From a virus (lineage: Duplodnaviria > Caudoviricetes), in IMG/VR virus record IMGVR_UViG_3300041986_000079, positions 22,938-86,937 of that record: 64,000 bases of DNA. One strand, written 5' to 3'. A model generated the notes under the pieces. The model had not been told where the DNA came from. It ran no database searches and saw only the letters and a program-made list of their open reading frames with translations. This document shows positions 1 through 64,000 of the stretch, piece after piece. The first letter of the stretch is position 1. The number at the start of each line of letters is the position of its first letter. Both the position numbers and the translations under genes were made by a program.

Positions 1-1
1 A

Positions 2-2530
2 GGCAAGTTTGCAAAAGCTAAAAACATTGTCGGTAAAATCATTACGCCAATAGCACAATCAGATAAATACATTAATCCTGCAAGTCAGTTTGTACAACAC
101 ATGACTGGAGCAGCAATGAGTCATGCTCCTGAGTTTTTACAGAAGTATTTGCCAGGAGTAGCTAATACTGGTAATCAAGTACGTAGATTTGATACAGCAT
201 ATGATCTTTTAACAAAGCAGTATGGTGGCGATTATGATCTTGATGCAATGGCTTATGGTGGACAATATGGTCATAGTTTAGATCTCGGCTCTCGTGTTAT
301 TGATAACGAGATGGGTCAAACAGATCCACATGAAGTAAGAGATACCTTACAAGCTGTACCAAGAGATATGGCCAACTTAGAAGCTGAAGCAGGAGAAACT
401 GCTTATGGTGATCTAGATGGTGATGGAGAGATGGAACACTCAAAGATTGGTGGTAAGCGTCACTCTCAAGGTGGCACACCTCTTAATCTTAAACCAGGTA
501 CATTCATATATTCAGATACAAAAAGTATGAAGTTAAAAGGTCAAGCATTAGCTCAGTTTGGTAAATCTGCGTCAACAAAGAAAGGATATACACCAGCTGA
601 ATTAGCTAAACAGTATGAACTTAACAAATATAAAGCTATCTTAGCAGATCCAAATGCAGATCAATATCAAAAACGCACTGCTGAGATGATGATGAATAAC
701 AACAAGTTTAAACTTGCACAGTTAGCATTAGCACAAGAAGCAAAGAAAGGATTCCCTCAAGGTATTCCTCAAGCTGCTATGATGGCATTGCCTCCAGAAA
801 TGGCTGAGCAACTACAAGGTATGCAAGAACCGCAAGGTATGGAACAATCACCAGAAGCTATGGAATACCAAAAGCGTGGCGGTTCAACATTCTCTGGTAA
901 CGCATGGTATCAACAAGGTGGTATTCATTTAGATCCTGCAAACAAAGGTACATTTAAAGCTCAGGCTACTCGTATGGGAATGAGTACACAAGAAGCTGCT
1001 GCACATATCTTAGCAAACAAAGATGAGTATTCACCAGAGATGGTTAAGAAAGCTAATTTTGCTAGAAACTTTGCAAAAGAAGATGGTGGTTTAATAGAGT
1101 TCCAGAAACGTGGTGAAGTAAGATATCCTGTATATCCAAAACAAGAGCGTACAATGCTAGGTAAACTAGATCCTAATCAGTTTGCTATTAGAATACCATC
1201 AACTGCTCAATCATTAAACTCTACGCTTCCTTCTATGCAGCCATCTGTTTTAGGAGCACCAGGTGTTTATGGGGAACAAAACTATTGGGATCCTAATCAC
1301 CAAGCTGAGTTTGCAAGAAATCAAAGTTGGTATATGGACAATGCACCAGGATGGAATCCATCTATTCCAGGTGCTACTATGGCATTCCAAACAGCTTACG
1401 ATCAAAAACGTGATGAGTTAAATATGCCTTCATATTTTACTGGAGCAATAAAACACCAAGCTAAAGATGATAAGTTTGGTAAGTATACATATAGTGCTCC
1501 TTCTTTGACACCTTACTTAGGAATGCAATCAAAGCAGATTCAACCTTTACCTGTTAACATACCAGCTCCAACTATTAAGAAAGGGGATGATTATGAATAT
1601 TGGAGAGATCAATATGAAAAATCTCAAGTAACTCCTGAAGAAAAAGCTCCTAATGCCCCAACACCAGGTACTCCAAATAAAGAATACAGACCAGATAGAA
1701 CTCGTATGATGCTTCCAGATAAAGCTGCTATGTTGCAATCTTTATTTACAAGAGCTGGTATTCCTACATTATCTCCATTTGTTCAAGCACCAGATTACGT
1801 TTTACCAGAAACAGTATTTGCTGATCCTACAAGACAATACGCTGCGGTTGCTGAACAAGCAAACATGCAGAACCAAGGATTACGTTCTTTTGGTAGACCT
1901 CAGTCTTATCTAGCTGGTTCAAGTCAAGTAGCTGGTAAACAGTTAGAAGCTATTGCTAATATCGATGCTGCAACAAATGCACAAAATGTTGGTATTGCAA
2001 ATCAAGCTAATGCTGTTAATGCGGCAACTATTAATCAGAACTTAGTACAACGTGCACAAGCTGCTAATCAATTAGCTGAGATGAGTAATAAGTACAACTT
2101 AGAAAACTTCTCAATGAAAGATGCTGCAGATAAACAAACATTAGCTGCATATCAAAATGCGTTTGCAAATAGATCAAGATTAGATGCAATAAATAAAACA
2201 GATCCATATTTTACTATAGATCCTAATACAGGAATGGCTGTACAAAAGCAAGGTTCTGTCGATCTAACAAGTAATAAAGGTACTGATGCAACTGCGGATC
2301 CATTTAAGCAATACATGTCTTTAAAACAACAAGCATTAGCTGCTGGTATGACAGAAGATGAAGCAAAGGATTACATTAAGCAAATGATGGGTACTGGTAA
2401 TAAAACAACTACTTCTTATAATCAAGCAGGTACACAAACTAAAGCATCAAAAGTACAAAGTAATATGTTAGCAGCTTTAGCATCGTTATACGGTGGAGCA
2501 GGAGCATATCCTTTCTCACAACAGGACTAA
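2..2530 (+). CDS. 5'-truncated internal virion (ejection/cargo-type) protein of a crAss-like phage
   Basis: The frame is open from nt 2 to the ATG at 101, so the gene starts upstream of the window. It is Gln/Ala/Met-rich and has a GGKRHSQGG motif, an 'IHLDPANKGTF...KKANFARNF' module and several [YF]QxxGG motifs, which I recall from crAss-like virion proteins. It lies upstream of the vRNAP gene. Confidence 0.6.
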   Translation, partial: GKFAKAKNIVGKIITPIAQSDKYINPASQFVQHMTGAAMSHAPEFLQKYLPGVANTGNQVRRFDTAYDLLTKQYGGDYDLDAMAYGGQYGHSLDLGSRVIDNEMGQTDPHEVRDTLQAVPRDMANLEAEAGETAYGDLDGDGEMEHSKIGGKRHSQGGTPLNLKPGTFIYSDTKSMKLKGQALAQFGKSASTKKGYTPAELAKQYELNKYKAILADPNADQYQKRTAEMMMNNNKFKLAQLALAQEAKKGFPQGIPQAAMMALPPEMAEQLQGMQEPQGMEQSPEAMEYQKRGGSTFSGNAWYQQGGIHLDPANKGTFKAQATRMGMSTQEAAAHILANKDEYSPEMVKKANFARNFAKEDGGLIEFQKRGEVRYPVYPKQERTMLGKLDPNQFAIRIPSTAQSLNSTLPSMQPSVLGAPGVYGEQNYWDPNHQAEFARNQSWYMDNAPGWNPSIPGATMAFQTAYDQKRDELNMPSYFTGAIKHQAKDDKFGKYTYSAPSLTPYLGMQSKQIQPLPVNIPAPTIKKGDDYEYWRDQYEKSQVTPEEKAPNAPTPGTPNKEYRPDRTRMMLPDKAAMLQSLFTRAGIPTLSPFVQAPDYVLPETVFADPTRQYAAVAEQANMQNQGLRSFGRPQSYLAGSSQVAGKQLEAIANIDAATNAQNVGIANQANAVNAATINQNLVQRAQAANQLAEMSNKYNLENFSMKDAADKQTLAAYQNAFANRSRLDAINKTDPYFTIDPNTGMAVQKQGSVDLTSNKGTDATADPFKQYMSLKQQALAAGMTEDEAKDYIKQMMGTGNKTTTSYNQAGTQTKASKVQSNMLAALASLYGGAGAYPFSQQD

Positions 2531-2565
2531 ATAAACTATAAAAGTTTAGTTTTAAACCTGACATA

Positions 2566-2587
2566 TTTTTCGTATATTATTATTGTA
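2566..2587 (+). promoter_or_regulatory. putative late-promoter motif TTTTTCGTATATTATTATTGTA
   Basis: AT-rich intergenic motif directly before the ATG at 2590. The core TATATTATTAT(T)GTA recurs at 37406-37420 ahead of the other + strand structural block. Confidence 0.3.
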
Positions 2588-2589
2588 TT

Positions 2590-5439
2590 ATGGCATCAAT
2601 AACACCATATTCTTCAGGAAACAATGCAATAGCGGCACTACCGTTATATACTCCTGATTTTTCTACAATGGCAGCGGAGCTTCAGAAAAGAAGTTCTTTG
2701 TTTGAACAAGGATTAGGTCAAATCCGTAGCTCCTACAATAATATCTTGTCAGCACCTTTATTAGCTAAAGGTAATGCAGAAGTGCGTGATGAGTATCTTA
2801 AACAAGCACAAACTAAGTTAAAAGATATATCATCATACGACTTTTCACAACAGCAAAACGTTCAGTCAGCACAACAAATCTTTTCTCCTTTTTGGCAAGA
2901 TCAAGACTTACTACAAGATTATAGTAAGAGCAGTCAAATCATGTCTAATCAAAAGAAAGCAAACATGCTTGCTGAATCAACTGATCCTAAGCTTCGTGAA
3001 CAGTTTTGGCAAAAAGGTTTAGATTATGTTAATATTTCTGCTATGGATATGCAGAATGCACAGCGTGGTGACGGTTCTATTGGTCAAGTAAGAGTTAATA
3101 AGTATGTTCCATACTTTGATGCAATGAAAGAGTTAGATGAACGTGCAAAAAACTCAGGATTTAAGATTGAAACAGAAGAAGCTGATCCAACAGGAAGATA
3201 TAAAATCAAAACGGTTAACGGTGATAAGTCTATTCCTTTGCATAGAGAATGGGTAGCACGTCAGTTAGAGTCAATGCCACAAGCTCAAGAAATGTTTAGA
3301 GTTGAAGGAGCTGTTGAGTATCGTAATAGATTAAATCAAAAGCTTTCTCAAGGATACGATCTTGCAACAGCAAAGGCAGAAACAGCAGCATCATTTATTG
3401 ATGGCGAGTACAAAGCTAATCTATCACGTCAAGAAGAGATAGATGCTAGAGTAAAAGAATTAAAAGGTGAGCTTGACGCAAAGAAAGCAGCATATGAATC
3501 TAATCCATCAGCAGTAACTCCTGCAGATTTGAAGGATATGAAACAAAAAGCTGATGAGTATCAAGGATTAACTAAATCATTATCTGCATACACAAAACGT
3601 GTTCAAGAGTTAGGTGATAAAAACTCAAAAGCTTATACTGATATGTATTCTCATATTAGTACTGGTGGTGAAGGATTCTTTTCTGAGTCAGCAAAGAGTA
3701 ACTTTATTAATAACTTTGCTCGAGCTAAAGCAGCGGGCATTCAAACATCTTATGATGTTGAGCCAATATATAAGATGACTTATGAGTTAGAGAAAGAACG
3801 TATCAAACTACAAGGTGATCTACAAAAGATTCAGTTAAAAGAAGGTCTTGATGGAAGTGGTGGTTCTGGATCTAAAAGCGGATCATCTTCTTCTAGTGAG
3901 GACGCTTCTCCAAGTGATATTAATACACCAATGCCTGTTGGTCTTAACATAAAAGGCAATGACAACACTCAGGCATATGCTCGATTACAAGAAGTTAAGT
4001 TAAATAAGCTTAACAAAATGGTTGATGTATCATCAAGTATTATAACTACAGCAAGTGCTTATGATACTAATCCAAATGCGGTTAAGCCTACAGCTAATTA
4101 TATCAATGCTCTTAACTCGGTATTAAAAACAGGTAGTATTGTAAAAGGGGATGAGTATGTACAAGAACATAAGCGTTTGCAAGATGCTGGTATCATACCA
4201 AAGAATATTGCATATGGTCAATCTCCTTCTTTAGTAGCTGGTGCTTTATATAAACGTGCTGAAACTTTCTTATTAGAAAAAGCAAAAGTAGGATCTCTGT
4301 CTGTTAATGATTTTAGTAAGATCATTAATCATCATCTTGCTGCATCTGATTATCAAAAGATTAATGAGATAGAGAAAGATGTTGCATCTAACATTCTTAA
4401 AGATCCATCATTCGGTGGTGACTTTGTTAAAGATGGTAGATTATTATCTAAAGCACAGTATTTAAAGAGTAAGTTTGGTTATTCAGATCCAGATAAGTTT
4501 GCTGCAGAGTATACAAAAAATACAACTTATATTTATTCTGGTCCAAATAGTTCACGTGCTGATGCATATGCTATTGCAAAAGATCGTATGGCAAAAGCCG
4601 GTAAAGAATATGATGAGTTTCAAACAAAAGTAAACTCACGCATGGGTACATACATGCAGCGTTATCTTAATGATGAAGGAGCTTTTATTGGTCCTATGCT
4701 TATGTATAGAACAGACCGTGCTAAAGAACGTGACGTTGCTCAAGAGATTGCTTTGCAAACTATGACTGATGACAATCTTCGTGAGACAAACTTTTTACCA
4801 GCAAACGTTCAAGAACTTGTATCAAAAGGTGCTGATGCTGATAAGCTTAAAGAGATCTTACAAGTTACGAAAAACGCTACTATTGAAGGCGTGATTAATG
4901 GTGTTGGTTTAACAAAGATTGGAACAAGCGGTAAACCAGCAGTTAAGATTATGTATGATAGAGCAGAGCTAGTTAAACTACTTGGTGGAGAAAAAGCTGC
5001 TGCTGAATATAAAGATACTCTTAATGCTATGAATGATGGTGTTGAAGTAACTGTTAAACCAGGGTCCGTAGCTAACTTTAATACTGAGTGGCAATCTTCT
5101 GGTATAGATCTTATTAGTTTAGATAAATATGGTCAGATAAAATCACCAGATATATTAAAACAACTTGGATTCCAGTGGAACATTACTAAAGATACTGCAG
5201 GTAATCAGATGTTAGCTTCTATTTCTTATGAGCAAGTATCACAAGATGGTAAACGTACAATGAAACACGATCAGTTTTCTTTACCTATGGGTACTAGTAT
5301 GGAACGTGTATCAAGTAAATTAAACCAAACTGCACTTAGCTTATATACTGCAAAACAAAATAATTTAGCTAAATTAGGACTTGGTTCTCCAAACGCGTCT
5401 TGGGAAGAGATTGCAAAGCTGAACGGCATTAACTATTAA
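2590..5439 (+). CDS. large internal virion/ejection protein (949 aa)
   Basis: Long, helical-looking ORF with N-terminal 'LYTPDF' segment, between two other giant virion genes. The position matches the ejection-protein cluster of crAss-like phages. Confidence 0.55.
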   Translation: MASITPYSSGNNAIAALPLYTPDFSTMAAELQKRSSLFEQGLGQIRSSYNNILSAPLLAKGNAEVRDEYLKQAQTKLKDISSYDFSQQQNVQSAQQIFSPFWQDQDLLQDYSKSSQIMSNQKKANMLAESTDPKLREQFWQKGLDYVNISAMDMQNAQRGDGSIGQVRVNKYVPYFDAMKELDERAKNSGFKIETEEADPTGRYKIKTVNGDKSIPLHREWVARQLESMPQAQEMFRVEGAVEYRNRLNQKLSQGYDLATAKAETAASFIDGEYKANLSRQEEIDARVKELKGELDAKKAAYESNPSAVTPADLKDMKQKADEYQGLTKSLSAYTKRVQELGDKNSKAYTDMYSHISTGGEGFFSESAKSNFINNFARAKAAGIQTSYDVEPIYKMTYELEKERIKLQGDLQKIQLKEGLDGSGGSGSKSGSSSSSEDASPSDINTPMPVGLNIKGNDNTQAYARLQEVKLNKLNKMVDVSSSIITTASAYDTNPNAVKPTANYINALNSVLKTGSIVKGDEYVQEHKRLQDAGIIPKNIAYGQSPSLVAGALYKRAETFLLEKAKVGSLSVNDFSKIINHHLAASDYQKINEIEKDVASNILKDPSFGGDFVKDGRLLSKAQYLKSKFGYSDPDKFAAEYTKNTTYIYSGPNSSRADAYAIAKDRMAKAGKEYDEFQTKVNSRMGTYMQRYLNDEGAFIGPMLMYRTDRAKERDVAQEIALQTMTDDNLRETNFLPANVQELVSKGADADKLKEILQVTKNATIEGVINGVGLTKIGTSGKPAVKIMYDRAELVKLLGGEKAAAEYKDTLNAMNDGVEVTVKPGSVANFNTEWQSSGIDLISLDKYGQIKSPDILKQLGFQWNITKDTAGNQMLASISYEQVSQDGKRTMKHDQFSLPMGTSMERVSSKLNQTALSLYTAKQNNLAKLGLGSPNASWEEIAKLNGINY

Positions 5440-5470
5440 CAGTTTTTTTAACTAAGTAACACCTCTTATA

Positions 5471-8400
5471 ATGGCAGAAGAAAGTCAACCATTACTTACT
5501 ACGCAACCTAATATCCAAGAAGTAGATTTAGCATCTTATCAACCAATTGCAACTACAGATCCGTTAGCTAATGCTGAACTGGAAAGTACGTTCATGGCAT
5601 CTGATGCTTTAGTTAAAAGCTCTATTGCGGATTTGAAACAAAGCTTATCAGCACCAACTGCTGACGAAATGCTTCGTCCTATTGGTTATGATCCTATTGC
5701 TACAAACAAAGATCGTTATACTAACTCAGAATATTTTGGGCAGTTAGGTTTTAATCCGTTCAGTAACAACGAAGAGATTTACGGTAACGCACAAGGCAAT
5801 CTTAACAAGTTAAAGAATGCTTTTGTTGGTATGGGACAACTAGCTTGGGATCAAGCGGTTGATCAGTTTAAAAGCTGGGGGGATACATTTGATGTATTAG
5901 GTTCACAAGATATTAGTGAAGCATTTAAACAAGCAGAGATGGAAGAGATATCTCGCCGTCAAAACGCTATGTTTAATGCTAATCCTATCTTTGAAACACA
6001 AGCTGATAGAGAAAGTGTATTTAACTTTAATACTATTGCAACGACGTTACAACAATCAGGTTATGCTGTTGGTGCAATGGCAGAGATTGCTGCAGAAGAA
6101 GTTGCTTTATCGTATTTAACAGCTGCTACTTTTGGTGGAGCTGCAGAATTACAAGCAGCACGTTCAATGAAACTTGCTAGTAACATTGCAAAAGCTGCTC
6201 GTAGAACAACTGAATTAGCTGAAAGTATTCACACTACTTCAAACATGCGTAAAGTATTTAACGCAGTAAATAAAGTAACTAAACTAGTTAATCCAGTTGA
6301 TAATGTAATGGACTTTGCTTCTAGCTTTAAAGCTTTAAGTAGGGCTGATGAATTAGCACAAGGAGTTGGTACAGCTGCAAGATTACGTACTGCAGCTCGT
6401 GGGTTTGGTGCTTTATATAGAGATGTTAGAGAGTTTAACTTAGCAGTATCTGAAGCAAAAGCTGAAGCTGCAGGTACTTATTCAGAATTATCACAATCAA
6501 TGTCAGATAACTTTGAAACAAACTATGGTAGAAAACCAACTGACCTTGAGTTAAAAGATATCAATGAGCAAGCGTTAAAAGGAGCTCAAGCTAATGGTGC
6601 GGCAAACACTGCGATCATTATGATGTCTAATAAGCTTTCTTTTGGTAATATCCTTAAAGGGTTTAAGCCACTACGTTACATGATGGATGAAGATATCATG
6701 AAAGGTTTGGCTGTAGTAACAGATAAAGATGCTTTAAAGCTAGGTAAGAAAGTAATCGAAGCTAGTGATAACAGATGGTTATACTATAAGAATGCTATTA
6801 TAAGCAACCCACTAAAGTATGTTGGTGCTAACTTATCTGAAGCATTACAAGAGAATGCACAAAGTATTTCAAACGATGCAGTTAAGTCATGGTATATGGC
6901 TAAGTATAACGGTCAAGAGTTAGACTCAAAGTTTGACGGTATTAGACAAGCAGCTGCTAATCAGTTTACCGTTGAAGGAGCAAAGACATTTATATCTGGT
7001 TTCTTTACAGGTTCTTTATTAGGAGCAGGTGCTAAAGTATTTGAACAAGCTGGTTCTATTCAGCAATATCTTTCAGATAAACAAGGATATACTGATCGTC
7101 AAACAAAAGAAGGTACTGCACGTACATCAATAAAAGATACAATCAATGCTATCTATGCTAATCCTTTAGCTTATAGCTACTCAAAAGATAATGCAGCAGT
7201 TCAATCTAACTTTGCATCTTTATTAAAAGAAGCAGCAATAAACAAAGACAAGAAAGCATTCAATGATATTCAAGATGATGCTACTCGTCAGTTTGTATTA
7301 ACTGGTATTAATACTGGTATGTTAGATCTTTTGAATGATCGTTTAGTTGACTATACAAAGAATCTAACAGAAGAAGAGTTTACTCAAGCATTTGGTGTTG
7401 AGTATACAAAAGAAAATCATGCTGACATGGTTAAGCAAGCTCAAGCATTTACGCAAAGAGCTGAGCAGATCAAAGATATCCATACTAAGTTATCAAGCGA
7501 GTATGCTAATCCGTTTAATCCAGGTAACTATAAATACGGAACAGAAGAGTACATAAAAGAAGGTATGAGTTATGTTGCTTATAAAGAAGCAATGAACCAG
7601 CTTACTTTTATGCAAGATACTTATCAGCAAGCTATTACAAGACAACAACAAGTTCTTGATAGCATCAAGCGTAAACCTGGGTTTGAAAACGTATCCTTTA
7701 CAGATATTTATAGTTTAACATCTCAACCAAAACTTGCGGAAGAGATCAGTCTTTTACAAAAAGAAGCGGATGCAACTGAAGATGCAAAACTAAAAGGTGA
7801 GAAGGAAGCTAAGATTAAAAGCTTAGAGAAGTATAACGAACAACTAGGTAAGTACTTAGATGAAGTTAATACTATCAACTCAAGTAAAAAGACGCCAGAG
7901 CAAAAAGCAACTGCTTTAAATAAAGCTCTTGATAAGTTTACATCAAAAGGGTTACCTGTATTTACTACATTCATTAATGATCAGTTAGCAAAAGCTGGTA
8001 AGTTACCTATACAAGATAATAATGCTCGTTCAGCATTTGAAAATCTAACAGATTACTTCCACTTACAAAACGATCATGAAGCTTTATTAGAGAACATAAA
8101 CTATATCATTGATCCTATTAACTTCTCAAAGTATCTTGATCGTCACAACGAAGAGATTGTTAAGCTCTTTGCTAAACGTATGGAGGAGAAGATTGAAGAG
8201 GAAGAAGAGACTCGTAAAGCAAACGCAAAGAAAGTTGCTGTAGATCCAGTAATGGATGATCTTGAAGGTGAGGGTGAAGGCATTGTTGATAACGAACAAG
8301 ATACTTTTTATTCTCGTACAGGTCAAGATGGTAACAAGCCTTCATATGCAAGAGCAGGTTTATTAAAAACAACGGGTAGTCATTTCCTTGATGATGATAA

Positions 8401-11400
8401 GACTGTAAACACAGAGAACAATAATCATAACTTCTTTAAGTTTACTGAGAGTGTTGCTATCCTTAACAATGATTATTACTTAGTTGCTATAACAGCTGAT
8501 AATGATGACTTTGGTATTCGTCGTGAAGATAAGTTCAAAGAAGATATCAAGCTTATTGTTGTAAAGAAAGTAGAAGATGATTATTTCCCAGTTGGTACTG
8601 ATGGTAACATCTTAGAAAATCCAACAAAGGATACTATTGTCTATACCTCAATGATGGGTAATAAGACATTGATGGCTGATATGTCTGATAAGAAGAACGC
8701 TGAAGCGGCTCTTAAGTATATCAAATCGATTTACAATGTTGAGGAACAATATGATGACGCAACTATTATTGAAGAAGTAACATTACTTCAACAGTTTAGA
8801 CAAGCAATACAGTCTGAAACAAAAGCAGGTAGACCTACAGTTCTTGATATTACTAGTGTAAGTAAAGGTGTTAAACGCTTTGCTGAATTAGATACTAATG
8901 GTAGACCAGTAGAGCAAGACTTACAAGGTATTGTTATTGATATGGATACTACTGACTTTAGAGATCTTCGTCATCCAAGCGGAGAATCTTTGATGTTAAA
9001 GGTAGTTACTATAAAAGATGATCCTGAAGCTGAAAACGTAAGACCTGGTTCTATTGTCCTTATTGGTAAAGAAACAAATCGTATACATAGAGTATATAAT
9101 AGACAGTTATCAGAAGCTGAGATTGCTAATATTACTGGAGTATTGTCTTACTTTACTCAGTTAATTGGTAATAAGAATCGTACTGCTCAACAGGATAGTG
9201 AGTTTATTGCTATAAAGAAATACTTATCTGGTGTTTTACATTGGGCTAGTCCATTAGAAGGAGAAGCAACTCCTTCAACAATGATGTACATTAGTGATGG
9301 AGCAATCTACCGCGGTGATCAAGGTATTAAGTTTGATTCTAAAACTATTGAGAAAAAGATGCCAGGTATGCTTCGTGGTACTTATCATTCTGTTAATAGT
9401 TCATTAGCAAGAAAAACTGATAAGTTTACTGAAGTGACTATGGTAGATGGTGTACCTCAGATTACAGAGTACGCTAACTACAATGAATACTTATTAAGTA
9501 ATGCTGATGGTAGAGTTCCTGTGTTATTCACAAATGAAAGACCGTATGACTCAAACCCAGCATCATCTGAAGGTGTCCAGTTAGCAGGCCGTTATTTAGT
9601 TTATGCTCCTACAGAAGAAGTAGCTAGTGAAAAGAATACAGTAGCGAAAAATAAATCTCCTGAAACTGTAAAGAAAGATAAGCAAGAAGCTAACGAAGCA
9701 TCTGTAAACGATAAAGGAGACCTTAAAGGGACATCGACTACTAATCCAAAAAGAAAGTGGAAAAGTAAAGCAACCACAGCACAAGACAACGTTGATTCAA
9801 CAGCAGACGCTACACCAGTTGCAGATAAACCAGTTGAAGTATCTTCAGCTATTACTAGTATCTTAGATGCCGCTGATATTGAAAATATTAATCAAGCTGG
9901 TGCTGATGCAGTTGGTGAAGATATGTATCGTTTACAGCTGGGTCCTGTACGTCAAACAGAAGACTTCTTTAAGTTAGCTGTATTCATGAAACGTGCTTTA
10001 CCACAAGTACCTATCCATAAGATGGCAGATCTTATTGATAATAAAGCTTGGGGTGCTTTCAAGAATGGTGCAATCTATATCTATGAGAATGCTGAGATTG
10101 GTACTGGTTTCCATGAAGCTTTTGAGTCTGTATGGAATAGTTATTTAACTAAACAACAACAAGACGAATTAGCAAAAGAGTTTATCAATCAATCTGGTAC
10201 ATTCACGAATCCATTTACTGGAGAAACAAAATCATACGCTGAAGCTAGTATGTATGATGTTCGTGAGATGTTAGCAGAATCGTTTAGAGATTATATGTTA
10301 ACGGGTAATCTACCTATTAGCATGCCAGCAAAGCAAAAGACGTTCTTCCAAGAGTTGATTAACTTTATTAGAGGGATCTTTGGTTTAAAAGAGCTTGAGT
10401 TTAATGAGTTTGAAAGTAAGATCAATAAAGTATTTACTGGTATCAACGAAGGTGAGTTTGCAAATGCTGTACCTGTTCGTGATCTTAACAAGTTACAAAC
10501 AGTATATCGTGCAATTCCTGGTACAAGCCAAGAGTTTACAAAGTACTTCTTAGATGGTGTAACATCTTTCTTCTTTAGAAACTTGTACATGAACAAGAAG
10601 AATATTGATGCTTTACTTGATGATAGTGCAGATACAAACGCTTTACTAGTTTCTTTATTCAAACAATCTCTTGCTGATGCTGAAACATACACTAGAGGAG
10701 ATAAGAATGAGTTCTTAGCTGAAGCTGTTGGAAGAGCAGAGACTAAGTTAAACCGTAAGTTGACAGCACCTGAAAAGCGTGAGCTGTTCAACGCTTTACT
10801 TAATAATAAAAACACATTATTAAGCAGACATAAGAAGTTATATGATCAGTTAGATTCTGCTTTTGCAAACACAGAGCAGATATACGATCTATTCAAGACT
10901 CGTGTTAGTAAGTATGGTTTAATCTTTAAGCAATCAGACAATGACTTTAGCAGTGCAGATGCTGGTACAGATGAATTAAAAGTAACTGATAACTTAGGTA
11001 TTAAAGATAGCATCACGATTGATCCACGTAAGTTTGGAGCAACAAACTTCAAGTTATTACTTGCTGGATTAACAGATGACTACTTTAATGCAAAGAAAGG
11101 TGAGATCTACTTCAAACGTAATCCGTTACAGTTACCAAAGTCTTTAAGCTACGATAGAACATATGCTATCTTGTTAAATGAGTTAAACGGATCTGTTCAA
11201 CACTTTAGAGATGGTAATATAGTTAATGCTATTGACCAGATGTTTGAACGTCTTGATGCTAAGTTTAAGATCAAGCCTGTTTCACCAAAGTCAAAAACAA
11301 AAACATATAAAGAAGGCTACGAGTGGGTTCAACGTCTAAAGGTTCGTCTTAAATATGAAGATGCTTTTGGTAAACGTGTATCAAGTGAGAACTTATCAGC

Positions 11401-14400
11401 TGATGATATTGAACTATTAGTTGGTTTTGAGCAGAGTTTATTAAAGATACAGAACAATCCTATTCGTACAGTGTATGCAGAAGACGGTTCTATTATATCT
11501 GATGATTCTATCTTAACATCAACAACAAACGGTTTACGTGATATCTGGGCAGCAACTGCTTCTACAGCTGCAAAACCATTAGCATTAAAAGGAAGTGATG
11601 AGCTTCTTGGTATTGATGATTCTGGTAATGTTGTGTTTGATACTCTAAGTAATCCGTATAAATACTTTATGTCACGTTTGACATCTGGTGGAACTATTGA
11701 AGATAAAGGAGAGGAAGCACTTGAGCGTTTAGGAATGATTGGTATTAGCTTTACTAATACTTACTTTAATGCTGATCAATACAGAACTATCGTTAATGCT
11801 TATGCTGGTATTAAAGCTGGTATAACAAAAGGAGATATCTATAGCATCCAAACTTTGTTTAGTAAGACTGGAGCTAACGCTAGTATTACAGCATTACTTA
11901 ATCTTCAGATTAATTCAACTTCTGAAGAGAATGTATTATCTCATATTACAGCTGATGGTGAAACACAATATACAATTAGTAATCCATCAACAGCTGGGTA
12001 CATTGTTAGTGCTATCAATACAGCAGCAACTCTAAAAGATTTAGTATTAGGTAACCCACAGTTTGGAACTGTAAACGAAGAGACTGGTCAAGTAACTTTA
12101 CACCCATATCAACAACGCAGCTTACTACTTAAAGCAGGTGGTTTAGTGTTTGATGAGGACGGTAATAAGCGAATGATTGAAGTAGAGTCTTCATTAGAGC
12201 AAGGTACTAAAGTACCATTCACTATTGATTACAACTTAATCAGTGGTGTAATGACTGCTGGTGTTGAAGGTAAGACTACTGCTGACTTAACTGAACCAGA
12301 TCGTTTAATGCAAGAGATTTATCACTTGACAAAGAACGTTTATTATACGGTTATTAACTCTGATAAATCATCTGAGTTTGCATTATCATTACCAAAAGCA
12401 TTCTTTGATATTGCAGATCTTACTGGACCAGACGGATTAAACAAAGTAAAATCAATCTATCAAGATCAGTTAGAAGATGAAGTTGATGCAGCTCTTGCTG
12501 AGTATGAGAGCAGTGCTAATATTCAGTATTATTCTCAAAAAGAAAAGAATGGTATAAACGATGTTAAAAAGTTAGGTCACTACAGAGATATCTTAGGTAA
12601 AGACTTAGTAAGCAAAGTTGCTGATATTGCTTCTGGTAAGCTTAACAAGAAAGTATTTGTTACAAGTAATAATGTAACTCGTGCGTTAAACGAACACATT
12701 GCAAAAGGAGCTAAGGATACTATTGCAGAGTTGGTTAAGCATGATATAATCATAAAGAAAAGCAACGGTACATATGCATCATTAAGTTTAGATGCAGCAT
12801 TCTTAGAGAAGTATCTTGGTGTATCTGATCCATACAAGATAACAGAAACACAAATCACTAACTTAGCTACGTTCTTATTTGTTAATAAAGAGATTGCTAT
12901 TACTGAGCAGCATAAGTTATTGTATGGTCACCCAGCATTATACAAAGACTTACCAAAGCGTTCAAATGGTATCAACTCTACAAAAGACGGTATCACTGAT
13001 AATAAAACTGTTCGAGCTTGGATGGATAAAAACATGCCACGTCTTGACGGTAAAGTAAGATCTAGTGAGAGTGTAGCAACAATGAAGAACCGTACTTTTG
13101 ATGATATCACAGTATCTGCTTTAAGAGCTAAAGAATATGCTGAAGTTATTTATCAAGGTATGATTGCTAATGGTGTTAAACCAGAAGCTGCATCAAAGAA
13201 ACTAGGTGTTACTTTTACAAAAGAAGGACAGTTCAGTAAGTTTATTCTTGATGAGAAAAACGGTTTTACAGGTGAGATAGCTAAGTACTTAGAAATCAAC
13301 GAAGCAGATGGTCAAGCATGGATTATGCCTGATATGTATCGTGACTTATTATTCTTAAGTAAGAAGTTAACACGTCAGCAAAAAGCTCAGATTGAATATG
13401 AGATGGCTTATGAGATTGTTACTAGAAGTAATAAACCAGAGGGTCATCCTGCAAAAGCAACTTATGATGCTGCTGTATTAGCAAAAGCAAATGAGACATT
13501 AGCAAAAGGCAATCCTGGTGCTATCTTAAACGTAATCAAACCACAGTACTTTGGTTATGCTATTGACAACAAGTTAATGCATACCGTTTTCTTAAAGAAC
13601 TCAGCTCAACCTAAGTTCTATAGATTTGTTGAAGGTACTGCGTTTGAAGAGTTTTATGTTGCTGCTCAAGATGCTCAAGATGATATTATCAACTTAACGT
13701 CTGGTCAAAAGGTAGGTGCTACTTTAAATAGTCAAGGTGGATTTAGTTCTATCTACGATGATAAAGGTAATGTTAACCTTAATAGAGATTCAAAAACAGG
13801 TAAGTTATCATTCAAAGATGCTCCATCACAAACGTTAATCATGCGTTACTTTGGTATTCAGCAAGAAGTACCTTCAGTATTTAAGCATGCAGTAGTTCGT
13901 GGTACTCAAGTATCTAAGTTGATCATGTCTAACTTTAGAGTTAGAGGTAAGTATACATCAAAAGAATCTGAAGCGTTAGTAAAAGAATACAACGATATCA
14001 TGATTGAGATGGTAAAGATAGGTAAGAAGTCTTTACTACAAGAGTTAGGTTTAACAGAACAAGCTAACGGTAATTACAAAGCAACAGATCTTTCAAAGAT
14101 TGTTACTGTATTGCGTAATGAGTTAAAGCAGCGTGAGCTACCTGATAACGTTGTTGATGCTATTAATACAATCATAAACGAAGAAGGTTATACTGAACTA
14201 GAGTATACACTTGATTCATCAACTGCACGTGAGAAGATAGATAATATCTTAAACGCTATTGTTGACTCAAGGGTTATCTCTGAGAAGATGCCAGGTAAAC
14301 CTTTGGTACAGGTAGCTAATACGATGTTTGAAACAAAAGGTCGTTCATTTGTATACCTAAAAGATAATGTCTACACAACTATCGAAGCTTCAAAGCTAGA

Positions 14401-17400
14401 TACATTATCAGAAGCAGAGAAAGCAACTGTAAGAATGGTATCAAGCGATTTATCTTTCTACAAAAAAGGTACTGGTAAGAAAGCAAAGACTTCATCAATG
14501 GAGGTTTACTTACCATGGTTTATGGAAGATCTTGTACCGTCGTCAGAGTTAAAGTTAGTTAACGGTATCTTAGAGGTAGGTAAGTATGAAATCGATCCTG
14601 CTTTATTAAAAGCTATTGGTTTCCGTATCCCAACACAGGGTATGAACTCTATTGATAGTATTACAGTCAAAGGATTCTTACCAAAAGAGATGGGTGATAT
14701 GATTGTGTTACCATCTGAGATCACTGGTAAATCAGGTTCTGACTTTGATATTGATAAGATGCAAGTATACCTTGCTAACCATTATAAAAATGGTAACAAG
14801 ATTATTGCATACAAGTGGCAAGGTAATGCTGAAAAGACTAAAGCGTACTACGAAGAGTTGTATGACAAGGGACAATTATTATCACCGTCTGACTTAGAAA
14901 AGATTGAGAAGTTCAAAGCAAAAGAAGCATCAACACCAGAAGGACGTATGATTCTTGCTATGGTAAGTAGCATGCTTGGCGAAGATAGTATTGCGGTTAG
15001 CTGGTTAGAAGGATTAAAGAATGCTGACGAGCGTAGAGCTAAGATTGTTGAAGCTTCTGTTAAAAAGGCTATACAAAACCGTTACATTGAAGTAATGAAT
15101 GACTTAGTTACTCTACCAGAGAACTTTGCTCAGTTAATTACTCCTAATACGACAGCAACGCTTAAAGGATTAGCAAATACCATTAACAAGTTAAAAGGTA
15201 AAGAAGACGATGAGAGTTTAGGTTATGCAAACTTAAGAAGTATTGTTGCCAGCTCACGTATCCGTCATAGATTCGTTAGTGGTAAAAAGCTTGTTGGTAT
15301 TGCAGCTTTGCAAATTACATCTCATATTATGTCTCAGATTGCTGGAACAAAGCTTTCTGGTTTATATAATCCTGAGCGTATCTATTATCTAGTAGGTAAA
15401 GGTATTAAAGAAAAGACTATCAACATCCGTTTGAATAATAGCTCTAACAAAGAACTATCATTGTCATTAACGGTTACTCAGAATGGGTCATTGATCTCTG
15501 ACTTATTTAACGAAGCCTTATCAGGATTTGTTGATGCAGCAAAAGATCCATTTACTTTTGACCTTAACTTAACTATGGATACTGCGTCAACGTGGTTCTA
15601 TATGCAAAGATTAGGTATTGACGTTGAGGATATTGCATACTTCTTTAATCAACCAGTATTAGATAAGTACTTTAAAGGTGTTGCTTCAAACAAGTCTTAC
15701 TTCAAAAAGATTAAAGACTTCAAGGTATACAACAAAATGCTTGCGTTAGAATCTGCTGATGAATATCTACAGTACATTCAAACTACACCTGAGTACTTAG
15801 AGATTGCTCGTGAGTTCGGTTTAGGTAAGCTAAAAGGAAGTATCCTTAATATCTATAGAGACGCTGAAGAATCAGGTGAGTACAAGTTAATGAAAGCACT
15901 TGACTTAATGCTTCAGAAGATTTATACTACTGCTCAAGATCGTAGTAAAGTAATATCAACTGATGAGTTAGTTTCTAATATAAAAGAAGGAGCAACTATT
16001 CAAGGGCAGTTAATGGCGGTTGGTTTAGCAGAAGAGGGAAGTGAAGAAGAAACAAGTATGTTATCAGGACTTTCTGAGTACGGATGGTCTCAGATTGGTG
16101 TATTAGCAGATTACTTAGAATACTCTGTTCAAGGTAATCAGTTAAACGATTATATCAGAGCTCAAGGTTACGATAACAAGAAATCAAAGAACATTAGAAC
16201 AAACAAGATTCACCAGTCACGTTGGAACAAGATTGTTAAGGATGGCTTTATTGCTAATCCAGAAGATCTATTAAACAATACGTTTATTGGTGCAATGAAA
16301 GAACAAAAGGAATCAATCATCAAGATGTTTGAACCTTTCTTTACATTGCTTGATCGTCGTTTAGATAAAGTGTTTGATCCATTAATGCGTCAACTTGAGT
16401 CAGATGTATTTATGACTGGTGCTGATATGGATGACTTAGTTGAGAAGTATCAAAACTTTGTGTTTAACTACATTATCCAGAACACAGTATATAAGAATGC
16501 ATCAGGTAAAGATGTTCGTGTTAATCGCTTCAAGAAGATGTTCTTTGGAAAAGAATCTTGGGCTATGAAGCTTCGTGATTTTAGAGAGAGTGAGGATGCA
16601 ATGGTCAGAAATAACTTGTTTATCAAGAACCTTGTACCTATCATCTCATCTAATGAAGAGATGCCAGATAATATCAAGAACTTAAGAAGTACAGAAGACA
16701 TAAATGATATCGTCGATTCAGCAAAAGAATTATTACAATATGCTGAGAACACAGGTAATCAGGAGTTAGCAGATTTCTTGAAGCAGATGGCTATTTTTGG
16801 TATCTTACAAACAGGTTTCCAAAAGAACTATAACAACTTCACGCCATTCTTACCAGTTGAGATCTATTCTGAATTGTTAAAGAATATCTTGACACGTTTT
16901 AATACAACAGTTGATGTTGACTTTAATCCTGATGTTATTTGGGAACAGTTCCATCAGAATATGTATTATGATAATAGCGTAGTTCCTACTCCACGTTTCT
17001 ATAAGTATCAAAAAGGTACAGACAATATTCTTATCTCTGCTGATTCAACAGATGTTAATCTTGACTATGTTAAGCGTAATGTTGTTGTAGTAAAAGATAA
17101 ACGTGAACAAGCTCAACTTATTCGTAATGGTAGACGTGATGAGATCTTTAACACTATCTTGTATAAGAAAGGTGGCTTAACTGCAGAAGGTGAGTATATA
17201 TACGAGCCTATTAATAAAGCAGGTCTTAAGTATAGATTAACAGAAGTATCGATAGATCCTTTTGCTCAATCAGTTATCAAAACTAATAGTGCAAATAGTA
17301 CTGGAGCATCTTCATTAAAGAAGACTAGTAACAATGTTATTGAGGCATTATTAGAAGAAGATGAAGATATTTCAGCAGAGAAGACAGGTGCTCGTCCAGT

Positions 17401-20071
17401 AGGATTAGATCTTAACACTACACAAAATGCTTCTAAGCTTATTCTATCTGGTGAGAAGACACGTATCCACGCTTACACTAACTCAGACTTAATGCGTCTT
17501 AATGAACGTGGTATTGCAACTCTTGAGGGTAAGCAGTTCTATGTTACATACAAAGGATTACAAAGTCTTGAAGAAGCTGGTGGTAAAGAAGCTGTATTAA
17601 AAGCTGAAGGAGTTACTGAAGATCAAGTAAAAGGACGTTTAGTTATTTGGATGAAAGAGAATGTAAACAACATGAAGTTACATGTTTATGATATCTCTCC
17701 AGTTGAGTCAGGTACTACACCAACTCCTCCAACTAAACCAACAGCAAAAGAACCAGTTAAAGCATCAATTGAAAAACTACGTATCCCTATTGATACAGTA
17801 ATAACTGACTTTAGTATAGTAGAAGCACAAAGCTTATTTAATTCTGCTAATCCAACTATCGATCAATATCAAGAAGTAGTAGATTTATACGAGTTTGAAT
17901 TATCTGCTGATTTACCAACAGAAGAGTTAAGAGCAAAGCTAGAGTCACAACTTGCGGATATTAAAAAGAGTTTTAAGATATCAAATGAAGAAGCTCCAAC
18001 TGAAACTTCAGTAACAGTTGTACCAACAAAAGTAGAGAATGGTATTGTTATTCCTGAGTATAGAATAGATAAGACTATCACAAACAAAGATGGTAGTAAG
18101 AGACTAGCTCATACAGATGGCACAGTAATAACTATTAATCCTGTAAAAACTGTTGACGAGTTCTTTGACTACTTTACTGGTAAAACTGGAGGAGTATCTT
18201 CAAAACAAAAAGAAGAAGTCTTAAAGCAGATGGAAGAGATTAATCCTGTATACTCTTTAGATGTATTAAAGCAGATATTAAATACTCCTAAGCTTGTCAA
18301 TCTATTCTTGATATTACATGAGCAAAGTCATATAGATAATAATGACCAAGCAGTGTACTGGAGAAACGGTAAAAACTTAATGACTCAAGATAAGATTGAT
18401 ATTGAGATTCGTGCTACTATCGAAGCTTTAGAAAAAGTACTTCGTTACATGGAAGCAGGTCAATCACAAGAGCCTAGCATTAATTCTTCTGAAGTAGGTA
18501 CATTACAAGGTAACTTACAACCTGAAACTGAATATACACCTGGTGAAAAGTATGAACTATTCCCTGGGGTATATGCTAATGAAGGACAACGTAAAGCTAT
18601 TGATGCAATGACTGCATTCTTAGAAGATCCATTTGCTAATGATTTCTTATTATCTGGTGCAGCTGGTACTGGTAAAACAACTATTGTTAAAAAAGTACTT
18701 GAAGCTTACCCTAAGAGTACTGTTGTCGGTGGAGCTATATCAGCAGATGCAAAGAACGTACTTGCAGTTAATCTTGATGGAGCGGAAGCAAAAACTCTTG
18801 CGTCATTACTTGCACTTAAACATGAATATGGTAAGGGCGGCGAATCATCGTTTAGAGAGCTTACACCTCAAGAAAGAGCTATGAAACCTGCTAACTGGGT
18901 TGAGCCGATCAAAAAGTATAAGATTATTATTGTTGATGAAGCATCAATGGTTAGCGAAGACTACGTAGATATGATTAATAAGCTACGTGCAAAAGGTTCA
19001 AAGATAATTTATCTTGGAGATAAAGCTCAGATTCCAGCTATTGAAGATGAAAATAATACAGTAGTTGGTGTTGCTGGTGTAAGAGCTGGTAAAACAACTC
19101 GAGATATAATGAAAGAAGCACAAGGTATTATCTTTAATAAACTTGAAGGAACAGAATCTCATGCGTATTTAACTGAGAGAATGCGTCAAGGTGCAGATAG
19201 TCCTATCTTGACACTTACAGATAAGTATCGTGATAATATCATGAACATGTTTGAAGGTAAAGAAGGTGTTGCGGATCCAGTAACAACTCGTACAACTGTC
19301 CTTGAAAACAATGAAGGAGTTAAATACTTTGATCGTACTGAGGAAAAAGAGATGATTACTGATTATGTTAACGAACTAATCACTAATCCAGAAGATCCAA
19401 AAGCAGCAATTCTTATCGCATCAAGAAATGCAACAGTAAATGCTTACAATGAATCGGTAAGAAAGCAGTATCTTAATACTGAGGAGGTTTTTGTACCAGG
19501 CGATAGAGTTCGTGTTAATGAAACTCATGAGATGTTCGATAACGGTATCAAAGGTATCGTAAAAGAAGTTAGCTCAAATGGTATAGATGCACAACTAGGT
19601 ATTGAAACATATCAGTTAATGGTTAAGATTGAATCTATAAACACAAAAGGTGAGCCTGTAACGGTTGTAGTTCCAATGGATACGATTGCTCCATCTGATA
19701 TGCCTGCATTTAAAGCAGTGATTAGTAAGTTGTTTGCAACAAAAAACAGAGACGATAGAGATAAAGCAATCAGATTACGTGAAAAGTATGTTAAGTTAGC
19801 TTACAATTATGCGGTAACTGTACATAAAGTACAAGGTAGTACATACAATGCAGCATATGTTATTGAGAATGATGTAATGACATTCAGTAGAAATAAGTTA
19901 CAAAACAATCGAATGATGTACACTGCTACTAGTAGACCTCGCAAAAAGTTAGTAATTTTAACTGGACAGTCTGCTGAATCTGCAGCAAGAGCATCCCTAG
20001 GTGCAAGATTCTTAGCCAAGCGTCAAGCAGCAGCTGTAATAAAAGATAAAGATAAAGGTTGCCAATCATAA
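5471..20071 (+). CDS. giant polyvalent virion RNA polymerase (crAss-type double-psi-barrel RNAP) with zincin-like, ASCH-like and C-terminal SF1 RecD/Dda-like helicase modules (4866 aa)
   Basis: RNAP motifs NEADGQAW, RGTQVSKL, GFRIPTQGMNS and catalytic GSDFDIDK (14735-14758, aa ~3089-3096). HEAFE at 10112, ILSGEKT at 17441, HEQSH at 18317. Helicase motifs GAAGTGKTT (18656), IIVDEASM, YLGDKAQI, LTERMRQ, YAVTVHKVQGSTY, MYTATSRP. Confidence 0.9.
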   Translation: MAEESQPLLTTQPNIQEVDLASYQPIATTDPLANAELESTFMASDALVKSSIADLKQSLSAPTADEMLRPIGYDPIATNKDRYTNSEYFGQLGFNPFSNNEEIYGNAQGNLNKLKNAFVGMGQLAWDQAVDQFKSWGDTFDVLGSQDISEAFKQAEMEEISRRQNAMFNANPIFETQADRESVFNFNTIATTLQQSGYAVGAMAEIAAEEVALSYLTAATFGGAAELQAARSMKLASNIAKAARRTTELAESIHTTSNMRKVFNAVNKVTKLVNPVDNVMDFASSFKALSRADELAQGVGTAARLRTAARGFGALYRDVREFNLAVSEAKAEAAGTYSELSQSMSDNFETNYGRKPTDLELKDINEQALKGAQANGAANTAIIMMSNKLSFGNILKGFKPLRYMMDEDIMKGLAVVTDKDALKLGKKVIEASDNRWLYYKNAIISNPLKYVGANLSEALQENAQSISNDAVKSWYMAKYNGQELDSKFDGIRQAAANQFTVEGAKTFISGFFTGSLLGAGAKVFEQAGSIQQYLSDKQGYTDRQTKEGTARTSIKDTINAIYANPLAYSYSKDNAAVQSNFASLLKEAAINKDKKAFNDIQDDATRQFVLTGINTGMLDLLNDRLVDYTKNLTEEEFTQAFGVEYTKENHADMVKQAQAFTQRAEQIKDIHTKLSSEYANPFNPGNYKYGTEEYIKEGMSYVAYKEAMNQLTFMQDTYQQAITRQQQVLDSIKRKPGFENVSFTDIYSLTSQPKLAEEISLLQKEADATEDAKLKGEKEAKIKSLEKYNEQLGKYLDEVNTINSSKKTPEQKATALNKALDKFTSKGLPVFTTFINDQLAKAGKLPIQDNNARSAFENLTDYFHLQNDHEALLENINYIIDPINFSKYLDRHNEEIVKLFAKRMEEKIEEEEETRKANAKKVAVDPVMDDLEGEGEGIVDNEQDTFYSRTGQDGNKPSYARAGLLKTTGSHFLDDDKTVNTENNNHNFFKFTESVAILNNDYYLVAITADNDDFGIRREDKFKEDIKLIVVKKVEDDYFPVGTDGNILENPTKDTIVYTSMMGNKTLMADMSDKKNAEAALKYIKSIYNVEEQYDDATIIEEVTLLQQFRQAIQSETKAGRPTVLDITSVSKGVKRFAELDTNGRPVEQDLQGIVIDMDTTDFRDLRHPSGESLMLKVVTIKDDPEAENVRPGSIVLIGKETNRIHRVYNRQLSEAEIANITGVLSYFTQLIGNKNRTAQQDSEFIAIKKYLSGVLHWASPLEGEATPSTMMYISDGAIYRGDQGIKFDSKTIEKKMPGMLRGTYHSVNSSLARKTDKFTEVTMVDGVPQITEYANYNEYLLSNADGRVPVLFTNERPYDSNPASSEGVQLAGRYLVYAPTEEVASEKNTVAKNKSPETVKKDKQEANEASVNDKGDLKGTSTTNPKRKWKSKATTAQDNVDSTADATPVADKPVEVSSAITSILDAADIENINQAGADAVGEDMYRLQLGPVRQTEDFFKLAVFMKRALPQVPIHKMADLIDNKAWGAFKNGAIYIYENAEIGTGFHEAFESVWNSYLTKQQQDELAKEFINQSGTFTNPFTGETKSYAEASMYDVREMLAESFRDYMLTGNLPISMPAKQKTFFQELINFIRGIFGLKELEFNEFESKINKVFTGINEGEFANAVPVRDLNKLQTVYRAIPGTSQEFTKYFLDGVTSFFFRNLYMNKKNIDALLDDSADTNALLVSLFKQSLADAETYTRGDKNEFLAEAVGRAETKLNRKLTAPEKRELFNALLNNKNTLLSRHKKLYDQLDSAFANTEQIYDLFKTRVSKYGLIFKQSDNDFSSADAGTDELKVTDNLGIKDSITIDPRKFGATNFKLLLAGLTDDYFNAKKGEIYFKRNPLQLPKSLSYDRTYAILLNELNGSVQHFRDGNIVNAIDQMFERLDAKFKIKPVSPKSKTKTYKEGYEWVQRLKVRLKYEDAFGKRVSSENLSADDIELLVGFEQSLLKIQNNPIRTVYAEDGSIISDDSILTSTTNGLRDIWAATASTAAKPLALKGSDELLGIDDSGNVVFDTLSNPYKYFMSRLTSGGTIEDKGEEALERLGMIGISFTNTYFNADQYRTIVNAYAGIKAGITKGDIYSIQTLFSKTGANASITALLNLQINSTSEENVLSHITADGETQYTISNPSTAGYIVSAINTAATLKDLVLGNPQFGTVNEETGQVTLHPYQQRSLLLKAGGLVFDEDGNKRMIEVESSLEQGTKVPFTIDYNLISGVMTAGVEGKTTADLTEPDRLMQEIYHLTKNVYYTVINSDKSSEFALSLPKAFFDIADLTGPDGLNKVKSIYQDQLEDEVDAALAEYESSANIQYYSQKEKNGINDVKKLGHYRDILGKDLVSKVADIASGKLNKKVFVTSNNVTRALNEHIAKGAKDTIAELVKHDIIIKKSNGTYASLSLDAAFLEKYLGVSDPYKITETQITNLATFLFVNKEIAITEQHKLLYGHPALYKDLPKRSNGINSTKDGITDNKTVRAWMDKNMPRLDGKVRSSESVATMKNRTFDDITVSALRAKEYAEVIYQGMIANGVKPEAASKKLGVTFTKEGQFSKFILDEKNGFTGEIAKYLEINEADGQAWIMPDMYRDLLFLSKKLTRQQKAQIEYEMAYEIVTRSNKPEGHPAKATYDAAVLAKANETLAKGNPGAILNVIKPQYFGYAIDNKLMHTVFLKNSAQPKFYRFVEGTAFEEFYVAAQDAQDDIINLTSGQKVGATLNSQGGFSSIYDDKGNVNLNRDSKTGKLSFKDAPSQTLIMRYFGIQQEVPSVFKHAVVRGTQVSKLIMSNFRVRGKYTSKESEALVKEYNDIMIEMVKIGKKSLLQELGLTEQANGNYKATDLSKIVTVLRNELKQRELPDNVVDAINTIINEEGYTELEYTLDSSTAREKIDNILNAIVDSRVISEKMPGKPLVQVANTMFETKGRSFVYLKDNVYTTIEASKLDTLSEAEKATVRMVSSDLSFYKKGTGKKAKTSSMEVYLPWFMEDLVPSSELKLVNGILEVGKYEIDPALLKAIGFRIPTQGMNSIDSITVKGFLPKEMGDMIVLPSEITGKSGSDFDIDKMQVYLANHYKNGNKIIAYKWQGNAEKTKAYYEELYDKGQLLSPSDLEKIEKFKAKEASTPEGRMILAMVSSMLGEDSIAVSWLEGLKNADERRAKIVEASVKKAIQNRYIEVMNDLVTLPENFAQLITPNTTATLKGLANTINKLKGKEDDESLGYANLRSIVASSRIRHRFVSGKKLVGIAALQITSHIMSQIAGTKLSGLYNPERIYYLVGKGIKEKTINIRLNNSSNKELSLSLTVTQNGSLISDLFNEALSGFVDAAKDPFTFDLNLTMDTASTWFYMQRLGIDVEDIAYFFNQPVLDKYFKGVASNKSYFKKIKDFKVYNKMLALESADEYLQYIQTTPEYLEIAREFGLGKLKGSILNIYRDAEESGEYKLMKALDLMLQKIYTTAQDRSKVISTDELVSNIKEGATIQGQLMAVGLAEEGSEEETSMLSGLSEYGWSQIGVLADYLEYSVQGNQLNDYIRAQGYDNKKSKNIRTNKIHQSRWNKIVKDGFIANPEDLLNNTFIGAMKEQKESIIKMFEPFFTLLDRRLDKVFDPLMRQLESDVFMTGADMDDLVEKYQNFVFNYIIQNTVYKNASGKDVRVNRFKKMFFGKESWAMKLRDFRESEDAMVRNNLFIKNLVPIISSNEEMPDNIKNLRSTEDINDIVDSAKELLQYAENTGNQELADFLKQMAIFGILQTGFQKNYNNFTPFLPVEIYSELLKNILTRFNTTVDVDFNPDVIWEQFHQNMYYDNSVVPTPRFYKYQKGTDNILISADSTDVNLDYVKRNVVVVKDKREQAQLIRNGRRDEIFNTILYKKGGLTAEGEYIYEPINKAGLKYRLTEVSIDPFAQSVIKTNSANSTGASSLKKTSNNVIEALLEEDEDISAEKTGARPVGLDLNTTQNASKLILSGEKTRIHAYTNSDLMRLNERGIATLEGKQFYVTYKGLQSLEEAGGKEAVLKAEGVTEDQVKGRLVIWMKENVNNMKLHVYDISPVESGTTPTPPTKPTAKEPVKASIEKLRIPIDTVITDFSIVEAQSLFNSANPTIDQYQEVVDLYEFELSADLPTEELRAKLESQLADIKKSFKISNEEAPTETSVTVVPTKVENGIVIPEYRIDKTITNKDGSKRLAHTDGTVITINPVKTVDEFFDYFTGKTGGVSSKQKEEVLKQMEEINPVYSLDVLKQILNTPKLVNLFLILHEQSHIDNNDQAVYWRNGKNLMTQDKIDIEIRATIEALEKVLRYMEAGQSQEPSINSSEVGTLQGNLQPETEYTPGEKYELFPGVYANEGQRKAIDAMTAFLEDPFANDFLLSGAAGTGKTTIVKKVLEAYPKSTVVGGAISADAKNVLAVNLDGAEAKTLASLLALKHEYGKGGESSFRELTPQERAMKPANWVEPIKKYKIIIVDEASMVSEDYVDMINKLRAKGSKIIYLGDKAQIPAIEDENNTVVGVAGVRAGKTTRDIMKEAQGIIFNKLEGTESHAYLTERMRQGADSPILTLTDKYRDNIMNMFEGKEGVADPVTTRTTVLENNEGVKYFDRTEEKEMITDYVNELITNPEDPKAAILIASRNATVNAYNESVRKQYLNTEEVFVPGDRVRVNETHEMFDNGIKGIVKEVSSNGIDAQLGIETYQLMVKIESINTKGEPVTVVVPMDTIAPSDMPAFKAVISKLFATKNRDDRDKAIRLREKYVKLAYNYAVTVHKVQGSTYNAAYVIENDVMTFSRNKLQNNRMMYTATSRPRKKLVILTGQSAESAARASLGARFLAKRQAAAVIKDKDKGCQS

Positions 20072-20081
20072 AATAAGAACT

Positions 20082-23000
20082 ATGTCTTGTAGTATAATTA
20101 GAAACAAAGAAGGTGAAGTAAGTAAGGTGTTGGCTCCTAATGGTAAGGAGTCAATACTTTATGATGGTATAGTTGAACAAACAGGTAATCCAGAAGAGTC
20201 TGTTGGTATATGGGCTTTAGCTTATACAGATGCGTTCAAAGAAAACTTTGGTGATTGGGAAACTCCAAATAATCCAGATGTTATTACACAACTAGATACT
20301 AATGGTGAGCCATCCGTTCATGATGTGCTTTCATATAGTTTACTTCCTGAAGAAGAGATAGATGAACAAGAAGAAGTTGATCAAGTAGAAGCAGAAGAAG
20401 AAACACAATCTCCTGATAAGCAACTAAATGAGAAGATCTTAAAGTTTTTATCAAAGATTGGTGTATCCTATAATGCAGTTAATCGAATCACAGATGCTTC
20501 CGGACAATCAATATCAGCAATTGCAAAAGCAGATATGCTTAATAAGATCATTGAGGTTGTTGAAAACAGAGCAGATGCTACAACTCTTCCTGAAGAAGCA
20601 GCTCACTTCTTTGTTGAGATGTTAGGTGAGAATCATCCTTTATATAAAGAGATGTTTAATCAGATCACATCATACAGATTATACTCTGAAGTAGTTGAGC
20701 AATACAAAAATAATCCTGAGTATCGAACAGCTGAAGGAAGAATCAACTTTGATAAGCTAAAGAAAGAAGCTATTGGTAAACTTATTGCACAGCACATTAT
20801 ATCTGACAGTATAAGTAAGCCGACAACAACTGAAGAGCTTGATAAGAACTTAGGGTTTTTATATAAGTGGTGGAGTAAAGTCCTTGCTTTTGTTCAGTCT
20901 GTCTTTAATAAAGCAGAAGGACAAAATCCTTTTGCTACTGTTGCAACACAGATTAAAGAAGCAGATGTATCTGAACTTGATCAAAATAAACAACTTGAAG
21001 GAGTTTATTACCAACAAGGTGAAGGATATGATCTTTTACTTCAACATCAAAATGATATTACTCTTGATGCTAGTATTAATGAAACGACAGGTCAAAAACG
21101 TCACGATTATTACATAGCTGGTAAGCGTATTGCACGAACAGTAACTACAACTAAGGTAGATGCTTATTATAAGAAGTTATTCAAGCATGATAATAGAAGC
21201 TCTGCTCAGAAAGAAATAGATTTATTAAAAGCTGAGTATGGTGATATTATCCATGAGGTTATCGATGAAATAGTTAAGAGCTATGTTGATCCAATAACTC
21301 ATGAGATTAGAGAAGAGCGTACACCAGTAAAACATCCTATTGTTGAGATTGAAGAGTACCAAGAAATACTTAGCAAGCTTGAAGATTTTATTAAGCCGTT
21401 ATTAGGAAGCTATCCTACTGGTACAAAGATTCTAACAGAGGTACGTATCTATGATGCAAAACAAGATATGGCAGGTAGTATTGACTTTTTAGCAATACGT
21501 CCTGACGGTACTGCAGATATCTATGATTGGAAGAGTCAAGAGATTTCAAAGAACCAAGAAGATCTTAAACCTTGGAAAGCAGAAGCATATCGTATACAAT
21601 TAGGTGAGTACAAGCGTATCCTAAAAGAGCAATATGGTATTAGAAAGTTTGATAAAGTAAGAGCTATTCCTATCAGAACAGATTTTTACTGGACTAAAAC
21701 AAAAGACGGTGAGTATAGTATTGACGCATTAAAAGATGTTGAGATAGGTAACTACAACTCAACTCTTATCAGTGAAGATCAGTCTTATTTATTACCAGTG
21801 TTACTAGACGAAGAGACAGGTTTTAAGAATATTGATGAGTTAATTAAAAAGTTACAAGGTATTCACGATCGTATTGAGAAGAAACGTGTTAGAGGATCTG
21901 AGGTATACATTAAGAATGAAGAGTTAAAAGCTTACAAGCTTGCAATCCGTGACTTACAATTACGTCAGTCATTAGGTAGATTTATTGATCTAGGTTTCTT
22001 AGAGATTGATCGTTACAACTACTTAGTAAAAGAAGGTCGTTTAAAGTCTAAAGACATTATAAAAGCAAAAGAAGTTCTTGAAGTATTTGCATCAACATCA
22101 GGTATACTAAAAACTACTTTTGATGAGATGCTTAATGAGATGAAAGAACAAGGTGATGAAGAAGGATTAGCTTTAGCATTAGAGCTAGAACAGTCTTATA
22201 ACAACATGACTGTTGCTGCTAATAGTACTTTGAAAGATATTGAGGAAGAGATGAAACAAATCGCTACTCAATTAGCAGAGCGTAATGGTATCAACAATCT
22301 ATTAACTGCAGAAAAGAAAGTAGGCTTCTTTGCTGGTATGTTTAACTCAATGAGTACTCAACCAACAAAGGCAGTAAAAACTTTCTATAAGTTGATCAGA
22401 GAGGCACAAAGTAACAGAGACGTTAAGTTTGACCTTATGAGCACAAAGATGATTGCTCTAAGAGAAGGCATGATGAAGTGGGGAGCCTCAAAAGGTTTAA
22501 CAGGTGAGAAGTTGTTTAACATTATGTTAGGTTTTGATGATAAGGGTAAATGGAATGGTAAGTTTCTTGCTCGCTATGAGTCAAAATATTATACAGATAA
22601 AGAACAAGCAACTCGTAATAGAGATAAGAAGTGGTTTGAAGAGAATACAATCTTTGATCAAACAGCTTATGAAGAAGAAAAAGCACGTAAGAAAAAATAC
22701 TATGATGAGTTAGTTGTTGATTCAGATCCTGAAGTTAATGCAGAGAAGACAAAGGCTATGTATGAGCGTTGGATTACTAATCATAGTGCAAAGTTTGAAG
22801 GATATTTTAATCTTAAGAGCAAGTTTGTAAAGCCAAAAGAAAAGTGGGAGACCACAAGATGGAAAGAACTAACTGCCGTTGGTAATGAGCCAGCATATGA
22901 AACCTATAAGTTCTTTAGAAGCTTAGTATCAAAAGCAGAAGACATTGGTATGCTAGATGAGTTTAGCCCTAACTTTATACCAAATATGTATAAAGGCAAG

Positions 23001-24902
23001 CTAGATCAGATTACTTTTGGTAACTTCAAAAACATCTTTTCAAATGCTGGTTTCTTTGAGAATCTAGCAGTTGATAGTGGTTCAGAGTATTTTCCTGATA
23101 CAGATCCTGTGTCTGGTGAAGTACTTAACCGTGTACCAGTATTCTATACAGGAGACATTGGTAAGATAAACGAAGATGGATCAAAAGATTATACAAACAA
23201 ATCAGTAGACTTATTTAAAGTCTTTGGTATCTGGGGAGCTCATATGTATTCTTATGAAGCAATGCAGTCAATCGAAGATGACGCATTAGTATTGGCTGTT
23301 GTTGAGCGTACTAAAGATAGTTTACTAACAAACATGTTCAACGAGGTTAAGCGTCAAGCAAACGGTCAGATTACTACAATAAAAGGTAATGAGCGTAATG
23401 CCGATATCTTAGATGACTTCATGAACTACTATCTATACAATAAGCGTACAGGTGAGCAGTATGATGTTAAGATAAAACTTTTTGGTAAAACTATATCTTT
23501 AACAAAGACTCTTGAGTTCATTTTAGGTTTCTTTAGCTTAAAGACATTAGCATTAAACCCTTTATCAGCATCAGCTCAGTTTGTTGGTGGTACAGGTAAC
23601 GCATTCTTACTAGCATCAAAGAAAGTACTATTTAATACTACTGACTGGACTTCTGCTATGTATAGTCTATCAAAGATGGATAAGAAGTCATATGCTTTAC
23701 TAGATCACTTTAACTTATTACTTGAAGATACAAAGCGTAATAAGCTTGATAAGTTATCTGTATCTAAAGTAATGGCTAATGTTACAGTTGATAAAATGTA
23801 TTTCATGCAGCGTATTGCAGATAAAGGTGTTCAGCATCCTATCGGTATTGTAATGATGAAAAACTACATGCTTGATGAAACAGGTAAGCTTGTTAATATC
23901 ATGCAGTATGTGAAGAGTCAATACGACTATGCAAACTTCTATACAACATATGCAACTGAAGCAGAGCGTAAAGCAGTTGAGAAAGAGATCGATGAAAAAG
24001 TAGGTAAGTTAAAAGAAACAAAAAGTATTTATGCTACTGCTGAAATCAAAGATGATACTTTGGTAACACCAGGATTAGAGCCAGGAACAAAAGCTGCTGA
24101 AGAGTTTAGAGCTGCTGTAAAGAAAGCAACTAAGATTATTCTTGGTAACAGTACATCAGATGATATTAACTTGATTAGAACTACTTCCTTAGGAATGGCT
24201 CTAATGCAGTTCCGTTCATGGATTCCTCAGATGTTTAAAGAACGCTTTGGTGAATTATATAAAGACGATGATTTAGATATCTACCAACAAGGTAAAGTAT
24301 CTCTTCTTATCACTGAGTTGTTTTCAAAACGTATTGGTCAGCTTGTTAAAGGATTTATTCCTTTTGCTGGTAACCAAAGTATGATTGATGCTGCAAGAGT
24401 AAGATATCAAGAAGAGAGAGCACAAGCTTTTGAACTAGGTCAAGAGTTTGATATTACTGAAGGTGAGTATGTTGATATGTATCTTGGTAATGTTAGAAGC
24501 GCAATGAGAGAGATCATGATTGTTCTAGCATTTATGGCTTTATTGTATGCAGTAAAACCTGGTGATGATGATGATGAAGAATATAAAGGTATGCGTAAGT
24601 ATTTAGCAAGAGCAATGTCTAAGTACTATAACGAGTTTGCATTCTATTATAACCCGCTTGAGTTTACAAACTTGATCAATGCACCATTCCCAGTAGTAAA
24701 CCTTGGTATTGATGTTATGAACTTATTCAAGCATACATTAGAGCAAGCTTATGGTGGAGCAACTGGTAATGTTGAGTATCAAGATGATGCAAAGCCGTTA
24801 AAGTACTTAGGTAAGATTATGCCTATCACAAAAGAACTCTTAATGATGGGTGCCATCTTTGATGATGACTTCAGAAAAGAGTGGGATATCAGAATACAGT
24901 AA
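20082..24902 (+). CDS. large polyvalent virion protein with PD-(D/E)XK nuclease-like domain (1606 aa)
   Basis: N-terminal 'AFKENFGDWE...NGEP' polyvalent-protein motif and zincin-like 'LPEEAAHFF'. Nuclease motif AGSIDFLAIRPDGTADIYDWKS...YRIQLGEY (21468-21536+). Hydrophobic segment IMIVLAFMALLYAV near the C-terminus. Confidence 0.7.
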   Translation: MSCSIIRNKEGEVSKVLAPNGKESILYDGIVEQTGNPEESVGIWALAYTDAFKENFGDWETPNNPDVITQLDTNGEPSVHDVLSYSLLPEEEIDEQEEVDQVEAEEETQSPDKQLNEKILKFLSKIGVSYNAVNRITDASGQSISAIAKADMLNKIIEVVENRADATTLPEEAAHFFVEMLGENHPLYKEMFNQITSYRLYSEVVEQYKNNPEYRTAEGRINFDKLKKEAIGKLIAQHIISDSISKPTTTEELDKNLGFLYKWWSKVLAFVQSVFNKAEGQNPFATVATQIKEADVSELDQNKQLEGVYYQQGEGYDLLLQHQNDITLDASINETTGQKRHDYYIAGKRIARTVTTTKVDAYYKKLFKHDNRSSAQKEIDLLKAEYGDIIHEVIDEIVKSYVDPITHEIREERTPVKHPIVEIEEYQEILSKLEDFIKPLLGSYPTGTKILTEVRIYDAKQDMAGSIDFLAIRPDGTADIYDWKSQEISKNQEDLKPWKAEAYRIQLGEYKRILKEQYGIRKFDKVRAIPIRTDFYWTKTKDGEYSIDALKDVEIGNYNSTLISEDQSYLLPVLLDEETGFKNIDELIKKLQGIHDRIEKKRVRGSEVYIKNEELKAYKLAIRDLQLRQSLGRFIDLGFLEIDRYNYLVKEGRLKSKDIIKAKEVLEVFASTSGILKTTFDEMLNEMKEQGDEEGLALALELEQSYNNMTVAANSTLKDIEEEMKQIATQLAERNGINNLLTAEKKVGFFAGMFNSMSTQPTKAVKTFYKLIREAQSNRDVKFDLMSTKMIALREGMMKWGASKGLTGEKLFNIMLGFDDKGKWNGKFLARYESKYYTDKEQATRNRDKKWFEENTIFDQTAYEEEKARKKKYYDELVVDSDPEVNAEKTKAMYERWITNHSAKFEGYFNLKSKFVKPKEKWETTRWKELTAVGNEPAYETYKFFRSLVSKAEDIGMLDEFSPNFIPNMYKGKLDQITFGNFKNIFSNAGFFENLAVDSGSEYFPDTDPVSGEVLNRVPVFYTGDIGKINEDGSKDYTNKSVDLFKVFGIWGAHMYSYEAMQSIEDDALVLAVVERTKDSLLTNMFNEVKRQANGQITTIKGNERNADILDDFMNYYLYNKRTGEQYDVKIKLFGKTISLTKTLEFILGFFSLKTLALNPLSASAQFVGGTGNAFLLASKKVLFNTTDWTSAMYSLSKMDKKSYALLDHFNLLLEDTKRNKLDKLSVSKVMANVTVDKMYFMQRIADKGVQHPIGIVMMKNYMLDETGKLVNIMQYVKSQYDYANFYTTYATEAERKAVEKEIDEKVGKLKETKSIYATAEIKDDTLVTPGLEPGTKAAEEFRAAVKKATKIILGNSTSDDINLIRTTSLGMALMQFRSWIPQMFKERFGELYKDDDLDIYQQGKVSLLITELFSKRIGQLVKGFIPFAGNQSMIDAARVRYQEERAQAFELGQEFDITEGEYVDMYLGNVRSAMREIMIVLAFMALLYAVKPGDDDDEEYKGMRKYLARAMSKYYNEFAFYYNPLEFTNLINAPFPVVNLGIDVMNLFKHTLEQAYGGATGNVEYQDDAKPLKYLGKIMPITKELLMMGAIFDDDFRKEWDIRIQ

Positions 24903-24938
24903 AAGAAAAAGGGGGATTAAATGTCCCCCTCTTCTTTT
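24901..24938. terminator. bidirectional rho-independent terminator
   Basis: AAAAGAAAAA-GGGGGA-ttaaatg-TCCCCC-TCTTCTTTT, exactly at the convergence of the + and - blocks. Confidence 0.8.
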
Positions 24939-25132
24939 GGTATTGGTTTTGAGTAATGTGTTAGTACTAAGTGTATAAGACCAAGTCCTATTACTACTTC
25001 TGTCATATTTCTTGTATCCGTTGGACCTGTAACAGATGCGTCACCACTAACAGTTTCAACACGAACAACTCTATGCATTATACCTAGTACAGATCTATAC
25101 TGAGGTAGTACTTCAAAACTTATTTCAAACAT
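24917..25132 (-). CDS. hypothetical protein (71 aa)
   Basis: ATG with A-rich upstream region, last gene of the - block, ends inside the terminator hairpin. Confidence 0.5.
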   Translation of the reverse strand: MFEISFEVLPQYRSVLGIMHRVVRVETVSGDASVTGPTDTRNMTEVVIGLGLIHLVLTHYSKPIPKEEGDI

Positions 25133-25150
25133 GGCTTGTTAGTTTAAGTG

Positions 25151-25191
25151 AAAAAAAATGCTGCCTTTCTCCGTTTGGAAGGTAGGCAGCA
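25151..25191 (-). terminator. rho-independent terminator
   Basis: TGCTGCCT(25159-66)/AGGCAGCA(25184-91) stem followed on the - strand by T8. Confidence 0.75.
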
Positions 25192-25221
25192 ACCGAACTA
25201 CACAATAACATACAAGTGATA

Positions 25222-25229
25222 CAAAGATA
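25222..25229 (-). promoter_or_regulatory. Bacteroidota-type -7 element TATCTTTG
   Basis: Matches the TAnnTTTG consensus in an intergenic position. No clear -33 TTTG at the canonical spacing. Confidence 0.4.
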
Positions 25230-25234
25230 ACTAA

Positions 25235-25951
25235 TTATAGTATATCTCCTAGCTGCATCTTAACTTTTTCTATTAGATCTTCTATAGATCCGTTGTTCTC
25301 TATAACAACATCAAAGTCCCAGTCATCAAGAGCAGTCTCGCTAGGGTGAGTACCTTTCTGTTCCTCTGGTCTAGTTACTTTAACTATTATCCCCCCTTTG
25401 CTTTTTATAGCTTGTGCTTCATTAGGGAAACGAGTATCAGTAATAAGCCATTGAGAGCAATCAAATCCGCTTGGAGAATGATCAGAGTGAGTACACTCAT
25501 AGTCAGCAAACAAGGCGTTTACCCATACATTCTCATGTAAACAATCTCTCATACACTCAGTACCTACTTTTTGCAAGAGTTCTCTTACTGTTAAAGGTAC
25601 TTCATAAGTTTCATTGCCTGTCATCCACGGAGCATTACTATTATAAAGTCTTGTCTGATTCCACTCAGGACCTAACTCAGTTTTCTTAAACTCCTGGTCT
25701 TCAAAGTCATGTACACTAATACCGGTAAGTAAACTAGCTACTTCCTTTAGTTTACCAGCAAACTTCTTTATCTCCCAAGGAGAGTAATAGTAAAAGCCAA
25801 AGACATCTGGATTACTATGTCCTCTAAGAAACTCTTCATATGTTCTGCTTCTTCCATGGTAAGCTTCAGATGTTAGATACTGAATAATACTACCAACTGT
25901 ATCTTTTCCTGATCCGATCTTACCTGAGATGCCAATTAGATTATGTCTCAT
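25235..25951 (-). CDS. deoxynucleoside monophosphate kinase (T4 gp1-like)
   Basis: P-loop GISGKIGSGKDT, FAGKLKEV, RELLQKVGTECMR, WVNAL, ITDTRFPNE, HPSETALD. Confidence 0.9.
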   Translation of the reverse strand: MRHNLIGISGKIGSGKDTVGSIIQYLTSEAYHGRSRTYEEFLRGHSNPDVFGFYYYSPWEIKKFAGKLKEVASLLTGISVHDFEDQEFKKTELGPEWNQTRLYNSNAPWMTGNETYEVPLTVRELLQKVGTECMRDCLHENVWVNALFADYECTHSDHSPSGFDCSQWLITDTRFPNEAQAIKSKGGIIVKVTRPEEQKGTHPSETALDDWDFDVVIENNGSIEDLIEKVKMQLGDIL

Positions 25952-26391
25952 TCTTCAGTTACTTTAAAAGGTACTCTTCCAAGATAACAGTCTTGAGTAA
26001 GCCCAAGATGTTTCTTAAAACTATTAATACAGCTCTGAATATTATTAGACCCTACAGGATTATGACTATGAACAGCACACGTCTTTGGTACTACATTATT
26101 ATCCATGCAGTATTCTGTTAACCACATAGCACAGTGTAGACCAGTCTTTTCTTTATACTCATCGTACTTAGGATCTTGGAAACCCTGAGCTAATACTTGA
26201 GCAAAGTAATCGTTTGTATGTTCTTTACCTAAGTCATGATCAAACGATATAAAGTCTGGTATACCATGTTCAGTAATGTACTCAACAAACTGATCATAGT
26301 TTCTTACAACTATCCATGGATGGTATCCAGGTATATTTTCTGTTGGAGTACGTACATCATCAAGATATAAGCATGTCTTTAACTGTATCAT
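25948..26391 (-). CDS. stand-alone cyclic-phosphate-processing receiver (cREC-like) domain protein
   Basis: LYLDDVRTP, ISFDHDLG, TGLHCAMWL and VHSHNPVG match the motifs I recall for this receiver-fold family. Confidence 0.75.
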   Translation of the reverse strand: MIQLKTCLYLDDVRTPTENIPGYHPWIVVRNYDQFVEYITEHGIPDFISFDHDLGKEHTNDYFAQVLAQGFQDPKYDEYKEKTGLHCAMWLTEYCMDNNVVPKTCAVHSHNPVGSNNIQSCINSFKKHLGLTQDCYLGRVPFKVTEE

Positions 26392-26888
26392 TGTCCTGTT
26401 GAACCGTGTCCGCCAGTTCCGCGTTCAGTTTCTGATAACTCATCAACAATCATATACTCAACTAATGGTACAGGCATGATAATCAACTGAGCAATACGAT
26501 CACCTACATTGTATATATCATAAGCATATGTTTTCTTAGTATGGAATGGTGTCCATTTTTCAGTATCAGCCATGTCAGTTAATACTGAACGAGTATCTTT
26601 ATCTGATTTATAGTTAAATGTAACCATGATTTCACCACGATAACCACTATCAATTACACCAACAGAATTACTCATAACTAAATCATAGTCACGAACAGAG
26701 GAACGTGGAAAAATAAGTCCTACCATTCCTTCTGGTATTTCAACAGCAATACCAGTACCATATACTACTTGATCAAGATCTCTATCTACATCTATTGACG
26801 TAGCTACAAGATCTGCACCTGCATCACCAGGCTTTCCAAACTTAGGGGCTACTGCATCAGAATGCAGCTTTTTTACTTTTACTTTCAT
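26388..26888 (-). CDS. dut: trimeric dUTPase
   Basis: GDAGADL, PRSS, GVIDSGYRGEI, GDRIAQLI, RGTGGHGSTG. Start moved to MKVKVKKL, which gives an ATGA overlap with the upstream stop. Confidence 0.95.
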   Translation of the reverse strand: MKVKVKKLHSDAVAPKFGKPGDAGADLVATSIDVDRDLDQVVYGTGIAVEIPEGMVGLIFPRSSVRDYDLVMSNSVGVIDSGYRGEIMVTFNYKSDKDTRSVLTDMADTEKWTPFHTKKTYAYDIYNVGDRIAQLIIMPVPLVEYMIVDELSETERGTGGHGSTGQ

Positions 26889-27277
26889 AACGACTGGATT
26901 ATATGTAAACATTTGCTTTTAAAATCATCACTATTAACTTGTATCATTCTTACTCCACACTTATTATAAAGAGCCCTACGAATCTCGTGGTCATTATCGT
27001 CCAAGTGCCAGACAAACTCAGTGTCACATAGATAGGTGTACTTCCATTCCATGTTGGTAAATCTTACCTTCCATCTTGGGATACCTAGTCTTTCAACTAC
27101 TTCCCATAAATCATCTAACGTTGGTGGATAATCCATTGCGTACTTATGCAAGTGATTCTCATCATAACGTGTTGTTACTACCCATACATCAATACCAGCA
27201 TCCAGGAGCTCTTTTGCAAACTCCTGGACTTGTGGTTGACTGAGTGTACCATCAAAATCGATACTTACTTTTGTCAT
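26885..27277 (-). CDS. HAD-superfamily phosphatase/nucleotidase
   Basis: SIDFDGTL (motif I), VVTTR, HLDDN (motif IV). Start moved to MTKVSIDF. Confidence 0.8.
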   Translation of the reverse strand: MTKVSIDFDGTLSQPQVQEFAKELLDAGIDVWVVTTRYDENHLHKYAMDYPPTLDDLWEVVERLGIPRWKVRFTNMEWKYTYLCDTEFVWHLDDNDHEIRRALYNKCGVRMIQVNSDDFKSKCLHIIQSL

Positions 27278-27287
27278 AACTATATTA

Positions 27288-29234
27288 TTAAAAACCGAAT
27301 AGTTCAAGCTGTCCTGTGTTAGACTGCTTTATGTTTGAGATATTCTCTATCTCTTTGTTAATACTATCAATATAAAACTGATAGTTGATGTCATCTGGTG
27401 TTTCAGTGTCATCGTTAATAAGATTCATTTCAGTTAGTAACCATCGATCTGCAAGAACTTGGATAGCTCTACCAGATGCTGGCTCTTTCTTTACAATCTT
27501 AGATCCTTTTGTACTAACATAGTATCTGATGATCTTCTGAAGTCTTTCAAACTTCTCAACACCATCAACAATACTATACTTTTCAAAGAACCACTTACCT
27601 TTTGCTTTTGCTCCACCACAGAAGTCTAAGAAGTTTGTATGATTACGAACATAGTCTTCAGGTTTAACTCCATTAACAAAGTACTCATAGATGCCTTTTG
27701 GTATTACAAGAAAGCTTTTGTTCTTGTGCAACGTTGATGCACTCTTTGAACTTAATGCTTCCCACTCAAAACGACCTTTGCACTTTGGTATCTTACCTTC
27801 TTTCTTATAGATAGCAATGTAGTTGTTTACATCACCAATAATCATCTTCTTATACTCATCATGCTCTAGCCCAAGATTAGTTATCTTTTCCCATTCTGCA
27901 CACACATCCATGTAGGTTTGAACATCCTTTTCAGGAATCATCATCTCAAGACCATCTGTGTTTTGCATTAATGGTTGACAATCAGGTATAGCTTCAGCTA
28001 ACATCTCATACAACATTGATAGTTGTAGCTGACCGTTTACAGTAATCTGCATGGTCATCTGTGGATCATACAAGAAACTATTTTCATCATTACTCAAACC
28101 ATAAGTAGAGTTCAGGATAATCTTGTATACATAGTTCTTTGGATCTGACTTTGGTATCTTCTTTCTTTCTTCAAAGAACCACTCATATAACTCTAAGAAG
28201 TCTTTCTTTGGTAGATGTGCTGGTGCAAAACCGTTTCTAATAGCAAGATTAGGATAGAAAGATGTTACGTCACTTGACATAATAGTCCATCCTGGTTTTG
28301 CTTCATAGATACCTGCTTTTGCAGCACCATGAATACCGCCAAGACCATAGTAACTATTAACTCCTTTATATGTAACCTTATAGTCTAAAGCCCCTTTTGT
28401 TTCCACTACAACCTTGCTTTTAAAGAAGTTAAGTAGATTGTTAAACTCAGGTGTTTTAAAGCTAATATAAGGCAGTATACAGTCTTCTAGTATGATCTGT
28501 TTTCTTGGTGTACGCAACTGTTTTAGTTCTTTCTTATCTATACCTAACTTATTTGTTAAGAAATAGGCAAACAGTTCTTTTGATATGCGTGGCTCAGATG
28601 CAGATAATAAATCAATCTTGTATTCTTTGCTTAAGCTAAGACGTAGATTAATCTGTTCTTTACTTATCTCCATGATATTACGCGTACTCTCAACATCATT
28701 GACGCAATAGTCTAATACCATTCGTTGAGTTTCCTCTGATGTTATAGGATCATTATGATGATGTGGCATCTCAAGTACACTGAACCAATCCATGCTATAC
28801 TGAATCCACTTAAGACTACTCATCTTTGCAGGGTTATCCCAGTGGTTAAGCTTGAATACATCGATCTGCTTGATAGACAACTTGTATGGTGCATAGTCAA
28901 GCATCTCTTTTAACTCTTGCTTATTGATTACTGTCTGAGCATAGCCGTAGATTATACGAGCAATAACTAAAGGTGAGAGACCTTTCCACTCTTGATGATT
29001 CTCAAGAACGTATTGAGTGATCTGACTATCAAAGCCAAGACCATTATATGATATATGATACTCTTGATTTTTAACGTTTTCTTTAAGAAAGTCAACGTAA
29101 GCATCAAAGTCATCTCTGAACTCTGATACTACAAAGTACTTACGCACCTTATCATTCTTGTAATGGATGAATACTGAGATAAAGCAATTACAAATAGTCT
29201 CATAATCCATTACCCAGTGTGCTTTAGTTTTCAT
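27288..29234 (-). CDS. polB: family B DNA polymerase with 3'-5' exonuclease
   Basis: Exo I MDYET, SSDVTSFYPNL (motif A), YKIILNSTYG (motif B), NTDGLE (motif C), DVNNYI, KCKGRF. Confidence 0.95.
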   Translation of the reverse strand: MKTKAHWVMDYETICNCFISVFIHYKNDKVRKYFVVSEFRDDFDAYVDFLKENVKNQEYHISYNGLGFDSQITQYVLENHQEWKGLSPLVIARIIYGYAQTVINKQELKEMLDYAPYKLSIKQIDVFKLNHWDNPAKMSSLKWIQYSMDWFSVLEMPHHHNDPITSEETQRMVLDYCVNDVESTRNIMEISKEQINLRLSLSKEYKIDLLSASEPRISKELFAYFLTNKLGIDKKELKQLRTPRKQIILEDCILPYISFKTPEFNNLLNFFKSKVVVETKGALDYKVTYKGVNSYYGLGGIHGAAKAGIYEAKPGWTIMSSDVTSFYPNLAIRNGFAPAHLPKKDFLELYEWFFEERKKIPKSDPKNYVYKIILNSTYGLSNDENSFLYDPQMTMQITVNGQLQLSMLYEMLAEAIPDCQPLMQNTDGLEMMIPEKDVQTYMDVCAEWEKITNLGLEHDEYKKMIIGDVNNYIAIYKKEGKIPKCKGRFEWEALSSKSASTLHKNKSFLVIPKGIYEYFVNGVKPEDYVRNHTNFLDFCGGAKAKGKWFFEKYSIVDGVEKFERLQKIIRYYVSTKGSKIVKKEPASGRAIQVLADRWLLTEMNLINDDTETPDDINYQFYIDSINKEIENISNIKQSNTGQLELFGF

Positions 29235-29277
29235 TATGCAGTTGTTCAGTTAAGCTGTTCCCCCGTGTATAGTGCAT

Positions 29278-29308
29278 AAAAAATGGGAGAAGCAGAACCT
29301 CTCCCATT
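29278..29308 (-). terminator. rho-independent terminator upstream of polB
   Basis: AATGGGAGA/TCTCCCATT stem with a T-run on the - strand. Confidence 0.7.
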
Positions 29309-29327
29309 AGTACATTTTGGACTTAAA

Positions 29328-29708
29328 CTATTTCTTTACGATCAAATCTGCATAATTAACAGTTACTGGTTGATCTTTGCTACGCATTAAATCAACAAAG
29401 TCTAATATCTCATCTGCATTATCAATATAATACTCATAAGATGATTCCATCAAACGTCTTTCTTCAGCAAAAGGAGTAAACTCTTCTGGATCACCAGCTT
29501 TTCTTTTTACTGGTATAACTTTACCACGATCATCTAACTTAGGTAAGAAGTGATACTTTTGTCTTTTCTCTTTCGAGATAATAGCTAAGATACCTTGAGA
29601 AGCATCATAAATGCATTCTGCATAAGGACACTCAATGTTGATAGGAATCATGCGAAAACTATCAAGTTCTCCCCACTTAGAAGAGATAATAAACATACTA
29701 TGGATCAT
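29328..29708 (-). CDS. hypothetical protein (126 aa)
   Basis: ORF tiles the replication operon; no motif recognised. Confidence 0.6.
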   Translation of the reverse strand: MIHSMFIISSKWGELDSFRMIPINIECPYAECIYDASQGILAIISKEKRQKYHFLPKLDDRGKVIPVKRKAGDPEEFTPFAEERRLMESSYEYYIDNADEILDFVDLMRSKDQPVTVNYADLIVKK

Positions 29709-29730
29709 AATGTTGGTTGGTTTTTACAAA

Positions 29731-30306
29731 TTAAACAGCTTTTTCTAAGATCTCCAAATCTGCAGTAACTAATGTTAATGTTTCTTTGTCTTGATCGTAT
29801 TTATCACATAACTCACCTATCTCGATAAGTACTCTAACATCAACATCAAGTAAACTTGCGTAGTGATCAAAGTGGTACTCAGGATATAAGTATGAGTTAA
29901 TGTATGTGCACTCTTTTGGTTCTTTTCTAAAGAAGTAAAGGATATCTAGTTTAGCATCCTCATCAAGCATAGAGTACTTACCATCAATAAAACACTTCCA
30001 GTCTCTTCTCTTCTTTGTAAAGTTAAAGATAAAGATGATCTTATCGCTGTACTCTTCTCTTGATTCAAATAAAGGGGAAGCTGTTAGTGCAGCCTCCGCC
30101 TTCTTGAACGCAACGGATTTATTCCCTGCTTTATAAACAACAATCAAACGCTTATCTTTTACAGTATATCTATCTTTCCAGGCAATGTATACATTCTCAG
30201 GTTGAGTCATTGACTTACGATCTGTAAGAACAAACGGTAATAAAAACGTCTTTGACTTCTGGAAGTATCTGCTATATAACGATGGTACTTTATGTGCGTC
30301 TATCAT
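29731..30306 (-). CDS. hypothetical protein (191 aa)
   Basis: ORF tiles the operon and is preceded by a consensus promoter. Confidence 0.6.
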   Translation of the reverse strand: MIDAHKVPSLYSRYFQKSKTFLLPFVLTDRKSMTQPENVYIAWKDRYTVKDKRLIVVYKAGNKSVAFKKAEAALTASPLFESREEYSDKIIFIFNFTKKRRDWKCFIDGKYSMLDEDAKLDILYFFRKEPKECTYINSYLYPEYHFDHYASLLDVDVRVLIEIGELCDKYDQDKETLTLVTADLEILEKAV

Positions 30307-30323
30307 TGTATGTTAGTTTTGTA

Positions 30324-31322
30324 CTACAAATATACTTTTTTACTAGCAAGTTCAAACGGAAGATAGTAGTTTCTTTCTTCGTAATGCCACTTAGCTTTGT
30401 CTAAAGTATCCATTAATCGCTCAGTCCATGCAATAATACTTTCTGCTGATACACCAAAGGCATATGTGCAGTAGTTCTTATCAACAGCGACAAAGTTAAA
30501 CTCAATTGTATATCCAATAAGATGTGCATAGTTTGCATTAATTAACTGAACATAGATAGCTGCTTGCATCCAATAATCATAATGCTCAATAGATCCATCA
30601 AAGTTAATAAGGTCTTTTGATGTAGTCTTTAAGTCATTGATATAGATGATCTTTTTATCATGATCGATAACTAAGTTGTCAATGATGCCTTTAAGACCAA
30701 ATGGGTAGTCTTTAAACTTATCGATATAGAACATCTTCTCGTTTACTGTCTCAATATTACCAGACATGCTATCTAGGTGAAGACCAAGTAACTCGCAGAT
30801 ATCTGCATGACTTTTGATAGTATTAACTGCTTCTGTACAGAATGTTAAAGTATCTTGATCGATTAGATCTTTACCCTTTTTCATCTTTAAGAAAGACCAG
30901 TATACTTGATGGTCAAGTGTTATTATCTTATCAAGACGCTGAGCATCAGTCTTTAAGTTCTGAAAGTAGTTCATGTCAGCCATAATATCTAAGATAGCAT
31001 TACCAAACTGATCAAGTTCTTCTCTTGAGTCATCTTGTAGTTGTTGCTTGTGTGCAAACACTCTATCGATAACCATCTTTGCTTTTGCAGCAGGTAACTC
31101 AGTTGGCATTACAATATAATTCTTTGTAATACTATCTGGCTCTAAGATCAGATTATGTATAAGCTTACCCTTGATAAGGTGATCAGCAACAATCTCTTCT
31201 CTTATACCATTAATATATACGTCTTTAAAAGACTTTGGACTCCATAGTAATCTACTAAGACTACTGTAACTAAACTGAAAAGGCTTCTCGTAAAAGCTAT
31301 TCATTAATATTTGCTCCTCCAT
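30324..31322 (-). CDS. PD-(D/E)XK (Cas4/exonuclease VIII-like) nuclease
   Basis: FSYSSLS, KGKLIH, LKGIIDNL...INDLKTT, YWMQAAIY. Start moved to MEEQIL because two small upstream ORFs occupy the longer frame. Confidence 0.8.
   Translation of the reverse strand: MEEQILMNSFYEKPFQFSYSSLSRLLWSPKSFKDVYINGIREEIVADHLIKGKLIHNLILEPDSITKNYIVMPTELPAAKAKMVIDRVFAHKQQLQDDSREELDQFGNAILDIMADMNYFQNLKTDAQRLDKIITLDHQVYWSFLKMKKGKDLIDQDTLTFCTEAVNTIKSHADICELLGLHLDSMSGNIETVNEKMFYIDKFKDYPFGLKGIIDNLVIDHDKKIIYINDLKTTSKDLINFDGSIEHYDYWMQAAIYVQLINANYAHLIGYTIEFNFVAVDKNYCTYAFGVSAESIIAWTERLMDTLDKAKWHYEERNYYLPFELASKKVYL
30327..30356 (-). promoter_or_regulatory. Bacteroidota-type sigma promoter TTTG-N18-TATATTTG
   Basis: + strand CAAATATA at 30327-34 and CAAA at 30353-56, overlapping the end of the upstream gene. 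Confidence 0.55.
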
Positions 31323-31323
31323 A

Positions 31324-31503
31324 TTATATGCCAGTTGATTCATTATTGTGATTATGCACTTCTTCTTTTGACCAGTATCCTTGTTGATACATGTAATTAC
31401 GAATCTCACTAGCCGTAATCTTGTCAGTTGTTGTTGACTCTATTCTTTCAAGAAAGCCTATCAAATCAACACAAGCTTGTTCAATATGTTTATTGTCCGC
31501 CAT
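31324..31503 (-). CDS. small hypothetical protein (59 aa, MADNKHIEQACV...), not in ORF track
   Basis: Read by hand. Its stop sits 1 nt before the nuclease ATG. Confidence 0.5.
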   Translation of the reverse strand: MADNKHIEQACVDLIGFLERIESTTTDKITASEIRNYMYQQGYWSKEEVHNHNNESTGI

Positions 31504-31663
31504 GTTTTTGTTGTTTAAGTTGTTCTGCCACCTCTTCTGGTAGATAGCCTAATAAGTTTTTCTTTGGAAGGAACTCTAGTAACTCATAGATAGCTGTTAC
31601 ATCCTGCATCGCAAAGTCTTCCTTCATCTGTTCTATAACAGCTTCAATAATCGGGTCTTCCAT
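31490..31663 (-). CDS. small acidic hypothetical protein (57 aa, MEDPIIEAVIEQMKEDF...), not in ORF track
   Basis: Read by hand. Starts 1 nt after the previous stop and overlaps the next start. Confidence 0.55.
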   Translation of the reverse strand: MEDPIIEAVIEQMKEDFAMQDVTAIYELLEFLPKKNLLGYLPEEVAEQLKQQKHGGQ

Positions 31664-31664
31664 A

Positions 31665-32009
31665 TTAACTATACTTTTCTTCCATCATTATAAGAGCATC
31701 TCTTTTTGTTTGTGCTTTTACTGATGTACCAACTTTCTTTGAACCTACACTAGTTTCTAATACACCTCTCCATATTTTTGAGTTGAATCTATCTTGTTCT
31801 AGTGTCCATAAATCTCCGCAGAGAGTTACTCTGTATATACCTGGTTTTACAAGAACAATGCTCCTATTGTCACTAGGTCTTAGTTTTTTTGTCTGCATCA
31901 CAACATAACTTTCTAATAAGTCTGCAATGCGTTTTAACTCATGATGGATACCTGGGATATTTGTTGATATCAGCTTTTGACCCATCAGTGTCTCATGTAA
32001 TTCAGCCAT
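31665..32009 (-). CDS. hypothetical protein (114 aa)
   Basis: ORF tiles the operon. Confidence 0.55.
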   Translation of the reverse strand: MAELHETLMGQKLISTNIPGIHHELKRIADLLESYVVMQTKKLRPSDNRSIVLVKPGIYRVTLCGDLWTLEQDRFNSKIWRGVLETSVGSKKVGTSVKAQTKRDALIMMEEKYS

Positions 32010-32020
32010 AATCTTTTTGT

Positions 32021-32464
32021 TTATTCCATATCACGACCATACCATTTACCTAGTATGTTTCCGTTATAGGAGTTAGTTCTTAATACATCTAACTTAACTT
32101 GCCAAGCAAACTCAGCATATGTTAAGTACTTCTTTGTTTTGCATAACTCTAAGATCTCTCTTGAAAACTGCTCTACTCCGAGTAACTTAACATCTGCTGA
32201 TAGTTCTTTGCTTGATCCATAATACTTTAACCAGTCTGACTCTTTCTTTATATACTCGAATGTCTTTCTTGTTTTTGTTTCTGCTTTACTACGAGCTGAG
32301 ATTCTTTTCTTCTTTGTGTGATACAAAGACTTCTTACCTATGTAGATCTGACCTGTTGTTAGGTTAGTGATCTTATAGACGAATCCTTCTAGTTCATGGT
32401 AATTAGGAAGCTTATCAAGAGAAGTGATAGCTTTACGCTTGTGCATCCAAGTTGTCTGACTCAT
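32021..32464 (-). CDS. GIY-YIG (Seg-like) endonuclease
   Basis: GFVYKITNLTTGQIYIGKK, YYGSS, FSREILELC, YAE. Confidence 0.75.
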   Translation of the reverse strand: MSQTTWMHKRKAITSLDKLPNYHELEGFVYKITNLTTGQIYIGKKSLYHTKKKRISARSKAETKTRKTFEYIKKESDWLKYYGSSKELSADVKLLGVEQFSREILELCKTKKYLTYAEFAWQVKLDVLRTNSYNGNILGKWYGRDME

Positions 32465-33443
32465 TATCTATTACGTGTTTTGTTATTAAAGGGACTAGAT
32501 TAATCATTACTTCTCTAGGTCCAAAGTCTCTAATAGCATCAGCTAAATCTTTGCTCATCTTTAAATGAACATAAGGTATATCATAATGCTCTTGGTACTT
32601 TTTCATTGCTCGAAGTCCTGCTTCATCGTTGTCAAAGATAGTAATAATCTTCTTATATTGATTCTTATACTTATCAATGACTTCCTGCTTTATCATTGTG
32701 TTCTCAGAGTCTGGTGCAATCACATCAACACTGAGCTTTAATGATTTTAATGCCATCAAGTCTTTAAGACTAGAGGTAATAACTAAGTAATCATGTCCTT
32801 TTAGTTGCTCTGAACCTTGTATATAGTTCGCAACCTTAATAAACTTCTTATCCTTTACAGTGGGTTGGTATATCTTATATACCTGACCATCAGTTGTAAA
32901 GTAGCCATACAAATGCTTGCCTAATATCTCAAGCTCTTTGTTTTGACCGTCTTCTTCTTTAGCCATAATGTAGGATTGTAAGGGTCTAACATTATGCTCA
33001 TCAAGTAATCTACTGCCTATGTTAAACTTAGTCCAGTAGTATTGATCTGCTGTTGTCCAGGGCCGTGTAGTTGTATCTTTAACACGGTATTTACTATAGC
33101 TTTTAAACTCTTGAACATCAAAGCCTCCATTATTATGTAAGATAAACTCATTGTAATCCTCAATAATAGTTCCGCTTGCCTGTCCAAAGCTACACTGGTA
33201 CAAATGCTTTACTAAATCAATAGCTCCTCCGCCTGTATCTGTTGAGAAGTCCTTAAACTTATAGATACTTTTCTTCTGATCAAAGTAGATACACATACTT
33301 GGTGTACGTTCCTTTGGGTTGAAAAGACTCTTTACTTTAAGATCTTGACCAACAAGCTTGTCAGGGAGCTTGCAATAGTGCTCGAATATCCATGTTGATG
33401 GTACGAGCTTAACATCTGAGATTAAGTTTTTTGTACTTAGCAT
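32433..33443 (-). CDS. dnaG: DNA primase (TOPRIM, DnaG-type)
   Basis: SLFNPKERTPS, FKDFST, TOPRIM VITSSLKD, PDSEN, FDNDEAG; located in the replication cluster. Confidence 0.8.
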   Translation of the reverse strand: MLSTKNLISDVKLVPSTWIFEHYCKLPDKLVGQDLKVKSLFNPKERTPSMCIYFDQKKSIYKFKDFSTDTGGGAIDLVKHLYQCSFGQASGTIIEDYNEFILHNNGGFDVQEFKSYSKYRVKDTTTRPWTTADQYYWTKFNIGSRLLDEHNVRPLQSYIMAKEEDGQNKELEILGKHLYGYFTTDGQVYKIYQPTVKDKKFIKVANYIQGSEQLKGHDYLVITSSLKDLMALKSLKLSVDVIAPDSENTMIKQEVIDKYKNQYKKIITIFDNDEAGLRAMKKYQEHYDIPYVHLKMSKDLADAIRDFGPREVMINLVPLITKHVIDNESDNLDAQA

Positions 33444-33464
33444 AACCTGTTGTAATTAAAGGAG

Positions 33465-33502
33465 AAAAAAGAAGGGCAGAGATAAAATCCCCACCCTTTC
33501 TT
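33465..33502 (-). terminator. probable rho-independent terminator
   Basis: AAGAAGGG...CCCTTTCTT imperfect stem with a T6 tail on the - strand. Confidence 0.5.
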
Positions 33503-33522
33503 ACATCACCTAACCACTAATA

Positions 33523-34215
33523 CTATAAGCTGAAATCGTTGTTTGGTTCGAAACCTGCAACCTGCTTATCTTCTTTTGGTTCACTAACATGTAGTGACTT
33601 ATCAAAAGCAATAAGATCAGCTTCATTACCCTTTAACACATAAGCTTTCTTTCCTGTCTTATCATATGGTAAGAACAAATCATATGCAGTATAACCTTTT
33701 GCATTCTTGTATCCGCTTGCTGCAATAGTGAATACCATTGAACGGTTAGCAAAGATCTTTGATACTGCATCAACGTGATCAAAGATAGTAGATGCTGCAA
33801 TGTTATCAACAGCTTCTCTAATAGGAGCACCTAAAGTGTTTGCTAAGTTGATAACTGCTTGTAAATACTCATTGTCACGTTTATTATTGATAGTCTTTGT
33901 AGTACCATCTGGCATATTACGAGTAACAGTGCTATCCTTCATTGGATAAGCCTTATACTTGATACGACCAATCTGACCCAAGTGACGAGGGCTTGAAGGA
34001 TCGTTAGGGTTAATAAAGAAACCTTGGAAGTTTGGATCTGTTACTGCTGGAGTTTCAATGTTTAACACTAAAGCAACTGAACCATCAGTATCAAAACTAC
34101 GGTTCTTTGTTAACTGAACATTAAGGATACGTGCTTCTGTTGTTCCTGGTCCTACTATTGGGCTAGTCTTTGTTCCTTTTTCTTCTACTGCTGCGAAATC
34201 TTTTGTACTAATCAT
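33523..34215 (-). CDS. putative single-stranded DNA-binding protein
   Basis: Beta-rich N-terminus, acidic C-terminal tail ending in FSL, located between an AAA ATPase and primase. Assignment is mainly by context. Confidence 0.45.
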   Translation of the reverse strand: MISTKDFAAVEEKGTKTSPIVGPGTTEARILNVQLTKNRSFDTDGSVALVLNIETPAVTDPNFQGFFINPNDPSSPRHLGQIGRIKYKAYPMKDSTVTRNMPDGTTKTINNKRDNEYLQAVINLANTLGAPIREAVDNIAASTIFDHVDAVSKIFANRSMVFTIAASGYKNAKGYTAYDLFLPYDKTGKKAYVLKGNEADLIAFDKSLHVSEPKEDKQVAGFEPNNDFSL

Positions 34216-34245
34216 GATTGTTTTTGTTTATTATTGTTGTTTACA

Positions 34246-34986
34246 TTAAATGAATACTTGGTCCCAATACGTTACCAGACCGGTTGGTGTCATCTCTGAT
34301 ACCATAAACTCCTCATCTCTTAAGTGAGTTGGTCTAGCCCCACATGAGATTTCATCTGTTGTTTTAAAGCTTAGGAAGTTTTGCTTTCCCTTGCGATACA
34401 GATAACCAATAGCATCTGAATTAGATGTGGTGATACGTTTAAGCTTACCTGTTAGATCTAAGTCAAGAACATTTACTTCTGCTCCATTCTTTTCTAACAT
34501 CGTATCTTTAACGTGTCCAACTAAAATAATGTGAGGAGCAAGAGTCTTGATATAATCAATAACCTTTGTGAATGCCTCACGTAACCACGGATATCCAGCT
34601 CCGTTTGGTAAGTTTAATAAGCTTGTATACTTAGGCTTACCTTCTGTTAACCAGTTCTTTCCCATTGAAGTCTTTCCATATAACTCCTCTGCAAAAGGTA
34701 AACAGATGTCTTCAAGTGCAGTGATTGTATCTACTGCGATGTACTTATACGGTTTATTTGCTTTTAAGATCTGCTCACCGATGGCTTTTATGTCTCTAAC
34801 AGATGTTGCCTTGATCTTTAATGCATCAACATAGTCAGTACCACTCTCAAGGTCTAAGATTAGACAATCAGGTAGTCCTGCTAGTAACTCAGTCTTGCCA
34901 ACTTTTGGCTTTGCGAATATAACAAGATTCTTTGGATTCTTTACTTCGGCTTTAACTTTATCTATAGGTAATGTGAACTCTTCCAT
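34246..34986 (-). CDS. AAA_24/Sak4-like ATPase (ssDNA-annealing recombinase-like)
   Basis: AKPKVGKT, LILDLESG, IAVDTITAL, ILVGHVKD. Confidence 0.75.
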   Translation of the reverse strand: MEEFTLPIDKVKAEVKNPKNLVIFAKPKVGKTELLAGLPDCLILDLESGTDYVDALKIKATSVRDIKAIGEQILKANKPYKYIAVDTITALEDICLPFAEELYGKTSMGKNWLTEGKPKYTSLLNLPNGAGYPWLREAFTKVIDYIKTLAPHIILVGHVKDTMLEKNGAEVNVLDLDLTGKLKRITTSNSDAIGYLYRKGKQNFLSFKTTDEISCGARPTHLRDEEFMVSEMTPTGLVTYWDQVFI

Positions 34987-35735
34987 TATTTGCTTCTTTG
35001 TTTATTTACTTTATTTATTGCTTGATTAAGATAATCCTTTGAGCTTATCGGCTCACACTGAATGATTGCAAGCAAGTCAAGTACACTAAGGTTACTATAG
35101 TGTTGATCTTCCGCTTTGAAATCATTTGATGATAACTGCTCTAACTCAAAATCAAGGGATGCTTGTTTTGGTAGCTCAGGTTCATCTTGTAATGGTGCAT
35201 ATGCATGCTCTACTCGCGTTGCACGAGATTGTTGTGCTGTAGATATAGGATATCTTTTTACATTAACTGGTATAAGATCTGATAAAGGAACACTATACAG
35301 TCTATTTTCTACTGCATCTGGTAAGTTATTAGCATTAACATTTGCTAATGGATACTGTTCCCAGTAAGCACAATCTGTATCTACTGTAAATAAAATACGT
35401 TCATCCATTGCTACATAACCTTTCTTATCATCTGAAGACTTCAAGATCTCAAAGAAGAAGTTACGTCTAAACTGATTACCATAGATGTTTACTGAATCTA
35501 GGTCTGTTGTGGCATCATGCCAGATAGTTTTAAACTCAACTTTTGCGTTTGGAAAACCATAGTCAGCTAAAGCATCTTTATGAAACTGTGTTAGCTTACT
35601 ATACAACTGTTTCTTTTCGTCGATAGTCATGTTTGTTTTACCAAGTACATTCGGGCCTAAGTCAGGCACTGCTTTTGGGACTGAGTTCAGTATACTAAAC
35701 TGTCCCTTTAATTGATTTATCATATTTATTAACAT
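34986..35735 (-). CDS. hypothetical protein (249 aa)
   Basis: ORF coupled to both neighbours; no motif recognised. Confidence 0.6.
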   Translation of the reverse strand: MLINMINQLKGQFSILNSVPKAVPDLGPNVLGKTNMTIDEKKQLYSKLTQFHKDALADYGFPNAKVEFKTIWHDATTDLDSVNIYGNQFRRNFFFEILKSSDDKKGYVAMDERILFTVDTDCAYWEQYPLANVNANNLPDAVENRLYSVPLSDLIPVNVKRYPISTAQQSRATRVEHAYAPLQDEPELPKQASLDFELEQLSSNDFKAEDQHYSNLSVLDLLAIIQCEPISSKDYLNQAINKVNKQRSK

Positions 35736-35737
35736 TA

Positions 35738-36745
35738 TTAAGGATTTACTACTCTTCTTCTAGTACTGATAGCATCAACATCTCTATCAGGTTCGGGACA
35801 TTCAATAAACTTGTTTGCTGCAAAGTCACCTCTAAAGAATAACACAGCATCTGATTTACCATCTCTAGCTTTTAGCACGTGGATGGCAACATGGTCTTGT
35901 TCTACCTTGTACTTATTAGGACCATAAATCATTAAGTTCTTTTCAAAAGGTCTGTCAAGTGCAAGCATTAAGTCAGCATGGTTATACAAAGCATCACCAC
36001 CGTAGATATCTGATGTATTAGGATAGTTACCAGCCTTACCTGGTTGACGTCTCTCATTACTCTCGATATCTCTGTTCATCTGATTAAGAACGATAAACAA
36101 GCAAGGTATAGCTTTCTTTAACTCAGTCATCATAGTACCAAGATTATGAAGCATTGCAAGTTCACTCTTCTCAGTACCCATCATTACAAGATAACTATGG
36201 TCAATAGTAATAATCATTGGCTTACGATGCTTTGTCCACATGGCAAGTATATATGCTCTAATATTAGATACAGTACATCTTTTTGTAATGACAAAGATCT
36301 TATCAGCACCACCTGATTTTTCTTTCTTGTAGTCTACATAACCTTTAAGAAAGCTGACAACACTGTCATCAAGTTTCTTCTTTGCACTAGCAAGTTCTTT
36401 TACGGACAAGCCTGTCTTCTGACTATACTCTCTTAAGGCAATCTTCTCGTCTGTCATCTCAAACTGAAAGTCAAGTACAATAAAATCCTGTGTTGGGTTC
36501 AAGTCATGAACACTTCTTGTTAACTCAAGCATGAAGGTAGTCTTACCACCTCCTGATCTGGCTGCAACAACAGAGATAGTTCCCCACTCAAAGCCACCCA
36601 TAGTCACATCGTTGATGGTGTTCCAAGGTGTTTTGACTGATTTGATCTGTCCTGTTTTGCGTTTCTCAATGTAGTCTAAGCCCTTTTGGTTTATAACCGA
36701 TAAGGGTACTACGTCGTCTAAAATGTCTGTTAGTTGTGAGCTCAT
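35738..36745 (-). CDS. dnaB: DnaB-like replicative helicase
   Basis: AARSGGGKT, FQFEMT, ITIDHSYL, VLNQMNR, SDIYGGDALYNHAD, HVLKARDG. Confidence 0.9.
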   Translation of the reverse strand: MSSQLTDILDDVVPLSVINQKGLDYIEKRKTGQIKSVKTPWNTINDVTMGGFEWGTISVVAARSGGGKTTFMLELTRSVHDLNPTQDFIVLDFQFEMTDEKIALREYSQKTGLSVKELASAKKKLDDSVVSFLKGYVDYKKEKSGGADKIFVITKRCTVSNIRAYILAMWTKHRKPMIITIDHSYLVMMGTEKSELAMLHNLGTMMTELKKAIPCLFIVLNQMNRDIESNERRQPGKAGNYPNTSDIYGGDALYNHADLMLALDRPFEKNLMIYGPNKYKVEQDHVAIHVLKARDGKSDAVLFFRGDFAANKFIECPEPDRDVDAISTRRRVVNP

Positions 36746-36783
36746 AGGAAGATAAAAATACGAAAAAGTTACGGCATTTACAA

Positions 36784-37368
36784 CTAGTCATGAACATATC
36801 CTGATGACAAAACTTGACCATCTGTGTCACGAAGACTCTCGATAGTTGAAGCTAGTTCGGATACTCCATCCTTCATTATAAAGTAGGTTGAGTTTTTCAT
36901 ATAAGTATGTCCATTTGCACTACTCTTAAATGTATTTGCATACATCTCAGTAGCATCAAGCACTTCTTCCCAGGTATAATCAGGATACTTTTTAAAGAAG
37001 TCATTAAAACGTTTCTTTAAATCAGTTGGACTAGTACGTAGCACTCTTCCTGATACTGCACCTTTTGGGAAATAGTCTCGATAATCAAGTAACAGGTCAT
37101 CTACCTGCGGGTGTTTCATCTGACTTGTTATAACGACTTTTTTCTTTGGCTCAATTTGAGCATAGAACTCATCTATTATTTTTATACCAGACGGGGTAAT
37201 GGCTCCTTTATCTGTCATGAAGCCTTTTAGTATTAACGCTTTGTCAATATTAGGGCTGTCAATAAGATCAGGGGGAGGTATAATACCCTTGTGTCTAAAA
37301 TCTAAGTAGACAAACTGATTCAGTGTTAGACGGTTAAGAATCAGTGGTGTCCAGAGGTTTATAATCAT
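36784..37368 (-). CDS. hypothetical protein, possible replication initiator/helicase loader (194 aa)
   Basis: First gene of the replication operon, immediately upstream of dnaB. Function inferred from position only. Confidence 0.45.
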   Translation of the reverse strand: MIINLWTPLILNRLTLNQFVYLDFRHKGIIPPPDLIDSPNIDKALILKGFMTDKGAITPSGIKIIDEFYAQIEPKKKVVITSQMKHPQVDDLLLDYRDYFPKGAVSGRVLRTSPTDLKKRFNDFFKKYPDYTWEEVLDATEMYANTFKSSANGHTYMKNSTYFIMKDGVSELASTIESLRDTDGQVLSSGYVHD

Positions 37369-37405
37369 AGGCTACTTTTGTTTAGGTTATTTGTACAATA
37401 TTTAA

Positions 37406-37430
37406 TATATTATTATGTAGAGATTCTCTA
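37406..37430 (+). promoter_or_regulatory. putative late-promoter motif plus perfect inverted repeat TAGAGA-T-TCTCTA
   Basis: TATATTATTATGTAG (37406-20) resembles 2573-87. Palindrome at 37418-30 in the divergent intergenic region. Confidence 0.35.
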
Positions 37431-37439
37431 AAGGGGATG

Positions 37440-37470
37440 CAAAGATAATGCTTTGATTCATATCTCCAAA
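37440..37470 (-). promoter_or_regulatory. consensus Bacteroidota sigma promoter TTTG-N19-TATCTTTG driving the replication operon
   Basis: + strand CAAAGATA at 37440-47 and CAAA at 37467-70, with a 19-nt spacer. Confidence 0.75.
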
Positions 37471-37504
37471 CTACTGCTTAACGCTATTAAAAACTTTATA
37501 TAAT

Positions 37505-37822
37505 ATGGCAACATTAAAATACTATGCTCAGAAAGATGCTTTAGGGTTTCCAATCCCTGGTACTATGATGGGTACTACTGGTAAAGTTCCAGCTAATACT
37601 CTAGAAATATCTAGTGCAACGGTTTTACCAACTCATCCTGATGGTTTAAAGTACGTTGTTCGTACGGATAAAAAAGGTGCTATTATACCTAATTCATTAG
37701 TAGCTGTACTTACAGTACCAAAAGGTAATATATTAGACGTTACAGCAGCAGGAGCGGAGTCTTTACTAACAGAAGATAACTTTAGTCTAGTTGCAGAAAA
37801 CGAAGACTTAATCATACTATAA
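37505..37822 (+). CDS. putative structural protein (105 aa)
   Basis: First gene of the + block. C-terminal LLTEDNFSLVAEN resembles a motif common in phage tail-associated proteins. Confidence 0.5.
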   Translation: MATLKYYAQKDALGFPIPGTMMGTTGKVPANTLEISSATVLPTHPDGLKYVVRTDKKGAIIPNSLVAVLTVPKGNILDVTAAGAESLLTEDNFSLVAENEDLIIL

Positions 37823-37841
37823 CATTTAACATATATTAAAC

Positions 37842-38960
37842 ATGGCAAATAAAAAGATTAGTCAATTAGCTTCAGCATCTGCACTTGCAGGTACAGAAGT
37901 ATTACCAATAGTACAAGGTGGTACTACAAAGAAAGTAACAGCTCAAGCTATTGCTGATTTAGCATCAGGCGGAGGTTCAGCTCCATCATTTGGAGTAACT
38001 GCGAATGGTATATTAGGAAGTGATATTACTGCAACTTATGTACAAAAAGCTTCTGTACCTAAGACTGTTAACGGTGTTTATAGTACAGAAGTTGGCAACT
38101 ATGCATCATTTAGTTTTAATGCTGCTGGTTCAAATGGCTACGGTGGATATGGTGGTAGTAGCGTTAGTACTACAGCAACAAATATAGCTTTTCATACACG
38201 TTATATTGGTGATCTTAACATTACTGGATCAACTGTGGTTACTACTTTTTCTTTTCCTGATACTATTGCTCAAGATAGTCCAATGAGTGGTCTGTCTTTT
38301 TCAGGTGCAGCATTAACAACTGTTAACTTTCCATTACTACAAACATGTAAAGGTATTTCGATAAATAGCAATAGTCCTGCATTAACAACTTTAAACTTTT
38401 CATCATTAACGGATCTTTCTTCTTATGCTCAGATACAAATTAATGCTGTAACAGCTATAGCTGAGATTGGGCCATCAAACTTTCCGCTATTAAAACAAGC
38501 TGCTTTTTCTATTTACGAGCCTGGTTTTTTACAAGTAATTAATCTACCATCAGCTATTGTTTGGAAATCAGTGTATCATGTAAATAGTGGAATGGGTTCT
38601 GGAGCATCGGTATTAAATACGTTACGTGTCCCAGCTATAATTAATTATGAGAGTGCTTATGTATCTTATAATGGACATTCTCAGCTAGCTAATGTGGTTT
38701 TAGGTACTATTGGTACACTAAAAACATTAGGTCTTTCTTGGGGTCCTGCAAATATTAACTTCGAAGGATGTGCTTTAACACAAGCTTCAGTTGATGGTAT
38801 ATTAACTTTACTAGCTAGTTTAGATGGTACAAATGGTACTGATCCATCTAACAATGGTACAATTAATTTAACAGGTGGTACAAATGCAGCTCCTTCATCT
38901 ACTGGTTTAGCAGCAAAAGCTATACTATTAGGTAGAGGGTTTACAATTAGCCATAACTAG
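37842..38960 (+). CDS. tail fibre/receptor-binding-like protein with LRR-like repeats (372 aa)
   Basis: N-terminal MANKKISQL...GTEVLPIVQGGTTKKVT anchor motif. Repeats of LTTVNFPLL/LTTLNFSSL type. C-terminal 'SVDGILTLL...GLAAKAILLGRGFTI'. Confidence 0.6.
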   Translation: MANKKISQLASASALAGTEVLPIVQGGTTKKVTAQAIADLASGGGSAPSFGVTANGILGSDITATYVQKASVPKTVNGVYSTEVGNYASFSFNAAGSNGYGGYGGSSVSTTATNIAFHTRYIGDLNITGSTVVTTFSFPDTIAQDSPMSGLSFSGAALTTVNFPLLQTCKGISINSNSPALTTLNFSSLTDLSSYAQIQINAVTAIAEIGPSNFPLLKQAAFSIYEPGFLQVINLPSAIVWKSVYHVNSGMGSGASVLNTLRVPAIINYESAYVSYNGHSQLANVVLGTIGTLKTLGLSWGPANINFEGCALTQASVDGILTLLASLDGTNGTDPSNNGTINLTGGTNAAPSSTGLAAKAILLGRGFTISHN

Positions 38961-38988
38961 TTTTAACTAACATATAAAAGATATAACA

Positions 38989-39225
38989 ATGTATATTCAA
39001 GCAGATAATAATGGAATCAAAACTGTACCGGCTACTCAAAGCTGGAGATTGATTCATAATAGTGGTAAGGTTATTGATTTAATCGAAGCAGCTTACCAAA
39101 GTGAAACAGGTGGTTCAACAGAAGTATTTGTTGCTGCTACAAAAGCTGAATGTGAATCTGAGATTACTCGTTTAGATTTAGAGTTACCAAAGCATTTACA
39201 GCCTTCAGAAGAAGCACAAGCTTAA
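38989..39225 (+). CDS. hypothetical protein, possible tail-fibre chaperone (78 aa)
   Basis: Directly follows the fibre gene and is coupled (TAATG) to the next gene. Confidence 0.4.
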   Translation: MYIQADNNGIKTVPATQSWRLIHNSGKVIDLIEAAYQSETGGSTEVFVAATKAECESEITRLDLELPKHLQPSEEAQA

Positions 39226-39875
39226 TGAATTATAACAGGTCTCGTTGTTACGGTAGTATTAGAAGTATACCTTTAGTTTTTGAGGATTTAACTACTTCTG
39301 ATACAATAAAAATCGTAACAACGGAACTTGAATCTGACTGTTATGGCTTAGAGCAAATAAAGCTTTTACCAACAGATACTGTAATAGATATAGGAGGCAA
39401 CATAGGTATGTTTTCTATATATGTTAAAAAGAAGTTTGGATGCAAAGTTATAGCTTTTGAACCAGTACAAATAAACTATGAGCAGTTTAAGCAGAACATT
39501 CTCTTAAACGGTTTATCATTATCAGATATAGAGCTGCATAATGTAGCAATTACTGATAAAGAAGGGGATAAGATACAGATCAGTACTCCAGTATTTAATA
39601 CAGGTGCATCTTCAGAGTATACAAAAGGAGGTGTTATATCATATTGTATAACTGAAACCATTGATAAGTATATTACTACTGACTGTAAGTATCTAAAAGT
39701 AGATTGTGAAGGAGCTGAGTATAAGATAATACCTAGTATAATAGATAAGATTAACCAGTTTAAGTATATCGGTATTGAATACCATAAACTAACTGATACT
39801 CAAGATCCAAAGTCTTTACATAAGTTGTTAATAAGTGAGTTTAAAGGACGTATCTTTCAGAATACTTCACCATGA
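39225..39875 (+). CDS. FkbM-family SAM-dependent methyltransferase
   Basis: VIDIGGNIGMFS, VIAFEP, HNVAI, YLKVDCEGAEY, IGIEYH. Confidence 0.9.
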   Translation: MNYNRSRCYGSIRSIPLVFEDLTTSDTIKIVTTELESDCYGLEQIKLLPTDTVIDIGGNIGMFSIYVKKKFGCKVIAFEPVQINYEQFKQNILLNGLSLSDIELHNVAITDKEGDKIQISTPVFNTGASSEYTKGGVISYCITETIDKYITTDCKYLKVDCEGAEYKIIPSIIDKINQFKYIGIEYHKLTDTQDPKSLHKLLISEFKGRIFQNTSP

Positions 39876-40408
39876 ATAACATAATACATCAGATTTGGGT
39901 AGGTCCTAATGTGATGCAAGTGAGGGAAAGAAGGTGTTGTAGATTAGTTAAAAGCATGAATCCAACATGGGAATACATGTTTTGGACAGATGATAATCTA
40001 CCTGAGATGCCCAAAGAGATGCAAGAAGTATTTGATTACTTTGGACAAACTAAACACTACGCTTTTCAAGCAGATGTACTTAGAATGTTTTTGTTAAAAG
40101 AATACGGTGGTTTGTATATTGATGTTGATTTTGAACCAGTTAATTCATTTGATGCACTAAGAGAGTTAGACAACCTATTTTTAACTTGGGGACCAGAACA
40201 AAAACGTATAATGAATGGTGTAATAGGTGCTGATAAAGGTCATCCAGTTATAGAAGATCTTTGCAGTATGGTTAATATCAAGACAAAGTTTTATGGACCT
40301 GATTGGTTTGGAAGTAAGTTAGCTTCTCATGATATTAATACGATGATCTTTACTGACTTTTTAAAACAGTATGCTTTTCATCACCACCTTAATTCTTGGT
40401 CGTCATAA
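39872..40408 (+). CDS. GT32-type (DXD, sugar-binding) glycosyltransferase
   Basis: IIHQIW, YMFWTD, AFQADVLR, YGGLYIDVD, NGVIGA..GHP, GP. Confidence 0.85.
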   Translation: MNNIIHQIWVGPNVMQVRERRCCRLVKSMNPTWEYMFWTDDNLPEMPKEMQEVFDYFGQTKHYAFQADVLRMFLLKEYGGLYIDVDFEPVNSFDALRELDNLFLTWGPEQKRIMNGVIGADKGHPVIEDLCSMVNIKTKFYGPDWFGSKLASHDINTMIFTDFLKQYAFHHHLNSWSS

Positions 40409-40454
40409 TGATATAACGATTATAAAAGCAGGATTTGCTAAACTATTTTAAACA

Positions 40455-40769
40455 ATGACCAGAGAGAACCCAACCATCTCAGCATTCAAAGCGTGGATTT
40501 TCCCAAGTCTAGTATCTCTTTTAGGGATTATGATCTGGCAAGATGTCAACGAAGTTAAACAGGATGTAAAACTATTAATGGCACAGAGCAACGTCGATAA
40601 GACTAGGATTGATAATCTGGAACGCGCTGTATATAGTAAACTGGCATTACAAACACCTACCCCACCAAACAAGTTGCCTTCTCAAGTATTTTATCACGAG
40701 ATGGTGGCTATTAAACCTGACCACGATGAAGAAGACAACAGAATCAACAAGCTTTTGGACGATATTTAA
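40455..40769 (+). CDS. membrane protein, holin/spanin-like (104 aa)
   Basis: One N-terminal TM segment followed by a coiled coil; lies in the lysis cluster. Confidence 0.45.
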   Translation: MTRENPTISAFKAWIFPSLVSLLGIMIWQDVNEVKQDVKLLMAQSNVDKTRIDNLERAVYSKLALQTPTPPNKLPSQVFYHEMVAIKPDHDEEDNRINKLLDDI

Positions 40770-41013
40770 AGACAACAACGACTGGAATGAGAAGTCTATT
40801 ATAGGCTTTATGTCCTTTGCCGTAATGGTATTAATCGAAACAGTTGACGTTGTTACTGGATACTTTGGCCAAGAGTTAGTTATAAACGATTACATCTTTA
40901 ACGCTTTTGCTATTATTACATTAGGTTCTTTTGGTATCTCTGGTGCTGAAAACATCATGGGTAAGAAGACAAAAGACTCAAACAAAGAGGAAGATGTTCA
41001 CATGGAAGGATAA
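40726..41013 (+). CDS. holin-like protein with two TM segments (95 aa)
   Basis: SIIGFMSFAVMVLI and YIFNAFAIITLGSFGI, charged C-tail. Start moved to MKKTTES. Confidence 0.55.
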   Translation: MKKTTESTSFWTIFKDNNDWNEKSIIGFMSFAVMVLIETVDVVTGYFGQELVINDYIFNAFAIITLGSFGISGAENIMGKKTKDSNKEEDVHMEG

Positions 41014-41630
41014 TGAAAAATATAGTTATCGGCGTTATTATTACTATAGCGTTTTTTGTAGTTCTGACCCAGCGAGGATGTATGGGTCACTCAAATAGTA
41101 GACAACCAGACACTCTTGTTGTTACTGATACATTCTGGACTAAGCACGATAGTCTTATCGTTAGAGATGTCCCTACACCATACGAGGTTCCAGTACCTTT
41201 TGAGGTATTAAACACTCAGTATAAAGCTGATACAGCTTATCCCAAACTAAAGCAACAGTATGAAGACTTAGCTAAACGCTTTGCTTCAAGAAAGATTTAT
41301 ACAGACAGCGTTCATGTCGGTCAGTATGGTCATATACGTATAGTTGATACTGTTACTGAAAACAAGATTGTTGGACGTAGCTTTAGAGAAAACTATAAGA
41401 TTCCTGTTGTAAAAGAAACTAAAACGATTACTAAATACGATGATCCTAAACGACAAGTCTATGTTGGTGGTGGCCTTAACCTTACTAGCGGGGGTAACGT
41501 CCGAAGTGCTGAAGGCGGTATACTATACAAGACAAAGAAGGATCAAATATATGGTGCAAAAGTTAACATTGCCACGGATGGTACAACGTCTTTTGGCATA
41601 CAGACGTACTTTAAGATCGGAAAGAATTAA
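41013..41630 (+). CDS. membrane-anchored protein, possible spanin/lysis accessory (205 aa)
   Basis: N-terminal hydrophobic helix, coiled segment, beta-rich C-terminus; lies between holin-like genes and the endolysin. Confidence 0.45.
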   Translation: MKNIVIGVIITIAFFVVLTQRGCMGHSNSRQPDTLVVTDTFWTKHDSLIVRDVPTPYEVPVPFEVLNTQYKADTAYPKLKQQYEDLAKRFASRKIYTDSVHVGQYGHIRIVDTVTENKIVGRSFRENYKIPVVKETKTITKYDDPKRQVYVGGGLNLTSGGNVRSAEGGILYKTKKDQIYGAKVNIATDGTTSFGIQTYFKIGKN

Positions 41631-41646
41631 CCTAAACAAATAAACC

Positions 41647-41835
41647 ATGAGTATCTTATCATTCATTAAGGGACTATTCACAAGTCCAAAGAAGACTATC
41701 TTAGAAGAAGTCCAACCTATTGTAGAAGCTGTAAAAGAAGAGATCGTTGAGATATCTGATTCAGTTGCTGAGCAGATTGCTGAAGAAGCAGTAGCAAAGC
41801 CAAAGAGACGCTACTACAAGCGTAAGAAGAAGTAA
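41647..41835 (+). CDS. small protein with basic C-tail (62 aa)
   Basis: AACC-ATG start context; ends PKRRYYKRKKK. Confidence 0.55.
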   Translation: MSILSFIKGLFTSPKKTILEEVQPIVEAVKEEIVEISDSVAEQIAEEAVAKPKRRYYKRKKK

Positions 41836-41858
41836 AAATCACCTAACCACTATATAAT

Positions 41859-42695
41859 ATGTTATTAAGACTAGGATCTGAAGGAGAAGATGTAAAGAAG
41901 CTCCAGCAGTTTTTAGGTGTTGATGTTGTTGGTAAGTTTGGGCCAAAGACAGATGCTGCTGTAAAAGCATGGCAAGCTGCACATGGTCTTACTGCTGATG
42001 GTATTGTTGGTGATGGTACTTGGGCTAAGATGTTTCCATCTCAACCTCAAGCACCTGTCACCCAAGTTACAACACCCCCTGCTGCAACTTCCAGCTTCAA
42101 ACTAGATCGATTAAAAGGGCATGTACCTGATGCTGTTATAGCAGCTATTCCAGATACTGCTCGTTTATTTAATATTACTACACCATTACGCCTTGCCCAC
42201 TTTTTAGCTCAGTGTGGTCATGAGTCTGGTGGTTTTAGAGCTACTCAAGAAAATCTTAACTATTCAGCAAAAGGTTTGATGGGTATCTTTAAAAAGTATT
42301 TCCCAACAGCTGCTTTAGCTGCACAGTACGAACGCAAACCTGAAAAGATTGCAAACAGAGTTTATGCATCTCGTATGGGTAATGGTCCTGAAGCATCAGG
42401 AGATGGGTTTAAGTTCCGGGGACGAGGATTTATCCAGCTCACAGGTAAAGAAAACTATACTCGTTTTGATGCTACAGTTCCAGAAAACATTATTGCTAGT
42501 CCAGATCTTGTAGCTACAAAGTATGCATTAGCATCAGCAGCTTTCTTCTTTAACAGTAATAAGCTATGGGCTATCTGTGATAAAGGAGCTAATACAGCAA
42601 CAGTAACAGCAGTAACTAAACGAGTTAATGGTGGCACAATAGGCTTAGCAGATCGTATTAAACACTTTAATGAGTATTATCATCTATTATCATAA
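41859..42695 (+). CDS. endolysin: peptidoglycan-binding domain plus GH19-like glycoside hydrolase
   Basis: PG_binding_1 motifs LRLGSEGEDVKKLQ...FGPKT...ADGIVGDGTW. Catalytic part LAHFLAQCGHESG, ENLNYSA, FRGRGFIQLTGKENY, VTKRVNGG. Confidence 0.92.
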   Translation: MLLRLGSEGEDVKKLQQFLGVDVVGKFGPKTDAAVKAWQAAHGLTADGIVGDGTWAKMFPSQPQAPVTQVTTPPAATSSFKLDRLKGHVPDAVIAAIPDTARLFNITTPLRLAHFLAQCGHESGGFRATQENLNYSAKGLMGIFKKYFPTAALAAQYERKPEKIANRVYASRMGNGPEASGDGFKFRGRGFIQLTGKENYTRFDATVPENIIASPDLVATKYALASAAFFFNSNKLWAICDKGANTATVTAVTKRVNGGTIGLADRIKHFNEYYHLLS

Positions 42696-42698
42696 ACT

Positions 42699-43280
42699 AT
42701 GGCAAATCTAGTTGATTATTTAACACAACCGTTACGAAAACTATTTAATACTTCAGACTTTAAATCGGCTGTTAAACGATATGCAAAATCTGTATCACCA
42801 GTTAGCTATCCTTTTCAGTGGTATCCTGATGCAGGTTTAACAAAAGAAGGGCCTAAGTTTAAATATACTGACGGTACAGAACTTATATCATATCACATTA
42901 AAGGTATTAGTTCAATCAGTGATAATGCTAATAGTTTTTATCAATACTTAGGTACAGTAGTTATAAATACGTCACAGGGATATCCTTCTATATTTCCAGG
43001 AAATGTTACAGGTATGTTCCAAAGCGGAACTGGTGCTGATATTGTAACAAGCCCTTTAGCTCTTGGTGGGCTAATAGAAATAGATGGTGTTCATGTACCA
43101 TTAAATAGTTTTAAGATTTCTTTATACAACTACAACAATCCAGAAGGTTTTGCTTGGTATGCTCTTGTTGTAGAAGGTGGCGTTGATGCTAGTCCAGGTT
43201 TCTTAACTGCATTAATGTCTTATGATTTTGAGTTTTTATTACCAAACTTTGTTCCAGCTCCAACTATTTTCCAAGACTAA
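42699..43280 (+). CDS. hypothetical protein, possibly structural (193 aa)
   Basis: Clean ORF coupled to the endolysin; no motif recognised. Confidence 0.55.
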   Translation: MANLVDYLTQPLRKLFNTSDFKSAVKRYAKSVSPVSYPFQWYPDAGLTKEGPKFKYTDGTELISYHIKGISSISDNANSFYQYLGTVVINTSQGYPSIFPGNVTGMFQSGTGADIVTSPLALGGLIEIDGVHVPLNSFKISLYNYNNPEGFAWYALVVEGGVDASPGFLTALMSYDFEFLLPNFVPAPTIFQD

Positions 43281-43281
43281 T

Positions 43282-43374
43282 ATGGCACATCCATTCAATC
43301 CTGAGAATGCTCCTGTTACAGGAACATCACCACAAGTTCAAGCAATCATTCAAACTATCAAAGAAAAGAAATAA
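43282..43374 (+). CDS. 30-aa peptide MAHPFNPENAPVTG..., not in ORF track
   Basis: Starts 1 nt after the previous stop and ends in a TAATG overlap with the next ORF. Confidence 0.4.
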   Translation: MAHPFNPENAPVTGTSPQVQAIIQTIKEKK

Positions 43375-43505
43375 TGGCAAAAGCAAAAGGATCTACTGAA
43401 GCAAAGAAGATCGTCTTCGGTACTAGACGTAAAGGAAAGCATGCAAAGACTGCTGGACCAAAAGCTAAAGCAGTTAAAAAGAAATATGTTGGACAAGGGC
43501 GTTAA
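43374..43505 (+). CDS. 43-aa highly basic peptide ending KKYVGQGR, not in ORF track
   Basis: TAATG-coupled, very Lys-rich with a single acidic residue. A C-terminal YxGQG(R) is, to my recollection, seen in small basic phage peptides. Confidence 0.6.
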   Translation: MAKAKGSTEAKKIVFGTRRKGKHAKTAGPKAKAVKKKYVGQGR

Positions 43506-43537
43506 TCGCTCTTTTTCCATGTATAAACCATAAGTAT

Positions 43538-44071
43538 ATGAAAGCATTATTATTTGTTGTCTGGAGTATTGTAGCATCTGCATTATCGATACAGAGTTAC
43601 TTTATATACTCACACTTCTTTGCTCCTCAGAACATTGTTAATCTTATAGGACCAGGAGAAAGTATAAACGTTTCTTCTGTTGAGAACAAGATTATTATGG
43701 GTAACCTAGCTGGTAATCGTAATCTTGCTTTTGGTGTTAAGAATATTATGGAAGAGTTCTTACAAGAACAAGAGTATGTTATTAATCCATATGCTACAAA
43801 GAAGATCGAGATCGAGATTGTCTATCTTGATGTATTAAAGACTCAGTCTAACTTATCAGTATTTCATAAGAATACAGACGCTATAGTTATACGAATGAGA
43901 GGTAAGTTAATTGAAGATGATAAAGTAAAGAAGACGGTTATAGTTGAAGAGTCTGCTGAGGAAGTATCAATGGCTGCATTAGTTATAGATGAAGGTGGTA
44001 AGTTTAACCAAACTAATCTATCGTCAGCCTTAAAAAAGTCTTGTAACACACTGATTAACAAACTATTATAA
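43538..44071 (+). CDS. exported CsgG/LptE-like protein, paralog of 47089-47820 (177 aa)
   Basis: N-terminal signal/TM. GVKNIMEEFLQE and KFNQTNLSSALKK align with GVTNIVVEYLEE and KFNQSTIGTTTKK of the 243-aa protein. Confidence 0.55.
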   Translation: MKALLFVVWSIVASALSIQSYFIYSHFFAPQNIVNLIGPGESINVSSVENKIIMGNLAGNRNLAFGVKNIMEEFLQEQEYVINPYATKKIEIEIVYLDVLKTQSNLSVFHKNTDAIVIRMRGKLIEDDKVKKTVIVEESAEEVSMAALVIDEGGKFNQTNLSSALKKSCNTLINKLL

Positions 44072-45846
44072 TGAAAAAAGCACTATTACTTGTCACAATA
44101 TTATTATGTTTTTGTGACATCGTTCAAGGTCAAAACATTAAGTTAAGACTACAAGATGATTCAACTTCAGTGAATACTGTAGGAACAGTTATCAATAAAG
44201 GAGACGAGTTTATAGTATCAGTAAAAGCAGATGGTAACGGTAATGCAACAGCTAGATCGCTTTATTTCGATTTTGAGTACCAAAACACAGCGTTTGAGCT
44301 TGTTACTGTTACAAATACGGGAACAGGTGGCAACGGTGGGATACTTCCTTACGGTTCTAGTATTACTATGGATTGGTACACTTATCCTGGTTATACGTGG
44401 ACATCTTCGCAACAGAATACCACTCCAGACGGTAATACTAACTATAATCGTGCTGCTTATTCTTTTACGGCTGGTGGACCTAAAACTATTCTTAGGGTCT
44501 ATTTAAACTGGGCTAGTCCAAATGGTATGCCGTATTCAGGAGGTTGGGATGATTTAATTCGTCTTAAGTTTAAGTTGAAGACAACAGCTCCAGGTTATGC
44601 ATGGGATCCTATTAAGATGAACTTTGCTGCTGCATTTAATTCAAACGGTACAGCAGGTTCAACTGAGATGACAATACCTTTAACTAGTGTTATATATCTT
44701 GACCCTACAGCTACTAAGTATGTTAATGCAACTATAGAGACTAATCCTAACATCGATAACTTTAGTTTACATCGTGTTTTATTCTTAAACCCAACAACAA
44801 ACGTTGGTATTATTGCTGATGCAACTGCTGCTGGTGCAATAAACATTGATCAATCAAGATTAGAACCTAATACAGAGTATCGAGTGATGATGATGTTAAA
44901 CATGGATAGTATTCATAACTTATATGCTGCTGCTGTTACAGTATCTGATTATACTACAGCACAAGCTGAGTTTGTACAACAAAACTTAGATGGTACTTAT
45001 AAAGGACAATCTATTATTACAGGAGCTGGTTACTTAGCTGCTGATGTTAACAGATCAAAAACATTTGATGGTGGTGACTTAACAAAGTTATACTCACAAG
45101 TAATTGGTGTTGATAAGTTGTTTACTTTACCATCAAACTACGCTGCAGGAACAGATATGTATGCTTCAGTTCCAACGTTTACTGATAGTACGTTTAATGC
45201 ATTAACACCAGCAAACTGGAAAGATGTTACAAACAGTTATGTCACTTTCAAGACTGGTCTTATAGGTCAAAATAAACCATTAAAGCTTAAGTTCTTGATC
45301 CCTGGTGATATAAACCGTTCACACTCATCTCAGATGATGATTAATGGTACTATTGCAACAAACGCTGCTGTATCATTAAAGACTAACTTAACAGCAAACA
45401 AGACGTTAAACAGAACGGTTGCTGCTTCAAACATTACAGTAAGCTTAGCTAACCAGACTCTAACATCTAATACTATCGAGATACCAATAAAGGTTAATAC
45501 AAATGGTAATAAGTTATCAGGTTTACAGTTTGAGTTTAGATATAATCCTGCTTCTATTAAGTTCGAAGAGATTATGAACCAAATGCCAAATACATGGTAT
45601 GCTTTTGCTGATAATACCAAACCTGGCGTTATTCGTTTTGGTGCATTAGATAAAGCTCTCAACTCATCTGTTACAGGAGAACTAGTACCGTTTAAGCTTA
45701 AGTTCAGTGCAATAACAAACGGTTTAGATATGAATACCTTGATTAAAGTAAGTCCAGTAATGGATGCAGCATCAAGTACAGGTTCTCAGTTAGGTATTAC
45801 ATTGAACTCAGATACTATTAAGATTACTGGATACAACAACTTTTAA
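44071..45846 (+). CDS. secreted cohesin-dockerin-cohesin-like protein (591 aa)
   Basis: Signal peptide. Cohesin-like GDEFIVSVK...LYFDFEYQNTAFELV, dockerin-like AADVNRSKTFDGGDLTKL (45031-45108) and PGDIN, then a second cohesin-like IEIPIKV...LSGLQFEFRYNPASIKF. Confidence 0.7.
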   Translation: MKKALLLVTILLCFCDIVQGQNIKLRLQDDSTSVNTVGTVINKGDEFIVSVKADGNGNATARSLYFDFEYQNTAFELVTVTNTGTGGNGGILPYGSSITMDWYTYPGYTWTSSQQNTTPDGNTNYNRAAYSFTAGGPKTILRVYLNWASPNGMPYSGGWDDLIRLKFKLKTTAPGYAWDPIKMNFAAAFNSNGTAGSTEMTIPLTSVIYLDPTATKYVNATIETNPNIDNFSLHRVLFLNPTTNVGIIADATAAGAINIDQSRLEPNTEYRVMMMLNMDSIHNLYAAAVTVSDYTTAQAEFVQQNLDGTYKGQSIITGAGYLAADVNRSKTFDGGDLTKLYSQVIGVDKLFTLPSNYAAGTDMYASVPTFTDSTFNALTPANWKDVTNSYVTFKTGLIGQNKPLKLKFLIPGDINRSHSSQMMINGTIATNAAVSLKTNLTANKTLNRTVAASNITVSLANQTLTSNTIEIPIKVNTNGNKLSGLQFEFRYNPASIKFEEIMNQMPNTWYAFADNTKPGVIRFGALDKALNSSVTGELVPFKLKFSAITNGLDMNTLIKVSPVMDAASSTGSQLGITLNSDTIKITGYNNF

Positions 45847-45858
45847 TATCTAACCACT

Positions 45859-46221
45859 ATGAAGAATACATTATTGTTATTATTACTTATCACACTTGTG
45901 TTTGCATGCTCTGATCTTGAGAAGTTTGAAGATACACCAATAAATCTAGGCGCAAAAGCTACTTCAACAGAAATATTGAGTGCAAGTTCAGTAGGTGGAA
46001 AGGTTACTGTATTGTTTGCAGTAACACCTGGAGCTAAATACTCTGTACAAGTTTACTCTTTTGCTGCTATTGAACCGGTAAAAACTTTACCATTAACTGC
46101 AGATACTGAGATTACAACAAAGATATACGACTTTACTGACCTACCAGATGGGTTATACGACTTAACATTAACAGATATATCTGGTGTATCTATTAGAAAA
46201 CCTTTAGTTATTAAACGATAA
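45859..46221 (+). CDS. lipoprotein consisting of a T9SS C-terminal-sorting-domain-like Ig fold (120 aa)
   Basis: Lipobox LVFA-C. C-terminus DFTDLPDGLYDLTLTDISGVSIRKPLVIKR follows the type A T9SS CTD pattern (GxY...Kxxxx). Confidence 0.6.
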   Translation: MKNTLLLLLLITLVFACSDLEKFEDTPINLGAKATSTEILSASSVGGKVTVLFAVTPGAKYSVQVYSFAAIEPVKTLPLTADTEITTKIYDFTDLPDGLYDLTLTDISGVSIRKPLVIKR

Positions 46222-46226
46222 ACAAC

Positions 46227-46532
46227 ATGTCAGAAGAAGCAGAAAACACAGGAGGCTCATTAAAGAGCATCTTAATCGGATTAGCAAGTACTATCGCATT
46301 AGGTGTTGGTGGTTATGTTACAAAACAATTAACAGGTGAGGGTGATGAACCAGCTGCAGCAACAACTACAGCAGCTCCTGTTATTAATATCAATCAAGCA
46401 GCGGCTGCTCCAGCACCTGTAGCTAAAACTATTATTGTTAACAAGACTGCAGGTCCAGCACAAGCAGCTCCAGCTCCAAAGCCTAAGGCTAAAACAGCAA
46501 AAGAAGAGTTAGAAGAAGCCCCTAAATGGTAA
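46227..46532 (+). CDS. single-pass membrane protein with Ala/Pro-rich tail (101 aa)
   Basis: TM ILIGLASTIALGVGGYV followed by an AAAAPAP linker. Confidence 0.6.
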   Translation: MSEEAENTGGSLKSILIGLASTIALGVGGYVTKQLTGEGDEPAAATTTAAPVININQAAAAPAPVAKTIIVNKTAGPAQAAPAPKPKAKTAKEELEEAPKW

Positions 46533-47092
46533 TGGAAAATAGTCAAGCAACAGGGTTTAAAGACCTGTTAAATCAAATGATGACAAGACGATGGTTGATA
46601 ACAGCTATTGTTCTAGGAGGTTTTATGCTTATTATTGGTGGTATATTCATAGCTATTGCTCAGAATACTGCTATTGCTGGTGAGTGGAAAGAGTTGTTAT
46701 TACTTTTACTAGGAGCTTTTATTGGCTCTTATGGTAAGATTATTGACTATTGGTTCTCTGATACAGACAAAGACAAGATGTTAGTCCAGAAAATGGATGA
46801 GGAGGACGGTGTAAGTCTATCTAATACTTCAGATATGCCTCCAGCTCCACAGATTAATAATCCATTAGAATCAGTAGTATCACTACCAAAAACTGAAGCA
46901 AAACAAACTGGCACTGAAATCGATGAAGACGGTGACGGAGTTATGGATGGTTTAGATATTGACGGTGATGGTAAGGTTGATGTATACTTTGCACATAGAC
47001 AATGTGAACACGTATGGGACGATGTTGACAACGATGGTGATGAAGAGTGCGTTAAGTGTGGTAAAATAAAAGACAATGAAGAAACTGTATGA
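46532..47092 (+). CDS. two-TM membrane protein with DxDGDG Ca-binding-like loops and a Cys/His motif (186 aa)
   Basis: Two hydrophobic helices, DEDGDG, DIDGDG and DVDNDGD loops, and C-E-H-V-W...C-V-K-C. Start moved to the TAATG-coupled ATG. Confidence 0.6.
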   Translation: MENSQATGFKDLLNQMMTRRWLITAIVLGGFMLIIGGIFIAIAQNTAIAGEWKELLLLLLGAFIGSYGKIIDYWFSDTDKDKMLVQKMDEEDGVSLSNTSDMPPAPQINNPLESVVSLPKTEAKQTGTEIDEDGDGVMDGLDIDGDGKVDVYFAHRQCEHVWDDVDNDGDEECVKCGKIKDNEETV

Positions 47093-47820
47093 AAAAGTTA
47101 AGCGTATTCTTAAGTGTTTGTTTTATCTTCTTTCTAGCTTTCAGTCATAAGACTCAAGCACAGATAGCAGCAACAAGAACAGAGTCTTATACTGCATCTT
47201 TTGAGAAGAAGATAAACATAGATTCTTTAATGGACTATGAAGGTCCAAAGATTCCTATACAGTTACTATCTTTAGGTATAAACGAAGATGTTTATGCTGC
47301 TTATCCTGAGTTAAAAGATAAACGTGTTGGTCTTGGTGTTACAAACATTGTTGTTGAATACCTTGAAGAGACAAACCGTTTTACTTTTACTGAGGATAAG
47401 GCTGAGATAAAGAACAGAATGGTAAAGCAGTTTCAAGCATCACAGTCTGGTATCACAGAAAATAAGTTAGATGGTAGAGGCAAGATTAAGCTTGCTCAGT
47501 ATTTTGTTTATATTGAGGTCTATGATTTTTCCGTTTCTGAAGATGAATCATTATCTTTGAAAGACGGTGTAAAACAGACAGTTGTAACTCGCATGGGTTT
47601 ACAGGTTAAGTTTGTTAACGCTGAGACGGGAGAGTATTTTACAGGCTCAGGAATGGGAGAAGCTAAGACTGTTAGGGAAGCAACACTAATGAACGATGCT
47701 AACTTTGCTGATATTAAGTTTAATCAATCCACGATTGGTACAACGACTAAGAAAGCGCTTGAAAACGCTGCTAGTAAGATTGTGGTACGGATGATTAAGA
47801 AAAAGATTTTCACTAAATAA
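47089..47820 (+). CDS. CsgG-like (curli secretion channel fold) exported protein (243 aa)
   Basis: Signal peptide. RFTFTED...E, AQYFVYIEVYDFS and MGLQVKFVNAETGE..TGSGMGEA follow the CsgG/TolB-N pattern. Confidence 0.7.
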   Translation: MKKLSVFLSVCFIFFLAFSHKTQAQIAATRTESYTASFEKKINIDSLMDYEGPKIPIQLLSLGINEDVYAAYPELKDKRVGLGVTNIVVEYLEETNRFTFTEDKAEIKNRMVKQFQASQSGITENKLDGRGKIKLAQYFVYIEVYDFSVSEDESLSLKDGVKQTVVTRMGLQVKFVNAETGEYFTGSGMGEAKTVREATLMNDANFADIKFNQSTIGTTTKKALENAASKIVVRMIKKKIFTK

Positions 47821-47827
47821 ACCAACC

Positions 47828-48166
47828 ATGTTAGAAAAACTAATCATTGCTGGCACTATAGCAATAGCTGCTAGTATTTACCCTGCGTATAAGATATACG
47901 AAGGTGCTAAGATACCAATGTATCAAACACGTATCTCTAATCTAGAACATCAGATGGAGATTGTTAAGTTAACAGAGACTGACCCTGCAAAGCGTTATGT
48001 AAAGCTTTCAAAGCTTGAGGGTAAGATTCTTAAGGTACGTACAAAGATTAAGGCACGTCAAAAGATTAAAGCTCTTGAAGCCAAATGGGACTATCAAGAT
48101 GAGATGCTTAAGTTAAAGCGTTTTCAAGTTTCTGTTGATTCAACTATAAAGATTGAACCGAAGTAG
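47828..48166 (+). CDS. membrane-anchored basic coiled-coil protein (112 aa)
   Basis: N-terminal TM followed by a Lys-rich helical region. Confidence 0.55.
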   Translation: MLEKLIIAGTIAIAASIYPAYKIYEGAKIPMYQTRISNLEHQMEIVKLTETDPAKRYVKLSKLEGKILKVRTKIKARQKIKALEAKWDYQDEMLKLKRFQVSVDSTIKIEPK

Positions 48167-49488
48167 TGAAATGGTTAGGGATTATCATGTTGTTATTATT
48201 GTGGAACACGAGCAATGCTCAAGTGTTGTCACAAACATATGTTGATCCTTGTTCAGGAAAAGTATTAACGGTAACTGTACCTATCGCAAGTGGGTCAGTT
48301 ACTGTTGTTTACAGAGGTCAATACAAAGTAGTTACAGCAAACGATATAACTACAGGTGCTTTAACAGCATGGTTAAATATGTTGACAACAGCATATCCAT
48401 GTCCTGAAACACAACAAGTAGTTAATCAAGTAGTTACACAGACAGTTAATACTGCGGTTAGTGCAGCTGTTAATCAAGCGACTGCAAGTGCAACCGCTGC
48501 TGCTACTGCCGCTGCAACATCTGCGGCGACAAGTGCTGCTACTAGTGCAGCAACAAGTTCTGCAACGTCAGCTGCTACATCAACAGCTAGTTCTGCTGCA
48601 TCCGCAGCTGCATCTTCTGCAGCAAGTAGTACTCCAGCACCAAGTGCAACAAGTACTAGCAGTTCATCATCATCTAGTTCATCGTCTAGTTCTTCAGAAA
48701 GTAGTAGTTCAAGTTCTTCTTCTGAAACAAAGAGTGAAACCAAAAGCGAATCAAGTAATGAGTCAAAGTCAGAAAGCAAAGAAGAAAGCAAGAGTGAGTC
48801 CAAGTCTGAGAAAAAAAGTGAAGATAAGAAAAGCAGTAAGAGCTCTGCCAAATCCAGTGCCCGTATTAATCCTATCTTATATAACTCTGATCTTACTTCT
48901 CTATTATCTGATGATAATAGTTTTTCTCAGATAATATCTGTTGGTATGTCTCAGTCTTCAATGACTGGAGCAGACTCATGGGGTGTTACCAGTATGATCT
49001 GGTCTACTTTTAATCAGTTTGCTTTATCTGGTAGATATACAAAGATGAACTTTGCAAAAGGTCAGTTATCTCATATAACAAATTATGGTATTACAGGAGT
49101 TTACTTATCAGGAAACTACGTAGCATTTGCTACTGGTGCTTATATCAAGCCTTTAAAAAATAATAAAGGTATCTTTGGTATAAACGAGACTATTAGTTAT
49201 GCAATGAACACAGTAAGTAGTAGTTTGCTTATGTTCTACAGTAAGCCTATTGTACTTAGTAAAAGAGTATCGATAGCACCAACAATCACAGCATCAGCTT
49301 TTCCAGTTGTTGCATCAGAAACAGGCGTTGATATAACTCCAACATTTAATGCCATGACAGGATCAAGTTTTGATCTTAATCTAACTAAACGTTTTAAACT
49401 TAACTGCGGTCTAACACTTGCTTTTAGTGAGCAGAGCATTAGACCTAACAGTTATATGTTTATGATTGGAACAAAGCTTAATCTTTAA
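48166..49488 (+). CDS. secreted protein with Ala/Thr/Ser stalk and C-terminal outer-membrane beta-barrel-like domain (440 aa)
   Basis: GTG start in a TAGTG overlap, signal peptide, Cys pair (DPC...PCP), low-complexity stalk. C-terminal ~210 aa of alternating-hydrophobicity strands ending MFMIGTKLNL. Confidence 0.55.
   Translation: MKWLGIIMLLLLWNTSNAQVLSQTYVDPCSGKVLTVTVPIASGSVTVVYRGQYKVVTANDITTGALTAWLNMLTTAYPCPETQQVVNQVVTQTVNTAVSAAVNQATASATAAATAAATSAATSAATSAATSSATSAATSTASSAASAAASSAASSTPAPSATSTSSSSSSSSSSSSSESSSSSSSSETKSETKSESSNESKSESKEESKSESKSEKKSEDKKSSKSSAKSSARINPILYNSDLTSLLSDDNSFSQIISVGMSQSSMTGADSWGVTSMIWSTFNQFALSGRYTKMNFAKGQLSHITNYGITGVYLSGNYVAFATGAYIKPLKNNKGIFGINETISYAMNTVSSSLLMFYSKPIVLSKRVSIAPTITASAFPVVASETGVDITPTFNAMTGSSFDLNLTKRFKLNCGLTLAFSEQSIRPNSYMFMIGTKLNL
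48451..48860 (+). repeat. degenerate coding repeats (Ala/Thr/Ser, then Ser-Glu-Ser-Lys) forming a low-complexity stalk
   Basis: Imperfect GCAACAAGT/GCTGCTACT and AAGAGTGAA-type units encoding (ATSA)n, (S)n and (KSES)n. Confidence 0.8.
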
Positions 49489-51031
49489 TCACGTAACCTC
49501 TTTTATCTACTGATAAGATTCTGTTACCATCAAAGACAGACATTTGTTTAGCATGATACTGCTCTAGTACTTGATCATTAAAGTAGTTAAACATACTACC
49601 TTTAACACCCAAGAAGAAAGCTTTATCTGTATAGACACTGCAGCGATCTTCTGCGTCAGTAAGTACTAAGCTGTTCTCTTGTGATTTAATAATATGGTTT
49701 ACTACTTTTGTAATACTTGTACCACCCATATCATCTAAAGAAGCAATAGCAAAGTCTGTTGTTTTTAGAGCATGAACATCTTGGTTAAAAGAATAAAGCT
49801 TGTTAAGCATGTTGTTCTTTTTCATTACAAGAGCAATGGCTTTTGCAAACTCAAGCTTAGTCAAGCCTCTTCCATCAACGTCTTTAACACCACATCCTTC
49901 GGACATCGAACCAGATATATCGATATAAAGATTAATCTTACCTTTACGCTCAACGTTTCTTGTTGTAATATCCTCTGGGAATATGTTTCTAAGCTTTGGA
50001 TGAAGCATTGCGTACTCTTCTAAGCCATCAAAGTTGCCTGACTCGAACAAAGACTCATGTGTAATGCGTTCTTGCCCTGAGAAGTAATTCTTTGACTTAT
50101 CTAAGATCATCTTGATGTTGTTCTTTAGTACAGAATCATTCATCTTGATTTTCTTTAGAGACTCGATTGCTCTTTCTATCTCATGCTTAGTCATACTACC
50201 AATACCGGTACTTTTATTCCAAGCTTCTTCAAGCTCTTCGTCACCAATATTTTCAGTTAGTTCATTGATGTTTTGAGCTGCATCATGCATTTCTTCCTCT
50301 AACTTATCTCTAGTTTGCTTTAAAGCTTTATCAATAGCTTTCTCCATCTTCTTCTGATCCTTTCCAGAACCTTTACCAGAACCACTTTGACCTTGAGCTT
50401 GATCATCTTGATCTCCGTCTTGGTTATCATCACTATCACCATCTGATTGATTCATCTGGTTCTTCATCTCTTCATGAGCATCAGGATCTTGTTTCTTTAG
50501 TCTTAACATAAAGTAAGTAAGATATGTCATCATACTTTGAGTAAACATACCAGACTTAACATTAGAACCTTCAGTTAAGATCTTTAAGCTTGGATCATTT
50601 GCTAACTCAAGAAGTTTGTAACGCATCTGATTTTTTTCATTGCGAGCTTTGAAGTCAATCTTATCAATAGGTTTATTAAACATATTAAAGATATCGTTCT
50701 TTAGTGATGAAGGTATTGATTGATACGCTTCAGTCATTTCTTCAACTGAAAAGTGCCAGTTCTCACGCCCTTTCATCTTGACAATCTTTTCTGCTGTCTG
50801 TGTAAGAGCACCATGATTACTTCCACTACTTGTATAACCAGGGATAAAACCTTTCTTTACAAACTCATTTAATCGATGAGCATCTATATAGTGAATATAT
50901 GGCTCTACTAACTCAGGTTTTTTATACGAACCAATGATACTTGTAAATCGGGAAGAGCCAGAAAAATCTAGCTCCCCCTTCTTTACTTTCTCCATGATTG
51001 TAAACACATTTTTATACTGTTTCTTAGCCAT
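49478..51031 (-). CDS. vWA (MIDAS) domain protein, partner of the MoxR ATPase (517 aa)
   Basis: YIDISGSM (DxSxS), GGTSI, LVLTDAED; acidic/Gln linker; directly downstream of the AAA+ gene. Confidence 0.85.
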   Translation of the reverse strand: MAKKQYKNVFTIMEKVKKGELDFSGSSRFTSIIGSYKKPELVEPYIHYIDAHRLNEFVKKGFIPGYTSSGSNHGALTQTAEKIVKMKGRENWHFSVEEMTEAYQSIPSSLKNDIFNMFNKPIDKIDFKARNEKNQMRYKLLELANDPSLKILTEGSNVKSGMFTQSMMTYLTYFMLRLKKQDPDAHEEMKNQMNQSDGDSDDNQDGDQDDQAQGQSGSGKGSGKDQKKMEKAIDKALKQTRDKLEEEMHDAAQNINELTENIGDEELEEAWNKSTGIGSMTKHEIERAIESLKKIKMNDSVLKNNIKMILDKSKNYFSGQERITHESLFESGNFDGLEEYAMLHPKLRNIFPEDITTRNVERKGKINLYIDISGSMSEGCGVKDVDGRGLTKLEFAKAIALVMKKNNMLNKLYSFNQDVHALKTTDFAIASLDDMGGTSITKVVNHIIKSQENSLVLTDAEDRCSVYTDKAFFLGVKGSMFNYFNDQVLEQYHAKQMSVFDGNRILSVDKRGYVIKD

Positions 51032-51044
51032 GGCTTTCTCTTAT

Positions 51045-52262
51045 TTAGAATGGATCTACATTAGCATCTGCAGGTGATGTAGAGGTTGTGTAAGTACTGT
51101 GTTGAATAGTACCAGATAAAGGCATGCTTGACTCACTCATATCTCCTTCAATCTCATTTAATAACTCTACTGCTAAATATTCTTCTGCTTCATCTTGATT
51201 AGCAAGAACGTGGTTCTCAAGTACAATAGTCATTGTAGCATCGATAGTTTGAGCATCATCATCTGCAAGTTTACCATTTGAGATATAAGTTGCTGTTAGA
51301 TCTTCGATCTCTTTTACAGCAAGAGATAAACTAGTTTGATCATGATAAGACTTAAGCATATCAATCTTAGACATGATGATCTTCATCTCCATTGATGTAA
51401 GCATGTCATTAAGACGAGTACTAGCTGCTTTATCAACCATCATCTCAGCTAACTTAACTAAAGCTTTGTCAACACTAACATCCCAGATATAGTGAATACC
51501 TGCTGCAAGACGAGGAACAAAGGTTAAAGTACGGTCAGTTGTCTTGTCATAAGATACCTCGATAAACTTCTCGATACGGCTTGGTGATAACACTACATCC
51601 TTTAACTCTTGTGAGTTAGGGATATTAAGACTGATGTTTTGTACATAGTCTTTACCACCTTTGCTATGATATTTAACCATATCACCCGCAGAGATACGAG
51701 ATACTTGCATCTTGATCATGAAACGATCCCAGAAAGGTGAGTTAATCTCGTCTTTTGGAATCTCATTACAAGTTGCAACAAACAACTTCCACTTGCATGG
51801 TACTTTGTTCTTACCGTTAAATAAGAATCGCTCGTTCATAATACCCAACAAAGAGTTACGGATACCAGAACTAGCTTTATCTACCTCATTAATGATGATG
51901 ATCTCAGCCTCAGTGATAGGAGCGTTAAGCTCATACTTATTGTTTGTAAACAACGCTTCTAAGTCTGGCATACCCTTCACCTCTGATTGCTTAGTACCCT
52001 CGTCAGTCTCTAAGATATAGATCTTTGACATGAAGTTTTCAGCAGTTGCTAACTTATTCTCAATCAACCATGCTTTTGCATACTCTACTACAGTCTTGGT
52101 CTTACCAACACCAGGACGACCCTCTAATAATACTGGTAACTGAGCTGACTCTGCTAATGCTAGAGTCTTGAACACTTCTTCTTTGTTCATTAAAGAAGTA
52201 GTGATTTTACGTACTTCTTGAGTTTTTACTTTTGCTAGTGACTTTGCTTTTACTGTTGACAT
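51045..52262 (-). CDS. MoxR/RavA-like AAA+ ATPase (405 aa)
   Basis: LLEGRPGVGKT, IIINEVDKA, LLGIMNER, VATCNE, FWDRF. Confidence 0.88.
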   Translation of the reverse strand: MSTVKAKSLAKVKTQEVRKITTSLMNKEEVFKTLALAESAQLPVLLEGRPGVGKTKTVVEYAKAWLIENKLATAENFMSKIYILETDEGTKQSEVKGMPDLEALFTNNKYELNAPITEAEIIIINEVDKASSGIRNSLLGIMNERFLFNGKNKVPCKWKLFVATCNEIPKDEINSPFWDRFMIKMQVSRISAGDMVKYHSKGGKDYVQNISLNIPNSQELKDVVLSPSRIEKFIEVSYDKTTDRTLTFVPRLAAGIHYIWDVSVDKALVKLAEMMVDKAASTRLNDMLTSMEMKIIMSKIDMLKSYHDQTSLSLAVKEIEDLTATYISNGKLADDDAQTIDATMTIVLENHVLANQDEAEEYLAVELLNEIEGDMSESSMPLSGTIQHSTYTTSTSPADANVDPF

Positions 52263-52274
52263 TAGTTTTTATTA

Positions 52275-52622
52275 TTAGATATGAATGAATGCATTTAACT
52301 CTTCTCTAGATGTTTCTTCAACTTGAAACATATCGGATTGTGTGATGTTCTGAGCTACATCAAACTCTTTTGGTTTGCGTTGACGCTTCTCTTTTACAAG
52401 AGAGATGCTTTCTTCTTGAAGGTCATCAACTAAGATAAATCTCAAGAAGTTAGGCTCAACATCTTTAAGCTTTGGATGCTTCATGATCATTGTGATCTCA
52501 AAATCTGTTGCATCATATGTTTCTTGGATAGATCCAAAACCCTGGTCATCTGATTTAAACCATGATAAACCGTTTTCTAGTGCCTCGATTAAGGTACTGA
52601 TGTGTAATTCTACTTTTTTCAT
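52275..52622 (-). CDS. hypothetical protein (~115 aa)
   Basis: ATG 1 nt after the ung stop (MKKVELHIS); no motif recognised. Confidence 0.55.
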   Translation of the reverse strand: MKKVELHISTLIEALENGLSWFKSDDQGFGSIQETYDATDFEITMIMKHPKLKDVEPNFLRFILVDDLQEESISLVKEKRQRKPKEFDVAQNITQSDMFQVEETSREELNAFIHI

Positions 52623-52623
52623 A

Positions 52624-53346
52624 CTACCATTTAATTGTTTGATCCTTGCCATTATTGGCTGCAATAATCTCATTAACTTTATTGAACACATCTTCACAGT
52701 CCCACTCTTTTGATCCTTGATAACCAGCTGAGGCAGGGTGTGAGATTAAAAACTTATAATGATTACTACTAACAAGAGACTCTAACTCTTGTGCTTGCTT
52801 ACCCATGAATACCCAGATTAAACCAGGATTATACCATGAAAGCATATCAACTACATATACTATAAACTTTAGCCACACATTATAGTGACTACCAATCTTT
52901 CCCACTTCTGTGGTTAACGCCGTATTAAGTAACAATACGCCTTGATTTGACCAACGAGTAAGATCTGGATCTTGATACGATGGAAACTCTTGGTGTACAG
53001 TCTTTTCGATAGCATCAAAGATGTACTTAAGACTTGGTTGTAACTCTTTTGTTATTGAGCATGAGAATGCTTTACCATCTGCCACACCTAATTGTGGATA
53101 TGGATCTTGTCCTATAACGACAACCTTAAGGTCTCTATATGGACATTCTTCAAAAGCGGAGAAGACATGCTTTAAAGGAGGAGTAAAACGTTTACCTTCG
53201 TCCTTCATTGAATGAAGTGTTTTTAGTACTTCACTAAACTCACTAGACATTAAAAAGCTTTTTAGCTTATCTGCCCATCCTGAGTCTCTTAGTTTGTCTA
53301 TCAACTTCTCTTGAATCTCTTTCAGATCAACTGTTTGTGAACTCAT
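52624..53346 (-). CDS. ung: family 1 uracil-DNA glycosylase
   Basis: VVVIGQDPYP, ADGKAFS, QPSLKYI, QGVLLLNTALT, SHPAS. Start moved to MSSQTVDL. Confidence 0.93.
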   Translation of the reverse strand: MSSQTVDLKEIQEKLIDKLRDSGWADKLKSFLMSSEFSEVLKTLHSMKDEGKRFTPPLKHVFSAFEECPYRDLKVVVIGQDPYPQLGVADGKAFSCSITKELQPSLKYIFDAIEKTVHQEFPSYQDPDLTRWSNQGVLLLNTALTTEVGKIGSHYNVWLKFIVYVVDMLSWYNPGLIWVFMGKQAQELESLVSSNHYKFLISHPASAGYQGSKEWDCEDVFNKVNEIIAANNGKDQTIKW

Positions 53347-53363
53347 AAATCTTGTTATCTTTG
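53334..53363 (+). promoter_or_regulatory. Bacteroidota-type promoter TTTG-N18-TATCTTTG for the isolated + strand gene
   Basis: TTTG at 53334-37 and TATCTTTG at 53356-63, 17 nt upstream of the ATG at 53381. Confidence 0.65.
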
Positions 53364-53380
53364 TAAAAAAATATAATACT

Positions 53381-53683
53381 ATGTCAAAAGGTATCCCTGT
53401 TCTTCCTCCAAACACTGAAGTTCCTATTAGTATAGGCACAGGTTTTGTTCAACAGCTATTCACTACTATGGGCTTTATGCTTAGTGATAAGAGTCCAGAG
53501 CAAATAGCTGCTTTAAACAAAGCAATAGAAGAGAATACATACAATGATGAGCCTTGGATGGCTGCTTATGTAAGTATTGCTGTTCTAGTTAAACATATTG
53601 AGGAAGTTGCTGTCGAGAAAAATCTAGTAACATACTCTGATCTTAGTGAACAGGACAGCCCATCTGCTCCCCAAGTGCAATAG
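53381..53683 (+). CDS. hypothetical protein (100 aa), counter-oriented within the - block
   Basis: Has its own consensus promoter and A-rich start context; occupies the gap between ung and the NinB-like gene. Confidence 0.65.
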   Translation: MSKGIPVLPPNTEVPISIGTGFVQQLFTTMGFMLSDKSPEQIAALNKAIEENTYNDEPWMAAYVSIAVLVKHIEEVAVEKNLVTYSDLSEQDSPSAPQVQ

Positions 53684-54023
53684 CTGCTTGGATAACATCA
53701 CTAAGTTCAACTCTACTACAATCACCAAAGCTTTTGACAATGTGTTGTCCATCAGTCTTTATAATTAGACCAGCTCTGTCTTTAACGTAGTATTTCATCT
53801 CATCAATAGTATGACCGCCATGATTGGCAAGCTCTCTTAACATTGCATGGATCTTACTGATCTGTGCTAAGGTAGCATTAGGGTCATACACTTGCATGGT
53901 GATCTCAATCATTGTACCATCAGGAACACTGTCTTTAAACTGTCCGTATAAAGCTTTGTCTTTGTTGGTCAATGGTTGAAAGCTATCACCTTTCTTAATC
54001 ATTTTACCTATATATAGTCTCAT
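53643..54023 (-). CDS. NinB/Orf-like recombination accessory protein
   Basis: TLAQISKIHAMLRELA...GHTIDEMK...KSFGDCSRVELSDVI pattern. Confidence 0.55.
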   Translation of the reverse strand: MRLYIGKMIKKGDSFQPLTNKDKALYGQFKDSVPDGTMIEITMQVYDPNATLAQISKIHAMLRELANHGGHTIDEMKYYVKDRAGLIIKTDGQHIVKSFGDCSRVELSDVIQAAIALGEQMGCPVH

Positions 54024-55126
54024 TAGGATACTCCGATTGTGTGATACGTGATTTTAGTTGGATCTAAATCCATTAGTGCTTCTTCTACCCAGTCTTCATC
54101 TTTTGTATTTGCATAGCATAAGATGTGAACGATAGCTGTTTCATCAGGATTAAGTCGTAACATACGACCTATTCTTTGATTAGACTTACGCTCATTACCA
54201 AATGCATGCATGATGATACCGCATTTTAAGTCAGGTATAGTAACACCTTCAGATAACTGTGCAACACAACTAAGCTGCATGATCTTTCCCTTCTCAAAAG
54301 CAGCAAGATGTAGATCTGAATGCTCGTTATTACTGTGATAAGAATGTGGACATAGACGATCTGCTTGTTCTTGAGTGTTACAGAATATGATGCATTTATC
54401 TTTTATACCTTTAAGCAAGTATTGTGCATACCGCTCTTTAGTTTTAAAGTCCATCATTACTCGCATTCTCATTACAGCAGATATCTGTTCCATCTTCTTT
54501 GACGGCGCTGTTGCTAGTCTCTTTGTCCAGTAAGCATATGATGCATTCTCAGATGTAAAGAAGTTTTTACCCTTCATGTTTACTGATATGTCAGTAGCTG
54601 TACTTAACGGCAGCTTATGTACAAATATCCTATAATCATTAAGAATACTATCTTCAACTGCATCATCTGTCTTGTATGTATAAACTATTGGACAGTAAGA
54701 AGAGACCATTACATACTTTTCAGACTTCTTATACCTTGGAGGTGTACCAGTTAAACCTAGAATACGCCCTTTATACAATGCTAAAAACTTCTGATGTGTA
54801 TATAGTAAGCTATGACACTCATCAAGAATAACAACATCATACTTTGTTGGATCATGCTTTGGCAAAGAGATGTAAGTAGAAAATGTTGCTGATGTTAGCA
54901 TATCTTCTAACCCAAACTTTACTGCATCATCCTTCCAGCTTTTAAAGATGCTGACCTTTGGAGCAACAATAAGCACTCTATGAGGATACAATGTCTTGTT
55001 CTCAATAGCAGCAAGATAACGCAATCCAATGAGAGTCTTTCCGACCCCCATTGAAACTGCGATACCAGCATGATGCTTTGGTACTACTTGAGCTAGAGCT
55101 TCTTCTTGAATCTCATCTCTAGTCAT
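54023..55126 (-). CDS. SF2 (DEAD/DEAH, UvsW-like) helicase
   Basis: SMGVGKT, VILDECH, LGLTGTP, IIFCNT, LSEGVTIP, QRIGRMLR. Confidence 0.9.
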   Translation of the reverse strand: MTRDEIQEEALAQVVPKHHAGIAVSMGVGKTLIGLRYLAAIENKTLYPHRVLIVAPKVSIFKSWKDDAVKFGLEDMLTSATFSTYISLPKHDPTKYDVVILDECHSLLYTHQKFLALYKGRILGLTGTPPRYKKSEKYVMVSSYCPIVYTYKTDDAVEDSILNDYRIFVHKLPLSTATDISVNMKGKNFFTSENASYAYWTKRLATAPSKKMEQISAVMRMRVMMDFKTKERYAQYLLKGIKDKCIIFCNTQEQADRLCPHSYHSNNEHSDLHLAAFEKGKIMQLSCVAQLSEGVTIPDLKCGIIMHAFGNERKSNQRIGRMLRLNPDETAIVHILCYANTKDEDWVEEALMDLDPTKITYHTIGVS

Positions 55127-55370
55127 ACACCTTTGTTATTTCTCCACTAAACGGATCAAACTCTACTTGATTAAAGCTTGCATATTGCCCTGGAGGAAAT
55201 ACCATACGAGCATGCTCATCGTGAGTTAGTATACCTAGTGACTTTAATTCAAAGTCTAATGAGTTACCATTATCTAAGTACTCTATATCAGACTCAGAGG
55301 TCAAGATGTGTTTGTGTCCTACGATTTCTCCTTCGCCTAGGACTAAGCGTTTTGCTTTTTTCTTTTCCAT
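55119..55370 (-). CDS. small His-rich protein (LGEGEIVGHKH...HDEH...PGQY...Q.EFDP), typical partner of DUF6745-like proteins
   Basis: Motif pattern recalled from this conserved gene pair. Confidence 0.55.
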   Translation of the reverse strand: MEKKKAKRLVLGEGEIVGHKHILTSESDIEYLDNGNSLDFELKSLGILTHDEHARMVFPPGQYASFNQVEFDPFSGEITKVYD

Positions 55371-55388
55371 AACTGGGTTTGTTTAATA

Positions 55389-56153
55389 CTACGTTTCTGA
55401 ATACATTAATTCTAAGTACTGATCTTTTGTTAGATGTCTTGGCCATGTTCTTTTAGACTCATCTCCTACCTTTACAACGATGATATCACCTTGACGATAG
55501 ATTCGTTCAGGTTTATCAATATTGATCCGTATAGTCCAAGCAATAGCCTTTATAGCGTCTGGTATAAACAGTTTGAAGTCTTCTGCAACATTACAAGCAT
55601 CTCTTGGTACGTATATCCAATACTCACGGTTTGTTGTTGTACACCAACATCTAACTGCATAGATATCGTTATCTTGAAAGAGTCTTCTTGTTGTCCAGCT
55701 AACAGACATATCTGCTTCTATTTTATCAGGGTTTATCTTCTGAACGGGAATCTTGTAAAGTTCATACACATCTTCAAACACATACTCTTGTTGATTATTA
55801 TCATCATCCCACTTTGTACGCTTCTTTGTAATAACTTGACGATCAAGCATCTCAGGATTTAACTCACTGAATATACGACGTATACCAATACAATCAAAGA
55901 ATACACGGCGTCTTTCAAGGTTAGTTTCTTTGAAGGCTTCATCAACAGTTACAGGAGTAATAGTGTTCCATACTTCTTCTACAAAGTTACCAAAATCTTG
56001 TTGTGATTCATGCTTTATGACATCCTTTTTGAAGTCAACAAGCTCAGGATACTTACTCTTCCAAAGACGTAATGCTTCAGTTAGTGTAAAGTTACGGTAT
56101 GCTGATACCGTATACTCTAAATCTTCATACTTTATTTTACTCATCATCTTCAT
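55389..56153 (-). CDS. DUF6745-like protein (254 aa)
   Basis: NLERRRVFFDCIG, AVRCWCTTTNREYWIYVP, AIKAIAWT, C-terminal YRQGDIIVV. Family name from memory. Confidence 0.5.
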   Translation of the reverse strand: MKMMSKIKYEDLEYTVSAYRNFTLTEALRLWKSKYPELVDFKKDVIKHESQQDFGNFVEEVWNTITPVTVDEAFKETNLERRRVFFDCIGIRRIFSELNPEMLDRQVITKKRTKWDDDNNQQEYVFEDVYELYKIPVQKINPDKIEADMSVSWTTRRLFQDNDIYAVRCWCTTTNREYWIYVPRDACNVAEDFKLFIPDAIKAIAWTIRINIDKPERIYRQGDIIVVKVGDESKRTWPRHLTKDQYLELMYSET

Positions 56154-56835
56154 CTTTTAAGTTTAACACTACTTCTTTTTCTTCAGTACTCTCTACTCTC
56201 ATGTATACATCAATCTCAAGTACTAAGTAGTCACCATCAACTTGTAAACTATCATGGTTAACACTTTCTGAACTATCAATACCTAAGTATTCTCTATCAC
56301 CAAGATCTAATGATTTAACTTGATCGTCAATAAACTCTTTTAGTACATCAGCTTTTAGCTTTAGTTCATTCTCTAGTTCTGGATCAATAAAGCCTTGTGT
56401 TACATTAACCGTAAACTCAACACTGCAATCACCACCACTATCATAATCAGTAACTTGATAACTAATCTGATCAAAGTAATACTTCTTTGGTATAAGCAAT
56501 ACAGCTTTCTTATCAAGATCCAAGTACTCATCTTCAGCGTAATAATCAGTGCCAACAAGTGCTTGTTGATCTGAATCATACTCCATACGACCTGATGCAG
56601 AGTACTCTCCAGCCCATGAACCATAATCAAGTTCATCATACACGGAGTCAACTAAAAAGTCAGTAATCTCATTCTCATTTGAATCACCTCTCCAGGTAAC
56701 ACAACCTGAATCATTACCACCATCCCACTCTATTACTACATCTCTTCCTTCTGCTATCTCAGCTTCACACCATTGTCTTGCTATTGTTATCTTCTCTGCT
56801 TCTGAAAGAAGGTCAAACGCTTGTTGTTTTTTCAT
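56137..56835 (-). CDS. acidic DUF6878-like protein (~232 aa)
   Basis: VIEWDGGNDSG motif, very Asp/Glu-rich. Start moved to MKKQQAF. Family name from memory. Confidence 0.4.
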   Translation of the reverse strand: MKKQQAFDLLSEAEKITIARQWCEAEIAEGRDVVIEWDGGNDSGCVTWRGDSNENEITDFLVDSVYDELDYGSWAGEYSASGRMEYDSDQQALVGTDYYAEDEYLDLDKKAVLLIPKKYYFDQISYQVTDYDSGGDCSVEFTVNVTQGFIDPELENELKLKADVLKEFIDDQVKSLDLGDREYLGIDSSESVNHDSLQVDGDYLVLEIDVYMRVESTEEKEVVLNLKDEDDE

Positions 56836-57079
56836 CTTTTGTTTTTGTAATATGTTAAGAACTATTATTAACTTCTTGGTAAAGTGCAACAAGTATTAGG
56901 TTTATACAGTTTTATGCTGTATCTTTCTTAAGATAATACAACACTTCTATGATAAATCTAATACTTGCTTTACTTATATTATGCTCTTCTTTAGGAGCTA
57001 CTTTGTCTAAGTTTTCAAAGACTACAATCATTCGCGCAGAGCGTAAACACTCAAAGCCTTTGGTGCTTGACAAAGAAGT

Positions 57080-57463
57080 CTAGATATTAGTAACGTGATC
57101 AAGTTTCTTATCACGTATCTCTCTAACTAGCTTTCTTCCTTCTCCTGGTTTATACAACCAAGACTTAGTATCCATAAGATCTAAGTAATCTTTTATTGTT
57201 GGTATCCAACCAAGATCTTCCATGATATGTTGTTCACCAAGAACTCTTGTTGGAACCATCTTACCACTTGAGTTAACAATAAATACACCAAACTCTTTCT
57301 CAGCCCAGAAGATACCTTCTGAGTGATGTCTTAGAGCTCTATGTCTCATGTCTGGATAATGTTGTTTGGTTTCATCAAACCATTCGTGAAGTGGAAGATA
57401 TTCAACGTAAGTTCCTCCGTGTTTACGAGCTGATGAAATAGCGTGATGAAGGGGATGACTCAT
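57080..57463 (-). CDS. DUF6915-like His-rich protein (127 aa)
   Basis: HPLHHAISSARKHGG...LHEWFDETK...RHRALRHHSEGIF...GEQHIMEDLG.IPT..DYL. Confidence 0.65.
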   Translation of the reverse strand: MSHPLHHAISSARKHGGTYVEYLPLHEWFDETKQHYPDMRHRALRHHSEGIFWAEKEFGVFIVNSSGKMVPTRVLGEQHIMEDLGWIPTIKDYLDLMDTKSWLYKPGEGRKLVREIRDKKLDHVTNI

Positions 57464-58056
57464 TTTTTTTCTTTGTTTAAGTTATTATACAATCTTTTTG
57501 CCCATAAGATAAACTCATGGTAATCTAAATCCATTTTTGCTCTGTTACATACTTTACAGCAAGGTACAGTATTATCAGTTGTGTAGTGTAAAGAAGAATT
57601 GATTCTATCAACGCCGTTATATATTACTGGTACTCCAGATCTAATCTCATCTGTACCAGTTTTAGTTAATTTATATACTTGCGAAGGTTTTACACCACAA
57701 TAGTGACAATCTTGTGTAGTAAGATATTTAAACTCTTCATACGTAAGGTGAAACTCTAAGTTTCTTTCTCTAGCATGTTTTTTATAAACGTAAAGTAAAG
57801 CTTTATAACCTACTTCAGGATCGCGTTTATTTTGATATAATGATTTATAAGTACGACATGGATATTTTCCACAACAAACAGTTGTACCATTCATTATATT
57901 ACCTACTTGAGCTTCCCATTCTTTACCACACTTACATTTAACTTTAATCTTTCGTTGTCTATGTCTAGTACCTTCTCCAAGATAAGTTAATAATGTAGAT
58001 TGACCTGTTTTTGTTTTAATGATTTCACCTAATGTGAATACGTGTTTATGTTTCAT
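57460..58056 (-). CDS. HNH/His-Cys homing-endonuclease-like protein
   Basis: CKCGK..CCG N-terminal motif, CHYCG, NGVDRINS..HY..DNTVPCCKVCNRAK. Confidence 0.8.
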   Translation of the reverse strand: MKHKHVFTLGEIIKTKTGQSTLLTYLGEGTRHRQRKIKVKCKCGKEWEAQVGNIMNGTTVCCGKYPCRTYKSLYQNKRDPEVGYKALLYVYKKHARERNLEFHLTYEEFKYLTTQDCHYCGVKPSQVYKLTKTGTDEIRSGVPVIYNGVDRINSSLHYTTDNTVPCCKVCNRAKMDLDYHEFILWAKRLYNNLNKEKK

Positions 58057-58110
58057 AAGATTATATTATTATACATTAGTAATATATAACAATATAAGCA
58101 CATAAACAAA

Positions 58111-58524
58111 TTACTCTTTACGTTTTAAATCAAGTGCTATAGCATCTTTTTCTGATAATTTATTATGAATATAATCATGGCAGTTTCTACAAACAGCTTT
58201 CCAAGTATTCATTACTAAATAATACTTACTTCTATCTTTACCAGAATAAAGATGGTGTATATCAGTAGCACCAATAGTACATCCTGCAAGACGAGCTTGA
58301 CAAAACGGATGCAAAGCAAAGAAAGCTACACGCTTACGCTCATACTCCGACATTGTCTTACTCATCTTTTTTGATACAGGATTTGGCTTACTTGTTGGTT
58401 TTGCCAAAGCTTTTGGACGCTCAATAGAATACCAGCAGTCTTTGCAGTACTTCTCTTTTCCATGAGCTTTCCATATTACCTTCATCTGATTACATCCGTT
58501 GCATAACTTTTGCTTTGGGATCAT
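58111..58524 (-). CDS. HNH nuclease with N-terminal Zn finger (NinG/Rap-like)
   Basis: CNGC...CKDC, then CQARLAGC...DIHH...CRNCHDYIH. Confidence 0.7.
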   Translation of the reverse strand: MIPKQKLCNGCNQMKVIWKAHGKEKYCKDCWYSIERPKALAKPTSKPNPVSKKMSKTMSEYERKRVAFFALHPFCQARLAGCTIGATDIHHLYSGKDRSKYYLVMNTWKAVCRNCHDYIHNKLSEKDAIALDLKRKE

Positions 58525-59027
58525 ATTACAAAGAAGTTTTCTGGTAGTAAACTTTCTGCAACAAGAACTTGAGCAAGAGTATACTTATCAATACCAAGAG
58601 TTTTAAAGCTTAAGGTATTAGGAGTAGTTACTTCACCGTTCTTGTAAGAAGAAAAGTCTTTTGCTAGTTTCGACTTTGGAAACCATGCTTTCATAAGACG
58701 ACTAACATACTCATTTGTCTTTTTATTCTTAAATGCTGTAATAACATCTTGAGCTTTGTGATGAATGATTGATACATCTTTCTTTGCTCTTTTTGTCATA
58801 TGTTCTAACTCTTCTGTGTGAAACGAAGATAGACCATACACAACACGTTTGTATAAAACCTGTTGTTGTGTTGTAAATTCACGATATACTCGTGTTGTGT
58901 TTACTTTTCTAATTCGTTGATTAGATTCTTCCGTGTAGTGATACGGAACGCTTGTAAAGTTTGCTGCCCCTACTCGGTATATTACAATACCGTTCTTGTT
59001 TGCTGAGACTACTTCTAGCTTTTTCAT
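58521..59027 (-). CDS. hypothetical basic protein (168 aa)
   Basis: ORF coupled (ATGA) to the next gene. Confidence 0.6.
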   Translation of the reverse strand: MKKLEVVSANKNGIVIYRVGAANFTSVPYHYTEESNQRIRKVNTTRVYREFTTQQQVLYKRVVYGLSSFHTEELEHMTKRAKKDVSIIHHKAQDVITAFKNKKTNEYVSRLMKAWFPKSKLAKDFSSYKNGEVTTPNTLSFKTLGIDKYTLAQVLVAESLLPENFFVI

Positions 59028-59047
59028 GTGTGAGATGATTTAAAGAT

Positions 59048-59075
59048 AAAAAGGAGGAATCACTATGACTCCTCC
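59048..59075 (-). terminator. rho-independent terminator
   Basis: GGAGGAATCA-cta-TGACTCCTCC stem with a T5 tail on the - strand. Confidence 0.65.
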
Positions 59076-59087
59076 CTAAACTACATA

Positions 59088-59603
59088 TTATAAAACTGCT
59101 TGCTTTTCAAAGTTATCGACAGCTTGTTCGTTACTTTCACGATGCTTTCTCAATAACATTTTTCTTGCTGTTACTTCTGCTTTCTTTACAGTACGGATTT
59201 CATCAGCACAATCTTCGTCATGCATAATTAAGATATCTTCTGCTGACTCATTACGAGTATAGAATGTATCTCTGTAAATAGGTTCGCCACCAATATTACA
59301 TACGATACCAGTATCACCAGCAACTTTAAGATGCTTTTCTGGATTCTCGCTGTTAAATGGTTCTAAAGATTCTTTTACAATAATCTTACCTGGAAGGGGC
59401 ATACCTTGTGTAAACTTTGCGTTTACTAAATCAGTTACTAAACCCTTCAATAAAGTTGAACGGCGAACTACTCTTAACCAACCGCTTTCGCTGATTTGGT
59501 GTACTTCTTGCTCTAGACGTACATAACCGTACTCTGGATTGTTTGGTGAGATGTTAACTACGTTACCAAACTCATCTGCTACTACTCTTACTTTTGTGGA
59601 CAT
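59088..59603 (-). CDS. hypothetical protein (171 aa)
   Basis: Clean ORF flanked by terminators. Confidence 0.65.
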   Translation of the reverse strand: MSTKVRVVADEFGNVVNISPNNPEYGYVRLEQEVHQISESGWLRVVRRSTLLKGLVTDLVNAKFTQGMPLPGKIIVKESLEPFNSENPEKHLKVAGDTGIVCNIGGEPIYRDTFYTRNESAEDILIMHDEDCADEIRTVKKAEVTARKMLLRKHRESNEQAVDNFEKQAVL

Positions 59604-59635
59604 ATTATTTATTAGTTTAAGTTATTTACAAGGAC

Positions 59636-59670
59636 AAAAAAAATCCTACCCAGCAAGACCAGGTAGGATT
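59636..59670 (-). terminator. rho-independent terminator
   Basis: AATCCTACC/GGTAGGATT stem with a T8 tail on the - strand. Confidence 0.75.
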
Positions 59671-59691
59671 ATTAAAACAATAATATAATGT

Positions 59692-59946
59692 TTACTCTTC
59701 AACTATATCAGGTAAGTCAAGATCAGTTGGTTTGATCTTATCCTCAAAAGATATCTGTGTTAAATCTTCTATCTCAGGTATATCGGGGTAGGACTTAGTG
59801 CTAGTCAATACTGATCCAAACCATGGATCCTCTACCTCTTCTCCGTAGTTGTTTGCCATTAAGTCTTGAAAGTCATCGTCTGTCATATCACAGAACTGTT
59901 CTGTTGACATCTCAATAATCTTTCCGTTTGGCATCTGATAAATCAT
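59692..59946 (-). CDS. small acidic protein (84 aa, MIYQMPNGKIIEMS...)
   Basis: Start moved to MIYQ, downstream of a TATATTTG element. Confidence 0.6.
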   Translation of the reverse strand: MIYQMPNGKIIEMSTEQFCDMTDDDFQDLMANNYGEEVEDPWFGSVLTSTKSYPDIPEIEDLTQISFEDKIKPTDLDLPDIVEE

Positions 59947-59967
59947 ATATAGGCATAGTAAGTAATG

Positions 59968-59975
59968 CAAATATA
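59968..59975 (-). promoter_or_regulatory. -7 element TATATTTG
   Basis: + strand CAAATATA, 21 nt upstream of the ATG at 59946. The nearest TTTG is only 15 nt away, which is non-canonical. Confidence 0.45.
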
Positions 59976-60040
59976 TAAGTTACTTTTCACCAAAAAAGGC
60001 TATAATAAACGAACAATGGACTATAGAGCTATACCATCAA

Positions 60041-60196
60041 CTATTTTTTGCGACGCATATCACTAACAACACGTTTCCAATAAGCATTCGTTCTATTAAT
60101 TGCTTCTTGACGTTTGTCTAGTTCTACTCTTGCTTCTGCTAACTCTTGTTTTAGATCACGTACTTGTCGTGACTGGAAAAAATCTAGTAATCCCAT
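60041..60196 (-). CDS. 51-aa coiled-coil peptide MGLLDFFQSRQ..., not in ORF track
   Basis: Read by hand; TAATG overlap with the upstream gene. Confidence 0.55.
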   Translation of the reverse strand: MGLLDFFQSRQVRDLKQELAEARVELDKRQEAINRTNAYWKRVVSDMRRKK

Positions 60197-60786
60197 TATT
60201 TATTATTTTTAGTTATCTGTTTATAAACAGCACTAAGACTACCTCCAATAACCACTGGATCAGTTTTCTTTGCTGACATCTTGCTGTTCTTTGTTAATGT
60301 AACTATATCAACTAAGTTACCTTCTGCGTTTACAGCTTTACCTTTTCTTATTAGATTAAAGGCACTTACCATATCTTCATTCTCAGATTGATAATGTAAG
60401 AAGAGTATCTCTTTTGGTTTGACATCTTTTATGTCTTCTTCAGTAATCTCTTCTACTGGTTTTCCCTCTAGCTTATCTGTTGGAAGAGTTCTTACCATTC
60501 CTACATAAGCAAAGATTGAACCAACTACGTTAAACTTATCTTTTGCAAGCTTATCACCTAGCTTAGGTAATATATCTTCCATAAGAAAAGCTTTCGAGTC
60601 TCTTGTTTCTAGTAATCTATCTGGTAAAGGACAGATCATTAAGTGATCTCTTTCAGTCTCATCTTTTGCTTCATTTTTTTGAGCAATAATACCTATTGTA
60701 GGAGATAGTTCTCCGTCATCAACAAGCATCTTTTCCATGAGATCTTTAAACTCATTAATCAACAGTGTTATCTTTGATTTTTTCAT
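60196..60786 (-). CDS. hypothetical protein (196 aa)
   Basis: ORF tiles the block. Confidence 0.6.
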   Translation of the reverse strand: MKKSKITLLINEFKDLMEKMLVDDGELSPTIGIIAQKNEAKDETERDHLMICPLPDRLLETRDSKAFLMEDILPKLGDKLAKDKFNVVGSIFAYVGMVRTLPTDKLEGKPVEEITEEDIKDVKPKEILFLHYQSENEDMVSAFNLIRKGKAVNAEGNLVDIVTLTKNSKMSAKKTDPVVIGGSLSAVYKQITKNNK

Positions 60787-60795
60787 ACTGTTTGT

Positions 60796-61344
60796 TTAAA
60801 TCCACCATCTTGGTGAGTATTCAGCGATTATTTTATAAGCTAATCGTCTAGCTTTTGAATGCATAATCTCAGACATGTAGTTACCTATCATAAATCTAGA
60901 CTTATCACTACCATGTTCTGAACTACTCTTCATACTATGCCATTTGACTGCTTCTTTATATGCTCTTGGATACTTATCAAAGTATTCACCAAGGTTGTCG
61001 AAGTTAGTCGTTGCAGTAAAGTGTCCATGGGCATCGATATTATAATCTGCACCATAGTACTTATCTAACTCATTGTGGTAGTAACCAGTTTGTACTCGAT
61101 ATAGTAACTTATGAGCTATTTTAATCTCTCTTAGTTCACGTTCTGAACCATACTTAGCATTGAATAACTCAAAGTTGTTAGTCATACGGGCAAGCTGATC
61201 TGTTACTAATCGCTCTAAGTATAAATAATCCCAAGGATTACAGTCATAGATCCTTGGTATCCAATACCATAGATTGCTTATAAGCGTATATACTCGATGT
61301 TTCCAGTATATTAGCTTTAGTTGTATCTCCTTTAACTTATTCAT
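60796..61344 (-). CDS. hypothetical protein (182 aa)
   Basis: ORF tiles the block; aromatic-rich. Confidence 0.6.
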   Translation of the reverse strand: MNKLKEIQLKLIYWKHRVYTLISNLWYWIPRIYDCNPWDYLYLERLVTDQLARMTNNFELFNAKYGSERELREIKIAHKLLYRVQTGYYHNELDKYYGADYNIDAHGHFTATTNFDNLGEYFDKYPRAYKEAVKWHSMKSSSEHGSDKSRFMIGNYMSEIMHSKARRLAYKIIAEYSPRWWI

Positions 61345-61645
61345 TGCTTATTGCTAATAAGAGCAGCTTTGTTGCTACTCGTTCATATACCATCCAAAAC
61401 TCTTCAGCTGTTATCTCAACATGGAGCTGTATGTTTACTGCAAAGTTTGCATTGCATGTACTTGCTATCTCTCCTGGCATACTTTTTGGTATCCAACCAG
61501 TCTTAGCTCCTTCATCATTAAACTCTTTTACTTCTAATACGTTACCTGTATCTTCATGTAAGCCAACATAGTTATAGATCAGTGTTGAGTTGCTGCTAAT
61601 ATAGTTAATACCAAACTTAGTATACTCATTTCTTTGATTACTCAT
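61337..61645 (-). CDS. hypothetical protein (~102 aa)
   Basis: Start moved to MSNQRNEY. Confidence 0.5.
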   Translation of the reverse strand: MSNQRNEYTKFGINYISSNSTLIYNYVGLHEDTGNVLEVKEFNDEGAKTGWIPKSMPGEIASTCNANFAVNIQLHVEITAEEFWMVYERVATKLLLLAISNE

Positions 61646-61658
61646 AGTTTTTTGCAAG

Positions 61659-62531
61659 TTAAAAAATATATCTGATATTAGATACATCAAAGTACTGACC
61701 ATACACATTCTTAAACTTAAGAATCGCTTGAGGCTTTATATGGTTTGCATAACGCAAGTTAATGCCACCATACTCTGATTTCTTGTACTCTTGTATGTCT
61801 GGATTATATAGTAACAAGTTAATGCGTTGACCTTCATTTGTCTCTTGATTACGCTTTGCTTGTATGTCACTATATGTCATAAAGATACATTCACAAGGTA
61901 CGTCAATACCTAGATTCTTTAGTTGATTAAATAACTTAGCATACTGAATTAACCAACCAGTCTCGTCTCTAATAACAATAGGAGAGAAGTTTATATGTAC
62001 TTCAAACTTCTTTTGTAGACTCTTTATAGAATCAATCCTCTTATCTATACGAGTTGTATTAGGTTCAAGTAACTCTGAGTACATCTGAGGCATTAAAGAT
62101 ACTCTAATACGATTCTTTGCAGGATCTATAATATAGTCATCAAGTGGAAATCTATTAGGATACTTTGTTGCAAACGTACTCTTTAGTTTTGGATGGTCAT
62201 TAAAAAAGCTAAACACTCTTTGCCAGTCATAATGCTTATGATGTAAAGCAATGTCAGTACTACAGCCTATGTCGATGGTATAGTATTTCTCATCACACTG
62301 ATTAGGTTCTTTTGGCCAAGGCTGAGCTTCTACCCAGTGATCTATACTCATTAGTATCTGATCAATATTATCGTTAATATAGACTGTTGTATCATTAAAT
62401 CGTCCAACATAACAGTATGATACCATACATCCTCCTGCGCAGCCATAAATAAAGTTGGGAGAAACAGCATCGCTACTCCTCCCATTTGGTTTTGTGACTA
62501 ATGTTTTAGTCTTCTGATGTTTGAATATCAT
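61659..62531 (-). CDS. spore photoproduct lyase-like radical SAM protein (~290 aa)
   Basis: PNFIYGCAGGCMVSYCYV, DIGCSTDI, FATKYP, RIRVSLMP, LEPNT...RI, VHINFSPIV. Start moved to MIFKHQK. Confidence 0.75.
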   Translation of the reverse strand: MIFKHQKTKTLVTKPNGRSSDAVSPNFIYGCAGGCMVSYCYVGRFNDTTVYINDNIDQILMSIDHWVEAQPWPKEPNQCDEKYYTIDIGCSTDIALHHKHYDWQRVFSFFNDHPKLKSTFATKYPNRFPLDDYIIDPAKNRIRVSLMPQMYSELLEPNTTRIDKRIDSIKSLQKKFEVHINFSPIVIRDETGWLIQYAKLFNQLKNLGIDVPCECIFMTYSDIQAKRNQETNEGQRINLLLYNPDIQEYKKSEYGGINLRYANHIKPQAILKFKNVYGQYFDVSNIRYIF

Positions 62532-62808
62532 CTGGCTTCTTTTTACGGTTATGTAACTCAGCTTCAGCTTCAAACTGTGCTTTATCTAACATCATATCGA
62601 TATCGTCCTTTACAGTTGAGCACTGATTAATCATTCTCTGAACAACATAAGGTTGTAGTCCATGATACATTACTTCAACTTCAAAGTCTTTATCAGAAAA
62701 CAGATTGATCATCTGCTCTTCACTGATATCAAGTACAACAAAGTGCTTATACTTATTAGTTATTATATTCCACAGAATATTTAGTTTAACTACTAGTTTT
62801 GTCATCAT
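62506..62808 (-). CDS. hypothetical protein (100 aa)
   Basis: ORF overlaps both neighbours in the same direction. Confidence 0.55.
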   Translation of the reverse strand: MMTKLVVKLNILWNIITNKYKHFVVLDISEEQMINLFSDKDFEVEVMYHGLQPYVVQRMINQCSTVKDDIDMMLDKAQFEAEAELHNRKKKPDDIQTSED

Positions 62809-63037
62809 CTATATTATTATTATGTAATCTAACAAGGTATTCAGCAAGTTCTTTGCTAAGTTCACCTGGACGCACTACTGTATACTCTTGTCCTGTATCA
62901 ATCATTTGATACTCGCTATACAGAATAGGTTCAATAGGTACAATAGTTCTACACCAGCATTCTTCACCTTGACCACAAGTAGATACTTTCCATTTTACTA
63001 TAAGAGATAACTCTTGTGCTTCTTCGTATGTCATCAT
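62786..63037 (-). CDS. hypothetical protein with C-x5-C-x-C motif (83 aa)
   Basis: KWKVSTCGQGEECWCRTI; ATGA-coupled. Confidence 0.55.
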   Translation of the reverse strand: MMTYEEAQELSLIVKWKVSTCGQGEECWCRTIVPIEPILYSEYQMIDTGQEYTVVRPGELSKELAEYLVRLHNNNIDDDKTSS

Positions 63038-63444
63038 GGTTTAAGTTTAGACAACTCTTTTTCAAGTTCAGCGATTCTTTCCTGTTTTACAGCAGTTGTT
63101 ATTCTCTCAAGCTCTTTTTTAAGCTCCTCTACAACATTTAGGTTATCTGCAACCATCTTGTCTATTCGAGGTTTGTTAAAATAGAAGTAATGGTAAACTT
63201 CAACTTCTGGTCCATATACAGTGTGCTCTACTACTATTTCAGCTTTACTTTTAGTACCTGTACGAAAGTAAATAGTATAAAGCGGATGAAAACTATTGAA
63301 CCACGAGTTGTCATCACGATATATTTTAACATTACCAATATGAATAGAGGACGTAGGTAAAGGATTATCTTCTGTGTCATACTTTCGTATTTCAGTACGT
63401 ATCTCTTCTGCTATCTTAAGCAAGGCTTTTAGTTGTTCTCTCAT
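63034..63444 (-). CDS. hypothetical protein (136 aa)
   Basis: ATGA-coupled ORF. Confidence 0.55.
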   Translation of the reverse strand: MREQLKALLKIAEEIRTEIRKYDTEDNPLPTSSIHIGNVKIYRDDNSWFNSFHPLYTIYFRTGTKSKAEIVVEHTVYGPEVEVYHYFYFNKPRIDKMVADNLNVVEELKKELERITTAVKQERIAELEKELSKLKP

Positions 63445-63707
63445 TTTTCTTGTTTTTTACGTGGAACATTATTTACGGTGATGTGTTTACTCTCACCCTT
63501 TCTGGCTTTTTTAATCTCAGTATGGATATCAGTACCAGCATCTTCAAGTTTTTGTAGTAGTTCAAAGATTCTTTGTTTTCTTTGCTCCTCTTCTTTACCA
63601 CCAAAAACATAGTAGTCTAATAAAGCTCCAAAGATTCCTGGAGGTACTGGCAAACACCATCCTGCTAATAGTATAGCAAGGATTAACATTAAATAAGGTG
63701 ATTCCAT
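63441..63707 (-). CDS. small membrane protein (88 aa)
   Basis: N-terminal hydrophobic segment. Start moved to the TAATG-coupled MESPY. Confidence 0.5.
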   Translation of the reverse strand: MESPYLMLILAILLAGWCLPVPPGIFGALLDYYVFGGKEEEQRKQRIFELLQKLEDAGTDIHTEIKKARKGESKHITVNNVPRKKQEK

Positions 63708-64000
63708 TACCAAAGTGCTTTAACTCTCTTTACTGCCCAAGTATATCTACTCTTATTATTCAAACGAAAGTAGTAGTGACCTCCTGTTTGTGTAGCTTTA
63801 TGTCTAAACTGCCACATAGTAGTGTTACGTAGTTCTTGAATAATATCCTCATTACCAGACCAACCTAGTGTATGGATCTCTAAAAGACCATGCTTATAAA
63901 CAATACCATCGTCATAATACCATATAGATCGGATATACTCAATAAGGTCTGTAAAGTCAAGATTCTTGTAATACTTACCTAAGACATAAGTACCGTTAAC
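63707..64000 (-). CDS. 5'-truncated hypothetical protein (...GWSGNEDII...GGHYYF...)
   Basis: Read by hand: open from the window edge to TAA at 63709-63707. Confidence 0.6.
   Translation of the reverse strand, partial: VNGTYVLGKYYKNLDFTDLIEYIRSIWYYDDGIVYKHGLLEIHTLGWSGNEDIIQELRNTTMWQFRHKATQTGGHYYFRLNNKSRYTWAVKRVKALW

What the first reader, a model, noticed from the sequence alone, without database searches (positions are those of the whole stretch)
43538..49488. Eight-gene phage-encoded cell-envelope assembly cassette (two CsgG-like proteins, cohesin/dockerin scaffold, T9SS-CTD lipoprotein, stalked beta-barrel)
Seen: eight consecutive + strand genes, each with a signal peptide, lipobox or TM segment. 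They are tightly coupled (TAATG at 44069 and 46530, ATGA at 47089, TAGTG at 48164; other gaps 5-12 nt), and none looks like a capsid, tail or lysis protein. Established: CsgG forms an oligomeric outer-membrane secretion pore for curli; cohesin-dockerin pairs are Ca-dependent scaffolding interactions; T9SS CTDs route Bacteroidota proteins to the surface; OM beta-barrels are inserted by BAM. Inference: the phage builds its own surface complex or export channel in the infected host. Possible roles are receptor masking or superinfection exclusion, cell aggregation, or export of a phage factor. I know of no characterised phage system with this combination, so this is the best candidate for an undescribed system in the window.
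Basis: partly seen in the sequence, partly recalled or inferred. Interest (0 to 1): 0.9.

Follow-up and report, generated by a model that had tools for sequence, protein, structure and literature searches.

The report
Phage-borne exported envelope protein module
An uncultured crAss-like phage of freshwater Flavobacterium-type bacteria carries eight back-to-back genes for exported proteins, which probably build a structure in the infected cell's outer envelope; the block is widespread in related phages, but nobody has tested what it does.

Summary
All eight products carry a signal peptide, lipobox or membrane segment.

- **P6:** CsgG-fold protein (Foldseek E 7e-9; VIA Z 11.7), predicted to self-associate head to tail (ipSAE 0.73 vs 0.00). 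It has no lipobox and no curli partner genes.
- **P1:** probably a short, distant paralogue of P6. This is not proven.
- **P2:** has a Pfam cohesin domain. Dockerin support is weak.
- **P3:** a lipoprotein with a sub-threshold T9SS-CTD likeness. It occurs only where P2 lacks a CTD.
- **P8:** a small Cys-pair domain, a long low-complexity linker and a roughly 12-stranded outer-membrane barrel.

A core of P1, P2, P4, P6 and P8 is co-conserved in over 100 IMG/VR contigs. It also occurs in the unrelated cultured Flavobacterium myophage immuto, so the block moves between phage lineages. It lies beside, or interleaved with, the endolysin and holin-like genes.

Function is untested. My best guess (0.4) is an outer-membrane platform that re-dresses the infected cell's surface. 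The main rival (0.25) is outer-membrane disruption at lysis.

This scan noted the same module several times on other DNA. The nearest published precedents are pelagiphage CsgG/curli clusters and Cryophage T9SS cargo.

The parts
43538..44071 (+). P1, 177 aa, exported small alpha/beta protein. Probably a short, distant paralogue of P6, with weak YajG (Lipoprotein_16) and TraT likeness.
   Evidence: Pfam Lipoprotein_16 sub-threshold in 9/17 family members and TraT in 3/17. Two collinear motifs are shared with P6: NxxLxFGVKNIxEExL and KFNQ(S/T)..KK. hhalign probability is only 7%. Atlas neighbours are viral clusters in which 30-52% of members carry Lipoprotein_16.
44071..45846 (+). P2, 591 aa, secreted (signal peptide then Gln). 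Cohesin-like N-terminal region, a conserved EF-hand/dockerin-like loop at residues 325-336, and a C-terminal cohesin domain at 467-585. This copy has no T9SS CTD.
   Evidence: Pfam Cohesin E 4e-9, 2 stretches. Family-wide: Cohesin 17/21, Por_Secre_tail 8/21, Dockerin_1 4/21 with best E 4e-4. D325, N327, D336, G412 and D413 are invariant.
45859..46221 (+). P3, 120 aa lipoprotein (lipobox LVFAC) with a small beta-rich domain that ends like a T9SS CTD.
   Evidence: Invariant Cys17. Weak Por_Secre_tail in 11/19 relatives, best E 0.0017, with no hit for the window's own copy. Present in 42/42 loci with CTD-less P2 and absent in 18/20 loci with long P2.
46227..46532 (+). P4, 101 aa. Invariant MSEE N-terminus, one TM segment, an Ala/Pro/Gln-rich extended region and an invariant C-terminal Trp.
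   Evidence: Alignment A5 of 22 sequences, including immuto gp016.
46526..47092 (+). P5, 188 aa. Two TM segments (holin-like topology, N-in and C-in by the positive-inside rule) plus an Asp-rich, Cys-containing tail that some relatives lack.
   Evidence: Sequence. Only the two-TM core is kept in L034, L077 and L081. A different two-TM protein (a homologue of 40726-41013) takes its slot in L045 and L080. No Pfam or PHROG holin hit.
47089..47820 (+). P6, 243 aa, secreted CsgG-superfamily protein. It is the most conserved gene of the module and is predicted to form a head-to-tail, ring-type oligomer.
   Evidence: AF2 pLDDT 66. Foldseek finds CsgG 4uv2, 4uv3 and 6l7c at E 7e-9 to 3e-7. VIA Z 11.0-11.7 for CsgG against 8-10 for LptE, PelC and FlgT. 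The P6 profile reaches proteins that carry Pfam CsgG above threshold. Mean column identity is 70%. A four-copy model gives ipSAE 0.73 against a best control of 0.00.
47828..48166 (+). P7, 112 aa. N-terminal TM segment plus a charged helical region (i-spanin-like topology). Present in only a minority of related loci.
   Evidence: Sequence. Detected in about 8 of 80 loci. No family hit.
48166..49488 (+). P8, 440 aa. Signal peptide, a roughly 60-aa N-terminal domain with two conserved Cys, a roughly 150-aa Ala/Ser/Thr then Lys/Glu/Ser low-complexity linker, and a C-terminal outer-membrane barrel of about 12 strands.
   Evidence: AF2: strands at 237-439 with pLDDT 70-87. Foldseek: FapF E 1e-7, PcoB, autotransporter barrels, and KdgM and NanC at TMt 0.66-0.70. 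Alignment A3. Immuto gp018 is a full-length homologue (hhalign 100%). No Pfam family.
41859..42695 (+). Endolysin (PG_binding_1 + GH19), genetically linked to the module.
   Evidence: Pfam and PHROG phrog_181 E 3e-69. Within 5.6 kb of P6 in 64/80 loci, and between P6 and P8 in 12 of them.
40726..41630 (+). Two co-conserved membrane proteins upstream of the endolysin: a 95-aa two-TM holin-like protein (40726-41013) and a 205-aa TM-anchored beta-rich protein (41013-41630).
   Evidence: Co-conserved with the endolysin and module. The two-TM gene lies inside the module in at least 10 loci. No family hits.

Best explanation
This is a mobile accessory module of phages that infect Flavobacteriia and related Bacteroidota. 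It is expressed in the infected cell and delivered by the host's own export routes: Sec, lipoprotein sorting, BAM, and T9SS where a CTD is present.

It installs an outer-membrane-associated platform. P6 forms a CsgG-type ring under or in the outer membrane, and P1 is a small paralogous subunit. P8 is an outer-membrane barrel carrying a tethered N-terminal domain on a long flexible linker. P4, with P5 and P7 where present, is anchored in the inner membrane and reaches into the periplasm.

The platform serves binding proteins rather than enzymes. These are the cohesin protein P2 with its dockerin-like Ca loop, the CTD-like lipoprotein P3, and, in relatives, lectin, PA14, ConA-like and GEVED proteins. 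The net effect is to re-dress the infected cell's surface late in infection. The most likely purposes are to make cells stick (capturing new hosts) or to mask receptors from other phages or from the phage's own progeny.

**Shown:** gene order, export signals, the folds of P6 and P8, the cohesin domain, co-conservation, and transfer between phage lineages.
**Inferred:** that the parts form one assembly, where each part sits, and the purpose.
For: - **Export signals.** All eight products carry them, and Gln follows the cleavage site as in Bacteroidota (Q-rule as described in PMC10367356).
- **P6.** CsgG fold. The profile links to Pfam-CsgG proteins, and its bacterial relatives are lipoproteins. 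Self-association is modelled at ipSAE 0.73 against 0.00 in the best of 3 controls; runs agree in at least 81% of contacts and partner pLDDT is at least 76. In the tool's calibration, 20 of 30 solved homomers and 1 of 23 solved monomers reached the mark. Solved CsgG rings exist, so this pass may reflect likeness only. The invariant residues of P6 fall in that interface.
- **P8.** Outer-membrane barrel.
- **Binding modules.** P2 has a cohesin domain. In 8/21 relatives and in immuto gp015, the cohesin protein carries a T9SS CTD above Pfam's threshold. P3 complements CTD loss. Genes flanking the module in relatives encode C-type lectin, Laminin_G_3, PA14, GEVED and collagen-like secreted proteins.
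- **Mobility.** The core P1, cohesin protein, P4, P6 and P8 is shared by crAss-like contigs and the myophage immuto. In immuto it sits among nucleotide-metabolism genes, 8 kb from the endolysin.
- **Precedents.** Phage CsgG/curli clusters are proposed to aggregate cells or exclude superinfection (PMC9599517). Phage-encoded T9SS cargo has been reported (PMC7468147).
Against: - No experiment or expression timing is available. RNA-library contigs cannot show transcription.
- Only P6-P6 contact was modelled. No contact between different proteins was tested.
- P6 lacks CsgG's lipid anchor, and its long hairpin is charged, so a membrane pore is doubtful.
- With an even number of strands, both ends of P8's barrel face the periplasm. 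Its tethered domain may therefore never reach the surface.
- The window's own P2 has no CTD, so how it would leave the periplasm is unknown.
- The persistent adjacency to, and interleaving with, endolysin and holin-like genes fits a lysis role at least as naturally.
- No PADLOC defence or exclusion family matched.
Confidence: 0.4

Rival explanations
1. The module is an extended lysis cassette that breaks or detaches the outer membrane, replacing spanins. P8 (outer-membrane barrel with a long tether and N-terminal domain) and the inner-membrane proteins P4 and P7 would link the two membranes. P5 and the 40726-41013 product would act as holin and antiholin. The P6/P1 ring would destabilise or perforate the outer membrane once the endolysin has cut the wall.
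For: - The GH19 endolysin lies within 5.6 kb of P6 in 64/80 loci. It sits between P6 and P8 in 12 loci, and a two-TM holin-like gene sits inside the module in at least 10.
- 38 of 80 endolysin-centred loci carry module genes, on either strand.
- P5 and P7 have holin-like and i-spanin-like topologies.
- No canonical spanin pair was seen near the endolysin.
- An earlier follow-up on another genome (e1-5873986) reported the module in the place where near-identical phages carry spanin-like genes. Here, some endolysin relatives without the module do have small lipoproteins next to the endolysin.
Against: - Five to eight genes that include cohesin, lectin and T9SS-CTD binding modules are far more than lysis needs.
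- In immuto the module is 8 kb from the endolysin, among early-type genes.
- P7 is missing from most loci.
- P8 is not a lipoprotein and nothing resembles an o-spanin.
- Lysis regions are known landing sites for envelope morons (lambda bor lies next to Rz; from my own knowledge), so adjacency is weak evidence.
- No holin or spanin family hits.
Confidence: 0.25
2. The module is an auxiliary uptake or efflux channel. The P8 porin-like barrel and the P6 CsgG-like ring would open a solute path through the outer membrane, for example for nucleotides, oligosaccharides or cofactors. The secreted binding proteins and nucleases would feed it to support phage replication.
For: - The P8 barrel resembles the 12-strand specific porins KdgM and NanC (TMt 0.66-0.70). 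Atlas neighbours include KdgM/OmpL and Porin_O_P clusters.
- Secreted Endonuclease_NS genes flank the module in relatives and in immuto.
- In immuto the module follows the ribonucleotide reductase and nuclease genes.
- An import role was one hypothesis for pelagiphage CsgG (PMC9599517).
Against: - Barrel similarity is generic: FapF, PcoB and autotransporter barrels score as well.
- The tethered N-terminal domain, P4 and the cohesin protein have no role in this picture.
- No substrate-binding or inner-membrane transporter gene is present.
Confidence: 0.1
3. The products are virion or injection components whose hydrophobic N-termini are not export signals.
For: P2-type Ig-like and cohesin domains also occur on phage fibres and decoration proteins. 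PHROG gave one faint 'virion structural protein' hit for P4 (E 0.05).
Against: - There are canonical signal peptides with Gln at +1, a lipobox, an outer-membrane barrel fold and a T9SS CTD in relatives.
- The module is shared by a podovirus-type crAss-like lineage and a myophage whose structural genes are unrelated.
- It lies outside the structural block.
Confidence: 0.05

Closest known systems
Pelagiphage type VIII secretion (curli) clusters: CsgG, CsgF, CsgA/B with FecR, adenylate cyclase and histidine kinase (PMC9599517)
   Same: A multi-gene, phage-encoded envelope module built around a CsgG-type protein. It is conserved as a block, transferred between podovirus and myovirus lineages, absent from the host, and of untested function (aggregation, exclusion or import have been proposed).
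   Different: No CsgF, CsgE or curlin repeat protein is present here (no Pfam hits at E<=1). P6 is not a lipoprotein and does not reach Pfam CsgG by itself. The partners here are a 12-strand barrel, a cohesin protein, a CTD-like lipoprotein and small membrane proteins. The hosts are Bacteroidota and the module is tied to T9SS and to the lysis genes.
E. coli CsgG nonameric curli channel (PDB 4uv3, 4uv2, 6l7a)
   Same: It is the best structural match for P6 (Z 11-11.7, 155-180 residues aligned). The loop between beta1 and alpha1 is the most conserved part. Self-association is predicted to be head to tail.
   Different: Sequence identity is 12-14%. P6 has no lipobox Cys. Its constriction-loop equivalent is charged (YPELKDKRVGLG) rather than the Tyr/Asn/Phe type. 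Its hairpin is rich in Glu, Asp and Ser, so membrane insertion is unproven.
Phage-encoded T9SS cargo in 'Cryophage' (PMC7468147)
   Same: A Bacteroidota phage encodes proteins with T9SS C-terminal sorting domains, including a PA14 protein, presumably secreted through the host's system. Relatives of this module carry CTD-bearing cohesin proteins and a PA14 neighbour.
   Different: That report lists individual variable cargo genes, not the conserved CsgG-like, barrel and P4 core. The window's own P2 has lost the CTD.
Two-component spanins (lambda Rz/Rz1) and holin-endolysin cassettes
   Same: Position next to the endolysin. Includes an inner-membrane-anchored helical protein (P7), two-TM small proteins (P5 and the 40726-41013 product) and a lipoprotein (P3). 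The architecture could bridge the two membranes (P4 and P8 linkers).
   Different: No o-spanin-like small Pro-rich lipoprotein is paired with P7. P7 is mostly absent. The module is much larger and contains binding domains. There are no family hits.
Ring-plus-barrel outer-membrane machines: PelBC, LptDE (PDB 9h80, 5ixm)
   Same: A CsgG/LptE-fold protein works with an outer-membrane barrel. P6 matches PelC and LptE at Z 8-9.4.
   Different: P8's barrel (about 12 strands) is much smaller than PelB or LptD. No P6-P8 contact was tested.
Envelope morons and exclusion proteins: lambda Lom and Bor, T5 Llp, F-plasmid TraT
   Same: Mobile-element-encoded outer-membrane barrel or lipoproteins that alter the cell surface. 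Three P1 relatives show faint TraT hits.
   Different: Those are single genes. The hits here are sub-threshold and the present module is a multi-protein set.

Membership tests
CsgG family (curli channel, Pfam PF03783) | CsgG alpha/beta fold | tested here: met
   The P6 AF2 model has CsgG as top hit: Foldseek E 7e-9, probability 1.0, TM 0.40-0.45; VIA Z 11.0-11.7, rmsd 3.5-4.1 over 157-170 residues, above LptE and PelC at Z 8-10.
CsgG family (curli channel, Pfam PF03783) | Sequence match to PF03783 above the gathering score | tested here: not met
   No Pfam hit for P6 at E<=1, and the P6 profile finds no PDB CsgG. There is a transitive link only: the P6 profile hits proteins (E 1e-14 to 1e-17) that themselves carry PF03783 above threshold.
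CsgG family (curli channel, Pfam PF03783) | N-terminal lipid anchor (lipobox Cys) | tested here: not met
   P6 and all 14 aligned phage homologues have an SPI-type signal ending ..AQ with no Cys. Distant bacterial relatives do have lipoboxes.
CsgG family (curli channel, Pfam PF03783) | Cyclic oligomer (nonamer) | tested here: inconclusive
   A four-copy model passes (ipSAE 0.73, best control 0.00) with a heterologous head-to-tail interface. Stoichiometry and ring closure were not tested, and solved CsgG rings may bias the model.
CsgG family (curli channel, Pfam PF03783) | Two transmembrane beta-hairpins that form the pore | tested here: inconclusive
   The model has long strands at 138-177 and 183-199, but the hairpin sequence (DFSVSEDESLSLKDG...) is charged and invariant.
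CsgG family (curli channel, Pfam PF03783) | Curli partners CsgF, CsgE, CsgA/B in the cluster | tested here: not met
   No such Pfam, NCBIfam or PHROG hits among P1-P8.
Cohesin-dockerin system | Cohesin domain (PF00963) | tested here: met
   P2 scores 37.2 bits against a cut-off of 24.1, in 2 stretches. 17/21 relatives match, as does immuto gp015.
Cohesin-dockerin system | Dockerin domain (PF00404) in a partner or in the same protein | tested here: inconclusive
   No hit in any window protein. 4/21 P2 relatives have sub-threshold hits, best E 3.9e-4. A conserved EF-hand-like loop DVNRSKTFDGGD occupies P2 residues 325-336. P5's Asp-rich tail gave no dockerin hit and is probably cytoplasmic.
T9SS cargo (type A CTD, PF18962) | C-terminal sorting domain above the Pfam threshold | tested here: not met
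   The window's P2 and P3 have no hit at E<=1. It is met in relatives: 8/21 P2 homologues (best E 2.4e-10) and immuto gp015 (34.6 bits against 27). In the P3 family, 11/19 members have sub-threshold hits.
Two-component spanin | i-spanin (N-terminal TM plus periplasmic coiled coil) paired with an adjacent or embedded small o-spanin lipoprotein | tested here: not met
   P7 has the i-spanin topology by inspection, but the next gene, P8, is a 440-aa barrel protein without a lipobox. P3, the only lipoprotein, is four genes away. P7 is absent from about 70 of 80 loci.
Holin | Match to a known holin family, or demonstrated hole formation | tested here: inconclusive
   P5 and the 40726-41013 product have two-TM, charged-tail topology but no Pfam or PHROG holin hit. 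Function is not testable here.
Type Va autotransporter / FapF-type barrel | 12-strand C-terminal barrel with an N-terminal passenger or periplasmic domain joined by a linker | tested here: inconclusive
   The barrel matches FapF (E 1e-7) and NalP, BrkA, Hbp and EspP (E 1e-6 to 3e-5), but equally PcoB, KdgM and NanC. There is no Pfam autotransporter or Fap hit, and the linker's path was not resolved (pLDDT below 50).

The most novel reading that the evidence does not exclude
The module is a self-contained viral outer-membrane export and anchoring machine. A non-lipidated CsgG-type ring (P6, with P1) docks on a 12-strand barrel (P8) and is energised or positioned by small inner-membrane proteins (P4, P5). 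It exports and displays a cohesin-dockerin adhesin scaffold (P2, P3 and lectins) on infected Bacteroidota. This would be a new class of virus-encoded surface-remodelling secretion system, distinct from curli/T8SS and only optionally dependent on the host T9SS.
Probability: 0.15. Interest if true: 0.85.

Novelty: new variant of a known kind. Interest (0 to 1): 0.62.

Why it matters
Phages of Bacteroidota are abundant in lakes, oceans and guts, yet how they open or alter the host envelope is largely unknown. Here a 5-8 gene block takes about 6 kb of a genome estimated at about 126 kb (86.9 kb held, about 69% complete). It is kept in over 100 phage contigs and has crossed between unrelated phage lineages, so it must pay its way.

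If it re-dresses the cell surface, it gives a testable route by which viruses change aggregation, particle attachment and phage-phage competition in freshwater Flavobacteriia. If it is the missing outer-membrane step of lysis in these phages, it would be a new lysis mechanism.

Either way, P6 is a compact, highly conserved, non-lipidated CsgG-type ring that is worth a structure. The cultured phage immuto and its Flavobacterium host make experiments feasible.

Tried and rejected
- **Phage records (DNA):** blastn of the whole cassette against GenBank phage records found nothing.
- **Phage records (protein):** tblastn of P1, P2 and P8 against the same records found nothing. Only P6 found immuto. 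The other immuto homologues needed pairwise or profile comparison.
- **PDB sequence searches:** the P6 and P1 profiles and the P2 sequence gave nothing useful.
- **P1 against P6 by hhalign:** probability 7%, so paralogy rests on two short collinear motifs.
- **P3 against the CTD of long P2 proteins:** the P3 HMM matched only the signal peptide. The idea that P3 is a split-off CTD is therefore not supported by sequence, only by complementary presence and absence.
- **P3 profile against immuto gp015:** no match.
- **Pfam on the P8 family:** only low-complexity noise.
- **PADLOC:** one low-complexity hit, so no support for a known defence or exclusion family.
- **Promoter and terminator scan:** sigma-70-type sites were no more frequent than in shuffles, and Bacteroidota promoters are not covered. 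A promoter-motif search failed on pattern syntax and was not repeated.
- **Species-genome scan:** only 6 hits, all MAG contigs that look phage-derived. No cellular operon of this kind was found.
- **RNA libraries:** the stretch is present in freshwater metatranscriptome libraries from several studies. One 15.9-kb contig spans both strands at uniform depth, which probably reflects phage DNA. Contigs cannot show transcription, and uncovered flanks mean nothing.
- **Endolysin relatives without the module:** neighbours are diverse and some include small lipoproteins. This is only a weak echo of the 'spanin's place' idea.
- **Tool limits:** Both structure-prediction jobs went to P6 and P8, so P1, P2, P3 and P8's N-terminal domain were not folded separately.

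Full report
**What is there**

The window is part of an 86.9-kb linear IMG/VR virus record, estimated to be about 69% complete. An earlier follow-up in this scan identified it as a crAss-like phage from its 4866-residue virion RNA polymerase (note e1-5848987). I did not re-test that.

Eight + strand ORFs fill 43538-49488: P1 177 aa, P2 591, P3 120, P4 101, P5 188, P6 243, P7 112 and P8 440. The quoted junctions are all real: TAATG at 44069 and 46530, ATGA at 47089 and TAGTG at 48164. The remaining gaps are 12, 5 and 7 nt.

Each product has a signal peptide, lipobox or TM segment. P2, P6 and P8 are cleaved before a Gln, the pattern described for Bacteroidota signal peptidase I substrates and already noted in Porphyromonas phage proteins (PMC10367356). 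A crude hydrophobicity screen flags 11 of 65 ORFs in the window, and seven of them are the consecutive P1-P7. The clustering is not chance.

The block sits in a + strand island (37505-49488) between two - strand replication blocks. It lies directly downstream of a GH19 endolysin with a PG_binding_1 domain at 41859-42695.

**The individual proteins**

*P6.*
- It has no Pfam, NCBIfam or PDB sequence hit.
- Its AF2 model (pLDDT 66) matches CsgG first: Foldseek E 7e-9, probability 1.0, and VIA Z 11.0-11.7 over 157-180 residues. LptE, PelC, FlgT and Cj1090c follow at Z 8-10.5.
- A profile of 15 phage P6 sequences finds only 304 clusters among 1.84 billion representatives. These include kinase fusions and a 458-aa protein that carry Pfam CsgG above threshold; three caspase-fused relatives do not. 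They also include roughly 230-245-aa bacterial proteins with lipoboxes.
- JGI labels many P6 homologues CsgG.
- P6 is therefore a CsgG-superfamily protein, but an atypical one. It has no lipid anchor and no curli partners, and the loop that forms the constriction in CsgG is a charged, invariant YPELKDKRVGLG.
- It is by far the most conserved gene of the block: 57-100% identity where neighbours fall to 25-50%, with a mean column identity of 70%.
- A four-copy model passes the tool's mark. ipSAE is 0.73 against 0.00 in the best of three controls; runs agree in at least 81% of contacts and partner pLDDT is at least 76. In calibration, 20 of 30 solved homomers and 1 of 23 solved monomers reached the mark. 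The interface is heterologous and head to tail, as a ring needs, and is made largely of the invariant residues. Because CsgG rings are solved, this may reflect likeness rather than proof.

*P1.*
- It shares with P6, in the same order, an N-terminal motif (GNRNLAFGVKNIMEEFL against DKRVGLGVTNIVVEYL) and a C-terminal motif (GGKFNQTNLSSALKK against IKFNQSTIGTTTKK).
- Nine of 17 relatives give sub-threshold Lipoprotein_16 hits and three give TraT hits.
'Second CsgG-like protein' is probable but unproven.

*P2.*
- It has a Pfam cohesin domain above threshold, as do 17 of 21 relatives.
- A conserved EF-hand/dockerin-like loop at 325-336 has invariant D325, N327 and D336.
- Dockerin_1 appears only below threshold, in 4 of 21 relatives.
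- Eight of 21 relatives, and immuto gp015, add a T9SS C-terminal sorting domain above threshold. The window's copy has none.

*P3.*
- It is a lipoprotein with an invariant Cys17. Its relatives give faint Por_Secre_tail hits (11 of 19, best E 0.0017).
- It is present in 42 of 42 loci with a CTD-less P2 and absent from 18 of 20 with a long P2.
- A P3 HMM does not recognise the CTDs of the long P2 proteins. The complementarity is real, but a simple gene-fission origin is not shown.

*P4.* It has an invariant MSEE start, one TM segment, an Ala/Pro/Gln-rich stretch and an invariant C-terminal Trp.

*P5.* Its conserved core is two TM segments, with both ends probably cytoplasmic. The Asp-rich tail that may have suggested a dockerin is dispensable in relatives.

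*P7.* It has an i-spanin-like topology but is present in only about 8 of 80 loci.

*P8.*
- It is modelled with a small N-terminal domain (four strands, two helices, two conserved Cys), a low-confidence linker of variable length, and about 12-13 strands at 237-439 with pLDDT 70-87.
- Foldseek finds outer-membrane barrels throughout: FapF E 1e-7; PcoB; the autotransporter barrels NalP, BrkA and Hbp; KdgM and NanC at TMt 0.66-0.70.
- It belongs to no Pfam family, and its sequence relatives are all unnamed viral or metagenomic proteins.

**Distribution and context**

- P6 homologues occur on at least 104 IMG/VR stretches, on contigs up to 139 kb. P2 homologues occur on 48 loci, largely the same contigs.
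- Across 80 loci the commonest orders are: holin-like, TM protein, endolysin, P1, P2, P3, P4, P6, P8; or P1-P6, endolysin, P8. P5, P7 and P3 are optional.
- Only six hits appear in one genome each of 185,579 species. All are MAG contigs labelled Flavobacterium, Sediminibacterium, Bacteroidetes or, in one case, Thiobacillus. The family looks phage-specific, with Bacteroidota hosts.
- The cultured Flavobacterium myophage immuto (160 kb) carries a reduced version among ribonucleotide reductase and nuclease genes, 8 kb from its endolysin: C-type lectin gp013, gp014, cohesin+CTD gp015, P4-like gp016, P6-like gp017 (55% identity), P8-like gp018 (hhalign 100%) and P1-like gp019.
- The block has therefore moved between unrelated phage lineages. 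The pelagiphage curli clusters have done the same (PMC9599517).
- In divergent relatives the block is followed by further secreted proteins with C-type lectin, Laminin_G_3, PA14, GEVED or collagen repeats. Sometimes it is preceded by a secreted Endonuclease_NS.

**Link to lysis**

The GH19 endolysin is within 5.6 kb of P6 in 64 of 80 loci. It lies upstream in 46, between P6 and P8 in 12 and downstream in 6. The two-TM holin-like gene lies inside the block in at least 10 loci.

Starting from the endolysin instead, 38 of 80 related loci carry module genes, on either strand. Loci without the module have varied neighbours, some of them small lipoproteins.

This linkage is the main argument for a lysis role. 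An earlier follow-up on another genome reached a similar idea (note e1-5873986). However, lysis regions are also classic sites for envelope morons, and immuto breaks the linkage.

**Interpretation**

The parts point to the outer envelope and to binding rather than catalysis. I therefore favour (0.4) an outer-membrane platform that re-dresses the infected cell's surface, for adhesion or aggregation or for receptor masking.

Outer-membrane disruption at lysis is the main rival (0.25). A solute channel (0.1) and virion parts (0.05) trail behind.

Nothing here shows that the proteins form one complex, that P6 is a pore, or that P8's tethered domain reaches the surface. With an even strand number, both barrel ends face the periplasm unless the linker threads the pore, as it does in autotransporters.

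PADLOC gave no support for a known exclusion system. The stretch is present in freshwater metatranscriptome libraries, but contigs cannot prove transcription.

**Comparison and novelty**

The closest published systems are:
- the pelagiphage T8SS/curli clusters (CsgG, CsgF, CsgA/B; PMC9599517);
- the T9SS-CTD cargo genes of 'Cryophage' (PMC7468147).

This module shares with them the idea of a phage installing envelope or secretion parts. It differs in composition: no CsgF or CsgA, a non-lipidated CsgG-like ring, a new barrel family, and a cohesin scaffold. It also differs in host phylum and in its tie to the lysis genes. I found no paper describing it.

This scan has flagged the same module on several other genomes. 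It is recurrent and real, but not unique to this window. I rate it a new variant of a known kind, with moderate-to-high interest because it is widespread, mobile, experimentally tractable through immuto, and functionally open.

Noticed in passing
window 42699-43537: The stretch between the endolysin and P1 holds a 193-aa ORF with no family hits, a 30-aa ORF and a 43-aa highly basic ORF (MAKAKGSTEAKK...). Relatives that are 82-95% identical in the endolysin and 94-96% in P1 (L002-L004) lack the 193-aa ORF; in L004 P1 follows the endolysin after about 170 nt. It looks like a recent insertion.
   Followed up: partly
window 40726-41630: A 95-aa two-TM protein (FKDNNDWNEKSIIGF motif) and a 205-aa TM-anchored beta-rich protein are co-conserved with the endolysin. 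These are candidate holin and lysis accessory genes with no family hit. The two-TM gene moves into the module in some relatives.
   Followed up: partly
proteins P0218, P0225, P0246 (caspase fusions); P0229, P0245 (kinase fusions): Distant cellular relatives of P6 are fused to Peptidase_C14 caspase domains or to Ser/Thr kinase domains. The CsgG-like domain thus serves as an envelope module in signalling and protease proteins.
   Followed up: no
protein P0175 (198 aa, metagenomic): A chimeric ORF that joins the N-terminal half of a P6-like protein to pieces of a P1-like protein. It is either a recombinant or decayed copy, or an assembly artefact. The P6 HMM also weakly matches its P1-like part, which supports P1/P6 kinship.
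   Followed up: partly
window 49478-52262 (- strand): A 517-aa acidic protein and a 405-aa AAA-type ATPase (phrog_19600) converge on the end of P8. They are co-conserved only in the closest relatives (L002-L004, L030, L034). Function unknown.
   Followed up: no
L060:1579-2199, L129:5193-5771 and neighbours: Endonuclease genes sit just upstream of the module in some crAss-like relatives (L060: Endonuclease_NS with a hydrophobic, signal-like N-terminus) and in immuto (annotated nuclease gp012; export signal not checked). Variable lectin, PA14, GEVED and collagen-like secreted proteins follow the module in others.
   Followed up: partly
window 37449-52000, run X1: In one freshwater 'metatranscriptome' library a single 15.9-kb contig at uniform depth of about 404 spans convergent genes on both strands. 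This suggests phage DNA carried into the RNA library rather than a transcript.
   Followed up: no
L133 (contig CAIWBA010000291.1, 254 kb) and L146 (IMG/VR contig, 254 kb): The module (L133) and a related endolysin (L146) also occur on contigs of about 254 kb, one of them binned as an uncultured Bacteroidetes MAG. These are either jumbo phages or prophage-bearing bacterial contigs. Not resolved.
   Followed up: no
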